In this document: in pieces, positions 1 through 64,000 of the stretch | Numbering within the stretch: the stretch's first letter is position 1 | Layout: every line of letters begins with the position of its first letter | Assembly (NCBI GenBank): GCA_027021705.1 | Contig: JALUTT010000056.1 | Location: 1 to 64,000, forward strand | Source: Anaerolineae bacterium | GTDB lineage: Bacteria > Chloroflexota > Anaerolineae > S140-20 | Direction: 5' to 3' | DNA: 64,000 bases | The notes under the pieces: generated by a model | Databases searched by the model: none | Seen by the model: only the letters and a program-made list of their open reading frames with translations | Told to the model about the DNA's origin: nothing | Translations under genes and position numbers: made by a program

Positions 1-67
1 AATGCACGAATGAGGCGGTCCTTAATTCGTGTATTCGTGCCCCATTCGTGGACGGCTCGTCTCCCTA

Positions 68-91
68 TCTCCAAAGATATGGGTAATCACC
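68..91. repeat. 24-bp dispersed repeat copy 1 (TCTCCAAAGATATGGGTAATCACC)
   Basis: Identical 24-mer at 14906-14929 in the same orientation. Confidence 0.85.
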
Positions 92-104
92 GGAGGTCTG
101 CCGC

Positions 105-133
105 TTGTCAGCCCGGCGAACCCGGCGTACAAT
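105..133 (+). promoter_or_regulatory. sigma70-type promoter for yihY operon
   Basis: TTGTCA-17 bp-TACAAT. Confidence 0.6.
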
Positions 134-168
134 TACGAGGGGTTCGCCGATGTGGCGAATCCGTCCTT

Positions 169-218
169 GTAGGAGGGCTTCGTAGGAGGGCTTTGTAGGA
201 GGGCTTTCCAAGCCCGAC
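169..218 (+). repeat. GTAG-type REP-like element with triplicated 13-bp 5' arm
   Basis: GTAGGAGGGCTT[C/T] x3; the last copy is completed as the GTAG-GAGGGCTT-TCC-AAGCCC-GAC hairpin. Confidence 0.6.
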
Positions 219-236
219 TCTCTTTGGAGGTGGCGT

Positions 237-1343
237 GTGTTCCGGTCTGAAGAGGCAAGCGCCCGATACCGGTTGTCCCTGCACCCGGCGCTCCGGGATG
301 CGCTTCAGGTCACCCGGTGTGCGTTGAAGGCTTTTGGCGACGACAACGGCCCGCGCCTGGCGGCGGCTCTGGCCTACTACACCCTTTTCGCCCTCTTCCC
401 CTTGCTCCTGCTGCTGATCTCTCTCATCGGCTTCCTGCTGGAGGCCGGCTGGCCTATTGCCGTGAACGCCCAGGAGTACGTCTTCGACCTGGTCCGACAG
501 GCCCTGCCCCAGGCCCAGGAGTTGGTGATCAACAGCGTGAAGGCCGTCCAGGCAGCCCGGGGCAGCGTGGGCATCGTGGGGTTGGCCGCGCTCCTCTGGT
601 CAGCCTCTAACCTCTTCCACCAGCTCGACATCGCCTTGGACACCATTTGGGCGGGCCAGGCCCGGCGCTCGCTGCGGGCCACGGCCCAGCGACGACTCCT
701 CTCGATGGGGCTAGTGGTCATCGCCGGGGGACTCCTCCTGGCCTCTACAGTGGTGGACACCGTCCTGGACCTGCTCACCCGCTACACCTACCGACTGCCC
801 GGAGCCGCCCTCTTCTGGCAGGTCGTCCCTTCCATCATCTCGGCGGCGCTGGTCGCCTTCGTCTTCGGCCTCCTCTACCGCATCCTGCCGGACGTGGTGG
901 TGAGCTGGCGGCAGGTCTGGCCGGGCGCTGTGGCAGGTGGGGTGGCCTGGGAGGTGCTGAAGCAGGGCTTCAGCTTCTACGCCACCCGCGCCAACTGGAC
1001 GGCCATCTACGGCCCTGTGGCCGGCTTCATCGCCCTACTCACCTGGCTCTACCTCTCGGCCCAGGTCCTGCTCCTGGGCGCGGAGTTCTCCGCCTGTTAC
1101 ACCCGACTCCTGGAGAGCCGACGCCGGCCGGTTCCCTCCGATAGGGCGCTGTCCCCCCAACCGGAACCGTTGGCCCCGTCGGAAGCGGTCCCGGCGACGA
1201 CCGAGATCAACCGGGCCGGGTTTCGCCGAGGAACGGTGATCGGCGTGGCCGGCGCTGCCGGCCTCCTCACCGTCGCCGGCCTGGCCCTGGCCACCCGTCA
1301 CCTGCTGGGACGCCGAGGGGAGCGGAGAGGAGGGAAGCAGTGA
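237..1343 (+). CDS. YihY/virulence factor BrkB family membrane protein
   Basis: AAALAYYTLFALFP and IYGPVAGFIALLTWLY motifs, multiple TM segments, GGAGG RBS. Confidence 0.9.
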   Translation: MFRSEEASARYRLSLHPALRDALQVTRCALKAFGDDNGPRLAAALAYYTLFALFPLLLLLISLIGFLLEAGWPIAVNAQEYVFDLVRQALPQAQELVINSVKAVQAARGSVGIVGLAALLWSASNLFHQLDIALDTIWAGQARRSLRATAQRRLLSMGLVVIAGGLLLASTVVDTVLDLLTRYTYRLPGAALFWQVVPSIISAALVAFVFGLLYRILPDVVVSWRQVWPGAVAGGVAWEVLKQGFSFYATRANWTAIYGPVAGFIALLTWLYLSAQVLLLGAEFSACYTRLLESRRRPVPSDRALSPQPEPLAPSEAVPATTEINRAGFRRGTVIGVAGAAGLLTVAGLALATRHLLGRRGERRGGKQ

Positions 1344-2653
1344 GGACTGCGTCGGTCCGCCGTTTCCTCTTGCCGGTGGTCACCTTGCTCCTTGCCCTGA
1401 TCGCCCCCCGCCTGAGGCCGAGCGCGGCCCAGACCCTCGCGCCCATCCTGGTGCTGGGGCCACTGGTCCAGATGGACGCCACCGGCGGCCTGCGCATCGT
1501 CTGGTGGACGGATCGGCCCGGCAGAGCGGAGGTGCAACTGGGCGTGGATGGGGCCACCACCGTGGCGGCGGAGAGCTGGGAGCGCTGGGCAGAGGCGCCG
1601 TCCCCCTTGGACCACTTCTGGCAGCATGTTGCCCCCCTTCCCTCCCTCCCCGCCGGCACCGCCGTCCCTTACCGCCTCCTGATGGACGGGCAGGCTTTGC
1701 CCGCCGGTCCCTTCACCCTGCGCGTGCCCCCGGACCGCCCTCCCCTGCGGCTGGCCATCGTCGGCGACTACGGTTCCGGCCTGCCGGCCGAACAGGCGGT
1801 CCGCGACCTGATCGCCGCCCAGCAGCCCGACCTGATCCTCACCACCGGTGACAATGCCTACCCCCGGGGGCGTTACGAGGAGTTCCACCGCTACGTCTTC
1901 GCCGTCTACGGCGATCTGATGGCCCAGGTGCCCTTTATGCCCGCTATCGGCAACCACGACGACATCACCGGACACGCGACGCCCTACCGGGAGCTCTTCG
2001 TGCTGCCGGAGAACGGCTGGCGGCCAGAGGAGCGGGAGCGCTACTACAGCTTCGATGTGGCCAACGCCCACGTCGTGGTGCTGGACAGCACCGACGGGCT
2101 GGCGGCCATCAGCGATGCGGCGGAGGATGATATGGCCGACTGGCTGGCCGCCGACCTGGCAGCGACCGACAAACCCTGGCGCATTATCCTCTTCCATCAC
2201 CCGCCCTACTCGGCCGGCGTCCACGGCAGCCACAGCCTGGCCCGCCAGCGGCTCACACCGGTGCTGGAGGCTGGGGGCGTCCAATGGGTCTTCAACGGCC
2301 ACGAACACGACTACCAACGCACCTGCCCCATCCGCCAGGAGCGCTGCGTCGAGCCAGGGGCGGGGATCACCTACGTGATCACCGGAGGGGGTGGGGCCGG
2401 GCTACGCCCGACCGGCCAGGATTGGTTCACCCGCCGCGCCCTCAGCGTCCACCACGCCGCCTTCCTTACGCTGGACGACTGCCTGGCCCGCCTCACCGTG
2501 CGGGACCAGGAGGGCCAAGTGGTGGACCAGAACGTGGTCCTGCGGTGCCCCTTGGACTATCGTTTCTACCTGCCGTGGGTCTCCCAGGCAGCAGTGCAGA
2601 TCCGAGAGGTGCAGCAGCAAGTGCGTGACTGTCTGCTAAGCCTCTTCTCCTGA
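1340..2653 (+). CDS. exported metallophosphoesterase (purple acid phosphatase-like, N-terminal FN3-like domain)
   Basis: Signal peptide; GD, GDNAY, GNHD, HHP and GHEH metal-binding motifs. Confidence 0.9.
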   Translation: MRTASVRRFLLPVVTLLLALIAPRLRPSAAQTLAPILVLGPLVQMDATGGLRIVWWTDRPGRAEVQLGVDGATTVAAESWERWAEAPSPLDHFWQHVAPLPSLPAGTAVPYRLLMDGQALPAGPFTLRVPPDRPPLRLAIVGDYGSGLPAEQAVRDLIAAQQPDLILTTGDNAYPRGRYEEFHRYVFAVYGDLMAQVPFMPAIGNHDDITGHATPYRELFVLPENGWRPEERERYYSFDVANAHVVVLDSTDGLAAISDAAEDDMADWLAADLAATDKPWRIILFHHPPYSAGVHGSHSLARQRLTPVLEAGGVQWVFNGHEHDYQRTCPIRQERCVEPGAGITYVITGGGGAGLRPTGQDWFTRRALSVHHAAFLTLDDCLARLTVRDQEGQVVDQNVVLRCPLDYRFYLPWVSQAAVQIREVQQQVRDCLLSLFS

Positions 2654-2654
2654 G

Positions 2655-2683
2655 TTGGCAAGGTCGCCTGGAGAGGGTATAAT
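2655..2683 (+). promoter_or_regulatory. sigma70-type promoter
   Basis: TTGGCA-17 bp-TATAAT. Confidence 0.65.
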
Positions 2684-2742
2684 CCCGCTCCGTATCTCCA
2701 CCCTTGTGCCTTGTGGCGAAGCACTCTGGACAGGAGGGCGCT

Positions 2743-4044
2743 GTGAAGCCTGACCTTCCGACCATCCGCACCCACGCGACGGACCACCGGATCCTCTCCC
2801 CGGCCCGCCTCTGGCGTCTCCTCAGCGCCGCGGCCCTGGGAGGACTGGCGCTTCTGGGGATGCTGGCGCTGGCCGCCTGTCAGCGTCCTCCCCTCCTTTA
2901 CGATGTCACCCTGGCCCCAGACCGGATCACCCCCAACGCCGACGGCGATACGGACATCACCAAGATCACCTACAAACTGGGCCGCCGGGCGACCCTGTCC
3001 ATCTACTTCCTGGACGCCAAGGGGCAGCGCCACGACTTTCGCCGCAACGAGCCCCGCGCCCCCGGTGAGTACGAGGTCTACTTCGGCGGGGTGATCAACG
3101 ACCGCATGCTCCCCGACGGCACCTACACCTGGGTCATCGAGGCGGTGGATCCTCAGGGGGAGCAGGCCCAGGTCCAGGGAACCTTGGTCATCGCCGACGC
3201 CGACACCGTCTTCCCCGACATCCGAGAACTGACCGTCTATCCCCCCGTCTTCACTCCCAACCGGGACGGCCTCTCGGACCGGGCGACCATTAGCCTCTAT
3301 TTAGCCAAGGACGCGGAGCTTCAGGTCTACCTGGTGAACCCGAAGGACCCCAACCGGGTGCGCTACGCCGTGGCGGAGACGGAGGGGCTGCGGAAGCCGG
3401 GGGAGCGGGGACGCCACGAGTACGACTACGACGCGGGCGTGGACCAAGGGGCCGAACCGCCTCCCGATGGCACCTACTGGGTGGTGGCCGAGGCGGTGGA
3501 CGCGGTGGGCCAGCGAGACGTGGAGACGACGACGCTGACCATCCGAGAGGGCGGGGTTCCCAAGGCGGAGATCCTCTCTCCACCGGATGGCGACTCCGTC
3601 CGTTGGAACACCGACCACGTGCTGCTGGGCAACACCCTCTGCTTCACGGTGACCGTGGACAACTACGGGCCGGTGCCCATCCGCACCAGCGGCCCGCCGC
3701 CGGGGACGGTCTACCGGGATGATCAGAACTACAACACGCTGGGCTACGGCATCGAGGCCGGTGCATGGCGGGTGGGGATCGAGAGCGAAGCCTCCCTGAG
3801 CTCCTACCCCTACCGCTGGGCCGTGGGCGAGCCGAGCCAGTTGGTGACCCGGGTGATCAATGGGCAGGTCTACACCTACCTGCCGGCCGGAGCGCGAGGA
3901 CGGGTCTACGGCTGCATCGAGATCACCCAGGAGCCGGTGCCCAACCCTCTCTACTTCTGGGCCGGCCTGATCCACGAACGGGTGGGCATTGCCCCCATCA
4001 ACAACCACGTGGACCCGGAGTTCATCAAGATCGAGGTGCCGTGA
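2743..4044 (+). CDS. hypothetical lipoprotein with two FlgD-Ig-like repeats
   Basis: Lipobox LAAC; repeated (I/F)TPNxDG...PDGTYxWV units; AGGAGG before GTG 2743. Confidence 0.7.
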   Translation: MKPDLPTIRTHATDHRILSPARLWRLLSAAALGGLALLGMLALAACQRPPLLYDVTLAPDRITPNADGDTDITKITYKLGRRATLSIYFLDAKGQRHDFRRNEPRAPGEYEVYFGGVINDRMLPDGTYTWVIEAVDPQGEQAQVQGTLVIADADTVFPDIRELTVYPPVFTPNRDGLSDRATISLYLAKDAELQVYLVNPKDPNRVRYAVAETEGLRKPGERGRHEYDYDAGVDQGAEPPPDGTYWVVAEAVDAVGQRDVETTTLTIREGGVPKAEILSPPDGDSVRWNTDHVLLGNTLCFTVTVDNYGPVPIRTSGPPPGTVYRDDQNYNTLGYGIEAGAWRVGIESEASLSSYPYRWAVGEPSQLVTRVINGQVYTYLPAGARGRVYGCIEITQEPVPNPLYFWAGLIHERVGIAPINNHVDPEFIKIEVP

Positions 4045-5036
4045 GGACAGGGCGCTGGGAGGCGGAGGTGGACGCGCTGGACCTGGCGGTCGTCATCGTA
4101 AGCTGGAACGTGCGGGAGCGACTGCGGGCCTGCCTGCACGCGCTCCAAGCGGAGTTGGCGCGATGGGGCCGGCGTGGGGCGGTCTGGGTGGTGGACAACG
4201 GCTCCACCGATGGCACTCCGGCGATGATCCGGCAGTCCTTCCCTCAAGTCCGGTTGATCGCCAACGAGGACAACCGGGGCTTCGCAGCGGCCAACAACCA
4301 GGCCCTACGGGCGATGGGCTTCGAGGAAGAGCCTCCCGTCCCCGAACCCTCCCTTCCCCGTTACGTACTGCTGCTGAACCCAGACACGGAGGTGGAGCCG
4401 GGGGCGGTATCGGCACTGGTGGACTTTATGGACGCCCACCCTGCTGTGGGTGTGGCGGGCGTCCGCCTGAGCTACGGGGATGGCTCCTTCCAGCACAGCG
4501 CCTTCCGCTTCCCCGGCCTCTGGCAGATCGCCTTGGACCTCTTGCCCGTGCCGGGCCGCCTCTATGGGTCCCGCCTGAACGGGCGCTATCCCCGACGGCT
4601 GTACGAGGCCGGTCGCCCCTTCCCCATTGACCATCCCCTGGGGGCCGCGATGATGGTTCGCCGGGAGGCCATCCTCCAGGTGGGGCTGCTGGATGAGGGG
4701 TTTTTCCTGTACTGCGAGGAGATTGACTGGTGCTGGCGGATGCACCGGGCGGGCTGGTCGGCCTACTGCGTGCCCGAGGCGCGGGTGATCCACCACGTCG
4801 GACAGAGCGCCGGACAGGTGCGGGTGGCCTCGCTACGCCACCTGTGGCGCAGTCGGCGCCGCCTCTACGAGAAGCACTACGGTCCGCTGCGCCACCGGCT
4901 GGCCCGCTGGCTCGTGCGCCTAGGGATGGCCTGGCAGGCGCGGGCCACCTGGAGAGCGGTGAACCGAAGAGAGCTCCCGCGTCGGGAGGGGGAGGAACGA
5001 GTGCGGGCCTACCGAGAGATCGCGGCCCTCTTCTGA
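4041..5036 (+). CDS. glycosyltransferase family 2 (WbbL/rhamnosyltransferase-like)
   Basis: VVIVSWN, VVDNGSTD, NRGFAAANN, LLNPD and FFLYCEEIDW motifs; start 4041 or 4068 rather than 3765. Confidence 0.9.
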   Translation: MRTGRWEAEVDALDLAVVIVSWNVRERLRACLHALQAELARWGRRGAVWVVDNGSTDGTPAMIRQSFPQVRLIANEDNRGFAAANNQALRAMGFEEEPPVPEPSLPRYVLLLNPDTEVEPGAVSALVDFMDAHPAVGVAGVRLSYGDGSFQHSAFRFPGLWQIALDLLPVPGRLYGSRLNGRYPRRLYEAGRPFPIDHPLGAAMMVRREAILQVGLLDEGFFLYCEEIDWCWRMHRAGWSAYCVPEARVIHHVGQSAGQVRVASLRHLWRSRRRLYEKHYGPLRHRLARWLVRLGMAWQARATWRAVNRRELPRREGEERVRAYREIAALF

Positions 5037-5093
5037 ACCGCCTGTCGGTAGGGCTGTATGAAACCGAGGTTGATCTTCAAGGCCTCCGCTCAA

Positions 5094-5181
5094 ACCGCAG
5101 AGCGCGGAGGACGCCGAGGAACATCGAGAAGAACCGATAAGAAATTTCTGCGAACTCTGCGTTTCTCTGCGGCTCTGCGGT
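5094..5181. repeat. imperfect palindromic intergenic repeat (ACCGCAGAGC...GCTCTGCGGT)
   Basis: 10-bp terminal inverted repeat with internal CTCTGCG/CGCAGAG units; similar architecture at 1-55 and 31687-31741. Confidence 0.55.
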
Positions 5182-5206
5182 AAAAAGGACCACCATCCAG
5201 GGGGCA

Positions 5207-5242
5207 GGAAAAGGGAAGGGCGAGGTGTCTGGCACCTCGCCC
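5207..5242 (-). terminator. intrinsic terminator of candidate minus-strand sRNA
   Basis: GGGCGAGGTG-CCAGA-CACCTCGCCC 10-bp stem followed by TTCCCTTTT on the minus strand. Confidence 0.7.
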
Positions 5243-5454
5243 GGAAGTCGTTCCTGGTCAGTCGTGGGTTTGACTGTGCAACGGCGTCGGAGGGGGGGCT
5301 TTTTTTTTACGGACTGTTGACATTCAAACGGGTTGCAGCGGGCTATGACGGACTGCAGTGAGCTAGGATGAGCAACGATGTGAGCGACCTTGAACTGCGA
5401 TGGACTACGATGGGCTGCGACGGCAACGACGGGTCTGACCAGGAACGTCATTCT
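5207..5454 (-). ncRNA. candidate repeat-containing small RNA (~245 nt)
   Basis: Own promoter (5461-5489), 13-bp 5'/3' closing stem (5249-5261 with 5435-5447), about 12 degenerate 10-nt repeats, terminator. Confidence 0.55.
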
Positions 5455-5460
5455 GACCCT

Positions 5461-5489
5461 ATCATACCACAAAAAGCCCCCCTTGTCCG
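5461..5489 (-). promoter_or_regulatory. sigma70-type promoter with extended -10
   Basis: Minus strand CGGACA-17 bp-TATGAT with TG at -15/-14. Confidence 0.65.
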
Positions 5490-5505
5490 TAAACGGAGCG
5501 TAAAA

Positions 5506-6264
5506 ATGTCCCCAACTCCGGTCCCGGATCTGGTCGCTGTGATCCTGACCAAGGATGAGGCCCGCCACATCCAGGACTGCATCGCCAGCCTGATCTGGAC
5601 CGATGAGGTGGTCGTCTTCGATGCCTTTAGCGGGGATGCCACCGTGCCGCTGGCGCAGGAGGCGGGGGCACGGGTGATCCGGCATCCCTTCCGCAACTAC
5701 GCCCAGCAGCGCAACGCGGCCCTGGAGATGGTGGAGGCCCGGTGGATCTTCTTCGTGGATGCCGACGAGCGGGCGACGCCGGCGCTGGCCCGGGAGGTGC
5801 GCCAGGCGATCCGCCGCGCCGATGTGAACGGCTGGTGGGTGCCCCGCCACAACTACATCTTCGGGCGACTCACCCTGGGGGCCGGCTGGTGGCCCGACTA
5901 CCAGATGCGCCTCCTCCGACGGGGAAAGGCCCGTTACGAGCGGGAGGTCCACGAGATCGTCGTCCTGGAGGGCCAGGCCGGTCACCTGAAGAACCCCCTC
6001 ATCCACTACAACTACGACAGTGTGGCTCACTTCCACGCCAAACAGGATCGCTACACCGACTACGACGCCCAGGTCCTCTACCGGCAAGGAGTGCGTCCCC
6101 GGTGGTACACCCCTTACACCCAGTTCCTACGCCACTTCTGGTGGCGCTTCGTCACGCTGGGGGGCTATCGGGATGGGCTGCACGGGCTGCGGTTGAGCGG
6201 GCTGATGGCCTACTACGAGAAAGAGAAGTACCGCCGCCTGCGCCGGTTGTGGGCATTGGGGTAA
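5506..6264 (+). CDS. glycosyltransferase family 2 (WaaE/KdtX-like beta-glucosyltransferase)
   Basis: ILTKDEA, YAQQRN, FVDADE, WWPDYQMRL and VHE motifs; ATG 5506 preferred to 5368. Confidence 0.9.
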   Translation: MSPTPVPDLVAVILTKDEARHIQDCIASLIWTDEVVVFDAFSGDATVPLAQEAGARVIRHPFRNYAQQRNAALEMVEARWIFFVDADERATPALAREVRQAIRRADVNGWWVPRHNYIFGRLTLGAGWWPDYQMRLLRRGKARYEREVHEIVVLEGQAGHLKNPLIHYNYDSVAHFHAKQDRYTDYDAQVLYRQGVRPRWYTPYTQFLRHFWWRFVTLGGYRDGLHGLRLSGLMAYYEKEKYRRLRRLWALG

Positions 6265-6271
6265 ATTCCCC

Positions 6272-6300
6272 TTGACAAAGGCGAAAAGATGGTGTATGAT
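6272..6300 (+). promoter_or_regulatory. sigma70-type promoter of LacI/ABC operon
   Basis: TTGACA-17 bp-TATGAT. Confidence 0.85.
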
Positions 6301-6311
6301 AGAGGCGATTT

Positions 6312-6325
6312 TGGGAGCGCTCCCA
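6312..6325. promoter_or_regulatory. LacI-family operator O1 (TGGGAGCGCTCCCA, CelR/CebR box)
   Basis: Perfect palindrome, extendable to 20 bp (6309-6328), just downstream of the predicted start site. Confidence 0.9.
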
Positions 6326-6405
6326 AAACCACCCGCCCTTCGTTGGGGTTTCGGGGGGTTTTCGGGGGCATTTGAGGCGAAAATCGCTTTTTTTCAGGTC
6401 TGAGT

Positions 6406-6419
6406 TGGGAGCGCTCCCA
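6406..6419. promoter_or_regulatory. LacI-family operator O2 (TGGGAGCGCTCCCA)
   Basis: Second perfect copy abutting the AGGAGG RBS of the regulator. Confidence 0.9.
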
Positions 6420-6432
6420 ACAGGAGGTCCCT

Positions 6433-7461
6433 ATGACACACACCCTGGAAGAGATCGCCAAGCTGGCCGGCGTCTCCCGCTCCACCGTCTCTCGCGTCAT
6501 CAACGATCACCCCAACGTCCGGCCCGAGGTGCGCGAGCGCGTCTGGCAGGTGATTCGGGAGGTGGGTTACCAGCCCCACGCCGCCGCCCGCAGCCTCGCC
6601 ACCAACCGCACCCAGGTGCTGGGGCTCATCATCCCCCAGGCCGTGACCACCCTCTTCACCGACCCCTTCTTCCCCCACCTCATCCAGGGCATGGCCGAGG
6701 CCTGCAACGCCCATCGCTACCACCTGATGCTCTCCCTCTTCACCGGGCGGACCGACCAGGAGAGCCTCTACCGTCGGGTGTTGCGCAGCGGCACGCTGGA
6801 CGGTGTGGTCGTGGCCTCGACGACGCTGGACGACCCCCTCATCCCCCGCCTGCTCCAGGAAAAGCTCCCCTTCGTCTCGGTGGGCCGTCACCGGGAGGCG
6901 GCGGTGAGTTACGTGGATGTGGACAACGTGGCCGGCGCCCGCCAGGCCGTGGAGCACCTGCTGCGCCAGGGCCACCGCCGGATCGCCACGGTGACCGGTC
7001 CGCTGGCGATGATGGCAGGCCGGGACCGGCTGGAGGGCTACCGCCAGGCCCTGGAGGCGCGGGGGGTGCCCGTGGACGATGCGCTCATCGCCGAGGGCGA
7101 CTTTACCGAGGAGGGGGGGCGGATGGCGATGCAGCGGCTATTGCCCCACCGACCCACGGCCGTCTTCGTCGCCAGCGACACGATGGCCGTCGGCGCGATG
7201 AAGGCGATCAAGGAGGCCGGGCTGCGCATCCCCGAGGATGTGGCCGTGGTCGGGTTTGATGACCTACCCGTTGCCTCCATCGTTGAGCCGGCGCTGACCA
7301 CCGTCCGCCAGCCTATCGAGCGGTTGGGGGCCACGGCGGTGGAAGTGCTGATCGGCCTGATCGAGCAGCAAGCCGAAGCGCCTCAGCACGTCATCCTGCC
7401 TACCCAGCTGGTCATCCGGGCCTCGTGCGGAGCGCTGAGCGGCTCCAGGGGCCTGGAATAA
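6433..7461 (+). CDS. LacI-family transcriptional regulator
   Basis: N-terminal [42 protein letters not shown]. Confidence 0.97.
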
Positions 7462-7609
7462 GGACGGCCCCCGACCCGAGAAGCCGGCCCTCCCGCTGAT
7501 TGTCAGGAGCCCTTCGCCCCGGCAAGACCGTGCACCGCCGGAGCGCACGCCAAGTACACCCGTTTACCGGTCTCGAGTTCGTGAGAACCTTGCAAAGGAG
7601 GGAGTCACG

Positions 7610-9073
7610 ATGAAACCACGGTGGTTGGTCCTGCTCAGCCTGGTGACGATCCTCGGGATGCTGGCGACTGCCTGCGGCAGCGCGACCCCTGAGGTCGTCG
7701 AGAAGACGGTCGTGGTGACCAAGGAGGTGGTCAAGGAGGTCCAGGTCACCAAGATCGTCCAGGGGAAGACGGTGACGGAGATCGTCACGGCCACACCGCC
7801 CCCGCCGGAGGAAGTCACCCTGAAGATCTGGATCATGCCCAACGGCCCAGACCCGTTGGGGGCCATCCAGACGGAGATTGACGAGTTCGAGAAGCTGCAC
7901 CCCAACATCCGCATTGAGGCGGAGGTACTGGACTGGGGTTCGGCCTGGAGCAAGATCACCACGGCGGCCACCAGCGGCGAGGGGCCGGACATCTCCCAGC
8001 TCGGCACCACCTGGGTGGCGGCCATCGCCGCGATGGGGGCGCTGCGTCCCTTCACCGCCGAGGAGATCGCGGCGATGGGCGGGGCGGAGAACTTCGTCGA
8101 GGCCTCTTGGCAGACCTGCAACCCGGTGGGCAGCGGCTTCACCGTCGCCGTCCCCTGGTTCGTGGACACCCGGGCCATCATCTACCGCAAGGATGTGCTG
8201 GAGAAGGTGGGGCTGGACCCGGATGAAGCCTTCGCCACCTGGGACACCTTCGACGCCGCCCTGGCCCGCATCAAAGAAGCCAAGGAGGCGGGCGAGGTGG
8301 AGACCTATCCCATTGGCTTCCCCGGCAAGAACGACTGGAACGTGCTGCATAACTTCGCCCCCTGGGTCTGGGGAGCCGGCGGGGAGATGCTGAACCCGGG
8401 CAACACGGCGGCCGTCTTCAACAGCCCCGAGGCCATCGAAGGCTTCAAATTCTACGCCAGCCTCTTCACCAAGGGCTACACCCCGCCCGACGTGCTGGAG
8501 CTGAACAGCGCCCAGGTGGATGGGATGTTCCCCTCGGGTGAGGTGGCGATGATCATCTCCGGCCCCTGGATGGTGAAGAACAGCCGCACGCCGGAGGATA
8601 AGGGCGGGTTCGCCGGAAGTGTGGCGGCGGAGAACTTCGCCGTGCACGAGATCCCGGCGGGGCCGGCGGGCCGCTTCACCTTCGTCGGCGGCTCCGACCT
8701 CACCGTCTGGAACAGCAGCAAGCACCAGGAGGAGGCCGTCGAGTTCGTCAAGTTCCTGGTCAGCAAGGAGTCCCAGATCCGCTACGGCGGCAACATCGGC
8801 ATGCTCCCGGCGGTCAAGGAGGCGCTGGCCGATCCCACCTTCAAGGACGACCCCGACTACGGCGTCTTCGTCCAAGCGGTGGGGCACGGCAAGTCCTACC
8901 CGGCCATCGCTGCCTGGGGGCCCATCGAGAGCGCGATGGTGAAGAACCTGGGGGCGCTGTGGGACGATGTGGCCGGCGTCAACGGCCCCTTCGACCCCGA
9001 CACGATGATCCCGGCCCGCCTGGACGCGGCCAAGCAGGAGGTGGACGCGCTGCTGGCCGCCGGTGGCGGCTAG
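7610..9073 (+). CDS. sugar ABC transporter substrate-binding lipoprotein
   Basis: Lipobox LATAC, V/K/E/T-rich linker, GPDISQLGTTW, family-1 SBP features. Confidence 0.93.
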   Translation: MKPRWLVLLSLVTILGMLATACGSATPEVVEKTVVVTKEVVKEVQVTKIVQGKTVTEIVTATPPPPEEVTLKIWIMPNGPDPLGAIQTEIDEFEKLHPNIRIEAEVLDWGSAWSKITTAATSGEGPDISQLGTTWVAAIAAMGALRPFTAEEIAAMGGAENFVEASWQTCNPVGSGFTVAVPWFVDTRAIIYRKDVLEKVGLDPDEAFATWDTFDAALARIKEAKEAGEVETYPIGFPGKNDWNVLHNFAPWVWGAGGEMLNPGNTAAVFNSPEAIEGFKFYASLFTKGYTPPDVLELNSAQVDGMFPSGEVAMIISGPWMVKNSRTPEDKGGFAGSVAAENFAVHEIPAGPAGRFTFVGGSDLTVWNSSKHQEEAVEFVKFLVSKESQIRYGGNIGMLPAVKEALADPTFKDDPDYGVFVQAVGHGKSYPAIAAWGPIESAMVKNLGALWDDVAGVNGPFDPDTMIPARLDAAKQEVDALLAAGGG

Positions 9074-9149
9074 AGGAGAGGCCACGGGAGGGGGATGGGG
9101 GCCGACGCCGGCCCCCATCCTCACCTCTCCGTCGGCGGGAGGGAGGACG

Positions 9150-10112
9150 ATGGCCACCTCAACCTGGAGGCCAGCCCGACGCAATGGGTTGTGGCAGCGC
9201 ATCCGCAAGCACCGCTTCGCCTACCTGCTGACCGCGCCCACGGCGCTGGCGATGCTCGGTGTGCACTTCATCCCCACGCTGCTCGCCTTCTACATGTCCT
9301 TCCTGCGGCTCAACCAGTTCACGCTGGGGCGTTTCCTGCGGGCTCCCTTCGTCGGGCTGGCCAACTACGCGCTGATCTTCTCCTCGCGCAACAACGCCCT
9401 GGTGGCCGGCATCAACAACGCCGCCCGCAACACCCTCATCTACGCCGTGGCCGTCAACGTCGGGACCCTGGGGATCGGAATCGTCCTGGCCCTGCTGCTC
9501 AACCGCCGTTTCCGGGGGCGCGGGATCGCCCGCACGCTGATGCTGCTCCCTTGGGTCGTCCCCACCTACGTCGTCGGCATGCTCTGGGGGATGATGTGGC
9601 TGCGGGACCGGGGGATCATCAACACCATCCTGGTGGACTGGCTGCACCTGCTCTCCCAGAAGCCCTTCTGGCTCATCGGGCGCAACACCCTCTGGGCCAT
9701 CATCATCCCCACCATCTGGCGGCAGCTCCCCTTCAACACGATCATGCTCCTCTCCGGCCTGCAGATGGTCCCCGAGGACCTCTACGACGCCTCGGCCATT
9801 GACGGCGCGTCCGCCTGGCAGCAGTTCTGGTACATCACCCTGCCCCTCCTCAAGCCCGTCGTCGCCATCGTGCTGCTATGGGGGGCGATCTTCACCTTCT
9901 TCGGCTACAACATCGTCATCATGATGTTCGGCAACGGGGGCGGCTTCCCCGGCGAGTGGGGTGACCTGCTGATGCCGGCCATCCAGCGCCAGTCCTTCGG
10001 CTACTGGATGTTCGGCCTGGGCTCCGCCGTCTCCATCCTGATGATGCTGGTGATGATGCTCTTCGTCGGGATCTGGTACCGCGTCTTCCGGGTCTCCCTG
10101 ATCCAGGAGTGA
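9150..10112 (+). CDS. carbohydrate ABC transporter permease
   Basis: FVGLANY, LYDASAIDGA (EAA loop), ITLPLLKP; GGAGG before ATG 9150. Confidence 0.93.
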   Translation: MATSTWRPARRNGLWQRIRKHRFAYLLTAPTALAMLGVHFIPTLLAFYMSFLRLNQFTLGRFLRAPFVGLANYALIFSSRNNALVAGINNAARNTLIYAVAVNVGTLGIGIVLALLLNRRFRGRGIARTLMLLPWVVPTYVVGMLWGMMWLRDRGIINTILVDWLHLLSQKPFWLIGRNTLWAIIIPTIWRQLPFNTIMLLSGLQMVPEDLYDASAIDGASAWQQFWYITLPLLKPVVAIVLLWGAIFTFFGYNIVIMMFGNGGGFPGEWGDLLMPAIQRQSFGYWMFGLGSAVSILMMLVMMLFVGIWYRVFRVSLIQE

Positions 10113-10115
10113 GAG

Positions 10116-10979
10116 GTGATGATGGACTGGCAACGTCTGGGGCCTCGCCTGCGGCGCTTCCTTGCCCACCGCTTCGCCGACCTGCTGTTGATCGCGCTCC
10201 TGGTGCTCATCCTCTTCCCCATCTTCTGGATGTTCGTCTCCTCGTTCAAGACCAACCAGGAGATCTTGGAGAGCCGGACGGTCCTGCCGTCGCGGTGGCA
10301 GTTGCGCAACTACGTGGACCTGTGGGAGCAGGTCAACTTTGGCCTCTACTTCAGGAACAGCCTCATCGTCTGCGGGACGACGATGATCGTGGTCACGCTG
10401 CTGGCCACCTTCTCCGGCTACGCCCTGGCCCGTTTTCGCTTTCCCGGCGCCGATGCCTTTGGGATGGCCGTCCTGGCGACCCAGTTGATCCCCGGCATCC
10501 TCTTCCTGCTTCCCCTCTACCAGATCTTCGTCTTCGTCAAGAACAGGCTGGGGGTGCCGCTGATCGGCACGAACCTGGGGGCCATCATCCTCTACATCGC
10601 CTTCTTCCTCCCCCTGAGCCTCTGGATCTTACGCAGCTTCTTCGCCTCCATCCCTCGAGAGCTGGAGGAGGCCGCCCTGATAGACGGCTGTACCCCCTTC
10701 GGGGCCTTCTGGCGGGTGGCGCTGCCCCTGGCCGCGCCGGGCATCGTGGCCACGGCCATCTACGTCTTCCTCACCGCCTGGGACGAACTGCTCTTCGCCT
10801 GGGTGCTGAACGTGAAGACGATCCCCGTGGGCATCCGCCTCTACGTGGGGCAGTACGTCAACCGCTTCGACCTGATGATGGCCGCCTCGGTGGTGGTCAC
10901 GCTGCCGGTGCTGATCACCTTCTTCCTGATGCAGCGGCAGATGATCAGCGGGCTGACCGCCGGCGCGGTGAAGGAGTGA
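10116..10979 (+). CDS. carbohydrate ABC transporter permease
   Basis: IPRELEEAALIDG EAA loop, C-terminal GLTAGAVKE. Confidence 0.95.
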   Translation: MMMDWQRLGPRLRRFLAHRFADLLLIALLVLILFPIFWMFVSSFKTNQEILESRTVLPSRWQLRNYVDLWEQVNFGLYFRNSLIVCGTTMIVVTLLATFSGYALARFRFPGADAFGMAVLATQLIPGILFLLPLYQIFVFVKNRLGVPLIGTNLGAIILYIAFFLPLSLWILRSFFASIPRELEEAALIDGCTPFGAFWRVALPLAAPGIVATAIYVFLTAWDELLFAWVLNVKTIPVGIRLYVGQYVNRFDLMMAASVVVTLPVLITFFLMQRQMISGLTAGAVKE

Positions 10980-11025
10980 GGCCGGGGGCCGGACCGGGGG
11001 ATTTCCGGGGCGGCGTTGGCCCCTG

Positions 11026-11054
11026 TTGGCCCTTTTCCCCCCCGGATGTATAAT
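11026..11054 (+). promoter_or_regulatory. internal sigma70-type promoter for AAA ATPase gene
   Basis: TTGGCC-17 bp-TATAAT, followed by inverted repeat GTGTCTGCTG/CAGCAGACAC (11055-11085). Confidence 0.6.
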
Positions 11055-11104
11055 GTGTCTGCTGCGTAACCTACTCAGCAGACACTACTCAGGGGAGGGG
11101 AGAC

Positions 11105-12511
11105 GTGGACTTCGTTGACCGAGAGCGCGAACTGGCTGCCCTGGAGCAGCTGTGGATCGAGGCCGAACGGGAGGCCCAGTTGGTCGTCGTCTACGGCCGG
11201 CGCCGTATTGGGAAGACGGCGTTGCTCCGACGCTTCACCCAGGGCAAGCCGACGGTCTTCTGGACGGCGGAGAGGACTTCAGCGGCCCGTCTGTTAGGTG
11301 GACTCTCCCGGGCGCTCTGGCGCTACGCCCACCCCGACCTCCCGCCCGAAGCGGACTTTACCTTCGCCTCCTGGGAACAGGCCCTCCAGTACGCCGCTCA
11401 GTTGGCCCGGAAACAACGCCTGGCCCTTATCATAGACGAGTTCCCCTATGCCGCCGAGGCGGTGCCGGCCTTGCCCTCCCTACTCCAGCGGCTGTGGGAT
11501 GAGACGTTGGCCCGGACCCACCTCTTCCTGGTGTTGTGCGGCAGTTCCATCAGTATGATGGAGCAGCAGGTGCTGGGATACCGGGCCCCGTTGTACGGAC
11601 GGCGCACCGGTCAACTCCTCCTGCGTCCGCTGACCTTCGCCGACGCACGACGCTTCTTCCCGGCCTACAGCCCTGTCCAGCAGGTCACGGCCTGGGCTAT
11701 CCTGGGCGGGATGCCCGCCTACCTGCGCCAGTTCTCCGACCGCCGTCCGATTATGGTCAACATCCGGGAGCGGATCTTGGAGCCCTCTTCGTTCCTGTAC
11801 TACGAACCCCGCTTCTTGGTCTACGCCGAGCTCCGGGAGCCCCGCACGTCGCTGGCCATCCTGGAGGCTCTTGCCACCGGTCACCACCGCCCTTCCGACA
11901 TCGCCCGGGTGACGGGGCTGGAGCGGGGGCTGGTGAGCCGCACGCTTTCCACCTTGCGCGACCTGCACCTGGTGGAACGGGAGGTCCCGGTGACGGAGCC
12001 CTACCCCCACAAGAGCCGTAAGGGACGCTATCGGATCAGCGACGCCTTCCTGCGCTTCTGGTTCCGCTTTGTGTGGCCCTTCCAGGACCGCTTGGACGTG
12101 GGAGAGACGGCGGCGGCAGAAGAGGCCCTGCGGGAGCAGTTGCCCGCCTTTGTCGGTCACGCCTTCGAGCGCCTCAGTCAGGAGTGGCTGCGACATCAGG
12201 GAGCAGCGGGCCGGCTGCCTTTCGAGCCGGATCGCATCGGCGAGTGGTGGGACCGTCAAGGGCAGGTAGATGTGGTGGCGCTGAACTGGGCGGAGCGGGT
12301 GATCTTGCTGGGAGAGGCGAAGTGGCTCAACCGCCCCGTCGGCCTTGAGGTCCTGGAGAGCCTGAAACGTCGAGGGAACAGGGCCGTCCCCGATCCATCC
12401 TGGACGGTGCATTACATCCTTTTCTCCCGCAGCGGTTTCACGACGGAGCTGCGGCGTCGGGCTGAGAGCGAGCGGCTGATGCTGGTTTCGCTGGAGGAGA
12501 TGGTCACCTGA
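11105..12511 (+). CDS. archaeal-type AAA ATPase with wHTH and C-terminal DUF234 (PD-(D/E)xK-like) domain
   Basis: FVDRERE, Walker A GRRRIGKT, Walker B IIDEFPY, YGRRTG, VDVVA...GEAKW. Confidence 0.9.
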   Translation: MDFVDRERELAALEQLWIEAEREAQLVVVYGRRRIGKTALLRRFTQGKPTVFWTAERTSAARLLGGLSRALWRYAHPDLPPEADFTFASWEQALQYAAQLARKQRLALIIDEFPYAAEAVPALPSLLQRLWDETLARTHLFLVLCGSSISMMEQQVLGYRAPLYGRRTGQLLLRPLTFADARRFFPAYSPVQQVTAWAILGGMPAYLRQFSDRRPIMVNIRERILEPSSFLYYEPRFLVYAELREPRTSLAILEALATGHHRPSDIARVTGLERGLVSRTLSTLRDLHLVEREVPVTEPYPHKSRKGRYRISDAFLRFWFRFVWPFQDRLDVGETAAAEEALREQLPAFVGHAFERLSQEWLRHQGAAGRLPFEPDRIGEWWDRQGQVDVVALNWAERVILLGEAKWLNRPVGLEVLESLKRRGNRAVPDPSWTVHYILFSRSGFTTELRRRAESERLMLVSLEEMVT

Positions 12512-14964
12512 TGCACCGAGCGCTCTGGCCTCTGCTCATCCTCGTCGTTCTCTGCACTACCTGTCACCCTACCACCAAGGAGCACCCTATGACACCGACC
12601 TCGTCCGTCCGACGGCCGGCCGGGATCCCGGCGGCCGCCTGGTCCCGCCCCATCGGCCTGCCGGTGGAACACCCCTCCCGTCCTCGCACCGACTACCCCA
12701 TCATTGACGACGGTCCCTTCCAGGGGGTCCCCCTGGGCGGGATCGGAGCCGGCACCATCGGGCGCACCTACCGGGGCGACTTCGCCCGCTGGCACCTGGA
12801 GCCCGGTCGCCACCGCTACGAGCCGCTGCCCGCCAACATGTTCTCCGTCTACATGCGCCAGGGGGATCGGACCGTCGTCCAGGCCCTGTGGACGGAAGCG
12901 CCGCGCACCTTCCTCCAAGCCTGGCGCTGGCGCTACCCCGTCGGGGCCGGCACCTACTACGCCCTCTACCCCCGTGCCTGGTTCGTCTACGACTGGGACC
13001 GCTTCCCCGCCCGCCTGACCGTCGAGCAGTTCTCGCCCATCATCCCCCACAACTACCGGGAGAGCAGCTATCCCGTCGCCCTCTTCCTGTGGACGGCGGA
13101 GAACCCCACCGATGGGCCCCTCACCCTGGGCATCCTCTTCACCTGGCAGAACCTGCTGGGGCGAGGGCAGGAGCAAGACTTCCTGGCCGGCCACGTCAAC
13201 CAGGCCCGCCGCGAGACGCTGGACGCGGGGGAGATGGTCGGCGTCCTGCTCCAGGACGGAGGTGAGGCGGTCACCGAGGGCTGGCAGGGCTCCTTCGCCA
13301 TCGCCGCCCTCCAGACGCCGGGGGTCCGGGTCACCTACCGCAGCCGCTTCCGGGTCAACGGGGATGGGGCGGAGCTCTGGGGCGACTTCGCCGCCGACGG
13401 CCGGCTGGACGACCGGGACGACGCCACCCCTTCGACGATGGGCGAGATCATCGGCGCCGGCATCGCCGTCACCTTCAACCTGGCTCCCGGCGAGCGCCGA
13501 CAGGTTCCCATCGTCCTGGCCTGGGACCTACCCATCGCCCAGTTTGGGGAGGGGGATCGCTGGTACCGGCGCTACACCGCCTTCTTCGGCGTCTCCGGGC
13601 GCAACGCCTGGGCCATCGCCCGGGAGGGGCTGACGCGCTACGCCGACTGGCGGGAGCAGATCATCGCCTGGCAACAGCCCATCCTGGAGGACCCCGCCCG
13701 CCCCGACTGGTACAAGCAGGCCCTCTTCAACGAGCTCTACTTCATCGCCGACGGGGCGACGGCCTGGGTGACCGGCCCGGTGGACGGCACGCCGGACGAC
13801 CCCGCCGAGATGGGCCACTTCGCCCAGATCGAGTGCTACGACTACCCCTACTACGAGACGCTGGACGTCCGCTTCTACGGCTCCTTCCCCCTGCTGATGC
13901 TCTGGCCGGCGCTGGAGAAGCAGGTGATGCGGGACTTCATCCCCACGGTGCAGCAGACCGACCCGACGCTGCGCCGCATCGTCAGCAACGGGGCTCAGGC
14001 CCCCCGCAAGGTGGCCGGTGCCGTCCCCCACGACCTGGGGATGCCCTCCGAAGCCCCCTGGCGGCGGACCAACGCCTACGACTTCCAGGATGCGAACCTC
14101 TGGAAGGACCTGAACAGCAAGTTTGTCCTGCTTCTCTACCGGGATTACCGAGCGACGGGGGATCGGTCGCTGGTGGAGGCGGGGTGGCCGGCCGTCCAGG
14201 TGGCGCTGGACTACCTGAAGGGCTTCGACCGGGATGGGGATGGGCTGCCGGAGAACGACGGGCTGCCCGACCAGACCTACGACACCTGGCCGATGCGCGG
14301 GGCCAGCGCCTACTGCGGCGGCCTCTGGATGGCGGCGTTGGAGGCGGCGGTGGAGATGGCCCGGCTGGTGGGGGACGAGACAGCGGCCCGCCGGTACGCC
14401 GGCTGGCTGGCCCAGGCCCAGGCCAGCTATGAGGCCAAGCTGTGGAATGGGCGCTACTACGACTACGACACCGACGGCTCCCACCGCGACAGCCTGATGG
14501 CCGATCAGTTGGCCGGTCAGTGGTACGCCGACCTCTGCGGGCTTCCCCCCGTCGTGCCCGACGACCACGTGCGCTCCGCCCTGGAGGCCATCTACCAGGC
14601 CAACGTGCTGGGCTTCGCCGGGGGGCAGATGGGGGCCGTCAACGGCACCCGGCCCGACGGCTCTGTGGACCGCAGCGCCGACCAAGCCGAGGAGGTGTGG
14701 ACAGGGGTGACCTACGGCCTGGCCGCCTTCCTGCTTCAGCGAGGGATGGAGGAGGCCGCCTGGCGGACCGCCTGGGGGGTCTACCGCGTGACCTACGAGA
14801 CGGGCGGGCTCTGGTTCCGCACGCCGGAGGCCTGGGATGAGCAGGGGCGCTTCCGGGCCTCGATGTACATGCGCCCGGGCGCAATCTGGGCAATGGAATG
14901 GGCACTCTCCAAAGATATGGGTAATCACCACTTCTCTGAGCCATTGCCACCCCCTGCAATTTGA
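12511..14964 (+). CDS. glycoside hydrolase family 116 beta-glucosidase
   Basis: GVPLGGIGAG, ECYDYPYYETLDVRFYGS (nucleophile region), PDQTYDTW (acid/base region), FRTPEA; alternative start 12589. Confidence 0.93.
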   Translation: MHRALWPLLILVVLCTTCHPTTKEHPMTPTSSVRRPAGIPAAAWSRPIGLPVEHPSRPRTDYPIIDDGPFQGVPLGGIGAGTIGRTYRGDFARWHLEPGRHRYEPLPANMFSVYMRQGDRTVVQALWTEAPRTFLQAWRWRYPVGAGTYYALYPRAWFVYDWDRFPARLTVEQFSPIIPHNYRESSYPVALFLWTAENPTDGPLTLGILFTWQNLLGRGQEQDFLAGHVNQARRETLDAGEMVGVLLQDGGEAVTEGWQGSFAIAALQTPGVRVTYRSRFRVNGDGAELWGDFAADGRLDDRDDATPSTMGEIIGAGIAVTFNLAPGERRQVPIVLAWDLPIAQFGEGDRWYRRYTAFFGVSGRNAWAIAREGLTRYADWREQIIAWQQPILEDPARPDWYKQALFNELYFIADGATAWVTGPVDGTPDDPAEMGHFAQIECYDYPYYETLDVRFYGSFPLLMLWPALEKQVMRDFIPTVQQTDPTLRRIVSNGAQAPRKVAGAVPHDLGMPSEAPWRRTNAYDFQDANLWKDLNSKFVLLLYRDYRATGDRSLVEAGWPAVQVALDYLKGFDRDGDGLPENDGLPDQTYDTWPMRGASAYCGGLWMAALEAAVEMARLVGDETAARRYAGWLAQAQASYEAKLWNGRYYDYDTDGSHRDSLMADQLAGQWYADLCGLPPVVPDDHVRSALEAIYQANVLGFAGGQMGAVNGTRPDGSVDRSADQAEEVWTGVTYGLAAFLLQRGMEEAAWRTAWGVYRVTYETGGLWFRTPEAWDEQGRFRASMYMRPGAIWAMEWALSKDMGNHHFSEPLPPPAI
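14906..14929. repeat. 24-bp dispersed repeat copy 2, inside the GH116 3' end
   Basis: Identical to 68-91. Confidence 0.85.
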
Positions 14965-14972
14965 GGTAGAAT
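14944..14972 (+). promoter_or_regulatory. sigma70-type promoter
   Basis: TTGCCA-17 bp-TAGAAT. Confidence 0.6.
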
Positions 14973-15093
14973 GTTAGAGGATGCCTTGTCTAGCGATAGA
15001 GGCTCTGCGGCCCCAACAACTGTTCGGGCAATCCGGGGGAGGACACGGCGTCCCCGGCGACCTCGAAGGGCTGAGGATTGAGCGCTGATAACC

Positions 15094-16236
15094 GTGGGGA
15101 TGGGACAACTGGGGACAGGGAGAGGGGATAAGAGGAAAGGGAGACGGATCAGCCGGCGCCGTTTTCTCCGCGAGGCAGCGGCCGCGGCGGCATGGCTGGT
15201 GACGGCCAGCCTACGGAGCAGTCCCCTGGACGCCCAACCCCCTCCTCCCTCCCCCCACACCGTCCAACCCCCCGACGAGTACCGGAGCTTCCTCCCCTAC
15301 GTGGCCCGGCCCAAGATGCCCCACGGCCCTTCCAAGCTGGGTGTCCACACCATCCGCCCCGATGGAGCGATGGACTTGATCCAGCGGGTCAGCGAGGCCG
15401 GCGGCCACGTTGCCCTGGTCAAGGGACTGGACAACCTGGGCCATCTGCGGGAGGTCAAGGAGGTCTCCCCCCAAACGGTACGGATAGCTCGCTGGAACGA
15501 CCCCTGGTGGAGCGGGATTGAGGCGGAAGGGGACCCGGCCGAGAAGGCGCGAGAACGGATGGACTGGCATATGGGCCGATGGGAGTCCGATCGAGAGTGG
15601 GTGGACTACTGGGAAGTGCTCAACGAGCCGGACCCACCGTCGGTAGACGGCCATCGCTGGCTGGCCGACTTCTACATCGCCTGCATGGAGATCGCCGAGG
15701 AGAACGGCTACAAGCTGGCCCTCTTCTCCTACAGCGTGGGGGTGCCCGAGTGGGAGGAGTGGGAGGCGATCGTGCAGACAGGGGTCTTCGCACAGGCCAA
15801 GGCGGGCGGCCACATCCTGGCGCTGCACGAGTACAACTGGCCCCATATGGACGAGCGGTGGGGTGAGCCGCTGCCCGGGCGCACCCTGGGGCTGGACCGA
15901 GGGGTGCTTACCGGGCGCTACCGCTACCTCTACGAAGACTTCCTGATCCCCCGTGACGAGGTGATCCCCCTGGCCATCACCGAAGGGGGATACGATCCTT
16001 CGGTGGTCGGTCAGGGCTGGGATGAGAACTGGAAGGAGCGCTTCGTCCCCGAGATGGCCTGGTACGACGGCAAGCTGCGGGAGGACGACTACGTCCTGGG
16101 CTGCGCCCTCTTCACCCTGGGGGGCGTAGGCATCTGGCGAGACTGGGATTACAGCGATCTGCTGGACGAACTGGGGGATTACATCATCTCCCTCAAGGAT
16201 CAGCCCGACGAAGACGAGGACGACGAGGAAGACTAA
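15094..16236 (+). CDS. Tat-exported clan GH-A-like glycoside hydrolase/hypothetical
   Basis: Tat motif SRRRFL; WEVLNEPD and LAITEGG motifs; acidic tail. Confidence 0.65.
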   Translation: MGMGQLGTGRGDKRKGRRISRRRFLREAAAAAAWLVTASLRSSPLDAQPPPPSPHTVQPPDEYRSFLPYVARPKMPHGPSKLGVHTIRPDGAMDLIQRVSEAGGHVALVKGLDNLGHLREVKEVSPQTVRIARWNDPWWSGIEAEGDPAEKARERMDWHMGRWESDREWVDYWEVLNEPDPPSVDGHRWLADFYIACMEIAEENGYKLALFSYSVGVPEWEEWEAIVQTGVFAQAKAGGHILALHEYNWPHMDERWGEPLPGRTLGLDRGVLTGRYRYLYEDFLIPRDEVIPLAITEGGYDPSVVGQGWDENWKERFVPEMAWYDGKLREDDYVLGCALFTLGGVGIWRDWDYSDLLDELGDYIISLKDQPDEDEDDEED

Positions 16237-16240
16237 CGCC

Positions 16241-17059
16241 TCACAGGCGGGCGATCAGCTCCCCCCGGCGGAAGGTGCGCTTCCCCCACCACAACAGGGC
16301 CGCATCCACACCCCACAGCAGCAAGCCCAGCAGCAGCACCAACCCCGTGCTAAAGTAGAGCACCCCCGCCGCCTGTCCGACGACCAGCAGGACGAGGGGC
16401 AAGACGACGGCACCCCCCAGTTGGTAGGCTTCCTGGAACCCCCGAACCCGCCCGGAGATCAGGACCATCGTGCCCAGCCCCAGGCCGGCCACGGCCGGCG
16501 TTACCCAGATCACCAGCACCAGCCACATCCCGTTGGGGAAGAGGAGCCGCCCCATCACCGGCCAGGCGGTCAGGTTGGCCACCAGTCCGTAGAGGACGAA
16601 GCCTCCTAGCGCCACCCCGACCGCCGGCAACCAGGCGGAGAGCAGTTTGCCCAGGAAGAGCTCCCCGTCGGTCGTGGGGGTGTAGAGCAACGCCTCTAGG
16701 GTCTTGCGCTCCTTCTCACCGGCGAAGCTGTCCGCCGCGATGACGCTGGAGACCATCAGGGGGATGATCAGGTAGAGAGGGGCCAGGAAGTAGACCAGGG
16801 CCAGCACGGTCCAGCGTTGGGCGTCATCTAGGCCGGCCAGTTTGGCCTGCAGGCCCGGCGGCATAGCGGCCATGAAGCGCTCCATATCGTCCAGGGAGGT
16901 AGTCGGCAGGCCCGTGGCCGTCGGGGCTAGGACGACCAGCGCCGGCAGGACCACCAGGATGATCGCCGGGACCAGGATGAGCGGCAGGAGGACACCCCGG
17001 CTGCGGGCGACGACGGTCAGGTCCTTGCGGACGATGGCTTTGACGGCGCGCCAGTTCAC
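16241..17059 (-). CDS. ABC-2 type exporter permease
   Basis: SFAGEKERKTLEALLYTP, LGKLL, six TM segments. Confidence 0.92.
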   Translation of the reverse strand: MNWRAVKAIVRKDLTVVARSRGVLLPLILVPAIILVVLPALVVLAPTATGLPTTSLDDMERFMAAMPPGLQAKLAGLDDAQRWTVLALVYFLAPLYLIIPLMVSSVIAADSFAGEKERKTLEALLYTPTTDGELFLGKLLSAWLPAVGVALGGFVLYGLVANLTAWPVMGRLLFPNGMWLVLVIWVTPAVAGLGLGTMVLISGRVRGFQEAYQLGGAVVLPLVLLVVGQAAGVLYFSTGLVLLLGLLLWGVDAALLWWGKRTFRRGELIARL

Positions 17060-18000
17060 GTCAGCACCTCCTCGCCACCGTGCAGGGCGAAGTAGACGTC
17101 TTCCAGGGTCGGCTCCTGGGGCGTCACCCGGTAGAGTCGCACGCCGGCCTCCACCAGCGCCGTCACCAGGTCGGGGATGGCCTCCCGGTCGGGCAGCCGG
17201 ACGATGGCAACAGGTTCACGCCACTCGACCTCGCCGTCCTGCGAGACCCTCCGCAGGAGATCCAGGGCGGTGGGCGCAGTAGCGGGGACCAACTCGACCT
17301 CCAGGCACAGGCCGCGCCATAAGCGGTGGGCCAGTTCCGCCGGCGTTCCCACGGCCAACAGACGCCCGTGCTCCAGCACAGCGACCCGGTCGCACAGGCG
17401 CTGGGCCTCGGCCAGGTTGTGGGTGCAGAGGAAGACCGTGCGTCCGGTCTCCCGGCTCAAGCGGGCAATCATCCCCCGGACGCGGCGGGCGGCCATCGGG
17501 TCCAGGCCCGCCGTCGGCTCGTCCAGGAAGAGGAGTTCCGGCTCGTGGAGCAGGGCGCGGGCCAGGGCCAGCCGTTGCTTCATCCCCTTGCTGTAGCCTC
17601 CCACCAGATCGTCGGCCCGGTCGGTCAACTCAAAGATCTCCAGGAGCGCCTCGATCCGACGGGGAACCTGATCGGCGGGGACACCGTACAGGTCGGCGTA
17701 GAGGAGCAAGTTCTCGCGGGCGGTCAGCCGCTCGTCCAGGGAAGGGGTCTCCGGCAGCACGCCGACCCGTCGGCGCAGGGCGGGGCCATCCTTCACCGGA
17801 TCGAGGTCCAGCACGCGGGCCGAGCCGCTGCTGGGAAGCAGTACGCCGTTGAGCAGCCGCACCGTGGTAGTCTTGCCGGCACCGTTGTGCCCCAGGAAGC
17901 CGAAGACCTCCCCGGCGTAGACTTCCAGGGTCAGACCGTCCACGGCCACCGTGCCGCCAAAACGGCGGGTGAGGTTGTGCGTCTGGATCACTGGCTGCAT
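17056..18000 (-). CDS. ABC exporter ATP-binding protein
   Basis: GHNGAGKTT, YSKGMKQR, FLDEPTAGLD. Confidence 0.95.
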   Translation of the reverse strand: MQPVIQTHNLTRRFGGTVAVDGLTLEVYAGEVFGFLGHNGAGKTTTVRLLNGVLLPSSGSARVLDLDPVKDGPALRRRVGVLPETPSLDERLTARENLLLYADLYGVPADQVPRRIEALLEIFELTDRADDLVGGYSKGMKQRLALARALLHEPELLFLDEPTAGLDPMAARRVRGMIARLSRETGRTVFLCTHNLAEAQRLCDRVAVLEHGRLLAVGTPAELAHRLWRGLCLEVELVPATAPTALDLLRRVSQDGEVEWREPVAIVRLPDREAIPDLVTALVEAGVRLYRVTPQEPTLEDVYFALHGGEEVLT

Positions 18001-18032
18001 AGCCAAAACCACGCCTCTACGAGGGAAGCGGT

Positions 18033-18061
18033 TTGACGCCCCAGGGGGAGCAGGCTATAAT
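18033..18061 (+). promoter_or_regulatory. sigma70-type promoter for HNH pair
   Basis: TTGACG-17 bp-TATAAT. Confidence 0.75.
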
Positions 18062-18186
18062 CAAGACACAAAAACCTTGATGCCTTCCCGCAGATTTTGA
18101 CCGCTTCTAGGTTCGCCCCATCGGATACCGTTCCAGCAAGGCCGGACAAGCCCCCAGGGAAGGCTACCTTGACCCGGAGGGCAGCT

Positions 18187-18534
18187 ATGCCTACCATCAC
18201 CATTGAAGTGCCGGACTCCCTAGCCGAGCGGCTGACTCCCTATCAGGAGCGCCTGGCCGAGATTTTGGCCTTGGGTTTGGGTGAGATGTCCCCTCTACCC
18301 GGCCAGGTGTATCGCTACATCCTGGAGTTCCTCGCCAGCGATCCCAACCCTGAAGAGTTGATCGCCTTTCGTCCCACCCAGGAGATGCAAGACCGATTGC
18401 GCATCCTATTGGAGCGAGAACGTGCTGGTGTGCTAACCGACATGGAGCGGGCTGAGTTGGACGAGTACGAACGCATCGAGCATATTGTGATCCTGTTCAA
18501 GGCCCAAGCAATGCGAGAGTCCTCCCACAGCTAA
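18187..18534 (+). CDS. small hypothetical protein, antitoxin-like partner of HNH nuclease
   Basis: RHH-like N-terminus MPTITIEVPDSL, LTxxExAELDEY motif, TAATG coupling to HNH gene. Confidence 0.65.
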   Translation: MPTITIEVPDSLAERLTPYQERLAEILALGLGEMSPLPGQVYRYILEFLASDPNPEELIAFRPTQEMQDRLRILLERERAGVLTDMERAELDEYERIEHIVILFKAQAMRESSHS

Positions 18535-18977
18535 TGAGCATAACAGCTATTCCCGCCAGCTTGCGGCGTCAAGTCGCTGCCCGCGCACACCACTGTTGTG
18601 AATATTGCCTGCTGCCGGATGCCCTTTCCTTCTACCCTCATGAGGTGGACCATATTGTCGCTGAGAAGCACGGAGGGGCAACTGACTTGGACAACCTAGC
18701 ACTGGCTTGCTGGCGTTGCAATCGCCATAAGGGTACGGACCTGACATCCATAGACCCTGAGACGGGTACCATCACCCCACTGTTTAATCCCCGCACCCAG
18801 CAATGGCAAAACCATTTTCGCCTTCACGGTGCTGTCATCGAGCCCCTTACCCCTGAAGGGCGGGTCACCGTCTCCTTGCTCCAGTTGAATCATCCTGACC
18901 GTGTTGAAGAGCGCGGGGTCCTCATAGCCAAAGGGCTTTATCCGCCTTCTCACATATCACTGCCCGATCCCGGATGA
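18534..18977 (+). CDS. HNH endonuclease
   Basis: CEYC, EVDHI..KHGG, NLALACWRCNRHK. Confidence 0.92.
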   Translation: MSITAIPASLRRQVAARAHHCCEYCLLPDALSFYPHEVDHIVAEKHGGATDLDNLALACWRCNRHKGTDLTSIDPETGTITPLFNPRTQQWQNHFRLHGAVIEPLTPEGRVTVSLLQLNHPDRVEERGVLIAKGLYPPSHISLPDPG

Positions 18978-19024
18978 TAAGTAGATGCGTGTCCGGGATG
19001 CTGCCTTGCCCATCCGCTCCAAAG

Positions 19025-20071
19025 CTAGCCAACGCAGTATGGTGTGTTTGCCCAGTCCCAGCCGATGCCGGCGATGGCCTGGCCGCAGCGCGGACACCGC
19101 CCGTCGGCCACGGCGTAGTGGACCAGGTCGAAGCCGTAGCGGGCGATGAGCAGGGAGCCGCATTGGGGGCAGTAGGTGTTGTCATAGGGATGACCGGGGA
19201 CGTTGCCTACGTAGACGTAGTGAAGCCCGGCCTCCCGCCCCAAAGCCCACCCCCGCTCCAGCGTCGCGGTCGGCGTCGGCGGTGCGGTGAACCGATAGGC
19301 CGGGTAGTAACCGCTGACGTGCCAGGGCGTCTCCGGCCCCAGCTCCTCGACGATGCGCCGGGCGATGCCGGCGAGGCAGGCGTCGCTGTCGTTGACGCCG
19401 GGGATGACCAGCGTGGTGATCTCCAGGTGCACCCCTAGGTCGCGGGCCTGGCGGCACCGGGCCCAGACCTTCTCCACATCCACGCCCCGCCCATATCGCC
19501 GGACGGCCTCAGCATCCCCCTTGATGTCCACGTTCATCGCATCCAGCCCCGCCTCAACCAGTAGGTCCAGCGCCTCGGCGGTCATATAGCCGTTGGTGAC
19601 GTAGGTGTTGTACATCCCCTGAGCCCGGGCCAGCCGGAAGATGTCCAGCGACCACTCCAAGGAAAGGGTCGGTTCGTTGAAACTGATGGAGGTCCCCTGG
19701 CAGCCTCGGCGCAGCGTCTCCTGGACAAAGGCTTCTGGGGAGAGAGGGGAGCCTTGGGCCGGCGGTGCCGCCTTGCTGATCTCCCAATTCTGACACCAGG
19801 GGCAGCCGAAGTTGCAGCTCCAGCTTCCGGCCGTCAGCGCCCGGCTGCCCGGGTAGAAATGGTAGAGGGGCTTCTTCTCGATGGGGTTGGCCGAGAGGGA
19901 GGAGACCGCCCCGTAGACCAGTGTGTAGAGGGTCCCCTGTCGGTTCACCCGGGTACGGCACCAGCCCTTTCCTCCCTCGACCAGCAGGCAACGCCGCTCG
20001 CAAACCCGGCAGCGCACCTTCCCGCCGACCGACTCCTGCAGCAAAGCCTTTCGGACAAAGGGAGATGACAT
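19025..20071 (-). CDS. amrS: AmmeMemoRadiSam system radical SAM enzyme
   Basis: N-terminal CxxCxxxC, PIEKKPLYHF, CNFGCPWCQNWEIS, YVYVGNV, C-terminal zinc ribbon. Confidence 0.92.
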   Translation of the reverse strand: MSSPFVRKALLQESVGGKVRCRVCERRCLLVEGGKGWCRTRVNRQGTLYTLVYGAVSSLSANPIEKKPLYHFYPGSRALTAGSWSCNFGCPWCQNWEISKAAPPAQGSPLSPEAFVQETLRRGCQGTSISFNEPTLSLEWSLDIFRLARAQGMYNTYVTNGYMTAEALDLLVEAGLDAMNVDIKGDAEAVRRYGRGVDVEKVWARCRQARDLGVHLEITTLVIPGVNDSDACLAGIARRIVEELGPETPWHVSGYYPAYRFTAPPTPTATLERGWALGREAGLHYVYVGNVPGHPYDNTYCPQCGSLLIARYGFDLVHYAVADGRCPRCGQAIAGIGWDWANTPYCVG

Positions 20072-20114
20072 CGTTCCCTACCGAGCAACCCTCCTCCCGG
20101 CCCTACCCCTGTCC

Positions 20115-20143
20115 AGTATACCATCCCCCGTGCCCAACGTCAA
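20115..20143 (-). promoter_or_regulatory. sigma70-type promoter of amrS
   Basis: Minus strand TTGACG-17 bp-TATACT. Confidence 0.65.
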
Positions 20144-20310
20144 TGAGCGCGCATTGTCAGGGCTTTTGGGTGCTCTAGCGATGGGGCTTTCCCTGTCCCC
20201 CGGACCCGTGATCCAGTGTCAAGGGGTGAAGCCTTGAAAAAACCCCGGTTATGACCTCTCTCCTCTTGTGCTTTTCCCCCACTATGGGGTATAATAGGAG
20301 CACCTGTCTC

Positions 20311-20393
20311 TGTCGCCAACCGCTACGCCGCTGGTCGCTATGTCGCCAACCACTACGTCACCAGCCGCTATACCGCTAACCACCACGCCGTTG
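20311..20393 (+). repeat. 15-bp (30-bp higher-order) tandem repeat in 5' leader
   Basis: TGTCGCCAACCGCTA/CGCCGCTGGTCGCTA/TGTCGCCAACCACTA/CGTCACCAGCCGCTA/TACCGCTAACCACCA, downstream of TATAAT at 20290-20295. Confidence 0.8.
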
Positions 20394-20410
20394 TGCCCAA
20401 GGACGGCTCT

Positions 20411-21052
20411 ATGGAAATCCTCTGGTACGGACACAGTTGCTTTCGCCTGAGCGAGCGGGGTAAGCCCAGCGTCATCACCGACCCTTACGACGAGAGCATC
20501 GGCTACTCCGTCCCCCGTTGGCGGGCCGACGTGGTGACGGTGAGCCACGAGGCTCCCGGCCACGCCAACGTCAAGGCGGTGAAAGGGCGCCGCCAGGTCT
20601 TCACCGGTCCTGGGGAGTACGAAGTCGGCGGCCTCTTCATCACCGGCATCCGCACCTATCGGGACACCCAGAAGGGCCGGAAGAAGGGAACCAACACCGT
20701 CTACCTCTTCGACTTCAACGGCCTGACCATCTGTCACCTGGGGGACCTGGGCCACGTCCCCACCCAGGCCCAGGTGGAGGCCCTGAGCGCTGTGGACATC
20801 CTGCTGATCCCCGTCGGGGGGGGCGGCGGCCTCAACGCCGCCCAGGCCTCCGAAGTGATCAGCTTGCTAGAACCGCGCATCGTCATCCCGATGCACTACA
20901 AGACCAAGGCGACCCGGCTGAAGCTGGAGCCGGTGAGCCGCTTCCTCAAGGCGATGGGGTTGGGCAAGATCGCCCCCCAGCCCTCGCTCAAGGTGACCGC
21001 CGGCCAACTGCCCGAGGAGACCCAGGTGGTCCTCCTCGACTACGTCCGGTGA
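20411..21052 (+). CDS. MBL-fold metallo-hydrolase (Lactamase_B_3-like)
   Basis: WYGHSCF, ITDP, HLGDLG, IPVGG, IPMHY. Confidence 0.9.
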   Translation: MEILWYGHSCFRLSERGKPSVITDPYDESIGYSVPRWRADVVTVSHEAPGHANVKAVKGRRQVFTGPGEYEVGGLFITGIRTYRDTQKGRKKGTNTVYLFDFNGLTICHLGDLGHVPTQAQVEALSAVDILLIPVGGGGGLNAAQASEVISLLEPRIVIPMHYKTKATRLKLEPVSRFLKAMGLGKIAPQPSLKVTAGQLPEETQVVLLDYVR

Positions 21053-21121
21053 GGGGCGTTTCCGGTTCAGGCGTTCCCTTGCCCCCCCCGCCGGAGCCCA
21101 AAGCGCGGAGTTTGGGAGAAG

Positions 21122-21568
21122 ATGGCGACAACCGAGGCCCCTTCCATCCCCTTGGTGGACGAAGAGCGCTTGGTCGAGTTCCTGGCCACACAGCCGGACG
21201 TGGTGGCGGCCTACCTCTTCGGCTCTGCGGCCCGGGGACAGGCCACTCCCCACTCGGACGTGGACATCGCCCTGCTCCTCCGCGAGGTGGACCGCGAGAC
21301 GTTGTGGGAGCGGAGGCTGCAACTGATGGGGGAGTTGGAGCGGTTCGGAGATCGGGTGGACGTCGTCGTCCTCAACCTCGCCCCCTTGCTCCTCCAGCAC
21401 CGGGTGTTGAGCGAGGGCCGGCTGCTCTACGAGGGCGATCGGCCGGCCCGGGTGGAGTTCGAGGTCCGGGTGGGGAAGCGCTACGCCGACTACCGGCCCA
21501 CCCTTGAGTTCTTCAAGCAGGCCCTCTTCCAAGAGATCCGGGAGGGAAGGCTCGGTGGACGCCGATGA
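21122..21568 (+). CDS. mntA: MntA-like minimal nucleotidyltransferase antitoxin (type VII TA)
   Basis: YLFGSAARG...SDVDIA, VDVVVLN. Confidence 0.88.
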   Translation: MATTEAPSIPLVDEERLVEFLATQPDVVAAYLFGSAARGQATPHSDVDIALLLREVDRETLWERRLQLMGELERFGDRVDVVVLNLAPLLLQHRVLSEGRLLYEGDRPARVEFEVRVGKRYADYRPTLEFFKQALFQEIREGRLGGRR

Positions 21569-22043
21569 AGTCATCCTCGAGCGCCTGCTGATGCTGCGTG
21601 ACGAGGTCGCCTACCTGAAGCGGGAGCGCGATGGCCTGTCCGGGTTCGAGGCCTATCGGGACGACAAGCGGTTGCGTCGGGCCGTTGAGCGCTCCCTCCA
21701 GGTCGCCATCGAAGCCTGTCTGGACATCGGCAGGCGCATCATCGCCCTGGAGGGGTTCCGCTACCCCCAGAGCAACCGGGAGGTCTTCCAAATCCTGTCG
21801 GAGGAAGGCGTGGTCCCTTCCGGCCTGTTGCCAACGCTGCTGAACATGGCCCGCTTCCGCAACCTGATCGTCCACGATTACGCTCGGATTGACGACGAAG
21901 TGGTATACGGCATCCTCAAGCGACGCCTGGAGGACCTGGAAGCCTTTGCAGCGGTGGCAGAGTCCTACCTGGAGCGCCGGAGCGGGAGGCGCCCGAGGAG
22001 AAGCCCTGGAGAAACCATCAGCGACGAGGAGCAGGAACGATGA
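21555..22043 (+). CDS. hepT: HepT-like HEPN/DUF86 ribonuclease toxin
   Basis: AVERSLQVAIE, RNLIVHDY (Rx4HxY); overlaps the mntA stop. Confidence 0.88.
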   Translation: MDADEVILERLLMLRDEVAYLKRERDGLSGFEAYRDDKRLRRAVERSLQVAIEACLDIGRRIIALEGFRYPQSNREVFQILSEEGVVPSGLLPTLLNMARFRNLIVHDYARIDDEVVYGILKRRLEDLEAFAAVAESYLERRSGRRPRRSPGETISDEEQER

Positions 22044-23203
22044 GATGGCCTTCGGCCCCCATCCCCCCTTCCTCAACCCTTAGCCCTCAGACCTCGAGGC
22101 CATCCCCCATCCCTTGGCCCTCGGGATGGCCGCTCTTGTTGCTTTTCCTCCTGCTGTTGGCCTTCGGCGGGGGGTGCCGCCGGCAGCCGGAGGGACCGGA
22201 AGCCCAACTGGAGAAGGCCCGTCAGTCCCTGGAGGCCGGTCGGGTGGACGAGGCGATCGGCGAACTGGAGACGATCATCGCCCAGGAGCCGAACCACCTA
22301 GAGGCCCGCCTGCTCCTGGGCGAGGCCCTGGGGAAGGCCGGGCGCTGGTCGGAGGCGGTGGAGCAGTACCAGGCGGCCACCGTCCTACACCCGGACGCCG
22401 CCGAAGCCTTCTACGGCCTGGGTCAGGCCGCCTTCCAGGCCGACCAGATGGAGAAGGCCCTCACCGCCTTCGCCCAGGGGGTCCGCCTGGACCCCGATGG
22501 ACAGGACGCCTACGCCGATGCCATCGCCCAGGTCGCTCAGGCCGGCCTGGAGGCCGGAGAGCGCCAACTGGAGAACGGAGAGATCGCCTCGGCCATCACC
22601 CTCCTCCAGGCGGTCACCCGCCTGGCCCCCGACCAAACCCGAGCCCACTTCCTCCTGGGCAACGCCCTGGTCCAGAGCGGCAACCCGGCCAACCTCCCCC
22701 AGGCCGTTGAGGCCTATCAGCAGGTCCTGAAGCAAGAGCCGGACAATGCGGCGGCCCAAACCAACCTAGGCGTCGCTTACTACCAGATGGGGGAGTTGGA
22801 CAAAGCTGTCGCCGCTTACCGAGATGCACTGGCCCTGGACCCGGAGGATGCGGAGACCCACTATCTCCTAGGCGCGGCCCTGCTCCAAAAGGAACAGCTT
22901 GAAGAGGCCCGGCAGGAGTTCGAGACCGCGCTGGCCCAGGATGCCCAACTGGCGCCGGCCTACATCGGCCTGGGGAACCTCTATTTGCTTCAGGGAAACC
23001 CCAAACAGGCGGTGGCCTACCTGGAGCAGGCCCGCCCGCTGGCCCCCAATTCCCCGGAACTCTACTTCGCCTTGGGCCAGGCTCACGCCCAACTGGGCCA
23101 GAAAGAGGAAGCCCGAGCAGCGCTCCAGCAGTTCCTCTCGCTGAACCCCCCCCAGATGTGGCGCGAGCAGGGGGAGAAGCTGTTGCAAGAACTGGGAGAG
23201 TAG
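22040..23203 (+). CDS. TPR-repeat protein, probable lipoprotein
   Basis: Hydrophobic stretch ending in GGGC, then about 9 TPR repeats. Confidence 0.88.
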   Translation: MRWPSAPIPPSSTLSPQTSRPSPIPWPSGWPLLLLFLLLLAFGGGCRRQPEGPEAQLEKARQSLEAGRVDEAIGELETIIAQEPNHLEARLLLGEALGKAGRWSEAVEQYQAATVLHPDAAEAFYGLGQAAFQADQMEKALTAFAQGVRLDPDGQDAYADAIAQVAQAGLEAGERQLENGEIASAITLLQAVTRLAPDQTRAHFLLGNALVQSGNPANLPQAVEAYQQVLKQEPDNAAAQTNLGVAYYQMGELDKAVAAYRDALALDPEDAETHYLLGAALLQKEQLEEARQEFETALAQDAQLAPAYIGLGNLYLLQGNPKQAVAYLEQARPLAPNSPELYFALGQAHAQLGQKEEARAALQQFLSLNPPQMWREQGEKLLQELGE

Positions 23204-23350
23204 CGAATTGCGGATTGCGAATTGCAAATTGCAGATTGCGAATTGCAAATTGCAACTTGCAACTTGCAACTTGCAGCCTGTAGCTTGTGGATTGTAGGCG
23301 GATTGCAGATGGCAGGCAGATTGCCGATGGCAGATTGTAGTGGCAGATCG
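23204..23350. repeat. degenerate heptamer tandem repeat (GCRRATT / GCAACTT)
   Basis: About 20 decaying 7-bp units filling the intergenic space. Confidence 0.85.
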
Positions 23351-23365
23351 TAGAAGGAGGCCCTG

Positions 23366-26300
23366 ATGCACCGATCTTCTCGTCCCATCCGCTTCTATGG
23401 GTCGCTCATTGTTGCGTTGGTGGTTCAGATGTTGCTGCCTCTGGGGTCGGTCGGCATCGGCGCCGGCGTGGAGGCATTCTCGCCGGACCTGGTGCCCTAC
23501 GGCGGGCAAAGGGTCTCCCCGCTCCCGGCCTGGTTCGCTCCGCCGCCCCGCCCCAGCCAACAAGGGTCCACCCCTACCTTAAGCAAGAGCGCCTCGGTAG
23601 CCACAGCGATCCACGGGGACACTTTCCAGTACACCTTTGTCTTCACCGTCCCGCCGGGCTTCGCGCTGACCACGCTGGAGGACATCCTGCCCTCTTACCC
23701 CCCTCTGGCCTTCATCGCGAACACCCACACAGGCCCCACGCCGCTCACCCCGGGCACGCCCGACGTGGGGACCATCACCCCCACCCTCTCCAGCGGCAAC
23801 CGATGGGCCACTTGGGTCCTGAGCCCCACCATCGTCAACAACAGCAGCCAGGACTACGTCTACCAGATCACCATCTACGCCTGGGTCAGCGGTCAAGGCT
23901 GGGGCACTGCGGCCAACAACGCCAGCCTCTCCTGGACGACGGGCGGGCCGGCCACCGCGTCCACCAGCGTGCAGGTCCAGCACCCCGACATTGAGCGCCA
24001 GGTGATCGGGGTCTCGCCCTACGAGACGGCCTCCAACCCATCGCCCCCTGACCGTTACCTGGACGGCTTGCGGGCCGGCGACGTGGTGACCTTCTACCAG
24101 ATCGTGACCAACACCACGACCAACTACGGCAGCGACGTCAGCCCGGCCTACGACCTGAGCCTCCAGTTTCAGTTGCCTGACTGGCTCGCCTTTGGCGGGA
24201 TGGTCAGTTCCCACGCTGCGCCCATCACCTCTACCGGCGGCAGCGGCCTGAACCGCTACACGCTGCTGGAGTGGCGGGCGACCAGCCTCTCCGGGGGCAA
24301 CGAGTCTGCACTGAACCAACTGGACCCCGGCGGGAGCCTCACCATCGTCTTCACCGCCACGGTCAAGGACAACGTGGCCGCCGGCCGGGACAACAACGCC
24401 CAACTGGACCTGAGCTACTACGACCGCTCCGGCGGCACCTCCCACTCCCTCACGGGCCTTCAGTTGACCTTGCGTTCGGCGGCCCCGACGCTCCAGAAGC
24501 TGGAGACGGACCTGGCGCCGGTGGGGGCGACGCGGGTGAACGATTACATCACCTACACCCTGGTGATCACCACCCCCGGCCCCGGCGTCACCCTCTACAG
24601 CCCCGACCCGCCGACCACGACCATCTGGGTCCGGGATACGCTGCCCGACGGGCTGCACTACGTCACCGGCCTGTACACGCCCGCCGGATGGACGGGGCCG
24701 GTCACCTCGCCGTCGGGCGGCAGCACCCTCATCGAATGGCGCTGGGCCGACGGTGACATCACCCAGACGGTCGTCTACACCTTCCAGTTCCTGGCCCAGG
24801 ACGCGGGCCTGTATGCCAACGGCACCCCCATCCCCCGAGCCCAGTCCCTGAGCAATCGGTTTGACCTCTACTGGTACACCCACGACGCCCAGCAACTCAG
24901 CAGCCTGGCGAGCGTAGCCGTCAACCACGTGCGCCCAGACATCCAGCCCACCAAGAATGCCAGCCCCCCCAGCCTGAGCGGGGGAGGGGAGCAGGTGGTC
25001 TGGACCATCTCCAACCTGTCCAACAGGACGCCCTACGGTGAGACGGCCTACAACATCGTCATCAGCGACTCGCTGCCGCCCGGCTTCACCCTGGTGGGCG
25101 CCTCGCCGCCCGGCTACACCACGGCGACCCTCGGGGGCCGCACCGTCATCACCTGGGGGCCCTACATCAGCCTGACCGCCGGGAGCAGCTTGACCGACCA
25201 CGTGATCACCTCGACGGCCCCCGCCATCCTGCCGGCGGGCCAGGGCTACCTGAACGAGGTGAGCGTCTTCTACACCAACACGCTCCCCTACACGAACACG
25301 GCCTCCCGGTCCGTGGCCGCGCCAGCCCCCGTCCTCCAGAAGAGCGTCTCCCCCGCGGGGGATGTGCGGGTGGGCGAGCACCTCTACTACACTTTGACCG
25401 TGGAGATCGCCCCGGGCGCGGTGGCCTACTGGCCCCGCTACCAGGACACACTGCCCTCAGGCATCCACTACGTCACGGGCACCCTCGCCATCACCAACAC
25501 CTCCCTGATCTCCCCCCTCCTGGTGGAAGCGAGCGGAGGCCGGCAGCAGTTGACCTGGTACGTCAACACCCTCAGCAACCCAGCCTCCTCTCCCCTCTGG
25601 GTGACGGCGACCTTCCAGGCCCGGGTGACGGCGACCGACACCAATGGTGTCGGGCTCTACGTGACCACCAGTGACCTCCAAGGAGGGCCGAACGTCGGGA
25701 ACCGATTCAACCTGGCCTGGTTCTACACCGACACAGCGGGGACGAGCAACTACGACGACAACCTAAACTCGTCATACACCTTTAACTACCTCATCCAGCC
25801 CTACCTGGTGGACCCCAGCTTCCCGGTGACCAAGGTGCTGGTCGCCCCACCCACGACCACCCTGGTCAGCGGGAGCACGCTCATCACCTACGCGCTGACG
25901 GTCTATAACACCGGGCGGGCCTCGGCCTACGACGTGGTGCTCAGCGATACCCTCCCCTGGGGGCTGGAGTTCGTCACCTACACCGCCACGATGGTCAACC
26001 CCTACGGCGGGCAGGTCTACACGCCTACCTTCTCGGCAGAGCCATCCGTCGGCGTGACGGGCACCCTGGTCTGGCAGGTGGACGAGGTGCCGGGGAACGA
26101 CGGCAACAACGCCGCCCGCCCCACCCACCTGACGCTGACCTACACGGTGCGGGCCCGCACCGACGTGGGGGCCGGCGCGCTGCTGACCAACAGCGCCCGG
26201 CTGATGGACTACACCAGCATGCCGGGCAACGTGCCCTTCGAGCGCCACTATGCCGCCCTCAGCGGCTACCCGGCCCTCACCGGCACCGGTCGGCTCCACA

Positions 26301-28369
26301 CCACCGACGCCCTGCAGGTGGTCACCTCTTCTCTGACCAAGACGGCCTCCCTGGCCCAGGCCCCCCTGGGCAGCACCTTCGTCTACACCCTCACCGTCCC
26401 CGCCCCGGCCATCAACGCCACCTTCTACCAGGCGGTGATCACCGACGTGGTGCCGGACGCCTTCCAGATCACGGCGGTGGACGCTCCGGGCGGCAACATC
26501 GCTCAGACGGGCAACACCCTGGTCATCACCTACGCAGCGCTGTCCGGCACCCCGCCGACCGCCATCCACATCACCGTCACCGTCTGGCCCACGGCCACCT
26601 ACGGAACCTACCTCAACGGCGTGACGATGACCTGGCAGACGGAGCCGGCGGGCGGGCTTCGGCACCAGACCACTTTCTCGGGAGCGCCGGTGACCATCAT
26701 CGCGCCCAACGTGGCCCTGAGCAAGGGGGGGGACGCGGCAGCCCTGCCCGACCAGCCCGTGCGCTACACCATCGTCTACACCAACACCGGCCTGGCAACG
26801 GCCAACGGAGTGCGTATCACCGACACGCTGCCCCCCGGCGTGACCCTGCTGGGCTGGAGCGCCAGCCCCAGCCTGACCCTCCTCTCCAGCGATCCCTTGG
26901 TCTGGGATGTGGGCAACCTGGCAATGGGGGCCAGCGGGACCATCTGGATCACGGGGCGTGTCCCCCTGACCCAGCCGCTGGGCTCCCAGATCACCAACAC
27001 GGCGGTCATCGCCACCGGTAGCGCCGGCGACAATCCGGTGGATAACCAGGGCACGGCGACCACCTCCATCGGTGCGGCCGTCCTGACCCTGGTGAAGAAG
27101 GACACCCCCGATCCCGTCTACAGCGGTGGGCGACTGACCTATACGCTCCGCGTGACCAACGAGGGGAACCTGACGGCGGTGGGGTTGATCGTCACGGACC
27201 GGGTACCCCTGAGCACAACGCTGCTCACGGCCGGCGGTGCGGCGACCCAGACCGGAGGTATCAGCGCGGGCAGCCTGATCACCTGGGATGTGGGGGACCT
27301 GCTGGTGGGCGATAGCTCGACCCTGTTCATGGTCGTGCAGGTGGGCAACGGGATCGTGACGGGCACGGTGCTGGTCAACGACCGGTACGGCGTCCAGGCC
27401 GGCCAGACGGTCACCCGCCCTGCCCCTCCTCCGGTGACGACGACCGTCTACGGTCGCCCGGTGCTCCTCCTGACCAAGGAGGCAGCCCCGAGTCCGGTGG
27501 AGCCGGAGCAGACACTCCGCTACACGCTGCGCTACACGAACGCGGGTACGGAGGACGCCCTTCAGGTGCGCATCACCGACGTCTTCCCCGCCGACCTCTT
27601 CCTGCAGGGTTGGAGCGCCGGTCCTGCCCTGACCCAGGTCTCTACGAACCCGCTGGCCTGGGACGTGGGCGAGCTGCCCGTCGGGGCCGGCGGCACCATC
27701 TGGATCACCGGGTACGTGCCTTCCACAATCGGGGTCCCTTCCCTGATCAACCAGGCCGCCATCGTCGGCCAGGGGCTTGATCCCGTCAGCGTCACCCTTG
27801 AGACGCTTATCGGTGGGCCAAAGTACGCTTATCTGCCGCTCATCGTGAAGGGATTCGAGGCCCTGCCCAACCTGATCGTCGCCTCCATTGCCGTCTCACC
27901 AACCACGCCGGTGGCCGGCCAGGCGACGGTGATCAGCGTGACCATCCGCAACGTGGGGAACGTGAGCACGCGCGATCCCTTCTGGGTGGACCTCTACGTA
28001 GACCCCAGCCACGCTCCCCAGCCCGGTGAATTGTGGAACGACGTGAGCAGCTACGGCAAGGCCTGGCTGGTCTATGACGCGCTGGCTCCAGGGGAGAGCT
28101 TGGTGCTCACCACGCTGGACCCCGACGATCCGCAGAACCCGGACGCCCGGTACAGCAACTGGCCCGGCTGGTTCGTCACGCCGGGGGACCATCTGCTCTA
28201 CGCCCGGGTGGACAGCTACGAGGGGCCGGAGGGCTGGATCCCGGAGTTGGATGAGGGGGACAACGGGTACGGGCCGGTGACCGTCACCGTCACGGGCACG
28301 GCGGTTATGGCCACGGAAGCGCCCGCACCGCTTCCGCGCCGAAGGCCGGGGGGAACCGCCGCGCCATAG
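23366..28369 (+). CDS. large exported DUF11/isopeptide-domain repeat surface protein with C-terminal CARDB-like domain
   Basis: Signal peptide; about 10 repeats of K...YT...ITDxLP...W...N; YAYLPLIVK, then PNLIV...IRNVGN...FWVDLY. Confidence 0.85.
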   Translation: MHRSSRPIRFYGSLIVALVVQMLLPLGSVGIGAGVEAFSPDLVPYGGQRVSPLPAWFAPPPRPSQQGSTPTLSKSASVATAIHGDTFQYTFVFTVPPGFALTTLEDILPSYPPLAFIANTHTGPTPLTPGTPDVGTITPTLSSGNRWATWVLSPTIVNNSSQDYVYQITIYAWVSGQGWGTAANNASLSWTTGGPATASTSVQVQHPDIERQVIGVSPYETASNPSPPDRYLDGLRAGDVVTFYQIVTNTTTNYGSDVSPAYDLSLQFQLPDWLAFGGMVSSHAAPITSTGGSGLNRYTLLEWRATSLSGGNESALNQLDPGGSLTIVFTATVKDNVAAGRDNNAQLDLSYYDRSGGTSHSLTGLQLTLRSAAPTLQKLETDLAPVGATRVNDYITYTLVITTPGPGVTLYSPDPPTTTIWVRDTLPDGLHYVTGLYTPAGWTGPVTSPSGGSTLIEWRWADGDITQTVVYTFQFLAQDAGLYANGTPIPRAQSLSNRFDLYWYTHDAQQLSSLASVAVNHVRPDIQPTKNASPPSLSGGGEQVVWTISNLSNRTPYGETAYNIVISDSLPPGFTLVGASPPGYTTATLGGRTVITWGPYISLTAGSSLTDHVITSTAPAILPAGQGYLNEVSVFYTNTLPYTNTASRSVAAPAPVLQKSVSPAGDVRVGEHLYYTLTVEIAPGAVAYWPRYQDTLPSGIHYVTGTLAITNTSLISPLLVEASGGRQQLTWYVNTLSNPASSPLWVTATFQARVTATDTNGVGLYVTTSDLQGGPNVGNRFNLAWFYTDTAGTSNYDDNLNSSYTFNYLIQPYLVDPSFPVTKVLVAPPTTTLVSGSTLITYALTVYNTGRASAYDVVLSDTLPWGLEFVTYTATMVNPYGGQVYTPTFSAEPSVGVTGTLVWQVDEVPGNDGNNAARPTHLTLTYTVRARTDVGAGALLTNSARLMDYTSMPGNVPFERHYAALSGYPALTGTGRLHTTDALQVVTSSLTKTASLAQAPLGSTFVYTLTVPAPAINATFYQAVITDVVPDAFQITAVDAPGGNIAQTGNTLVITYAALSGTPPTAIHITVTVWPTATYGTYLNGVTMTWQTEPAGGLRHQTTFSGAPVTIIAPNVALSKGGDAAALPDQPVRYTIVYTNTGLATANGVRITDTLPPGVTLLGWSASPSLTLLSSDPLVWDVGNLAMGASGTIWITGRVPLTQPLGSQITNTAVIATGSAGDNPVDNQGTATTSIGAAVLTLVKKDTPDPVYSGGRLTYTLRVTNEGNLTAVGLIVTDRVPLSTTLLTAGGAATQTGGISAGSLITWDVGDLLVGDSSTLFMVVQVGNGIVTGTVLVNDRYGVQAGQTVTRPAPPPVTTTVYGRPVLLLTKEAAPSPVEPEQTLRYTLRYTNAGTEDALQVRITDVFPADLFLQGWSAGPALTQVSTNPLAWDVGELPVGAGGTIWITGYVPSTIGVPSLINQAAIVGQGLDPVSVTLETLIGGPKYAYLPLIVKGFEALPNLIVASIAVSPTTPVAGQATVISVTIRNVGNVSTRDPFWVDLYVDPSHAPQPGELWNDVSSYGKAWLVYDALAPGESLVLTTLDPDDPQNPDARYSNWPGWFVTPGDHLLYARVDSYEGPEGWIPELDEGDNGYGPVTVTVTGTAVMATEAPAPLPRRRPGGTAAP

Positions 28370-28505
28370 CCCCAAACCGTAGAAGAATCCCTATGCCTCG
28401 GCGGGCAGGCGTAAGGACGCTCGTGCAACGGATTTCGGAGGGGGGACCAAAGAGTGTTGATCTTGGTATCGGTGAAAGGGGATTATAGTCGAGAAGGAGG
28501 TTCCC

Positions 28506-30539
28506 ATGGCAAAAGTCATCGGCCACCTCAACGAGCGAGCAACTTATGGGGAGAGGCTAGTCCTCGAAAAGCTCAAGGCGTTTCTGCCCGCCGATTTTTA
28601 TGTCTACGTCGAGTGTCCAATCACCTATGGCCCTGGACAACGCTTTCCCGACTTCATTGTGGTATGCAACATGGGGGTCTTCGTGCTGGAGGTCAAAGAT
28701 TGGACCCAAGTCGTCGAGGCCGATCCCCGCCACGCGAAGATCATTCGCAAAAACGGGAGAGTCGCCCTAGAAAGAAATCCTGTGCTGATAGCCAGGGAGT
28801 ATGCCCTTCAGCTTAAGGACGCCCTCAGAAAAGAGGCAAAGGGAGCAGAGGTTAAAGTTCCCTGGGGGTATGCGGCCGTGCTCCCCAATCTCCCCACCGC
28901 TCGGATTACCCAGCTTGCCAAAGTGTGGGGCGAAAGCTACCTCTTCGGCAAGGCCGACCTGGGGCCGGATCGGTTGACCAAGCGATTAAGGAAGACCTTG
29001 CCGCCCCACGCCAAGCCCATCAAGCGGCGTGAGATCCAGTACGTGCGCAGCGTGGTCTATCCTATCGTTCGGATCAAGCCGGCGACGGCGACGACTCCAC
29101 CGGTCAACTTGGACGATACCCAGGTGGAAATCGTCACGGAACCCCCTCGCCCCCAAGTGAGGAAGGAGAAGAAAGCTCCTCTTCCTGCTCAGCAGAGCCT
29201 CATCCCGGCTCAAGAGCCGGAGCAAGCCCCAGAGAGCCTTCCTCCTTTAGGGGAAGAGATCATCCCCAATGCAGCAATCCGCCTGGTTCGGGGAGTCGCC
29301 GGCAGCGGCAAGACCTTGGTGCTCACCCGCCGTGCCCAGTTCCTGGCAGCCCAGCATCCCGAATGGCGTCTCTGTGTGCTCTCGTACAACAAGGATTTGG
29401 CCAGCCTCCTCCAAGCCGACCTGAAGGGCCTGCCCCAGGTCAAAGTCACCACCTTCCACACCTTGTGTAAGGGGCTCCTGGACACGTGGAAGGAACCCAA
29501 CGACCCCGAGGGGTGGATCAACCGCCATATCGAGCAGTGGCCTATTGCCCGCCACCTCGGCGTCGGCTTCGTGAGTGAGGAAATTCGGTGGATTAAAGAA
29601 GTGGGGATTCCCGACCGCCAGACCTACCTCCAGGCGCAACGCCGAGGGCGCGGGCGGTCTCTGTCTCCGGCCCGACGACAACAGATTTACGAGCTCCTCG
29701 AGGCCTACCAAGCGTGGTTGGACCGGAAACGGACCTTCGACTGGGCCGACGTGCCCTATCTGGTCCTCAAGGCGATGGACGAGGGGAGAATCCCAACGGG
29801 CATCTATGATGCAATCCTTGTTGATGAGGCTCAAGACTTCGCACCTACGTGGATCAAGGTACTCAAGCGCCTTCTGAAGAAGGAAGGCGTGTTCTTCTTG
29901 GCCGACGATCCTTCCCAAGGCATCTACCGCTACTACAGTTGGCGGGAGAAGGGGGTCCACGTGGTGGGGAGAACCCGGTGGCTGCGTGTTCCCTACCGCA
30001 ACACCCGACAGATCTATCAAGCGGCTTATGAGGTCATCCGGAGCGATGAGGTGTTACGCCGCCAATTGATGGAAGGAGAAAAGCTGGCCGTTGTCGAGCC
30101 GGACCTGGAGGGAGAGTACCTGCGTTCTGGCCCCCTGCCCGAGCTACGCCGGTTTGACTCTGTCCAAGGGGAGATCCGGTTCATCCGGAGCCAGGTAGAG
30201 CACCTGCTCCAACAGGGGCTCCGAGCCGAGAAGATCGCCGTCCTCCACAGGCGCAGCGCTGGCGTGAAACACCTGAGGCACCACTTGAGAGGACTAGGCA
30301 TCTACATCTCAACCTTCCACGCGCCGAAGGGCCTAGAGTTCGAAGTCGTCTTTCTGAGCCAGATGCAAAAGACCTTTGACGGCTTCCAGGACGCCTCGGA
30401 GGAAAGTCTTTCCAAGGAACGCAGACTTGTCTATATGGCGATGACCCGGGCGCGTGAGCAGCTGTATCTGAACTACGAAGGGCGTTGGCCCGAGCCCCTC
30501 AAAGGGGTGCTGAAATTTGTGAAGCAGGCGCTGCCATGA
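28506..30539 (+). CDS. NERD nuclease-domain / UvrD-like SF1 helicase fusion
   Basis: PDFIVV...LEVKDW, Walker A GVAGSGKT, DEAQD, KGLEF, YMAMTRAR. Confidence 0.9.
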   Translation: MAKVIGHLNERATYGERLVLEKLKAFLPADFYVYVECPITYGPGQRFPDFIVVCNMGVFVLEVKDWTQVVEADPRHAKIIRKNGRVALERNPVLIAREYALQLKDALRKEAKGAEVKVPWGYAAVLPNLPTARITQLAKVWGESYLFGKADLGPDRLTKRLRKTLPPHAKPIKRREIQYVRSVVYPIVRIKPATATTPPVNLDDTQVEIVTEPPRPQVRKEKKAPLPAQQSLIPAQEPEQAPESLPPLGEEIIPNAAIRLVRGVAGSGKTLVLTRRAQFLAAQHPEWRLCVLSYNKDLASLLQADLKGLPQVKVTTFHTLCKGLLDTWKEPNDPEGWINRHIEQWPIARHLGVGFVSEEIRWIKEVGIPDRQTYLQAQRRGRGRSLSPARRQQIYELLEAYQAWLDRKRTFDWADVPYLVLKAMDEGRIPTGIYDAILVDEAQDFAPTWIKVLKRLLKKEGVFFLADDPSQGIYRYYSWREKGVHVVGRTRWLRVPYRNTRQIYQAAYEVIRSDEVLRRQLMEGEKLAVVEPDLEGEYLRSGPLPELRRFDSVQGEIRFIRSQVEHLLQQGLRAEKIAVLHRRSAGVKHLRHHLRGLGIYISTFHAPKGLEFEVVFLSQMQKTFDGFQDASEESLSKERRLVYMAMTRAREQLYLNYEGRWPEPLKGVLKFVKQALP

Positions 30540-30640
30540 CCGACAATCCCTACGTGCATAAGGAGGGCACCGGCTACGGCCCAACAACTCTTGCCCACCG
30601 TTGCCGTCCCAGTCGCGAAACGTGGAGAGGAGAACGACCT

Positions 30641-31654
30641 ATGAGCACCCTGTACCGTCGTAGAACCCGGAGAAAGAAGGCCGGAATCATCGGGAGATCG
30701 TTGGGACTGTTCCTCCTGTTCCTGCTCCTAGGAGGGCTCCTGCTCAGCCCCCCGGTGGGAGCGGCTGGGGTCCCGCAGGGCACACCGCCCCCTCGCCCTA
30801 CGCTGACACCGACGCCCACGGCCACGTTGACGCCAACCCCCACCATCCCCGTCTCCATCACGCCCACCTCCACCCCGTCCCCTCTGGAGGCCCAGGCCTC
30901 CTTCCCCAGCCTCCAGGGACGGGTGATCAACCTGGCCGACGGCACCGGAGTGGCCGGCGTCCCCGTCAAGCTGGTAGGGGTGGACAACTGGTCGGTGGAG
31001 GCAACTACAGACGCGGAGGGTAACTACGCCTTCGGTCGGCTGGGATATGACGTGGGACTGCTCAACATCGTCCTGGAAGAGGGGAACGGCCTGGAGCCGG
31101 TGACTCAGGACATCGCCATCGTGCCGCGTCCCGAACTCGGCCTCGTCGTCAATCTGGGCGTCCGGGGGGACAACGCCGGTCCCCTCCCCCTGGTCCCCAG
31201 CCTGGAGGTGAGCCGCCGGACCGTGAACCAGGGCGACGTCGTCACCTTCACCGTCCGGGTGCAGAATGATCTAGAAACCAAGGTCTCCGGGGTCATGGTC
31301 ACCGACCTGCTGCCCCAGGGCCTTGCCCTCTCCGGCGTGCGGACCAGTCGGGGCGATCCCTTCACCCAGGGCAACTACGCCGCCGCCTACGTCGGTGACC
31401 TGGGACCCGGCGAGGAGGTGGTGGTGGAGATCGTCGCCGACGTGACCGATGGAGCCTTCTCGCCAGTGGTCAACCGGGTGTCGCTCATCTATCGGGAGCA
31501 CGCTGCAGCCCAGGCGACCGTCCAACTGAACGTGCACGGGGCCCAGCCGGCGATGCTGCCGGTGACCGGCTTTGGCCTGCCCCTGGCGGGCATTGTCCTG
31601 GCGGCGGCGCTCCTTCTCTTCGGGTGGCTACGTCGCCGGGCAGCGGCGGTCTGA
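30641..31654 (+). CDS. Pro/Thr-rich DUF11 protein with LPxTG sortase signal
   Basis: Signal peptide, PT linker, DUF11 domain, LPVTG-TM-RRR tail. Confidence 0.85.
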   Translation: MSTLYRRRTRRKKAGIIGRSLGLFLLFLLLGGLLLSPPVGAAGVPQGTPPPRPTLTPTPTATLTPTPTIPVSITPTSTPSPLEAQASFPSLQGRVINLADGTGVAGVPVKLVGVDNWSVEATTDAEGNYAFGRLGYDVGLLNIVLEEGNGLEPVTQDIAIVPRPELGLVVNLGVRGDNAGPLPLVPSLEVSRRTVNQGDVVTFTVRVQNDLETKVSGVMVTDLLPQGLALSGVRTSRGDPFTQGNYAAAYVGDLGPGEEVVVEIVADVTDGAFSPVVNRVSLIYREHAAAQATVQLNVHGAQPAMLPVTGFGLPLAGIVLAAALLLFGWLRRRAAAV

Positions 31655-31847
31655 CCCTTTCTTGAGGATTGCCCAAGCACCTGAATCACCGAGACACCGA
31701 AAGGGATGAGGCTACTGAGATTTCCCCTGCCTCGGTGCCTCAAGCCGTAGGGAGCCCTCCCGCAGGCCCAGCCCGGCCCGAGCTTCCTCCCAGGAGGGTG
31801 GTCGGGCCGGGGGGACATGGCCCCCGGCGGGGGGCCTGCGGGAGGAC

Positions 31848-32975
31848 CTAGTTTCGGCCCCAGCGCGTCCGCAGGCAGTAGTCCACCACGCGGGGGTAGT
31901 AATCGGCGATGGAGGGCAGCCTGATTCCCGACCCCTCCAGGGCACGCCGGGCGTGGGTCGTGTCGAAGGCTTTGGGCAACGCCATGTGGGGGATGAAGTG
32001 GCTCAGCGCCGCCAGGGCCTGGGCCTCCCGGACCCGACCTGCCCGTTCCGCCTCCCGCCTCAGCGCCTCGAAGCGCTCCAGGTCCACGATGGCCGGCCGC
32101 CGCACCTCCCGGCTCCCCCGCCGGTAGGGGGAGGTGTGCAGGCAGCGCACCGTCACATCCACCAGCTCGCCCAGCGTCAGGGAGCCCTCAGTGCCGGCGC
32201 AGAGATGATAGGTCATCCCCGGCCCGAAGCGCCGGTGCACCAGGTAGTGCAGGGCATCGGCCAGCCAATCCACGGGAATCAGGTCCACAGGACCATCGGG
32301 GTCCCCCGGCAGGGCCGGCACCAGGTTGCTGGCAAGGAGGCGCAAGGTTTGGTGCAGGAAGTTGAACTGGCGCACCTCGCCCGTCCGGGAGTCCCCGATG
32401 AGGCTGCTGGAGCGGTAGACGGCGATGGGCAAGTCCCCCATCAGCCCCCGCAAGTAGACCTCCGCCTCGTACTTGGTCTGCTCGTAGGTGTTGACGAAGC
32501 CGGCCTGGTGAACCAGCTCCTCTTCCAGGATGCGGCCCACCCGCCGGCCGGCGACGTGGGCTGTGCTGACGTGGGCGACGGCCTCCACCCGCCGCCAGCG
32601 GCGCACCTGGTCCATCAGGTTCACCACCCCCAGCAGGTTGACCTGTCGGGACTCGGCCAGGGGCCGACCGAAGTGGATGTCGGTGGCGCAGTGGACCACG
32701 TGGGTAACCCGCCGGCAGAGCTCCGCGCGGACCTCCGGCGACAGTCCCAGGTCGGGAGCCGTCACGTCGCCGCGCACCGGCGTGATCCGGTCAAGGCGCT
32801 CCGCCGGGGAGAGCCCCAGCGAGGCCAGGAGGTTTCGGAACCGGCCTGCCAGGTCCGCGTCGGAAGGGGCGCGGATCAGGGCGTAGACGTGGGCGTCACC
32901 GGCCCTCAGGTAGCGGCGCAACAGCTCGCTGCCCACCAGGCCGGTGGCTCCCGTGAGGAAGACGACGGGTTGCAT
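31848..32975 (-). CDS. extended SDR, NAD_binding_4 (thioester reductase / fatty acyl-CoA reductase-like)
   Basis: FLTGATGLVG, HVSTA, YEQTK, DLIPVD; ATG 32975 preceded by GAGG. Confidence 0.88.
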   Translation of the reverse strand: MQPVVFLTGATGLVGSELLRRYLRAGDAHVYALIRAPSDADLAGRFRNLLASLGLSPAERLDRITPVRGDVTAPDLGLSPEVRAELCRRVTHVVHCATDIHFGRPLAESRQVNLLGVVNLMDQVRRWRRVEAVAHVSTAHVAGRRVGRILEEELVHQAGFVNTYEQTKYEAEVYLRGLMGDLPIAVYRSSSLIGDSRTGEVRQFNFLHQTLRLLASNLVPALPGDPDGPVDLIPVDWLADALHYLVHRRFGPGMTYHLCAGTEGSLTLGELVDVTVRCLHTSPYRRGSREVRRPAIVDLERFEALRREAERAGRVREAQALAALSHFIPHMALPKAFDTTHARRALEGSGIRLPSIADYYPRVVDYCLRTRWGRN

Positions 32976-33063
32976 AGGCCACACCTCTCTGGATGCCGGG
33001 CGCTTGCGATCGCGGATCGCTCGAAGGCGCGTCCGGCGGTTCGTCCTACCGCAATCCGCCGGG

Positions 33064-33182
33064 ATTATACCTGCAACAGGGACGAAGGACAACCCGCAGG
33101 GACCCTCCCGCGGGTTCTCCCCACGGCACCGCGTGACCTGTGGGAGGGCGAGTTTGACTTTCCCGCCAAACGGATGCATAAT
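33064..33182. promoter_or_regulatory. divergent sigma70-type promoter pair
   Basis: Minus strand TTGTCC-17-TATAAT (33092-33064); plus strand TTGACT-17-CATAAT (33154-33182). Confidence 0.7.
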
Positions 33183-33206
33183 TTGCCTGCAAGGGATCAC
33201 ACAGCT

Positions 33207-34097
33207 ATGGACCACATAACCCTCTCCCCCACAGACGACTATCGGCACAGCCTGGAACCCGGTCAGCACGAAGCCTTCTACTTCCTCTTCACCGCTCAGG
33301 ACGGAGCGGTGTACGGCTTCCTGAGAACCCTCTTCGACCAGAAGACAGTGTTGGAGATGGCCGTTCTCCATTCCGGCGAGCGGACCTGGGCCTACCAGCG
33401 CCGTATCCCGCTCTCCGATACCCCGCCATCTCCCGGCGATGCTTCCGGTGACGCTCTGACGTTGACCTGTCTGGAGCCCTGGCAGTCGTGGCGCTGCCGC
33501 TTCCAGGGAACGGTGCGGGACGTGGCAGGGGAAGGGACGATGCCCGTCACGGTGGACCTGACCTTCGCCGCCATCAACGACCCGGCCCTCTACTCGTTCG
33601 GCCCCTACCACCAGGTCCAGCAAGACGGCCACGTCAGGGGTCAGCTTCAGATCGGGAGCCAGATATGGACGGGTGAGATGGTCTGCTGCCGCGACCGCAG
33701 TTGGGGGGTACGACCGATGGGCGTGGCCCTGAGGTGGACCCTGGCCTCCGTCCCCGACCGCCTCTACGCCGTGGTCGTGGAGACGCGGCAGGGGCCGGCT
33801 GGCTTTGGGCGCTTCCGCACGCCCGATGGTCCGTTCCGCCCCGTGCATCTCCTTCAGGTCGCCGCCACGGACGGAGGGTGGCGTCTGGAGGACCCGACAG
33901 CCGGACTGGCCGCCTGGCACGTACAGCGTATCGTCCCACCCCTGGTGGGCTACTTGGGCCCGGCAGGCCAGGAGGAGATGCGCACCGAACCTCGACCGGG
34001 TGACCTGCTGCGCGATGAACTGGGACCGGCCCTCTTCACCTCTCCCGAAGGGAAACGTTTGATCGGCTTTCTCGAACAGGCAGAGGGGCTGACATGA
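33207..34097 (+). CDS. hypothetical beta-rich protein (tocopherol cyclase/AttH-like double barrel)
   Basis: EAFYFLF, LTCLEPWQSW, HxxQxG, RDRSWGVR motifs; coupled to next gene by ATGA. Confidence 0.6.
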   Translation: MDHITLSPTDDYRHSLEPGQHEAFYFLFTAQDGAVYGFLRTLFDQKTVLEMAVLHSGERTWAYQRRIPLSDTPPSPGDASGDALTLTCLEPWQSWRCRFQGTVRDVAGEGTMPVTVDLTFAAINDPALYSFGPYHQVQQDGHVRGQLQIGSQIWTGEMVCCRDRSWGVRPMGVALRWTLASVPDRLYAVVVETRQGPAGFGRFRTPDGPFRPVHLLQVAATDGGWRLEDPTAGLAAWHVQRIVPPLVGYLGPAGQEEMRTEPRPGDLLRDELGPALFTSPEGKRLIGFLEQAEGLT

Positions 34098-35746
34098 CCG
34101 AATGGCTGCTGAGCGGCCACAACACTCAGGAATCCTTTGACATCACCCGGCCCGCGATCCTGACGATGGGTGAGGCCACCCTGGACGACCAGATCACCTG
34201 GTTTGTGGAGCAGTTGGCCGGGGATACCTCAGACCTCGATCCCACGTTGAAGCCCTCGGCCTTCGTCCAAGGCCGCTGTTACTTGAACATCGGCTACTTC
34301 GTGCGCAACATGGGGGCCGTCCTTCCCTTCGCCCCCGAGTCGGTGGGGGTGCCGGCCGACCTGATCCCGGCCAACATGACGCCCCCCGACCCCCCGCTCC
34401 GCCGAAAATTGCTGCTGCCTTGGCGGTTCCGCCGCGCCTATCGCTGGGCGAGCCATTTCTACCGCCACCGTTTCCCCAGGCTGGAACGTCGGCTGCGGGA
34501 GACCTATTGGCAACTGCGAGAGGGGTCTGACGATCCCCTCCCCCTCATCTGGTCCCTCTTCGAGCCCGACTTCTACGCGGAGGCTGAGGATAACTCCCGA
34601 GCCCACATCATCGCCGCACTGACCATCGCCGCACTGGATGGGGTGCTGCGCCAACGGGCGCCCCAGCTGCTCGGCCTCTTCGCCGGCCAGGAGACGACCA
34701 CCTCGCTGCTAGGCCAGCGCATCTGGGAACTGCGTCAGACGGCCGAGACCTGCGGGCCGGAGGTGCACCGGCTGCTCCGAGAGGGCGTGACCGACCTGGC
34801 AGCCTACGAGGCCCTGCCTGCAGCGGCCCCTCTGGTCGAGGGCATCCGCGCCTTCCTCCGCCAGTACGGCCACCGAGGCTTCCGCTACGAGGCCGACTGG
34901 GCGACCGAACGGCTGGCGGACCGGCCCGAGCACGTGCTGCTGGCAATAGCGGGACAACTGAGGGAGGCAGAGCCCCCGGAGGTGCGGGCGGAGGCGGCCC
35001 GCCAGGCGGGGATGGAAGCCCTGCGCCGGATGAACCCCCTCCGGCGAGCCCTTTGGCAGCGGCTCCTCCGCTGGGGACAGCAACTCATCGCCTGGCGAGA
35101 GGCTTCCAAGAGCGTCGGCGCCCTCCGCCAGGCGGCCTACGGGCTGGCAGCCCGGCTGTTGGCCCGCCATTTCTACCCCGACCAGCCCGACGACACGATG
35201 ATGTTCTACACCCTGGAGGAGTTCCTGGCCTTCGTGCGCAGCCAGGGGCAGGAGCGGGTGGATCAAGCAACCCTGGACCGCCGCCGCGCCCAGTTCGAAC
35301 TCTATCGGAACCAACCCCCACCCCCGGAACTGATCTGGTACAACCCCCACACCCGCCACTGGCGACCGGCCCTGGAGGTCGAGGAAGAGACGGCGGCCAC
35401 ACCGGCAACGCGGCTGGAGGGAATTGCGGCAAGCGCGGGAAGCGGGCCGGCCGAGGGAATCGCGGTGGTGACCAACGACCCCCTCGACGCCGGCCGAAGG
35501 CTGCTGGAAATGGAAGAGCCGGTGGTGCTGGTCACCCGGCTGACCGACCCCGCCTGGTCGGGACTCTTCCGGCGACTCAGCGCCGTCGTGACCGAACTGG
35601 GCGGGGTCATCTCCCACGCCGCCATCGTGGCCCGGGAGAACGGCCTCCCCGCCGTCGTCGGCGTCCCTGAGGTCACACGGCTGGTGCGAGATGGACAACG
35701 TCTGCGTGTGGACGGCGCGGCTGGCGTCGTCGAAATCCTGGAATGA
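34094..35746 (+). CDS. PEP-utilising enzyme subunit: substrate-binding plus phospho-His swivel domain (paralogue 1)
   Basis: FLRQYGHRG, LEGIAASAG, VLVTRLTDPAW, ELGGVISHAAIVARENGLPAVVG; no ATP-grasp domain. Confidence 0.88.
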   Translation: MTEWLLSGHNTQESFDITRPAILTMGEATLDDQITWFVEQLAGDTSDLDPTLKPSAFVQGRCYLNIGYFVRNMGAVLPFAPESVGVPADLIPANMTPPDPPLRRKLLLPWRFRRAYRWASHFYRHRFPRLERRLRETYWQLREGSDDPLPLIWSLFEPDFYAEAEDNSRAHIIAALTIAALDGVLRQRAPQLLGLFAGQETTTSLLGQRIWELRQTAETCGPEVHRLLREGVTDLAAYEALPAAAPLVEGIRAFLRQYGHRGFRYEADWATERLADRPEHVLLAIAGQLREAEPPEVRAEAARQAGMEALRRMNPLRRALWQRLLRWGQQLIAWREASKSVGALRQAAYGLAARLLARHFYPDQPDDTMMFYTLEEFLAFVRSQGQERVDQATLDRRRAQFELYRNQPPPPELIWYNPHTRHWRPALEVEEETAATPATRLEGIAASAGSGPAEGIAVVTNDPLDAGRRLLEMEEPVVLVTRLTDPAWSGLFRRLSAVVTELGGVISHAAIVARENGLPAVVGVPEVTRLVRDGQRLRVDGAAGVVEILE

Positions 35747-37430
35747 CGTCCCTTCGCCTTCACCCCTGACGACGCCGGAACGGCGTCGGATTCCAGACAG
35801 ACACGGAGGCCCCTATGACCGAGCAGTCACCAAGCGGATACCCCCCGGGATCGCCGGACCACCCGACGACCGAGTGGCTGCTGAGCGGACACAACACCCA
35901 GGAGTCAACCGGCGTCGCCCGGCCGGTGACCGTGACGATGACCGAGGCCGGGCTGAATGCCCAGATCCGCTGGTTCCTGGGCCAGTTGGCCGGCGATACC
36001 TCAGACTTCGACCCAACCCTGCCTCCCTCGGCCGTCGTCCAGGGCCGGCTCTACCTCAACATCAACTACTACACCCGCAACATGGCCCTGGTGCTTCCCT
36101 TCGACCCCGAATCGGTGGGGGTGCCGGCCGACCTGGTGCAGGATACCGCCCAGATTCCCCGAGGGCGGCTGCTGCGCCTACCCGGTCGCTTCCGCCGCAT
36201 CTACCGTTGGGCGGCCGACTTCTACCGCCGTCGGCTGCCGGAGCTGGACCGCCGGCTGCGCGAGACCTACTGGCAGTTGCGCGAGGAGCCCGACGACGCC
36301 CTCCCCCTCATCTGGTCCCTCTTCGAGCCCGACTTCTACGCCTTCTCCCGGGAGACCGACCGGGCTCACATCGTCATCGCGCTGACCATCACGGCGCTGG
36401 ATGGGGTGCTGCGCCAGCGAGCGCCCCAACTGCTCAGCCTCTTCGCCGGCCAGGAGACGGCAACCTCGCTGATGGGGCAGCGCATCTGGGAACTGCGCCA
36501 GACAGCAGAAGCGTGCGGGCCGGAGGTCCATCGGCTGCTGCAGGAGGGGGTGGCCGATCTGGCAGCCTACGAGGCCCTGCCCGTAGCGACCCCTCTGGTC
36601 GAGGGCATCCGCGCCTTCCTCCGCCAGTACGGTCACCGGGGCTTCCGCTATGAAGCCGATTTCGAGACCGAGCGGCTGGCGGACCGGCCCGAGCACGTGC
36701 TGCTGGCGGTGGCGGGGCAGATGCGGGAAGAAGAGCCCCCGGAGGTGCGGGCGGAGGCGGCCCGCCAGGCGGGGATGGACGCCCTGCGCCGGATGAACCC
36801 CCTCCGGCGAGCCCTTTGGCAGCGGCTCCTCCGCTGGGGACAGCAACTCATCGCCTGGCGCGAGGACTCCAAGAGCAACATCGCGTTGCGTCAGGCCACC
36901 TATGGGCTGGCAGCCCGGCTGTTGGCCCGCCATTTCTACCCCGACCAGCCCGACGACACGATGATGTTCTACACCCTGGAGGAGTTCCTGGCCTTCGTGC
37001 GCAGCCAGGGGCAGGAGCGGGTGGATCAAGCAACCCTGGACCGCCGCCGCGCCCAGTTCGAACTCTATCGGAACCAACCCCCACCCCCGGAACTGATCTG
37101 GTACAACCCCCACACCCGCCACTGGCGACCGGCCCTGGAGGTCGAGGAAGAGACGGCGGCCACACCGGCAACGCGGCTGGAGGGAATTGCGGCAAGCGCG
37201 GGAAGCGGGCCGGCCGAGGGAATCGCGGTGGTGACCAACGACCCCCTCGACGCCGGCCGAAGGCTGCTGGAAATGGAAGAGCCGGTGGTGCTGGTCACCC
37301 GGCTGACCGACCCCGCCTGGTCGGGACTCTTCCGGCGACTCAGCGCCGTCGTGACCGAACTGGGCGGGGTCATCTCCCACGCCGCCATCGTGGCCCGGGA
37401 GAACGGCCTCCCCGCCGTCGTCGGCGTCCC
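35141..37430 (+). repeat. 527-bp direct repeat (35141-35667 and 36904-37430)
   Basis: Appears nucleotide-identical by eye at offset 1763; flanks diverge. Confidence 0.85.
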
Positions 37431-37509
37431 CGACGTGACCCGCCGGGTACGCGACGGGCAGCGCCTGCGTGTAGACGGTGCCACCGGCATCGTCGAGATC
37501 CTGGAGTAA
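35815..37509 (+). CDS. PEP-utilising enzyme subunit: substrate-binding plus phospho-His swivel domain (paralogue 2)
   Basis: Same motifs as paralogue 1; C-terminal third essentially identical. Confidence 0.88.
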   Translation: MTEQSPSGYPPGSPDHPTTEWLLSGHNTQESTGVARPVTVTMTEAGLNAQIRWFLGQLAGDTSDFDPTLPPSAVVQGRLYLNINYYTRNMALVLPFDPESVGVPADLVQDTAQIPRGRLLRLPGRFRRIYRWAADFYRRRLPELDRRLRETYWQLREEPDDALPLIWSLFEPDFYAFSRETDRAHIVIALTITALDGVLRQRAPQLLSLFAGQETATSLMGQRIWELRQTAEACGPEVHRLLQEGVADLAAYEALPVATPLVEGIRAFLRQYGHRGFRYEADFETERLADRPEHVLLAVAGQMREEEPPEVRAEAARQAGMDALRRMNPLRRALWQRLLRWGQQLIAWREDSKSNIALRQATYGLAARLLARHFYPDQPDDTMMFYTLEEFLAFVRSQGQERVDQATLDRRRAQFELYRNQPPPPELIWYNPHTRHWRPALEVEEETAATPATRLEGIAASAGSGPAEGIAVVTNDPLDAGRRLLEMEEPVVLVTRLTDPAWSGLFRRLSAVVTELGGVISHAAIVARENGLPAVVGVPDVTRRVRDGQRLRVDGATGIVEILE

Positions 37510-37522
37510 GGGAGATAGACGG

Positions 37523-38476
37523 ATGAGCGAGATCCTCTTCACCCCCTGGGAAGGAGACGAGGAGCGCCCCCTCCCACCCTTGGAAGCGGTAGGTGGCAAA
37601 GGGCACGGTCTCTACTGGTTGGCCATTCACGGCTTTCCTGTGCCCCCCACCTGGGTGCTCAGCACGGCCGCCTTCGACCTGGCCCTCCAGCGAACCGGAC
37701 TGGGGGAGCAGGTTGCGGAGATCGAGCGAACCATCCTCAGCCTTGAGGACGATTGGGCCACATCCCAGGAAGCGTTGAAAACCCTGGAGCCGATACGCCA
37801 GAAAGTGTCCACGGCGCTGCAACGGGTCGCCCTGCCCGATCGGGTGGGCCGGGCGTTGGAAAAACTGGTGTTGATGCCCACCCAGTGGGCGGTCCGTTCC
37901 TCCGCCACGGCGGAGGACAGCCTCCAGCACAGTTTCGCCGGCCAATTCCTCTCGCTGCTCTCCGTGCCCTCAGGGGTAGCCCTTTGGAAGGCCGTGCGCC
38001 AGGTGTGGGCCTCGGCCTTCGGCCAGAAGGCGCTCACCTACTGTGCCCAAAACCGGATCCCACTCCCCAAGATGGCGGTGATCCTCCAGCCTATGTCCCC
38101 CATCACCGCTCGGGACCGATCGGGCGTGATCTTCAGCCACTCGCCGGTGCCCACGCTGCCCGGCGTGTTGATCCAGGTCGCCTTTGGGACAGGTGAAGTG
38201 GTTGTCGGAGGCTACGGCGGCGACCTTTACAGTGTGCAGGGGGACGAGGTCCAAATCCAGCCGATGCCGGCCGCCCACATCCGGGTGACCGATCCCAAGG
38301 GCTACACGACAAGGGCGGCAACCCCTCCCGGGACAGCCCTCACCGAAGCGGAGGCCCGGCACCTGGCCGCCCTGGCCCTGCAGGTCTCCGAGCAATGGGG
38401 AGGGCCGGTGAACATCGAGTTCGTGTGGCAGGCGGGTCAGGACCCCGTCTTGGTCCAGGTCCGTCCTGCCAAGTAG
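37523..38476 (+). CDS. stand-alone PPDK_N / PEP-pyruvate-binding ATP-grasp subunit
   Basis: VGGKG, GFPVP, AVRSSATAED...SFAGQF, MAVILQ, IEF...LVQVRP. Confidence 0.9.
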   Translation: MSEILFTPWEGDEERPLPPLEAVGGKGHGLYWLAIHGFPVPPTWVLSTAAFDLALQRTGLGEQVAEIERTILSLEDDWATSQEALKTLEPIRQKVSTALQRVALPDRVGRALEKLVLMPTQWAVRSSATAEDSLQHSFAGQFLSLLSVPSGVALWKAVRQVWASAFGQKALTYCAQNRIPLPKMAVILQPMSPITARDRSGVIFSHSPVPTLPGVLIQVAFGTGEVVVGGYGGDLYSVQGDEVQIQPMPAAHIRVTDPKGYTTRAATPPGTALTEAEARHLAALALQVSEQWGGPVNIEFVWQAGQDPVLVQVRPAK

Positions 38477-38605
38477 CGTCGCGGGGAGAGCAGTGGTGTC
38501 TACCGTACGATTCAAATGATCAAGCAGGCTACAGGCCGGGAACCGGAGATCTACCTGGAAGGGAATGAACTGGTGGTCTCTCTGCCTCGAAGGGCCAGGG
38601 GGTAA
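38477..38605 (+). pseudogene. possible 3' remnant of a HATPase_c_4-type gene
   Basis: Start-less frame ESSGVYRTIQMIKQATGREPEIYLEGNELVVSLPR resembles the GSG-R...G-EP...V-LP terminus of that domain. Confidence 0.3.
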
Positions 38606-38608
38606 GGG

Positions 38609-40348
38609 ATGAACCGTACACGGCTTGTCTTCTTCGTCATTCTCTTGGTGGCCTTTTTGATCGTAAGCATCGGGCTGCTGATGCGGGGTCTCCGGCAGAT
38701 CGCCGGTCCAGCAGGTGCCGGGGAGGTCGGTACCCCGCTGCCGCGCGACGCCATCGTCGTCTCCATCCAATCATCCAACACCAAGCAGGATTGGATGAAC
38801 CAGGTCGTGGAGTCCTTCAACGCAGCGGGCTATACCGTGGAAGGGCGGCCCATCGTCGTCACCGTGGAGCACGTGGGCTCCGGCAGTTCGATGCAGGCCA
38901 TCCTCGACGGGGAGGTGCAGCCCGTGGTCTGGAGCCCCGGCAGCAACCTCTGGGTGACCCGCATCAACCAGGCCTGGGAGGACCGGACGGGGCGGCGGCT
39001 GATCACCGGAGACTGCCCGGCTACGCTGCGCCTCCCTTTGGGCATCGCGATGTGGCGTCCGATGGCCGAGGCCCTGGGCTGGCCCGACAAGCCCATCGGC
39101 TGGAACGACATCGCCGCCCTGGCCAACGCTCCGGAGGGCTGGGCGGCCTACGGCCATCCCGAGTGGGGCCAGTTCAAGTTCGGCCACGCCCACCCGGAGC
39201 ACTCCAACTCCGGGATGCTCTCCATCGTCGCCGAGGTCTACGCGGCGGTGGGTACCACCGAGGGGCTCACCGCCGAGATGGTGAAGAGCGCCCCGGTGGT
39301 CGAGAGCATGCGGGCCGTTGAGCAACGGGTCTTTCATTACGGCAAGAAGGATACCGACATCCTGCTTCGGATGACCCAGCGGGGCCCCGAGTACCTCCAC
39401 GCCGTCACCAGCTACGAGGCCAACGTCATCAAGTGGAATCGGGACCACGCCGACGAACTGCGCTTTCCCCTGGTGACCATCTACCCCAGCGACGGCACCT
39501 TCTGGGTGGAGAACCCCTACTGCATCCTGGACAACGCCGACTGGGTGAGCGAGGAGCAGAAGGAGGCTGCGGCCATCTTCCGGGACTACCTCCTCTCACC
39601 GGAGCAGCAGGCGCGGGCGGTGGACTGGGGGCTGCGACCGGCAGATCCCAACGTTCCTCTACGCACTCCCATTGACCTGGAGCATGGGGCCATTCCTTCC
39701 ATCACAATGAACGACGTCCCCCACCTGGCCTACCCCTCCGATGCCATCGTAGGACACATCCTCGATGTCTGGCACCAGGTCAAGAAGAAAGCCACCGTCG
39801 TCCTCCTGCTGGACACCTCCGGGAGCATGCGAGGGGAGAAGATCAAGGGGGCGGTCGAAGGGGCGACGCTCTTCTTGGAGCAGATGTACCCCGACGACGA
39901 GGTCTACGTCATCACCTTTGCCACCGACGTGCTCGAACTGCCGACTTCCGGGCGGGTAGGGGTCGTAGGGGAGTCATTGCGCACCTCGCTTCAGGGCCTC
40001 TACGCCGAAGGGTCAACGGCCCTTTACCAGGCGGTCCTCCAGGCCCTGAGGCGCATCGAGGAGCTACGGGCCGAGGATGAAGCGGCGGGGGAGGCCCGTA
40101 TCTACGGCATCGTCTTGCTCTCCGATGGGAAGAACGAGATCGTGGGCGGTCCTTCGTGGAACGACGTCCTCAGCCGCCTCCCGTCGGGGATGGAGGCCAG
40201 CGGCGTCAAGATCTACACCGTCGCCTACGGGGAAGATGCCGACGAGGACGTGCTCCGCACCCTGGCCAACCGGACCAACGGGAAGTTCTTCACCGGTGAT
40301 GTAAAGAACATCGCCGATGTTTACTTCCTGATCTCGTCGGAGTTCTGA
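38609..40348 (+). CDS. membrane-anchored solute-binding domain plus vWA domain protein
   Basis: N-terminal TM, GSG, HPEHSNSG, MIDAS DTSGSM, LLSDG. Confidence 0.88.
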   Translation: MNRTRLVFFVILLVAFLIVSIGLLMRGLRQIAGPAGAGEVGTPLPRDAIVVSIQSSNTKQDWMNQVVESFNAAGYTVEGRPIVVTVEHVGSGSSMQAILDGEVQPVVWSPGSNLWVTRINQAWEDRTGRRLITGDCPATLRLPLGIAMWRPMAEALGWPDKPIGWNDIAALANAPEGWAAYGHPEWGQFKFGHAHPEHSNSGMLSIVAEVYAAVGTTEGLTAEMVKSAPVVESMRAVEQRVFHYGKKDTDILLRMTQRGPEYLHAVTSYEANVIKWNRDHADELRFPLVTIYPSDGTFWVENPYCILDNADWVSEEQKEAAAIFRDYLLSPEQQARAVDWGLRPADPNVPLRTPIDLEHGAIPSITMNDVPHLAYPSDAIVGHILDVWHQVKKKATVVLLLDTSGSMRGEKIKGAVEGATLFLEQMYPDDEVYVITFATDVLELPTSGRVGVVGESLRTSLQGLYAEGSTALYQAVLQALRRIEELRAEDEAAGEARIYGIVLLSDGKNEIVGGPSWNDVLSRLPSGMEASGVKIYTVAYGEDADEDVLRTLANRTNGKFFTGDVKNIADVYFLISSEF

Positions 40349-40376
40349 CCTTCCCAGGACCATCGGCTGGGAGGTC
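40347..40376 (+). terminator. hairpin after vWA gene
   Basis: GACCTTCCCAG...CTGGGAGGTC stem directly at the stop codon; no clear U tract. Confidence 0.4.
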
Positions 40377-40548
40377 TCCCTCCTAGGGCTTTTCAGCCAG
40401 CGCCCTAACCCTTGGGGGGAATCCTCCCGCAGGTCCTCCCCACGGCCTAAAGCGCGTCGTAGGCCGCTCCCGACAAGCTATGGTGATCGCCGGGTACCGC
40501 GGGGCCTGCGGGAGGGTGATTGAAAAGCCCTATTCCCCCCAGACTCGT

Positions 40549-40577
40549 TTGCCCCTTCTCCCGGCCTGAGGTATAAT
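40549..40577 (+). promoter_or_regulatory. sigma70-type promoter
   Basis: TTGCCC-17 bp-TATAAT, about 235 nt upstream of the response regulator. Confidence 0.65.
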
Positions 40578-40815
40578 CTTCCTGAGTCCCCGCCAGCCCG
40601 TTCTGAGTGCCTGACCCACCCCTCCGATGCCTGCCTCTTCTCCGGCCCCTTCTGGCGCTGGAGGTGCAGGGAAACGCGCAAGTGCCGGTCGTTGCGCTCC
40701 TGGCGGGCTACGGACCGGTCAGGAGTGATGTCCATCCACCAAGTCCAACCGTCCTTACCCCGACCGAAGCCATTGAGTTTCCACCGGTACAGTAGTTACG
40801 GATAGAGGGCAAGCG

Positions 40816-41550
40816 ATGGGGGAGCCAGAGTCCATTTTATTGGTACAGGGGTTTGCGAAGGATACATTGGAGCCCATCCTGGAGCAAGCAGGTCTCTCGG
40901 TCGTGCGGGCCAGGAATGGCAAACAGGCCGTCGAGCAGGTGCAGAAGCGATTACCGGCCATTATCGTCGTGGATGTGACATCGTTGCGGATCGGCCGGCA
41001 GCGTCTCCGGCAAAAGCTGCGTCGTCTGGCCGGTGACCTTCCCATCATCTGGATCACCGATATGAGCAACGGGGTTGAGGCAAGTGGGCCAGCTGACTTT
41101 TATCTCACCCGCCCCTTCTCACCCCAGGAGCTGGTCACCCAAATCCGATCCCTGACTGAGTTGCGAGCCGGGGACTTGGTCTTCCACGTCCTGGAACGCA
41201 CCGTTTATCGGGGCGGGCGAGCAGTCCGACTGACTCCCAAGCAGGCCCGCCTGCTGGAGACCTTTATGCGCCACCCAGGAGAGGTGCTGAGCCGCCGCTT
41301 CCTGATGAAGCACGTCTGGAACACCGATTACCTGGGGGATACCCGTACCCTGGATGTTCACATCCGATGGGTGCGGCAGGCCATCGAGGAAAATCCCAGC
41401 CGTCCGGTGCTCCTGCGGACGGTGCGGGGGGTTGGGTATCGCTTCGAGGTCCCCCCGACATCCGGGGAAGAGGCCCTTGAAGCCCCCTCGGCACTGGAAG
41501 AGATCGGCCCTCCGCCGACGATGATGGAGGGCCTGTTGCCGGAGTCCTGA
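40816..41550 (+). CDS. OmpR/PhoB-family response regulator with atypical receiver
   Basis: wHTH LTPKQ...VW...TRTLDVHIRWVR...TVRGVGY. Confidence 0.9.
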   Translation: MGEPESILLVQGFAKDTLEPILEQAGLSVVRARNGKQAVEQVQKRLPAIIVVDVTSLRIGRQRLRQKLRRLAGDLPIIWITDMSNGVEASGPADFYLTRPFSPQELVTQIRSLTELRAGDLVFHVLERTVYRGGRAVRLTPKQARLLETFMRHPGEVLSRRFLMKHVWNTDYLGDTRTLDVHIRWVRQAIEENPSRPVLLRTVRGVGYRFEVPPTSGEEALEAPSALEEIGPPPTMMEGLLPES

Positions 41551-41556
41551 GCCACG

Positions 41557-43044
41557 TTGGACGATCGAACCCGAAGACCGCATAGTCGGGTGGAGAGGTT
41601 GAGAGCGAACGCTGTCGGCCTCTCCCTCGCTTTTGGAGCGCCCCTGGGGCTTTTCCTCGCCACGATGGCCCCAGGGCTCACCTGGGCCCACGCCGGGGCC
41701 GACGGTGGGGACCTGATCACCGCCGCCTACACCCTGGGCATCCCCCATCCTCCCGGCTACCCTACCTATACTCTCCTGGCCTGGCTCTTCACCCGGCTGC
41801 CCGTGGGGAGTGTGGCTTGGCGCGTCCACCTGCTCTCCGCCGGAGCCACGGCGGGGGCGGCAGCGTTGCTCTTCGAGACCGTGCAGATGTGGGTCGGGGG
41901 AAGGGCCTGGAAGCGGACGGTGGCCGGCCTGGGCGCGGCCTGGAGCCTCGCCTTTGCCCCTCTGGTCTGGTCCCAAGCGATCATCGCCGAGGTCTACGGC
42001 GTCGCTCTCCTCTGGACGGGGCTGGTCTTGCTTCTGGCCTCCCGCCTAGCCCGGGCACCGGTCCCCGGGACGGCACGCCGCTGGGCCTTCCTCCTGGGGC
42101 TCTCCTGGAGCCTGGGGTTGGGGGTCCACCTGACCCTCGTCTTCCTGATCCCCCTGGTGATCTGGGCCGTCCATCGGTCGGAACGGGTCGCCTGGGCCTC
42201 CCTGGCGGGAGGCGTCCTGCTGGGCCTTGCCGTCTGGCTCTACCTGCCCCTGCGGGCCGGACGGGGAAGCGTCACCTGGGGGGAACCGACGGACTGGGCC
42301 GGCTTCTGGTGGCTGGCCTCAGGAGCCCTCTACCGGGGATACCTCTTCGCCCTGCCCGCCCAGGCCCTGCCCGCCCGCCTCGCCTTCCTGCTCCGGCGGA
42401 TGAGCGGTGACCTGGGGTGGCTGGGGGTGATCTGGGCCGGCTGGGGGGTGGGGTGGTTGAAGTCCCACCGCCCCGGCCTGCTGGGGGCAACGGCCCTCAG
42501 CGCAGGGCTCTTCACCGTTTACGCGGTGGGCTACAACACCGCCGACTCCTACGCCTACCTCCTCCCCGTCTTGGCCATCCTCGCTCTGTGGGCAGGGATC
42601 GGGCTGGGAGAGGTGGTGGCACGGGCCGGACGGCGCTGGGGACCGGTCCTGGCCCTGGGAGTGCCGCTGGTCGTGCTGGGGCTGAACTACTCCGCCCTCG
42701 ACCTGAGCCGGGAGCGGGAGGCGCGGGACTTCGTCGCCGGCGTTGAGGCGGCTGCGCCGCCGGGGGCCATCGTGGTGACGGACGCCGACGGCCAGACCTT
42801 CGCCCTCTGGTACGCCCGATTCGTCGAGGGACGACGCCCCGACCTGATCGTGGTGGACCGAGCACTGTGGGGTTATCCCTGGTATCGGCGCTGGCTGGCC
42901 CGGCGCTGGCCTGATCTGGCGGTCCCTTCCGGCGGAGGGGTAGAGGCACTTCTGACCGCCAATCCGGAGCGCCCCTTCTGCGAGGTCCCCGTGGTATGGG
43001 AGGGGGCTTTGACCTGCGTAACTGTTCACCCTCCCGCAGGTTAG
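41557..43044 (+). CDS. DUF2723 (TMEM260-like) GT-C membrane glycosyltransferase
   Basis: DGGDL...LGIPHPPGYP, WSQAIIAEVY, YLPLRA; start uncertain. Confidence 0.85.
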   Translation: MDDRTRRPHSRVERLRANAVGLSLAFGAPLGLFLATMAPGLTWAHAGADGGDLITAAYTLGIPHPPGYPTYTLLAWLFTRLPVGSVAWRVHLLSAGATAGAAALLFETVQMWVGGRAWKRTVAGLGAAWSLAFAPLVWSQAIIAEVYGVALLWTGLVLLLASRLARAPVPGTARRWAFLLGLSWSLGLGVHLTLVFLIPLVIWAVHRSERVAWASLAGGVLLGLAVWLYLPLRAGRGSVTWGEPTDWAGFWWLASGALYRGYLFALPAQALPARLAFLLRRMSGDLGWLGVIWAGWGVGWLKSHRPGLLGATALSAGLFTVYAVGYNTADSYAYLLPVLAILALWAGIGLGEVVARAGRRWGPVLALGVPLVVLGLNYSALDLSREREARDFVAGVEAAAPPGAIVVTDADGQTFALWYARFVEGRRPDLIVVDRALWGYPWYRRWLARRWPDLAVPSGGGVEALLTANPERPFCEVPVVWEGALTCVTVHPPAG

Positions 43045-43200
43045 GCGCGTTTCCGACGCGAAACCGTGCTTCAAATAGCCCATCGGGGCTGAAAGCGCCC
43101 TCGACCGGTGACCTGCGGGGGGGTAAGCTGATCTGGCCTGCGGGGAGTAGGACGTATCAGCTTTCAAGGCAGGGCTTATCAACGCTTTAACCTGGCGCAG

Positions 43201-43229
43201 TTGACGGAAAGAGGGAGTTGGTTTACAAT
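43201..43229 (+). promoter_or_regulatory. sigma70-type promoter
   Basis: TTGACG-17 bp-TACAAT. Confidence 0.7.
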
Positions 43230-43334
43230 TTGCCTTTAGTCTCCCCTACCACAACGTGTTGGGGGGCTCCGGCGTCTCGGAGGGGCGACGCAGAGCTGAA
43301 TCTGCCGGGCTAACACGTGTTTAGGAGGAAAACG

Positions 43335-43736
43335 ATGGCGCAAGGACGATGGTTTATTGGGCTCCTAGTCCTGGGGCTCCTGGTTGGCGTAGGCAGCCAG
43401 GCGCTTGGCGGACGTGTCGTGTGGGCCGTAGGTCCCCACAGCGCCTTCCGTCAGACGGTCCCGACGCCGACGCCGACACCTGTCCCCCCCACTCCCACGC
43501 CTCTGCCCCCACCTCCGACAGCGACACCGGTCCCCCCGCCTCCCCCTACGGCGACGGTCACGGCCCCGGAGCCGACGCCGACGGCTCTGGTGGGCGGGGT
43601 CTCCGTGCAGGCGGATCCATCCCTGCTACCGGAAGCGGGCAGCCGGCTTCCCCTGAGGGGTTGGATCGGCGGTGGGCTGATGCTGCTGGGTATGGTGGCC
43701 TGGACCCTTGCCCTCTGGCGCAGAGGGCTTCGATGA
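43335..43736 (+). CDS. small Pro/Thr-rich protein with LPEAG sortase-type signal
   Basis: Signal peptide, (PT)n linker, LPEAG-TM-RRGLR; AGGAGG RBS. Confidence 0.8.
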   Translation: MAQGRWFIGLLVLGLLVGVGSQALGGRVVWAVGPHSAFRQTVPTPTPTPVPPTPTPLPPPPTATPVPPPPPTATVTAPEPTPTALVGGVSVQADPSLLPEAGSRLPLRGWIGGGLMLLGMVAWTLALWRRGLR

Positions 43737-43751
43737 AAAGGGAGAAGAGCT

Positions 43752-45416
43752 TTGGATCGCAATCGGCTCCTAAACCTCACCCTCCTCGTTGTGGCCGGCC
43801 TGGCGGCAGTCTCACTGGCAGTGTCCGCCAGCCGTTCCGACTGGGCCACGGCCTCTCAACCTGCGGAACGGCTGACCATTCCTACCCCCACCCCCACCCT
43901 GGTGCCCTCGTCCTACGCCCCCGTCGTCGTCAAGAACTATCCCTCCCTCAGCCAGGCAGCAGCCACCACCTTTCCCAACTGCCGCTACGGTGTCGCCGCC
44001 TGGCAAAACCAGATGCAGAACTTCGACATCGTCTCCAATCTGGGGGTGGGTTGGTACCTGGACTTCACGACCCACGAGACCCCTCCGGGACCGGCCCAAG
44101 CCGAATACGTGCAGATGGTCCGGCTGTCGCAGGATCGGGGGGAGAGCGACACCTGTGGGCCTGACTACGGCTACTCGGTCTCGCCTCCTCTGACGGACGC
44201 CGGCCTGGGTGCGCTGGTGGACGCCAACCCGGGGGCGCTGTGGATCGTCGGCAACGAGCCAGACCGCCGAACGGTGCAGGATGACATCTGTCCGCAGCAG
44301 TACGCCGAAGCCTACCACGACGTCTACCAGTTCATCAAAAGTCGGGACCCAACGGCCCAGGTCGCCGTGGCCGGCCTGGTGGAGGTCTCCCCGGGCCGCC
44401 TGCAGTACCTGGACATCGTCTGGGAGACCTACCTGGAGAAGTACGGCACGCCAATGCCGGTGGACGTGTGGACCGTCCACGTCTACATCCTGTCGGAGTC
44501 GAACGAGGGCGACGCCCACATCGCCCTGGGCACCGATCCCGCCCTGGCCATCCCCCACAGCTCCGATTGTGCCGACCCCAACTCCTACTGCTACGCTGAG
44601 CACGACGACGTGAACCTCTTCGCCGAGCAGATCGTGAGGATGCGGGAGTGGATGAAACGCCGTGGTCAGCAGAACAAGCCCCTGCTGATCACCGAGTACG
44701 GTATCCTGCTCCCCTATAACTACTACGGCACCTGCACCCTCGAAACCTGCCCGCCGGAGGGAGCGCCGGGCTGCTTCTGTGACGAGAACAAGGAAACCTT
44801 CCACCCTCGGCGTGTCGCCGACTACATGACGGCCACCTTCGACTACCTGATGACGGCGACCGACCCAGACCTGGGCTATCCCGCCGATAACTACCGTCTG
44901 GTCCAACAGTGGCTCTGGTTCAGCCTGGCCTACGATCGGGAGGGTCACGCCAGCAACTTGATGGACTCCGACACCTACACCCTTACCCTGCCGGGATGGA
45001 CCTGGCGCAACTACGTGGCGACCATCTCCCCCACGATCAACCTGATCCCGGCTCAGGTGCCGGTGATCGTGGCGCGATCCGCCAACGGCACGGGTCCGGT
45101 AACGGTTACCCTGACCGCTGAGGTGAGGAACAACGGCAACGCCACCTCGGCAGGGACGGTGACCGTCACCTTTTACAGCGACGCAGGATTGACGACACCC
45201 ATCGGCTCGGCGACTTTCACCGACCTGGGAGGGTGTGCGCGACGCGCAGCCGTGGTGACGACCACGTGGGCCAATCTGGAGACGGGCTTGCATCCCTTCT
45301 GGGTGCGGGTGGATAGCACCGACGTGATCAACGAGAATGGGGAGGCAGACAACGTCGCGCAGGGAGCGGTTATGGTCAACCCCTTCGATCTCTTCCTCCC
45401 AGTACTTCTGCGATGA
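43752..45416 (+). CDS. exported clan GH-A-like glycoside hydrolase with CARDB-like domain
   Basis: Signal peptide, WIVGNEPD, LLITEYG, VRNNGN...VDS...E.DN, terminal FDLFLPVLLR. Confidence 0.7.
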   Translation: MDRNRLLNLTLLVVAGLAAVSLAVSASRSDWATASQPAERLTIPTPTPTLVPSSYAPVVVKNYPSLSQAAATTFPNCRYGVAAWQNQMQNFDIVSNLGVGWYLDFTTHETPPGPAQAEYVQMVRLSQDRGESDTCGPDYGYSVSPPLTDAGLGALVDANPGALWIVGNEPDRRTVQDDICPQQYAEAYHDVYQFIKSRDPTAQVAVAGLVEVSPGRLQYLDIVWETYLEKYGTPMPVDVWTVHVYILSESNEGDAHIALGTDPALAIPHSSDCADPNSYCYAEHDDVNLFAEQIVRMREWMKRRGQQNKPLLITEYGILLPYNYYGTCTLETCPPEGAPGCFCDENKETFHPRRVADYMTATFDYLMTATDPDLGYPADNYRLVQQWLWFSLAYDREGHASNLMDSDTYTLTLPGWTWRNYVATISPTINLIPAQVPVIVARSANGTGPVTVTLTAEVRNNGNATSAGTVTVTFYSDAGLTTPIGSATFTDLGGCARRAAVVTTTWANLETGLHPFWVRVDSTDVINENGEADNVAQGAVMVNPFDLFLPVLLR

Positions 45417-48001
45417 AGCGAGCCCGGAACCTGGTGGACGAAGGTCTATCGGCCCAAGGGCCTGATGAGCGTCCCCCCAGGGGGGACGCTCAAGGGCATC
45501 CGTTCACCTCGCTAGTGAGAAAGCGTTCTCTCGCCCTGGCCATCTCCCTGTTCGCTCTGAGCTTTGCCACCTATTACCGCACGCTGCAACCCTCCGTAGG
45601 CGATTTCGGGGACAGCGCCAAGTTCCAACTCGCTGCCTACACGCTGAGCGTTCCCCACGCAACGGGCTATCCCCTTTACATCGCCCTCGCCAAGCTCTTC
45701 ACCCTGCTTCCCATCCGTGACGTGGCTTTTCGGGTGAACCTCTTCTCCGCCCTATCGGCGGCGCTGGCCGTCGCATTCCTGGGGGCCGTGATCCGGCGGA
45801 AGACCGGCAGCCTGGTAGCTGCCGGCACTGCCGCGCTCCTCTTCGCCTGGTCCCCCACCTTCTGGTCCCAGGCCGTCATCGCCGAAGTCTATGCGCTCCA
45901 CGCTGCCCTGATGGCTCTGCTCCTCCTGTTCCTCTTCCGCTGGCAGGAGCGGGGGGAGCGCTCTCTGTACGCGGGCTTCCTCGCCGTCTACGCCCTCGGC
46001 CTCGGCAACCACGCCTCGATGGTCCTGCTCGCACCCGCCTTGCTCTGGCTCGTGGGGACGACGGACCGTCGGATGCTGACGCAGCCCCGCAACCTGGCCC
46101 TCGCTGCCGGCATCCTGGCGCTGGGAGCCAGTCAGTACGGCCTCCTATACCTCCGAGCCCGCCAGCATCCCCCCTTCTGCGAGTACTGCCCCGACACCCC
46201 CGCGAAGCTGCGATGGTACCTGTCGGGAGCCCAGTTCCGCTCCCACTTCTTCGCTTTCTCCTGGCAGGAAGTGGGAAAGCGTGTCGCCGGCTATGTCCAT
46301 CTGCTGTGGGCCGAGTACGGCTCACTCCCGTTGGGGGCGGGTCTCCTAGGGGTGCTCTCCTCGGCCCGGACCGGATGGCGAAGACAGATCTTCCTGTTGC
46401 TGGCTTTTCTGTCCACCGTGCTCTTCGCCACGAGCTACGACGTCCCCGACTACGCCAACTTCCTGATCCCCTCTTACCTCATCTTCGCCCTCTGGATCGG
46501 GGATGGCTTCGCAGCCCTCATCCGCCGGATGGCCTGGCTGGCCCGGCAGGTGGGCGGGAGCAGGCTCTATGTGCGCCTACCCGGAGGCTGGACAAACCTG
46601 GGTCGTGGAGCCCTGGTCTTGGCGATGCTGGGGCTGGCGGTCCGCCCCCTCTACGCCAACTACGCCGTGGTGGACGAGAGCCGCAACAACTCAGCACGGG
46701 AGGAGGCCACAACGCTGTTGGACATGCTGGAGGAAGAGGCCCTCCTCGTTTTGCCCCCCTGCTGTGACTTCTACAACCAAGCTATGGGGATCCGATACCT
46801 GCAACTGGTCGAAGGGGTACGGCCCGACGTGGCGGTCTACACCCTCCCCTACGTCCGAAAGGAGCCCGGTCGCGTCGTCCGCCCTTCCTTCACGCCCCAA
46901 GGGAAACCGGAGCGAATGGTGCTCCAGGCAGAGGGAGGACGCCTCCGGCCCGCCTACCTCCCTTGGCTGAGCGCTCCTCGCCGTGCCGTCGTAGAGGAGG
47001 AGTTCCTGCTGCGGCCCGTAGACTCTTCCCAGGTCCCCATCGCCGACCTGCTGGCAGCGGTGCCGACCGGCGCCATCGTGGTCCTGGTCGCCCGCCAGCC
47101 CCTCCCCTTTCCCCTCGCCGATGCCCAGACTCAAGGTGCCGTGGCCGCCGCCCTGCGCCGGCTGGGGTTTGACGGGGTCGTGTGGCGTGGGTGGGGGGCT
47201 CACGTCCTCATCGGTGTGGAGGGGGCCGAGCCGGGCACGGCCCTCAGTCGGTGGGATCCCCAGCGGGTTGAAGTCCGGCTGCGGCCAGGGGATCCCATCG
47301 GATCCACCGGCACCGTCGCCCCTGTAGCCCTCCGGCTCATCTCGGCGGGAGACGATGCCGACATCATCGTCAACGGCACCAACGTCTCCCCCCACCACTG
47401 GGGCTACAACCTGGCCATCCTCGACCCACGGTCAGGCGACCTGGTGGAGACCGCCTACTTCGACGTGACGAGTTTCCGGGTCAACAACGTGCGGGTGTAC
47501 CGCATCGCCGCCGTCCGCGATGGCGAGCGGATTGTGCGGATGGATCCTACCGTCTGGCGTCCACCGAGGGAGCAACTGGACTTCCGAGATCCGGCGGTCA
47601 CCTGGTTTCTGGAGGAGGGATGGTCCGCCCCCGAACCTTGGGGAACGTGGGCAACAGGCCGGGAGTCCCGGCTTCAGGTCAGCCTGCCTCCCGGCCCTCC
47701 CTACCGGTTGACGATGGAAGTGGTGCCCTACTGTCCCACCCCCAACGCCCGCCAGACCATCCGCGTGCTCTGGAATGGCACACCATTGCAAGATTTGGCC
47801 TTCGAGGGCTGCCGCTCCCAGACGTTTAGCCTTTCGCTGCCAGCCGGACTCGTCAGCGGCGATGTGGACCAACTGACCTTCCGGTATGGCTATGCCATCT
47901 CTCCCTTCGAGGCTTCGGGGGGGAGCGACGGGGACCGTCGCCAACTCGCGGTTGGCTTCACACGGCTGCGATTTGAGCCCTTGGCCGAGGAGGACCGGTG
48001 A
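45413..48001 (+). CDS. DUF2723 GT-C glycosyltransferase with ILEI-like and C-terminal beta-sandwich domains
   Basis: GDSAKF...VPHATGYP, FWSQAVIAEVY, GWSAPEPWGTW...DRRQLAV. Confidence 0.82.
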   Translation: MKRARNLVDEGLSAQGPDERPPRGDAQGHPFTSLVRKRSLALAISLFALSFATYYRTLQPSVGDFGDSAKFQLAAYTLSVPHATGYPLYIALAKLFTLLPIRDVAFRVNLFSALSAALAVAFLGAVIRRKTGSLVAAGTAALLFAWSPTFWSQAVIAEVYALHAALMALLLLFLFRWQERGERSLYAGFLAVYALGLGNHASMVLLAPALLWLVGTTDRRMLTQPRNLALAAGILALGASQYGLLYLRARQHPPFCEYCPDTPAKLRWYLSGAQFRSHFFAFSWQEVGKRVAGYVHLLWAEYGSLPLGAGLLGVLSSARTGWRRQIFLLLAFLSTVLFATSYDVPDYANFLIPSYLIFALWIGDGFAALIRRMAWLARQVGGSRLYVRLPGGWTNLGRGALVLAMLGLAVRPLYANYAVVDESRNNSAREEATTLLDMLEEEALLVLPPCCDFYNQAMGIRYLQLVEGVRPDVAVYTLPYVRKEPGRVVRPSFTPQGKPERMVLQAEGGRLRPAYLPWLSAPRRAVVEEEFLLRPVDSSQVPIADLLAAVPTGAIVVLVARQPLPFPLADAQTQGAVAAALRRLGFDGVVWRGWGAHVLIGVEGAEPGTALSRWDPQRVEVRLRPGDPIGSTGTVAPVALRLISAGDDADIIVNGTNVSPHHWGYNLAILDPRSGDLVETAYFDVTSFRVNNVRVYRIAAVRDGERIVRMDPTVWRPPREQLDFRDPAVTWFLEEGWSAPEPWGTWATGRESRLQVSLPPGPPYRLTMEVVPYCPTPNARQTIRVLWNGTPLQDLAFEGCRSQTFSLSLPAGLVSGDVDQLTFRYGYAISPFEASGGSDGDRRQLAVGFTRLRFEPLAEEDR

Positions 48002-48004
48002 CCT

Positions 48005-49270
48005 GTGACGCCCGTTCTGGAGTTTGAGCACGTCGCCAAGAAGTTTATCCTGCGCCCCACCAAGCCCCGCTCCCTGCAGGAGATGGTCATCGCCTGGCTC
48101 CGGCGGCAGAAGGCGGAGAGCAAGGAGTTCTGGGTCCTGCGGGACATCTCGCTGACGGTCCGGCGGGGGGAGGTCGTCGGCGTCGTCGGCGACAATGGTA
48201 CCGGCAAGAGCACGTTGCTGAAGCTGGCCGCCCGGATCATCGAGCCTACCCGGGGGAAGGTGGTGGTCAACGGGCGGGTGGGGGCCTTGCTGGAGCTGGG
48301 CGTCGGTTTTCACCCCGACCTAACGGGACGGGAGAACATCTACTTGAGCGCAGCCCTGGTGGGGCTGAGCCGGCGAGAGATCCTCCCCCTCGTGGAGGAG
48401 ATCATCGCCTTCTCCGGCATCGGGGAGTTCATTGATGTTCCCGTCCGCCACTACTCCTCCGGCATGCTGGTTCGGCTGGGCTTCTCCGTCGCCACCAGCA
48501 TCAAACCCGACATCCTGCTGGTGGACGAAGTGCTGGTCGTGGGCGATCAGACCTTCCGCCAGCAGTGCGTGCAGCGTATCGAAGAGATGCGGGCCGAGGG
48601 CACCGCCATCCTCTACGTCTCCCACAACCTGGACGAGATCCGCCGCCTCTGCGATCGGGCCCTCTGGCTCGACGAAGGGCTGATCCAAGTCGAGGGCCAT
48701 CCCGACGAGGTGGTGCAAGCTTACATGAACCACACCCTCCGAGAACGCCAGCTGAAGGTCCGGGCGCTGGGTGATCAACAGTGGCGGGGGTGGCACCTGG
48801 GCAGCGGCGAGGTGGAGATCACCGGTATCTTCACCCTGAACGGCGAAGGAGACCTGTGCGACACCTTCGTGAGTGGCTCCCCCTTCGTCGTGCGCATTGA
48901 CTACCGCTGCCGCCAACCTGTCGCGGCGATGGCCTTTGGGCTGAGCATCTACACCGAGGATGGCATCTGGGTCACCAGCCCCAACTCCATCGCCCAGGCC
49001 GACCGTCTCGCCCCCGGCCCTTCGGGGAGCGTCTACTACGTGGTGGACAGCCTGCCGCTGCGGGCGGGTACTTATGAACTCACCGCAGCCGTCTTCGATC
49101 CCACAGCACCGGAGTACAAGCCCTACGATCACCTCCACCGGGTGCATCAGTTCACCGTGCAGGAGGGGGCGATGCCCCAGGACGGCCTGGTGGAGCTCCC
49201 CCACCGCTGGCTGGACGAGGAGGGGTGGACCCGGCTGCACGACCATCGGGAGAAGGTGGGCTATGGATGA
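48005..49270 (+). CDS. wzt: Wzt polysaccharide ABC exporter ATPase with Wzt_C domain
   Basis: GDNGTGKST, GFHPDLTGREN, YSSGMLVRLGF, LVDE. Confidence 0.93.
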   Translation: MTPVLEFEHVAKKFILRPTKPRSLQEMVIAWLRRQKAESKEFWVLRDISLTVRRGEVVGVVGDNGTGKSTLLKLAARIIEPTRGKVVVNGRVGALLELGVGFHPDLTGRENIYLSAALVGLSRREILPLVEEIIAFSGIGEFIDVPVRHYSSGMLVRLGFSVATSIKPDILLVDEVLVVGDQTFRQQCVQRIEEMRAEGTAILYVSHNLDEIRRLCDRALWLDEGLIQVEGHPDEVVQAYMNHTLRERQLKVRALGDQQWRGWHLGSGEVEITGIFTLNGEGDLCDTFVSGSPFVVRIDYRCRQPVAAMAFGLSIYTEDGIWVTSPNSIAQADRLAPGPSGSVYYVVDSLPLRAGTYELTAAVFDPTAPEYKPYDHLHRVHQFTVQEGAMPQDGLVELPHRWLDEEGWTRLHDHREKVGYG

Positions 49271-49667
49271 GCGGAGGAAGCAGGAAGAAGCCTGGTGGGA
49301 AGTCCGAGAACAGCCTTTCCGTTCTGACAAGCCGTTCATCGGCCCCCTGATCGTCAGGGTGCGCAGCCTCTGGAACAGCGTGGCGACCAAGTGGTACGTT
49401 CGTCCCCTGATCCAGCAGCAGAACGCGATCAACCGCCGGCTGGTGGAGATCAACCGGCAGTTGCGTGAGGAAGTGGAACAACTGCGGGAGGAGTTGCAGG
49501 TTGCCCAGGAGACCATCGTCGCCCTGGACCGAGAGCTGACCGAAGTCCGACGGCTCCAGGCCCGGACCCTCTATCGGTCGTGGGAGGAGGCTGACCACCT
49601 GCATCCTCCCTCTGAGGCTCCGGGGGAGAGCCTGGCCGGGCCGGAGGAGGGTCGGGAGCAGGGATGA
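49263..49667 (+). CDS. small coiled-coil protein of glycan-export cluster
   Basis: Overlaps neighbours at both ends; GPLI.R...WYVRPLIQQQN followed by heptads. Confidence 0.75.
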   Translation: MDERRKQEEAWWEVREQPFRSDKPFIGPLIVRVRSLWNSVATKWYVRPLIQQQNAINRRLVEINRQLREEVEQLREELQVAQETIVALDRELTEVRRLQARTLYRSWEEADHLHPPSEAPGESLAGPEEGREQG

Positions 49668-50863
49668 ACTTGGCCTACGTCAGCCCGTTGCCCCCGCTTC
49701 CGTCGGGGGTGGCCGATTACAGTGCCGTCCTGCTCCCTCACCTGCGGCCCCACTTCTCTCGCATCGTCGCCGTGGTGGATGGGTACGCGCCGCACCTGCC
49801 CCTGGGCCTGGTGGACCAGGTGCACGACGCCTCCCAGGAGCCCGACTGGTGGCTCCGGGAGCAGGCGGTCCCCCTCTACCATATGGGCAACCACCCGGCT
49901 TACCATCGCTACATCTACCGATTGCTACAGCGTGTTCCCGGCGTCACCGTCCTCCACGACGGCAACCTGTTGCCCTTCGTCCACGAGCTGACGCTGGCGC
50001 GGGGGGAGCGCAGCGCCTTCGTCCGGGAGGCCGGTCTCGAGCGGGGTCGGGAGGGGGTGCGGGCTGCTTGGGACAGCCTGCGCCAGGCCCTCCCGCTGCC
50101 CCCTGATGACTACCCGATGCTCGGCCGGGTGTTGCGGGCCAGCCTGGGTGTGATCGTTCACAACCGATACCTGTACGAGCGGGGGAAGCAGGTCTACCCC
50201 CAGGCCCGGCTGACGGTGATTCCCCACCTGGACCTGATGCCCCCCGATCCCAATCCCCCGCCCCGCCGGGACCTGAAGGCGTCGCTGGGATTGGACCCCG
50301 ACGTGCTGCTCATCGGGGCCTTCGGCTTCATCGCGCCGTCGAAGCGGCTGGAGCCGGCGCTGCGGGCCTTCTCCCGACTGCGGGAGGAGTTCCCCCAGGC
50401 CCGCCTGGTCTGCGTGGGCCAGGTGGTCGAAGGCTACAACTTCCGGGCCTCGTTGAAGGAAATGGGCCTGGAGGACGTGGTCCGGGTGACCGGCTACGTC
50501 CCGATGGAGACCTTCCGGCGCTATCTGAGGGCGGTAGACGTGGGGGTGAACCTGCGCTACCCGACCTGGGGGGAGAGCTCCGGGCCGCTCCTGCGCCTGA
50601 TGGCCTGTGGCGTGCCCACGCTGGTGACCGATGCCGGAGGGTTCGCCGAACTGCCCGACGAAGCGGTGGTGAAGGTGCCGGCCGGGCCCGGCGAGGTAGA
50701 GGCCATCGAGACCGCCCTGCGCGCCCTCCTGAGCGATCCCCAGCGCCGGGCGACCATCGGAGAGGCAGCCCGCGCCTTCATCGCCGATGAGTGCGATCCC
50801 ACTCGGGTAGCAGAACGGTATGCGACCTTCATCCGGGCAACCGTATGCGGATCGTCCACGTAA
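49664..50863 (+). CDS. glycosyltransferase family 4
   Basis: SPLPPLPSGVADY, YHMGN, LHD, NLRYPTWGESSG. Confidence 0.9.
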   Translation: MNLAYVSPLPPLPSGVADYSAVLLPHLRPHFSRIVAVVDGYAPHLPLGLVDQVHDASQEPDWWLREQAVPLYHMGNHPAYHRYIYRLLQRVPGVTVLHDGNLLPFVHELTLARGERSAFVREAGLERGREGVRAAWDSLRQALPLPPDDYPMLGRVLRASLGVIVHNRYLYERGKQVYPQARLTVIPHLDLMPPDPNPPPRRDLKASLGLDPDVLLIGAFGFIAPSKRLEPALRAFSRLREEFPQARLVCVGQVVEGYNFRASLKEMGLEDVVRVTGYVPMETFRRYLRAVDVGVNLRYPTWGESSGPLLRLMACGVPTLVTDAGGFAELPDEAVVKVPAGPGEVEAIETALRALLSDPQRRATIGEAARAFIADECDPTRVAERYATFIRATVCGSST

Positions 50864-52080
50864 CCCATCGGGCTTGGCCGGTCGTCGGAGGATCGGAGCG
50901 ATACGTGCAGGAGATCGCCCGCCGGCAGGCGCTGGAAGGGCACCAAGTGACCATCCTCGCCACCGACGCCGAGGAACTGACGGCCCTCTGGGACCGCCGG
51001 GGGAAGCGGCTGGGGCCGGAAGTCCCGACGGTGCACCAGGGGGTGCGGATACGGCGGCTGCCGGTCCGTCCATTGCCCCTGGGGCGGGTCACCTTCCCCG
51101 CCCTGCGGTGGACCACCTGGCTGGTCGGCCACCTTTCGACCGGGGGAGCCCTGGCCCTCGCCCGCTTCAGCCCCCGGGTGCCAGCCCTGGCGGAGGCTCT
51201 GCGGGAGGCAGAAGCCGATCTCCTCTTTGCCTGGAACATCACGTTGGAGGGCTTGACGGCGGCGGTGGTCCGGGAGGCACGGCGACGGGGAGTCCCCTGG
51301 ATCGCTGTGCCCCTCCTGCACCTGGGCCGGCCCCGCTTCTACACGATGCGCCACCAACGGGCGTTGTTGAAGAGGGCCTCGGCGGTGCTGACCCCAACGC
51401 CCGGCGAGCGGGCTTTCCTGGTGGAACAGGGCCTTTCTCCCGGCCAGGTTCACGTCATCAGCCCGGGAGTGGATCCCGCTGAGGGGGCAGAGGCGGATGG
51501 GCAGCGCTTTCGACGGAAATATGGCCTCCACGGCCCCCTCGTCGTCACCCTGGGAGCGCTGGGCTACGACAAGGGGACGCTGCACCTGCTGGCCGCCGCC
51601 CAGCAGCTGTGGCGTCAGGGACGCACCTTGACCCTGGCCCTGCTGGGGCCGCAACAGGAGAGCGTGCGTCGTGCCCTGAACCGGCTGCCGGAGCCCCAAC
51701 GGGCCGCCTGTCTTGCCCCGGGGCTGGTGTCCGAGGAGGAGAAGTGGGATGCCCTGGAGGCCGCCGATGTGGTGGCCCTCCCCTCCCGGACCGAATCCTT
51801 CGGCCTGGTCTTCCTGGAAGCCTGGTTGCGGGGGAAGCCGGTGATCGGGGCCCGGGCCGGGGCCGTCGCCGACGTGATCCGCCACGGTGTGGATGGGCTT
51901 CTGGTGCCCTTCGGCGACGTGGAAGGATTGGCCGAGGCGCTGCGCACGCTCTTGGACGACCCCGTCCAGGCCAGGACGATGGGCCAGCGGGGACGGGAAA
52001 AGGTCCTGCAAACCTACACCTGGGCACACCAGTACGACCGCCTGCGGACCGTGATGGAGGCGGTGATGGAGGGACGATGA
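50845..52080 (+). CDS. glycosyltransferase family 4
   Basis: GGSE, PSRTESFGLVFLEAW...KPVI. Confidence 0.92.
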   Translation: MRIVHVTHRAWPVVGGSERYVQEIARRQALEGHQVTILATDAEELTALWDRRGKRLGPEVPTVHQGVRIRRLPVRPLPLGRVTFPALRWTTWLVGHLSTGGALALARFSPRVPALAEALREAEADLLFAWNITLEGLTAAVVREARRRGVPWIAVPLLHLGRPRFYTMRHQRALLKRASAVLTPTPGERAFLVEQGLSPGQVHVISPGVDPAEGAEADGQRFRRKYGLHGPLVVTLGALGYDKGTLHLLAAAQQLWRQGRTLTLALLGPQQESVRRALNRLPEPQRAACLAPGLVSEEEKWDALEAADVVALPSRTESFGLVFLEAWLRGKPVIGARAGAVADVIRHGVDGLLVPFGDVEGLAEALRTLLDDPVQARTMGQRGREKVLQTYTWAHQYDRLRTVMEAVMEGR

Positions 52081-52081
52081 G

Positions 52082-52540
52082 ATGTCCATCTTCAGCGTGC
52101 ATACGACCGACGACGATGTCGAAGCTGCGATGGTCGCCGTCGCCGACGCCCTGCGCCAATGGGAGGGGGGAGAAGCACTCCCACTGGACCTCTCCCTCCT
52201 CCAGAGTCAGGGGGAACGGTTGAGCCAGCAGGCCCATCAACTGCTCTTCCAGTGGAACGTGGACGGCAACGCCATCATCCATTCCACGCGCCCGAGGGTG
52301 GGGCCGTGGATCATCCGCTTCCAGGTGGTGGTGCGCCGGCTCACCTGGTGGTTCCTGGAGCCGATCCTGCACCAGATCCGCCTCTTCCAGCGCAACACAG
52401 CCCACGTGGTGCACAGCCTGACCCAGAACCAGGAGCAGCTTGCGGCCCACATCGCGGCCCTGGAAGCCCAGGTGGAAGCCCTCCAGCGGCGTCTGGAGGC
52501 CGAGCGCCAAGCTGGGGGAAGGCCCCGAGGCACCAAGTGA
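52082..52540 (+). CDS. small coiled-coil protein, paralogous motif to 49263-49667
   Basis: STRPRVGPWIIRF...WWFLEPILHQ followed by heptads. Confidence 0.75.
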   Translation: MSIFSVHTTDDDVEAAMVAVADALRQWEGGEALPLDLSLLQSQGERLSQQAHQLLFQWNVDGNAIIHSTRPRVGPWIIRFQVVVRRLTWWFLEPILHQIRLFQRNTAHVVHSLTQNQEQLAAHIAALEAQVEALQRRLEAERQAGGRPRGTK

Positions 52541-52610
52541 CCATCCGACCATCCGACCACCTGACCACCTGACCAAACGACCAAGCGACCACTTGACCAA
52601 ACGACCAGAT
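52539..52610. repeat. octamer tandem repeat (GACCANNN)x9
   Basis: gaccatcc gaccatcc gaccacct gaccacct gaccaaac gaccaagc gaccactt gaccaaac gaccagat. Confidence 0.9.
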
Positions 52611-54450
52611 GCCCCCAAAGGTGACCATCATCATCCTAACGTGGAACGGGCTGGAGTACACCCGGGCTTGCCTCGACTCCCTGCGGGCCCACACCCCCCT
52701 GGGGGAGGCGGTGCAGGTCCTCGTGGTGGACAACGGGAGCACCGACGGGACGCTGCCCTACCTGCGGAGCCTGGACTGGATCCGGCTGATCGAGAACGGG
52801 CGCAACCTGGGCTTCGTGCGGGGCAACAACGTTGGCATCCGCGCCACGCCGCCGGACCACGACGTACTGCTCCTCAACAACGACATCGTGATCCCCCAGG
52901 ACGGCTGGCTGGAGGAGATCCAGCGCGTGGCCTATTCCGCCGACGACATCGGCATTGTCGGCTGCCGGCTGATCCTGCCCGATGGCCGGCTCCTCCACGC
53001 CGGGACCTACATGCCCCTGGGGAGCTTCTGGGGCCAGCAGATCGGCAGCCTGGAGAAGGATGTCAACCAGTACAACGCCAATCGGGACGTGGAAGGGGTC
53101 GTGGGGGCCTGCATGTACATCAAGCGGGCGGTGCTGGAAGCCATCGGCCCCCTGGACGAGGCCTTCTTCTCCTACTTCGAGGACACCGACTACTGCCTGC
53201 GTGCGGCAGAGGCAGGATTTCGGACCGTCTGCGCGGGCGGGGTAACGCTGATCCACCACGAGAACGTCAGCACCCGCATCAACCGCGTGAATTTCTCCAA
53301 GATATTTCGGGAATCGCAGAAGACCTTTCGCAAACGATGGGAGCGTAAGTTGAAAGCACGATACGACACCAGCGTCCTCTGGCACTCCGAGGTGGGCTCG
53401 GCCTCGGGGTACGCGGTCTCTTCTCGGGAGTTGCTCCTCCAACTGGACGCCCTGGGCGTGGACGTGCGGCTGGTCTACATCTACGGCACCGATTGGATGG
53501 ACACCCAGCGCGACGACCACCGCCTGGCCGCGATGCGCCAGCGGCCCAAAGACCTGAACCTCCCCCAGGTCGTCTACGCCCCCGGCGAACTCTTCTCCAA
53601 GAACAGCGGGCGCTACCGGATCGGCTACACGATGCTGGAGGTGGACGGCATCCCCGAGGCGTGGGTCCGGCTCTGCAACGAGATGGACGAGGTCTGGGTG
53701 CCCAGCACCTTCAACGCCGAGACCTTTCGCGCCAGCGGCGTCACCCGCCCCATCCACGTGATGCCCCTGGGGGTCAACCCCGACTACTTCAACCCCCGCA
53801 TCCGGGGATACCGGCCCTCGTCCCGCTACACCTTCCTCTCCCTCTTTGAGTGGGGAGAGCGCAAAGCGCCCGAAATACTGCTGCGGGCTTACTTCCGGGC
53901 CTTCCGCCGGGATGACGATGTCCTGCTGCTTCTCAAGGTCATCAACCGGGACCCCGGTGTGGACGTAAAGGCCCAGATCGCTGCCCTGAACCTGCCCGAC
54001 GATGGACCGCCGGTGGCGATGCTCTACAACCAGGAACTCCCTACTTACCAGATGGGGAGCCTCTACCGCTCCGCCGACTGCTTCGTGTTTCCCACGCGGG
54101 GCGAGGGGTGGGGACTGCCCATCCTGGAGGCGATGGCCTGTGGGCTGCCCGTCATCGCCACCGCCTGGAGCGCCCACACCGACTTTATGCACGAGGGGAA
54201 TGCCTACCCCCTGCGGGTGGCCAAGCTGATCCCGGCGCGGGCCAAATGCCCTTACTACGAGGGATTCCGCTGGGCCCACCCCGATGAGGATCACCTGGTC
54301 CACCTGATGCGCCACGTCTACGAGCACCGGGAGGAAGCTGCGGCCAAGGGAGCGGCAGCCTCGGCGGAAGTGCTCTCCCGGTGGACGTGGCGGCACGCTG
54401 CCCAGAAGATCAAGGCACGCCTCCAGGAGATTCACGAGGCGCTGACGTAA
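52609..54450 (+). CDS. bifunctional GT2 + GT4 glycosyltransferase
   Basis: N-terminal VDNGSTD/LLNND/YFEDTD; C-terminal PTRGEGWGLPILEAMACG. Confidence 0.92.
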   Translation: MPPKVTIIILTWNGLEYTRACLDSLRAHTPLGEAVQVLVVDNGSTDGTLPYLRSLDWIRLIENGRNLGFVRGNNVGIRATPPDHDVLLLNNDIVIPQDGWLEEIQRVAYSADDIGIVGCRLILPDGRLLHAGTYMPLGSFWGQQIGSLEKDVNQYNANRDVEGVVGACMYIKRAVLEAIGPLDEAFFSYFEDTDYCLRAAEAGFRTVCAGGVTLIHHENVSTRINRVNFSKIFRESQKTFRKRWERKLKARYDTSVLWHSEVGSASGYAVSSRELLLQLDALGVDVRLVYIYGTDWMDTQRDDHRLAAMRQRPKDLNLPQVVYAPGELFSKNSGRYRIGYTMLEVDGIPEAWVRLCNEMDEVWVPSTFNAETFRASGVTRPIHVMPLGVNPDYFNPRIRGYRPSSRYTFLSLFEWGERKAPEILLRAYFRAFRRDDDVLLLLKVINRDPGVDVKAQIAALNLPDDGPPVAMLYNQELPTYQMGSLYRSADCFVFPTRGEGWGLPILEAMACGLPVIATAWSAHTDFMHEGNAYPLRVAKLIPARAKCPYYEGFRWAHPDEDHLVHLMRHVYEHREEAAAKGAAASAEVLSRWTWRHAAQKIKARLQEIHEALT

Positions 54451-54460
54451 TGCTTTGCCG

Positions 54461-55693
54461 ATGAAGATCGCCATAGACATCACAATCCTCCACATCGCTC
54501 AGGCAGGCATCTTTTACTACCACTACAACCTGGTGCGGGCGCTGCTAGACCGGCCTTCGCCCCACCAGTTCCTGTTGCTGGACTACCACCCCATCCACGG
54601 TGGCTGGACCAATCCGCCGGAGATGACGAACCTGACGGCTCCCCACGCCGAGGTCCGGCAGGTGAAGGGGCTGCGCCATCGGAAGCTCTCCCGGCTCTGG
54701 TTTATGCAGAGGCCGCTCCTCTGGCCGCTGGCCAAGGGGGTGGACCAGGTTCTGCTCCACCCATGGAGCAAGCTGGCCGAGTGGGTGATGCAACACCAGT
54801 TGCACAAGCATTTGGACGGCGTAGCCCTCTTTCATGCCTCCAGCGTGGTCCCCTATGCGCTTCCCCACGCCAAAAACGTTACCACCATCTACGACCTGAC
54901 CCCGCTGCTCTTTCCCGAGCACCACACGATGCAGACGCGGGACCTCTACCGCCGCTTCTTCCGCTTCGCGCAGACCGAGGCCGATGCGGTGATCGTCATC
55001 TCCGAAGCCACCAAACGGGATGTCATCACCCACCTGGACTTGGAGCCGGAGCGGGTTCACGTCGTCCACGCCGGCGTGGATCCCCGCTTCCATCCCCTGG
55101 ACAGGACTACGGTCGCGCAGGCCCTTGCCTCGCTGGAACTGCAACCTCAGCGCTACATCCTTCACGTGGGGACCATCGAGCCCCGCAAGAACCTGGTGCG
55201 GCTGATCGAGGCCTATCATCGGCTGCGGCAAGAGGTATCCCCGCCGGTTCCCCAACTGGTATTGGCGGGGGCATTGGGATGGATGTCAGAGGAGGTGTTC
55301 AGGCGGGTCAAAGCCCTTGGCCTGGAGGACGACGTTCGCTTTGTCGGGCGAGTGGAGGGAGCAGTCCTACCGGCCCTCTACAACGGTGCCCGGCTCTTCG
55401 CCTATCCGTCCCTCTACGAGGGCTTCGGCATGCCCGTCCTGGAGGCCATGGCCTGTGGGACGCCCGTGGTCACCAGCAATGTCTCCTCCCTGCCGGAGGT
55501 CGCAGGGGATGCCTGCCTGCTGGTGGACCCCACAGATGTCCGCCAGGTCGCCCAAGCGATGGCGAGGCTGCTGGAAGACGACGCCCTGAGAGACCGGCTC
55601 CGGCAGAAAGGGCTCGCGAGGGCCGCCCAATTCCGGTGGGACAGGGCGGCGACAAAAGCGTTGCAGGTGTATGATGGCCTGTTGGCAGGTTAG
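54461..55693 (+). CDS. glycosyltransferase family 4 (MtfB/mannosyltransferase-like)
   Basis: TIYDL, VGTIEPRKN, PSLYEGFGMPVLEAM. Confidence 0.93.
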   Translation: MKIAIDITILHIAQAGIFYYHYNLVRALLDRPSPHQFLLLDYHPIHGGWTNPPEMTNLTAPHAEVRQVKGLRHRKLSRLWFMQRPLLWPLAKGVDQVLLHPWSKLAEWVMQHQLHKHLDGVALFHASSVVPYALPHAKNVTTIYDLTPLLFPEHHTMQTRDLYRRFFRFAQTEADAVIVISEATKRDVITHLDLEPERVHVVHAGVDPRFHPLDRTTVAQALASLELQPQRYILHVGTIEPRKNLVRLIEAYHRLRQEVSPPVPQLVLAGALGWMSEEVFRRVKALGLEDDVRFVGRVEGAVLPALYNGARLFAYPSLYEGFGMPVLEAMACGTPVVTSNVSSLPEVAGDACLLVDPTDVRQVAQAMARLLEDDALRDRLRQKGLARAAQFRWDRAATKALQVYDGLLAG

Positions 55694-55716
55694 CCCATGC
55701 GAATGGTGAGAATGCT

Positions 55717-64000: not shown

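Follow-up and report, generated by a model that had tools for sequence, protein, structure and literature searches.

A candidate antisense small RNA gene in the spacer between two glycosyltransferase genes of an Anaerolineae bacterium

Two glycosyltransferase genes of an uncultured Anaerolineae bacterium, both read on the plus strand, are parted by a 469-nt spacer (5037-5505) whose opposite strand carries a promoter, a long helix, a run of decamer repeats and a terminator-like hairpin. What, if anything, is made from that strand, and what would it do there? An initial annotation, made from the letters of the sequence, had proposed an undescribed small RNA that titrates an RNA-binding protein. 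Here the parts of that proposal are examined separately, by comparison with relatives, with a second strain and with the rest of the genome.

Genomic setting

The window, a stretch of 64,000 nucleotides (contig C56), belongs to an assembly of 5.19 Mb with 66% G+C in 183 contigs, which is 94.9% complete; the studied stretch is present in hydrothermal-vent metagenomes, and a search with 4300-6700 found it in no RNA run. Pfam assigned both flanking genes to the GT2 glycosyltransferases, and on the plus strand the cluster runs CHU_C-like, GT2, GT2, preceded by a promoter-like site at 2655-2683 resembling an operon promoter. The upstream GT2 gene ends at 5036. The start of the downstream GT2 gene was placed at ATG 5506, and not at the upstream in-frame ATG 5368, because in the long frame the Pfam match extends only from residue 58 onward, and the codon usage of the N-terminal extension is that of non-coding sequence. 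Scans of 4700-5900 and 1-20000 found no plus-strand promoter or terminator in the 469-nt spacer. The order to which the genome (G000) belongs comprises only four genomes, one of which (G001) represents another genus of the same family. The features that accompany the downstream gene and fill the left part of the spacer are as follows.

5495-5498, plus strand: GGAG, ribosome site of the downstream GT2 gene, inside the block conserved with G001
5484..5508, plus strand: block conserved between G000 and G001, TTGTCCGTAAA ... GCGTAAAAATG, just upstream of the GT2 start codon and holding the -35 element on the opposite strand
5094..5188, unstranded: neighbouring hairpin element of CTCTGCGG-type words, outside the RNA in the same inserted spacer, with many look-alikes across the class

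The three-gene cluster is conserved and widespread, with 80 metagenome loci that match at 59-70% identity over the downstream GT2 protein. Both GT2 genes could be placed in 64 of these loci; they overlap or lie at most 86 nt apart in 46, and are separated by at least 155 nt in 18 of the 64, the window's own contig included. The 469-nt spacer is thus an insertion into the cluster. Open reading frames occupy some of the gaps in other loci, and 8 of the 9 submitted to Pfam carry a family: UDG (3), 4HBT thioesterase (2), cold-shock domain (1), methyladenine glycosylase (1) and KTSC (1). Read by eye, other gaps hold hairpin elements made of short tandem words. No similarity was detected by blastn between the window's spacer and the regions upstream of the downstream GT2 gene in any of the 67 metagenome loci compared, out of the 80.

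The minus-strand unit and its counterpart in a second genus

The elements assigned to the minus-strand unit, in the order in which they would be read, together with the inverted repeat that links the unit to its own promoter, are listed below; the array of repeats inside the unit is taken up in the following section.

5461..5489, minus strand: promoter found by scan, with -35 CGGACA (5489-5484), a 17-nt spacer and extended -10 TGTGGTATGAT (5471-5461)
5435..5447, minus strand: CGUUCCUGGUCAG, 5' arm of the end-joining helix, from about +8 onward
5289..5308, minus strand: A-run/C-run tract, A9 G C7 UCC, unpaired probability 0.95-1.0
5249..5261, minus strand: CUGACCAGGAACG, 3' arm of the end-joining helix, separated from the terminator stem by 6 nt
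5208..5242, minus strand: intrinsic-terminator-like hairpin (stem 5242-5218) with a U-rich tail to about 5208
5190..5207, minus strand: second, weak terminator-like site found by scan, 5 pairs, tail TCCTTTTTAC
5471..5482, unstranded: right arm of a 12-bp inverted repeat, in the promoter spacer; left arm 5293-5304, in the A/C tract

The promoter had been described as CGGACA-17-TATGAT with an extended -10 TG at 5489-5461 of the minus strand, and it is present exactly so; transcription would start near 5454. It is the one promoter-like site found in 4700-5900, where shuffled sequence gives 0.2, and among the 9 such sites in 1-20000 no other lies on the minus strand or has the TG. The element TGTGGTATGAT fits the word TGTGGTATRAT, of which the genome has 29 copies (0 when reversed, and 0.6 on average over 40 scrambles). 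Since many of these sites precede ribosome-site-like words, we take the word to be the organism's extended -10 consensus.

The two ends of the putative transcript are complementary at 13 of 13 positions, as had been claimed, with predicted pair probabilities of 0.91-1.0, and shuffling the two 40-nt end windows gave a 13-bp helix in only 2 of 5000 trials. The claimed terminator was also found (10-bp stem of which 8 pairs are G-C, loop of 5, tail TTCCCTTTTC), with a tail that is only moderately U-rich. Its stem is the strongest hairpin match in the 20 kb scanned, a scan in which terminator-like matches as a class are not enriched (9 found vs 7.9 expected). The A-run/C-run tract of the initial annotation is predicted to be fully unpaired; the second inverted repeat, said to join the RNA interior (5293-5304) to the promoter spacer, proved perfect at 12 of 12 positions, and a 9-bp repeat (5306-5314 / 5485-5493) adjoins it. 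The 13-, 12- and 9-bp repeats cross (A B C ... A' B' C'); a single nested fold cannot accommodate all three. The minus strand, as RNA, gives a better fold than its shuffles (z -3.57, 0/200); the plus strand does not (z -1.51, 10/100 shuffles). A reading of the 13-bp or 12-bp repeats as the ends of a MITE was rejected, the unit being single-copy and no target duplication being seen by eye.

Comparison of 4700-5900 with Rfam returned no known family at E <= 10, 6S RNA included. The candidate resembles 6S RNA (RF00013) in its size, in its low sequence conservation and in having its 5' and 3' ends closed by a helix, but the region has no RF00013 match and the genome encodes its own 6S RNA elsewhere (C108:38164-38342, 84 bits). 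No paralogue of the unit exists in its own genome, and no homologue was recovered by DNA similarity in 60 relatives or in the order's 3 other genomes. A match of 54 nt at 80% in a further genome, G060, is the promoter of an AdoMet-decarboxylase/spermidine-synthase operon beside a DUF2298 gene; it was discarded as promoter likeness, not homology of the unit.

Within the order, G003 lacks the spacer and G002 gave no match. In G001 (protein identity 63%) the two GT2 genes are about 215 nt apart, and the minus strand of the gap carries a promoter, an end-joining helix and a terminator. The block at 5484..5508 aligns between the two genomes with a local score of 35, against a shuffle maximum of 24 (0/300). 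The G001 promoter has the -35 block TTTACGGACAA, the same 17-nt spacing and an identical TGTGnTATGnT, and the letters of its spacer differ. This promoter pattern occurs once in each of the two genomes and in 0 of the 399 others of the class (401 searched). Since the downstream GT2 gene has its 5' region within this block as well, the block could have been kept for the sake of that gene. A scan of contigs with the promoter block gave at least 120 stretches in unrelated phyla; 0 of the 80 fetched adjoin a relative of the GT2 genes, so these were taken as chance matches and are uninformative.

The end helix lies at about the same place in both genomes, joining about +8 to +10 to a stretch 6-10 nt before the terminator. 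In G001 it measures 12 bp, a length reached in 20 of 5000 shuffles, and its arms align in register with those of the studied genome, with 8 of 13 letters of each arm agreeing. Of the 13 pairs, 7 are common to the two genomes and 1 has become a G.U wobble; 4 differ on both sides yet remain paired, and 1, at the end, no longer forms. The chance that a random partner would leave 4 or more of the 5 changed positions paired is p = 0.047, a modest value that comes from two sequences only. In G001 the terminator directly follows the upstream gene and consists of a 14-bp hairpin whose T tail is on the minus strand. The helix and the terminator of G001 each have a single mismatch, which is G.U when read on the minus strand and A.C when read on the plus strand, a weak indication of strand (chance 0.25). 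This hairpin may also stop plus-strand transcription, in which case the downstream GT2 gene of G001 would need another promoter, and none was found for it in G001.

The interiors of the two units (212 vs 145 nt) are unrelated, with a local score of 14 that 438 of 500 shuffles equalled or exceeded. Neither the decamer array nor a counterpart of the 12-bp repeat is present in the G001 unit, which gave only chance-level rows against Rfam. Of the two kinds of conservation that a homologue search could reveal, covariation of the stem was thus found, in the form of 4 compensatory changes, and conservation of the repeats was not. The G001 interior was also seen to contain unpaired A-run/C-run tracts; alignment does not support their homology.

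Overall, the negative Rfam comparison, the codon usage of the overlapping reading frame (given below) and the conservation in G001 bear out the idea of an undescribed small RNA gene on the minus strand. A structured small RNA of about 245 nt, running from about 5454 to about 5208, is probably made here, and the comparative support for the gene comes from two genomes.

The decamer array and strain-level variation

The interior of the unit holds a run of short C-rich repeats.

5327..5418, minus strand: degenerate tandem array of 9 decamer units, one of them 12 nt long; consensus GTAGCCCATC, which the units match at 71% identity
5428-5419 and 5326-5317, minus strand: weak extra units flanking the 9 clear ones

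The initial annotation had counted about 12 decanucleotide repeats. The period of 10 is real (lag-10 match 0.52 vs 0.26, z 5.6; lag 20, z 4.7), with a maximum match over lags 2-33 that none of 2000 shuffles attained; the count is better given as 9 clear units plus the weak flanking ones. Tandem Repeats Finder (TRF) reported the array only as two 2-copy fragments of period 10. The units depart from their consensus by 21 transitions and 5 transversions, which touch 9 of the 10 columns and leave only the C at position 7 invariant, so there is no strictly kept binding core beyond that one C. In the predicted fold the first half of the array is mostly unpaired, and the mean unpaired probability over the whole is 0.52.

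The core of the unit, GYAGYCC, is the commonest heptamer repeat word of the genome, which contains 196 arrays of at least 3 NRGTCCN heptamers and 775 TRF rows of period 7, led by CAGTCCT (105), CGGTCCT (41) and CAGTCCG (35). These heptamer arrays abut stop or start codons throughout the genome. Arrays of period 10 are rare, with 6 loci passing the filter; three of those six and two more share the unit CGCAGTTTYY and lie upstream of a similar -10-like word. The word GCGTCGGAG, which this locus shares with four promoter-plus-array loci, has 113 occurrences genome-wide and was dropped as meaningless. A role of the C-rich array as a Rho-loading site was set aside, though Rho is present in the genome.

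Heptamer repeats of the STRR type are known from cyanobacteria, and long simple-sequence repeats from prokaryotes generally. A literature search on STRR or heptamer repeats in Chloroflexi gave nothing useful. Intergenic tandem heptamer arrays have been described as the TAACTGA repeats of Beggiatoaceae and cyanobacteria (MacGregor 2015, PMC4679880). Set beside these systems, the array is alike in being non-coding and in having as its core one of the words that fill hundreds of intergenic arrays in this genome, and differs in its period of 10 instead of 7, in lying inside a promoter-to-terminator unit and in a copy number that is constant between the strains compared.

A strain for comparison was available from two runs of another study. 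It differs from the window at 18 sites in 4300-6306, of which 16 fall in the two GT2 genes, 15 of these 16 at third codon positions (rate 3.0%). The spacer has 2 differences vs 14.1 expected (P 9e-5), the putative RNA 0 vs 7.4 (P 6e-4) and the array 0 vs 3.2 (P 0.04), with the same array copy number in the strains compared. The next non-coding stretch, 6332-6432, has 9 differences in one run. The low divergence could instead mark a patch of recent recombination, because the region of low divergence, 5044-5675 with 1 difference overall, includes coding sequence, whose 170 nt show 0 differences vs 1.7 expected (P 0.18).

Strain differences in sequence X2 amount to 28 transitions and 1 transversion. 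The changes among the array units are similarly rich in transitions and therefore fit the neutral decay of a tandem duplication that arose in this lineage. The array appears to be a species-specific expansion of the genome's simple-repeat words within the variable interior of the RNA, and not a conserved working part.

Candidate roles of the RNA

If the RNA is made, its most likely role, judged from position, is to act in cis on the glycosyltransferase operon. The place and the antisense orientation are kept, the interior is free to change and no plus-strand promoter or terminator was found in the spacer, which together favour cis action. Pairing of the RNA with operon transcripts that cross the spacer, or polymerase collision, would uncouple expression of the downstream GT2 gene from that of the upstream one. 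The whole statement, a small RNA gene together with cis action on the GT2 operon, is put forward tentatively, as a reading that falls somewhat short of even odds. A known parallel is GadY of Escherichia coli, a cis-encoded antisense small RNA between gadX and gadW. Like GadY, the candidate is a short non-coding gene on the opposite strand of a spacer between co-oriented genes, with its own promoter and terminator; like GadY-type RNAs, it would be fully complementary to a read-through operon transcript and its position is kept more than its sequence. It has no sequence or family relation to GadY, of which an end-joining helix and an internal tandem array are not features, and it is a candidate known from sequence alone.

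The RNA might instead act in trans, by pairing of the unpaired C-rich or A/C tract (5308-5289) or of the GYAGYCC words with G-rich sites on other mRNAs, with its place between the GT2 genes being no more than inherited synteny. An independent promoter-to-terminator unit with a protective end helix would suit such an RNA, the A9-G-C7-UCC tract is unpaired and the G001 interior has unpaired A-run/C-run tracts too, and other lineages inserted unrelated free-standing genes at the same spot. Nevertheless, no seed is demonstrably kept, because the G000 and G001 interiors lack significant similarity, and Hfq was not found in the genome; we consider action in trans unlikely. RsaE and RoxS are C-rich small RNAs of Firmicutes, which the candidate resembles in its unpaired C-rich tracts and in the intrinsic terminator at its end; there is no family relation, and no conserved C-rich motif could be demonstrated between G000 and G001.

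It is also possible, if improbable, that the spacer has no dedicated function and is a pile of genome repeat elements, in which the promoter-like site and the inverted repeats were carried along and any transcript is noise. The abundance of word repeats in this genome fits such an origin, as do the word-hairpin element next door (5094-5188) and the other such elements that relatives carry in the spacer. On the other hand, the layout of promoter, helix and terminator is kept in another genus with compensatory changes, the spacer is depleted of strain differences and the unit is single-copy.

The function originally proposed, a sponge in which nine C-rich decamers displayed single-stranded titrate an oligomeric RNA-binding protein, was not supported and is very unlikely. 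Sponge RNAs of this kind are CsrB and RsmZ, whose GGA motifs bind CsrA or RsmA, and CrcZ, whose A-rich motifs engage Hfq/Crc. The candidate shares with them a repeated short motif in a small RNA, partly predicted to be single-stranded; its motif is neither GGA nor A-rich, it has no Rfam match and its repeat is not kept in the next genus. The RNA gene itself is supported, the 10-nt repetition is genuine with a first half predicted to be mostly unpaired, and the array is identical between strains. Against these points, the array is absent from the G001 homologue, as is the 12-bp repeat from the interior to the promoter spacer; its core is the genome's common repeat word; the genome has no second such RNA; and neither CsrA (PF02599) nor Hfq (PF17209) was found in a genome that is 94.9% complete. 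The sponge reading lacks support because the array is species-specific, its units change as neutral DNA would, only about half of it is predicted to be exposed and it comes without a known partner.

A variant with a slimmer chance still makes the RNA a multivalent decoy, whose nine GYAGYCC words titrate a single-strand-binding protein of the roughly 200 heptamer arrays, or pair, 7 bp each, with array transcripts of G-rich orientation. Were it true, one small RNA would tune hundreds of repeat-bearing messages, and the crossing 12-bp repeat would be a feedback element on its own promoter.

Two further readings place the function in the DNA. The 10-bp-phased and inverted repeats might bind a regulator of the downstream GT2 gene or of the minus-strand promoter, given a period near one helical turn, the position of the right arm of the 12-bp repeat inside the promoter spacer and the five loci with CGCAGTTTYY arrays upstream of a similar -10-like word. 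The array here lies downstream of the promoter, however, not upstream as in those five loci, and array and repeat are both absent in G001. LacI-type regulators bind palindromes; a LacI-type gene is a neighbour here, and no candidate regulator stands out. We regard this DNA-level reading as highly improbable. Hardly any likelihood attaches to an invertible promoter, in which recombination at the 12-bp repeats would flip the -10 segment to read into the downstream GT2 gene. Perfect 12-bp repeats do flank 166 bp holding the -10, next to surface-sugar genes, and CGGA precedes both arms at a similar distance. But all contigs recovered from three metagenomic runs, at word depths of 74, 17 and 6-8, are colinear, with no strand-change joint in the spacer, bearing in mind that contigs drop rare variants; the genome has no serine recombinase (Resolvase family), and of its 9 Phage_integrase matches, some of them pieces of one frame, none is on contig C56; and the 12-bp repeat is absent in G001.

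Finally, a leaderless mRNA for a small protein beginning MTFLVRP can be dismissed almost entirely: its ATG (5451) lies 2-3 nt after the putative transcription start and its frame is open for 124 codons, but that frame has a codon log-likelihood ratio (LLR) of -0.25 per codon and a GC3 of 0.58, in the non-coding range (true genes of the genome: LLR 0.6, 5th percentile 0.09; GC3 0.87), carries no Pfam family and runs through the terminator hairpin, and the matching G001 frame meets a stop after 3 codons.

The locus carries a caution for sponge RNAs called from sequence alone, since expansion of ordinary genomic repeats within an RNA gene can pass for a designed array of motifs. The probable RNA gene, favoured here as a cis-acting antisense RNA, is a unit without an Rfam family whose support comes from a conserved promoter and a covarying helix. 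Its order has been poorly sampled and is known only through metagenome-assembled genomes (MAGs); to our knowledge, hardly any regulatory RNAs have been described from the Chloroflexota. The glycosyltransferase cluster around the unit is widely conserved, and other lineages have inserted unrelated genes at the position that the unit occupies. If the RNA does control the downstream transferase, it would offer a handle on how these organisms tune the synthesis of their surface sugars.

Word-hairpins in the GT2-GT2 spacer

Besides the candidate minus-strand small RNA, the spacer between the two GT2 genes holds a repeat structure:
5094-5188, word-hairpin element, whose arms consist of tandem short words of the CTCTGCGG type, with a terminal GGTAAAAAGG

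Look-alikes of this hairpin are numerous in other families of the class, occurring, for example, at no fewer than 10 places in the genome G059 and at many in G033 and G017. In several metagenome loci (L040, L057, L066, L081, L088 and L092) the GT2-GT2 spacer is likewise filled by word-hairpins, built of other words. In metagenome run X3, the contigs break at 5193-5220, where the word-hairpin element meets the terminator, and overlap by 28 nt; the X3 population may carry a different version of the spacer. The non-coding stretch 5' of the LacI-type gene (6332-6432) is hypervariable between strains; run X3 shows 9 differences from it in ~100 nt and run X2 has a 1-nt insertion, and the contigs of both runs break there.

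Tandem word arrays in the genome

Hundreds of arrays in the intergenic regions of the genome (G000) are built of words of 7 or 8 nt in tandem (NRGTCCN, TTGGTCGC, CCGCTAGG and others); they are often concatenated and directly border start or stop codons (for example, C36:4846-4951, C105:2513 and C155:16781). Arrays of NRGTCCN with at least three units number 196, and TRF returned 775 rows of period 7. These words resemble the STRR heptamers of cyanobacteria.

Arrays of 10-nt units (CGCAGTTTYY) were found at five loci:
C24:22013-22210
C164:10700-10870
C164:65661
C176:2938-3145
C108:19025

All five share one layout, in which a short region of variable sequence separates the array from AAGTCCGTAGTT; a T-run comes next, and then a -10-like word of the TGTGGTA type oriented toward a gene. 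The minus strand of the window has a similar TTTGAA...CAGTCCGTA past its own array, but differs in that no -10 follows it. At C176:2678-2870, tandem repeats of ~49 nt (CAGACCATCAAAACC... units) adjoin a 10-nt array and also an open frame (C176:3739-3978) in which matches to tyrosine recombinases occur.

Promoter-like blocks and repeats

In the related genome G060, the promoter of an AdoMet-decarboxylase/spermidine-synthase operon (L013, 1490-1660) shares 80% identity with the promoter block of the window across 54 nt. A terminator-like hairpin, possibly an attenuator, lies downstream of it in the operon leader.

At 10 of the 29 TGTGGTATRAT sites within G000, for example C7:149, C55:155 and C153:155, the extended -10 word is preceded at a distance of ~28-30 nt by a repeat that terminates in AAACTCGTGACGGTCGC; such repeats are frequently at contig ends. 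Promoter-like blocks of the GATGTTACAAT type occur at four loci:
C16:8850-9200
C37 ~41900, minus strand
C67:44750-45000
C139:25330-25700

The four blocks are near-identical, and downstream of each, mixed word arrays extend over 200-300 nt. At two or more of these loci, a second copy of the block and then a multi-copy open frame come after the arrays, which look as if they were insertions inside a duplicated promoter.

Follow-up and report, generated by a model that had tools for sequence, protein, structure and literature searches.

A conserved split-dikinase operon of uncultured Anaerolineae-type Chloroflexota may encode an AMP-forming, ATP-dependent dehydratase

In a 64,000-nucleotide stretch of DNA from an Anaerolineae bacterium (contig JALUTT010000056.1), here called the window, a reductase gene lies back to back with genes for a β-barrel protein, two phospho-His subunits and an ATP-grasp subunit. 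Do these proteins make a phosphorylated alcohol or lipid, as a first-pass annotation proposed, or do they carry out some other reaction? Reading of the open reading frames and Pfam domains confirmed all five genes at their coordinates. The reverse strand encodes a stand-alone NAD_binding_4 SDR of the thioester-reductase type (31848..32975; 375 aa, ATG start read; PF07993, E 5.7e-49). On the forward strand are the genes for the barrel protein (33207..34097; 296 aa), midA (34094..35746; 550 aa), midB (35815..37509; 564 aa) and the ATP-grasp subunit, called grasp (37523..38476; 317 aa; PPDK_N domain, PF01326, E 1.5e-44). The stop codon of the barrel gene overlaps the start codon of midA (ATGA), and the ATG of grasp lies 14 nt downstream of the midB stop and is preceded by GGGAGA. 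The barrel start is backed by 30 homologues, and homologues of grasp align from residue 1. A consensus scan of the 7.2 kb from 31600 to 38800 found exactly two sigma-70-like sites, compared to 0.4 expected from shuffles, and both fall within the spacer between the SDR and barrel genes. One, TTGTCC-17-TATAAT (33064..33092, minus strand), points toward the SDR and the other, TTGACT-17-CATAAT (33154..33182, plus strand), toward the operon, each with 10 of 12 matches. These sites are consensus matches, not functional proof, and are candidates for the divergent promoter pair that had been annotated.

Both mid subunits contain an RIF-binding-like acceptor domain and a swivel phospho-His domain. The only Pfam domain detected in them is PF00391 (residues 474-544 of midA and C-terminal in midB), and no PEP/pyruvate TIM-barrel domain was detected by Pfam in any of the five proteins. 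The phospho-His motif is intact, as previously noted, with GGVISHAAIVARE near the C-terminus of both midA and midB. It fits GG-x-x-[S/C]-H-A-A, lies no more than about 50 residues from the C-terminus, and its histidine, H508 in midA, is invariant in 20 sequences. Rifampin phosphotransferase (RPH) from Listeria is the best PDB sequence match for both mid and grasp, with the RPH-Lm ATP-grasp entries 5hv6/5hv1/5fbs as the best matches for grasp. The AF2 model of midA (pLDDT 90.8) matches RPH along its whole length, the best match being Listeria RPH 5fbu (E 1.2e-19, TMq 0.69, about 590 columns). Among NCBIfam models, RIF_Ptrans_rph scores highest for midA and midB alike, but its 130-132 bits are far under the family cut-off of 999 bits, and PRK08296-type models cover only the swivel part. 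The domains and the RPH matches agree with the earlier reading of a split dikinase of the RPH/PpsAB type without a TIM barrel. A fusion like Rv2047c, which the annotation had brought up, is not seen here; the SDR has its own gene on the opposite strand, and the mids reach 49.6 and 52.7 bits where the cut-off is 1509 for PRK05865 ('sugar epimerase family protein', 854 positions), the NCBIfam model that we take to represent the Rv2047c-like SDR/PEP-utiliser fusion.

Judged by sequence, mid and grasp are a two-component homologue of RPH, like HpeHI, CreHI and PpsAB, for which a two-component architecture and a phospho-His mechanism are established according to PMC12167813. Like these enzymes, the system in the window has a separate ATP-grasp subunit, a second subunit that combines an RIF-binding-like domain and a swivel His without a TIM barrel, and a catalytic His motif near the C-terminus. 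The substrates of HpeHI, CreHI and PpsAB are phenols, and carboxylases or oxygenases act after them, whereas the fixed partner here is a barrel resembling 25-phosphosteroid lyase (25-PSL), and the acceptor subunit is duplicated here, unlike in those systems. RPH, the best match in sequence and structure for both subunits (5fbs, 5fbt, 5fbu, 5hv1), phosphorylates a hydroxyl of a large hydrophobic molecule via a phospho-His, but it is a single chain without a lyase partner and the window proteins score far under the RPH family cut-offs. By analogy, mid and grasp are predicted to convert ATP to AMP and Pi via a phospho-His.

The second mid subunit, midB, is 85% identical to midA with an 18-aa N-terminal extension, and the two are sisters in a quick tree (SH-aLRT 99). 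A gene-conversion tract runs through the pair, where 527 nt of midA (35141..35667, plus strand) are identical to 36904-37430 in midB. The flanks of this tract are 70-90% identical with many synonymous differences, and a collapsed contig has doubled depth at the tract (158 vs about 77). Divergence between midA and midB is greatest in the N-terminal acceptor domain, and related loci contain from 1 to 4 copies of mid but a single grasp. These observations uphold the earlier suggestion, as a probable one, that a lone ATP-grasp subunit works with more than one acceptor subunit.

The barrel protein has no Pfam match. The top five Foldseek matches for its AF2 model (pLDDT 94.6) were 25-PSL chains (9fzn/9g2i/9g4c; E 1.4e-11 to 4.9e-11), and comparison in VIA gave Z 25.3 and an rmsd of 2.7 Å over 255 residues, with 16-17% identity in the structural alignment. 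When the barrel family profile (alignment A1) was searched against PDB sequences, 25-PSL was the only match (E 0.0075 over 36 columns) and was aligned at ...RDRSWGVRP.... With hhalign, the barrel family matched 24 25-PSL-like proteins (probability 97.2%, E 3.7e-11) in an alignment that spans only 139 columns of the N-terminal half. In the reverse direction, a 25-PSL-like profile searched against the window's genome matched only the barrel gene (E 1e-8). The window barrel carries RDRSWGVRP, an instance of the RDRSWGxRP motif common to 25-PSL. Residues R162, D163, S165, W166, G167 and R169 are invariant in A1, 43 of 45 near-full-length family members carry RD[HR]SWGxR, and R184, D185, R186, S187, W188, G189 and R191 are invariant in 24 of 24 25-PSL-like proteins (alignment A3). 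In 9g4c, the 25-PSL entry that contains phosphate and product, the motif has Asn in place of the Asp of the other entries, suggesting that the Asp has a catalytic role.

Sequence similarity between the barrel and 25-PSL does not extend over the full length (36 and 139 aligned columns only) and true 25-PSL homologues score E 1e-47 to 1e-58; therefore, the barrel represents a separate subfamily of the superfamily and not a 25-PSL orthologue. The barrel is equally near AttH (Z 25.3 in VIA). The two-lobed β-barrel fold is common to AttH (2ich), kievitone hydratase (7a0q) and the fungal Diels-Alderases CghA, Phm7 and Fsa2 (Z 22-25, with hydratases and pericyclases at about 22 in VIA), none of which has a sequence-profile match to the barrel. 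Because the fold is shared with AttH, hydratases and pericyclases, it does not by itself give the reaction. The earlier label of tocopherol-cyclase-like holds at the superfamily level only. The tocopherol cyclase family PF14249 was rejected, with no match to the window barrel at E ≤ 0.01 and none among 31 family members at E ≤ 1. ESM-Atlas neighbour clusters of the barrel are mainly DUF7065/DUF7064, and some contain Tocopherol_cycl in 16-21% of members. DUF7065 matches 5 of the 31 barrel-family members (best E 7e-4) and not the window protein.

We examined 58 non-self loci of the barrel family, which are not independent samples, and found a mid gene downstream of the barrel gene on the same strand in 46 of the 47 loci with at least 300 nt of downstream sequence, and a grasp gene downstream in 33 of the 35 with at least 3 kb. 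In multi-cassette loci (L121/L122 and L092), the number of barrel copies changes together with that of mid. One locus has no grasp gene within 10 kb (L017), and another has a barrel without the motif and no mid gene (L128). The conserved unit is barrel, mid and ATP-grasp, with mid duplicated in this window, and it forms a tight conserved operon of uncultured Anaerolineae-type Chloroflexota.

The pairing of a kinase with such a barrel is general in the barrel superfamily. An APH-family kinase gene lies within two genes of the barrel gene in 34 of 48 distant loci (8/12 and 26/36), and in a Desulfobacteraceae locus a close 25-PSL homologue (E 2.3e-58) is encoded beside two fused RPH-like dikinases. 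One archaeal protein, from Thermoplasmata (1178 aa), joins a complete dikinase to such a barrel in a single chain. It combines PPDK_N, PEP-utilizers, DUF7065 and DUF7064, with RDHSWGVR in the barrel part.

With a two-part, ATP-driven kinase and a relative of a phosphate lyase encoded in one operon, the most likely role is to take an unreactive hydroxyl group off a hydrophobic molecule. We therefore favor, with moderate confidence, an AMP-forming, ATP-dependent dehydratase by which an alcohol is phosphorylated and the phosphate then eliminated. From the observed gene order, domains, folds, motifs and co-occurrence we infer what the two reactions are, that they are coupled and what type of substrate they act on. 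Based on homology with RPH, PpsAB and HpeHI, the ATP-grasp subunit would present ATP, the mid-subunit His would accept the β-phosphate with release of the γ-phosphate as Pi, and the swivel domain would ferry the phosphate to an alcohol held in the RIF-binding-like domain of mid, yielding AMP, Pi and R-O-phosphate. With two anhydride bonds spent, even a poor acceptor, such as a tertiary alcohol, would be phosphorylated irreversibly. Based on homology with 25-PSL, the barrel, a proposed phosphoester C-O lyase, would then bind the phosphoester via R-D-R-S-W-G-x-R-P and eliminate phosphate, leaving a C=C bond or a carbocation quenched in another way. The midA and midB subunits would be acceptor-specific modules around one common ATP-grasp subunit. 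As a point against this reading, no squalene/phytoene synthase match was found in 5 of 5 operon-bearing genomes, nor a full-length squalene-hopene cyclase match; therefore, no home-made isoprenoid tertiary alcohol is evident. Lanthipeptide kinase/lyase enzymes dehydrate Ser and Thr by the same principle of phosphorylation followed by elimination, with unrelated folds and peptide substrates.

The closest known counterpart is the ATP-dependent dehydration of a tertiary alcohol by 25-HSK, a 40-kDa 'phosphotransferase' (PMC8449060), and 25-PSL of Sterolibacterium denitrificans (PMC8449060, PMC11061730; PDB 9fzn, 9g2i, 9g4c). The proposed reaction follows the same logic of a kinase and then a phosphate-eliminating lyase, with a barrel that shares the 25-PSL fold and motif. 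However, 25-HSK is ADP-forming and APH-like, whereas the kinase predicted here is an AMP-forming two-component dikinase. The barrel is also shorter than 25-PSL (296 vs 362 residues). In the 2021 paper, the surroundings of the 25-HSK gene yielded no candidate for the lyase, whereas here the kinase and barrel genes form one operon. The window also offers no context of steroid degradation, as it shows no genes for that pathway.

The first-pass annotation had the SDR make a hydrophobic alcohol that the split dikinase phosphorylates to the final product, for instance a carrier lipid for GT-C enzymes, with the barrel as a binding or accessory protein. We consider this unlikely. Two divergent promoter-like sites do lie in the spacer between the SDR and the operon, the two are also neighbors in a strain about 2% divergent (two other runs), and an NAD_binding_4 SDR homologue (26% identity) occurs in the Desulfobacteraceae cluster with the 25-PSL homologue and two dikinases. 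However, the SDR lies beside the operon in none of the 44 related loci with enough flank. In a synteny check that the annotation itself had suggested, the objection that SDR and barrel genes do not accompany the dikinase subunits elsewhere holds for the SDR and fails for the barrel because the latter co-occurs in 46 of 47 loci. The invariant partner is the barrel with the 25-PSL motif and not the SDR, which is a lineage-specific neighbor outside the conserved core and at most a substrate supplier in this organism. The SDR has the NAD_binding_4 match in Pfam and scores 110.3 bits, under the cut-off of 213.35, for the thioester reductase domain TIGR01746; the closest relatives, from 2 of 40 related genomes, are proteins in which NAD_binding_4 is fused to AMP-binding. 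In favor of the annotation's model, a GT-C gene comes right after grasp in 11 loci, all from a single lineage, L098 and the window have GT-C genes close to the operon, and an acyl-AMP ligase, an ACP and an acyltransferase are encoded upstream in L084. Nevertheless, no homologue of the L077 GT-C could be detected in the window, and GT-C adjacency reflects few independent events. Since the barrel is a remote 25-PSL homologue with the same motif, the phosphoester is more likely an eliminated intermediate than the product, and most likely the operon makes no phosphorylated lipid as its product.

The same kinase could instead serve another barrel chemistry, with phosphate as the leaving group for a terpene-synthase-like or pericyclase-like cyclization or rearrangement, or with a hydratase making the alcohol beforehand. 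Kievitone hydratase and the [4+2] cyclases among the fold relatives (Z about 22) and Tocopherol_cycl in some ESM-Atlas clusters are consistent with this, but the profile search of PDB sequences returned 25-PSL only, and the motif that the two have in common is where the 25-PSL product complex carries its mutation, making such chemistry unlikely. Inactivation of a rifamycin-like or otherwise toxic alcohol, made irreversible by the barrel, would fit the RPH matches of the mids and the further fused RPH-like genes in this genome. We judge it improbable given the scores far below the RIF_Ptrans_rph cut-off, the lack of a resistance context and the lack of a barrel neighbor at those other RPH-like paralogues. 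Very improbable is phenolic catabolism, with a phenol as the phosphate acceptor and no part for the barrel in the reaction. In its favor are the shared two-component architecture and the Ser just before the catalytic His, a feature that PMC12167813 reports for PpsA and CreH; against this, PRK08296-type models cover no more of the mids than the swivel part, the conserved partner is the barrel, and no adjacent carboxylase, P450 or phosphohydrolase gene occurs in the window or the sampled loci. The only UbiD-type carboxylase match in the genome is on another contig (C145), in line with the annotation's remark that no phenylphosphate carboxylase genes are adjacent, and a phenylphosphate synthase/carboxylase system, with UbiD beside the synthase genes, was rejected.

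The ATP-dependent dehydratase thus remains our preferred reading of an operon that is conserved but unstudied, and which would extend the principle of 25-HSK and 25-PSL.

The locus comprises five genes, all of which were present exactly as the first-pass annotation had described them when ORFs and Pfam domains were checked. A stand-alone NAD_binding_4 reductase of 375 aa (SDR) is encoded on the minus strand at 31848-32975, with its start ATG confirmed in the sequence. Divergent from it on the plus strand is an operon encoding a 296-aa β-barrel protein without a Pfam match (barrel; 33207-34097), two subunits that each have a PEP-utiliser swivel domain at the C-terminus (midA, 550 aa, 34094-35746; midB, 564 aa, 35815-37509), and a 317-aa PPDK_N ATP-grasp subunit (grasp; 37523-38476). 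The start codon of midA overlaps the stop codon of barrel (ATGA), and the ATG of grasp lies 14 nt past the midB stop and is preceded by GGGAGA. A consensus scan of 31600-38800 found two sigma-70-like sites where 0.4 would be expected, both in the SDR/barrel spacer and facing outward; these consensus matches agree with the divergent promoter pair proposed earlier. The claim that no pyruvate-binding TIM barrel is encoded was upheld, as Pfam found no PEP/pyruvate TIM barrel in the five proteins.

Genes for a NERD-UvrD helicase and a DUF11 surface protein lie upstream of the locus and one for a solute-binding/vWA protein lies downstream; these flanking genes in the window carry no hint of function. 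The operon is surrounded by a cell-envelope glycosylation region on the plus strand (23366-28369, 41557-48001 and 59454-62024). It encodes a DUF11-repeat surface protein of 1667 aa, three membrane proteins of the GT-C type (TMEM260-like/PMT_2) and a Wzt-type ABC ATPase, and also has several GT1/GT2/GT4 genes. An MNT/HepT-type toxin-antitoxin module (nucleotidyltransferase, Polbeta/NTP_transf_2, with a HepT-like ribonuclease) lies at 21122-22043 on the plus strand, and GC content falls to 0.52 at 56001-58000 compared to 0.62-0.71 in the rest of the window. In contigs from runs X1 and X2, 1090 additional nt are present at 38489/38490, past the stop codon of grasp and ahead of the following gene, and a related strain may therefore carry one more gene there; in X1 the form with the insert is minor (depth 15.7 vs about 78). 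The position after grasp is occupied by a SAM methyltransferase in other lineages. A radical SAM protein encoded 13 kb upstream of the operon (19055-20068, minus strand) is 67% identical to one that the lineage of locus L077 has 3 kb downstream of grasp.

A word-based search found 68 clusters of the barrel family, all approximately 290-320 aa long, all unnamed or "hypothetical", and with named sources that are Anaerolineae or Thermoflexales. The family is small, with only 24 matches at E <= 1e-30 among 1.84 billion representatives in an exhaustive profile search. Searching 40 related genomes with the single protein gave no barrel match; by profile search barrel was present in 9 of the 401 genomes of the class, its own genome counted. 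The 58 non-self loci that we gathered are not independent of one another and consist of 2 genome contigs (among the matches listed), 9 class genomes and 47 metagenomes; L086, which would have been the 48th from metagenomes, is the contig of the window itself and was left out. Of the 47 loci with 300 nt or more of sequence downstream of barrel, 46 have a mid gene following it on the same strand; of the 35 with 3 kb or more, 33 have a following grasp gene. The grasp gene is missing in L017 and in L091, which is truncated and has a twin, L092, that does contain it. By contrast, a homologue of the window's SDR was found in 0 of 44 related loci with enough flank. Thus, the conserved core is barrel-mid-grasp and the SDR is outside the conserved system. 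The expected co-occurrence with the dikinase subunits therefore held for barrel but not for the reductase, whose proposed membership in the pathway was not borne out.

Copy numbers of barrel and mid change together within the Chloroflexota family. The gene order on two metagenome contigs (L121/L122) is barrel-mid-mid-barrel-mid-barrel-mid; these contigs stop short of any grasp gene and have one barrel in two pieces. In L092 there is a second, divergent mid beside a DUF7065 protein, ahead of the sole grasp gene. At least two full mids occur in 10 of the 58 loci. In the window, midA and midB are 85% identical and pair as sisters in a tree from a quick search (SH-aLRT 99), suggesting that the duplication is lineage-specific. 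Their amino-acid identity is lowest over the first 200 residues (66-78%), and a stretch of 527 nt is identical in DNA sequence (35141-35667 and 36904-37430) with flanks that have diverged on both sides. This pattern is consistent with gene conversion of the linker and swivel part while the acceptor part diverged. The midA-midB junction (35638-36328) is spanned by contigs from three public runs (two studies), in which the identical stretch has double depth; the tandem therefore did not arise from misassembly of this record.

The AlphaFold model of barrel, built on 31 family members, had a pLDDT of 94.6. Its five best PDB matches with Foldseek were chains of 25-phosphosteroid lyase (25-PSL; 9fzn, 9g2i, 9g4c; E 1.4e-11 to 4.9e-11), followed by AttH, fungal [4+2] cyclases and kievitone hydratase. 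Alignment with 25-PSL (VIA-align) gave a Z of 25.3 and an rmsd of 2.7 Å over 255 residues with 16% identity. Since AttH had the same Z, the fold by itself does not decide the reaction of barrel. Unlike the fold, the sequence does point to 25-PSL, which was the only match of the barrel family profile among all PDB sequences. This alignment was centred on RDHSWGxRP in the family and RDRSWGVRP in 25-PSL; the window's barrel has RDRSWGVRP. Residues R162, D163, S165, W166, G167 and R169 are invariant across the family, and the motif was found in 43 of 45 near-full-length barrels from the loci. The PDB chain of the 25-PSL phosphate-plus-product complex differs from the other chains by an Asp-to-Asn change in this motif, a sign that the Asp may be catalytic.

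Profile-profile comparison of barrel with 24 true 25-PSL homologues gave 97.2% probability (E 3.7e-11, 139 columns), and the profile of these homologues had barrel as its only match in the window's genome (E 1e-8). True 25-PSL homologues match 9fzn with E values of 2.6e-47 and 2.3e-58, and the RDRSWGxR block is invariant there too. Because barrel matches so much more remotely, it is a separate subfamily of the 25-PSL superfamily, related by remote homology, rather than an orthologue. The earlier description of barrel as tocopherol-cyclase-like applies only loosely: PF14249 was unmatched, and the ESM-Atlas neighbours of barrel are mostly DUF7065/DUF7064 clusters, some of which have a minority of Tocopherol_cycl annotations.

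Listeria rifampin phosphotransferase (RPH) was the best PDB sequence match of both mids and of grasp. The midA model (pLDDT 90.8) matched RPH (5fbu) over its full length (E 1.2e-19, TMq 0.69), suggesting that a mid subunit is a RIF-binding-like domain joined to a swivel domain. The catalytic His of the mids lies in GGVISHAAIVARE and is invariant. The study of HpeHI, CreHI and PpsAB (Dexter et al., PMC12167813) describes the same architecture as mid plus grasp, and a mechanism in which His accepts the β-phosphate of ATP, the γ-phosphate is hydrolysed, and the swivel domain hands the phosphate to the acceptor. NCBIfam scores of the operon proteins were far below every family cut-off, so none of the named equivalogs applies. 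Elsewhere in the genome, the neighbours of other RPH-like genes on three contigs (C171, C105, C50) are an ABC-2 permease, an aminotransferase and unknowns, with no barrels among them. A PEP-utiliser on contig C67 is a PTS enzyme I fusion.

Pairing of a kinase with a lyase is a general habit of the barrel superfamily. Among the matches listed there were 48 distant barrel loci, with kin among them not independent, mostly from Alphaproteobacteria and also from Actinomycetota, SAR86, Binatia and others. In 34 of these 48 listed loci (8/12 + 26/36) an APH-family kinase gene lies no more than two genes from the barrel gene, and a P450 is also present in 11 of the 48. 25-hydroxysteroid kinase (25-HSK) is itself described in PMC8449060 as a 40-kDa ADP-forming "phosphotransferase". 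Groups of a P450, an APH-type kinase and a 25-PSL homologue occur in Phenylobacterium and other Proteobacteria (L020, L028-L030, L035, L036, L041, L047, L048, L059, L062); hydroxylation, phosphorylation and elimination by such a set would equal a net desaturation.

In L037, a Desulfobacteraceae MAG locus (2762-19581), two fused RPH-like dikinases accompany a close homologue of 25-PSL (E 2.3e-58 against 9fzn). This cluster also contains an NAD_binding_4 SDR, an aldehyde:ferredoxin oxidoreductase, an SCP2 protein, two FAD oxidoreductases, an ADC-like protein, and two further barrel-like proteins, one of them DUF7065/DUF7064 with RDKSWGVR. We regard it as a candidate for an anaerobic pathway acting on a steroid-like or isoprenoid alcohol, in which a dikinase would replace 25-HSK. 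The further barrel-like proteins of L037 and L092 had no PDB sequence match. Fused barrel-dikinase forms were not found among longer proteins by word-based search; the exhaustive profile search found one in a Thermoplasmata MAG (P0104, 1178 aa; PPDK_N, PEP-utiliser swivel, DUF7065, DUF7064), a complete RPH-like dikinase joined to a barrel part carrying RDHSWGVR. Its cluster has three members from several sources. By its domain content this fusion is a Rosetta-stone link that would tie the dikinase to barrel function. A 410-aa protein (P0210) is a natural fusion in which a DUF7065 piece is joined to a piece of an EcKL/APH-like kinase.

From the genes, domains, folds, motifs and co-occurrence we infer two reactions and their order. 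The mid and grasp subunits would catalyse ATP + R-OH + H2O -> AMP + Pi + R-O-phosphate, and barrel would then convert R-O-phosphate to an alkene and Pi. The 25-HSK study (PMC8449060) shows that the phosphoester of a tertiary steroid alcohol matches ATP in phosphoryl-transfer potential (Keq 0.34). We reason that a dikinase, by spending two anhydride bonds, would render phosphorylation of such an alcohol irreversible.

That the SDR supplies the dikinase of this organism with its alcohol is possible but rather doubtful. Two hints in favour are the arrangement of the promoters and the presence of an NAD_binding_4 SDR in the L037 cluster. SDR homologues were found in 2 of 40 related genomes (36-39% identity), both fused to an AMP-binding domain, which points to the reduction of activated carboxylic acids as the probable chemistry. 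Members of the barrel's fold family mostly act on isoprenoid ends, as with CrtC and tocopherol cyclase and, going by PDB titles, kievitone hydratase and 25-PSL. In five of five operon-bearing genomes searched there was no squalene/phytoene synthase match, and matches to squalene-hopene cyclase were partial, weak and unconvincing. Accessory genes of the operon loci, compared with the L100 upstream reference left out, recur only inside lineages: SAM methyltransferase in 12 loci, GT-C in 11, FemAB and epimerase-type SDR in 7 each, and 2-oxoacid:ferredoxin oxidoreductase subunits in 8-11. L084 has an acyl-AMP ligase/ACP/acyltransferase set. Methyltransferase, GT-C, FemAB and thioesterase queries from other loci had no homologue in the window.

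The operon shares the kinase-then-lyase principle with 25-HSK/25-PSL and the kinase type with HpeHI, PpsAB and RPH. To our knowledge, 25-HSK/25-PSL of anaerobic cholesterol degradation is the one system in which a small molecule is dehydrated by phosphorylation and elimination, and we know of two-component dikinases only from phenol catabolism. A dikinase and a PSL-like lyase in one operon or polypeptide were not found in the literature searched; the 25-PSL structure paper, which lies outside it, may bear on this. A broader proposal, which we consider quite unlikely, is that barrel:mid pairs are exchangeable cassettes on one shared grasp. They would make up a general AMP-forming machine for activating alcohols and releasing carbocations, the monophosphate equivalent of terpene-synthase chemistry with diphosphates, that dehydrates, and perhaps cyclises or rearranges, unactivated secondary or tertiary alcohols without oxygen. 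The range of such a machine would take in Chloroflexota, Desulfobacterota and archaea, in some cases with its parts fused into one polypeptide. The pairing of a dikinase with a PSL-like lyase in a conserved operon, and in a natural fusion, would bring new chemistry to both enzyme families and a function to a set of "hypothetical" DUF7064/DUF7065-like proteins. It would also provide an oxygen-free path from unreactive alcohols to alkenes, of interest to biocatalysis, and would bear on how anaerobes attack or remodel lipids.
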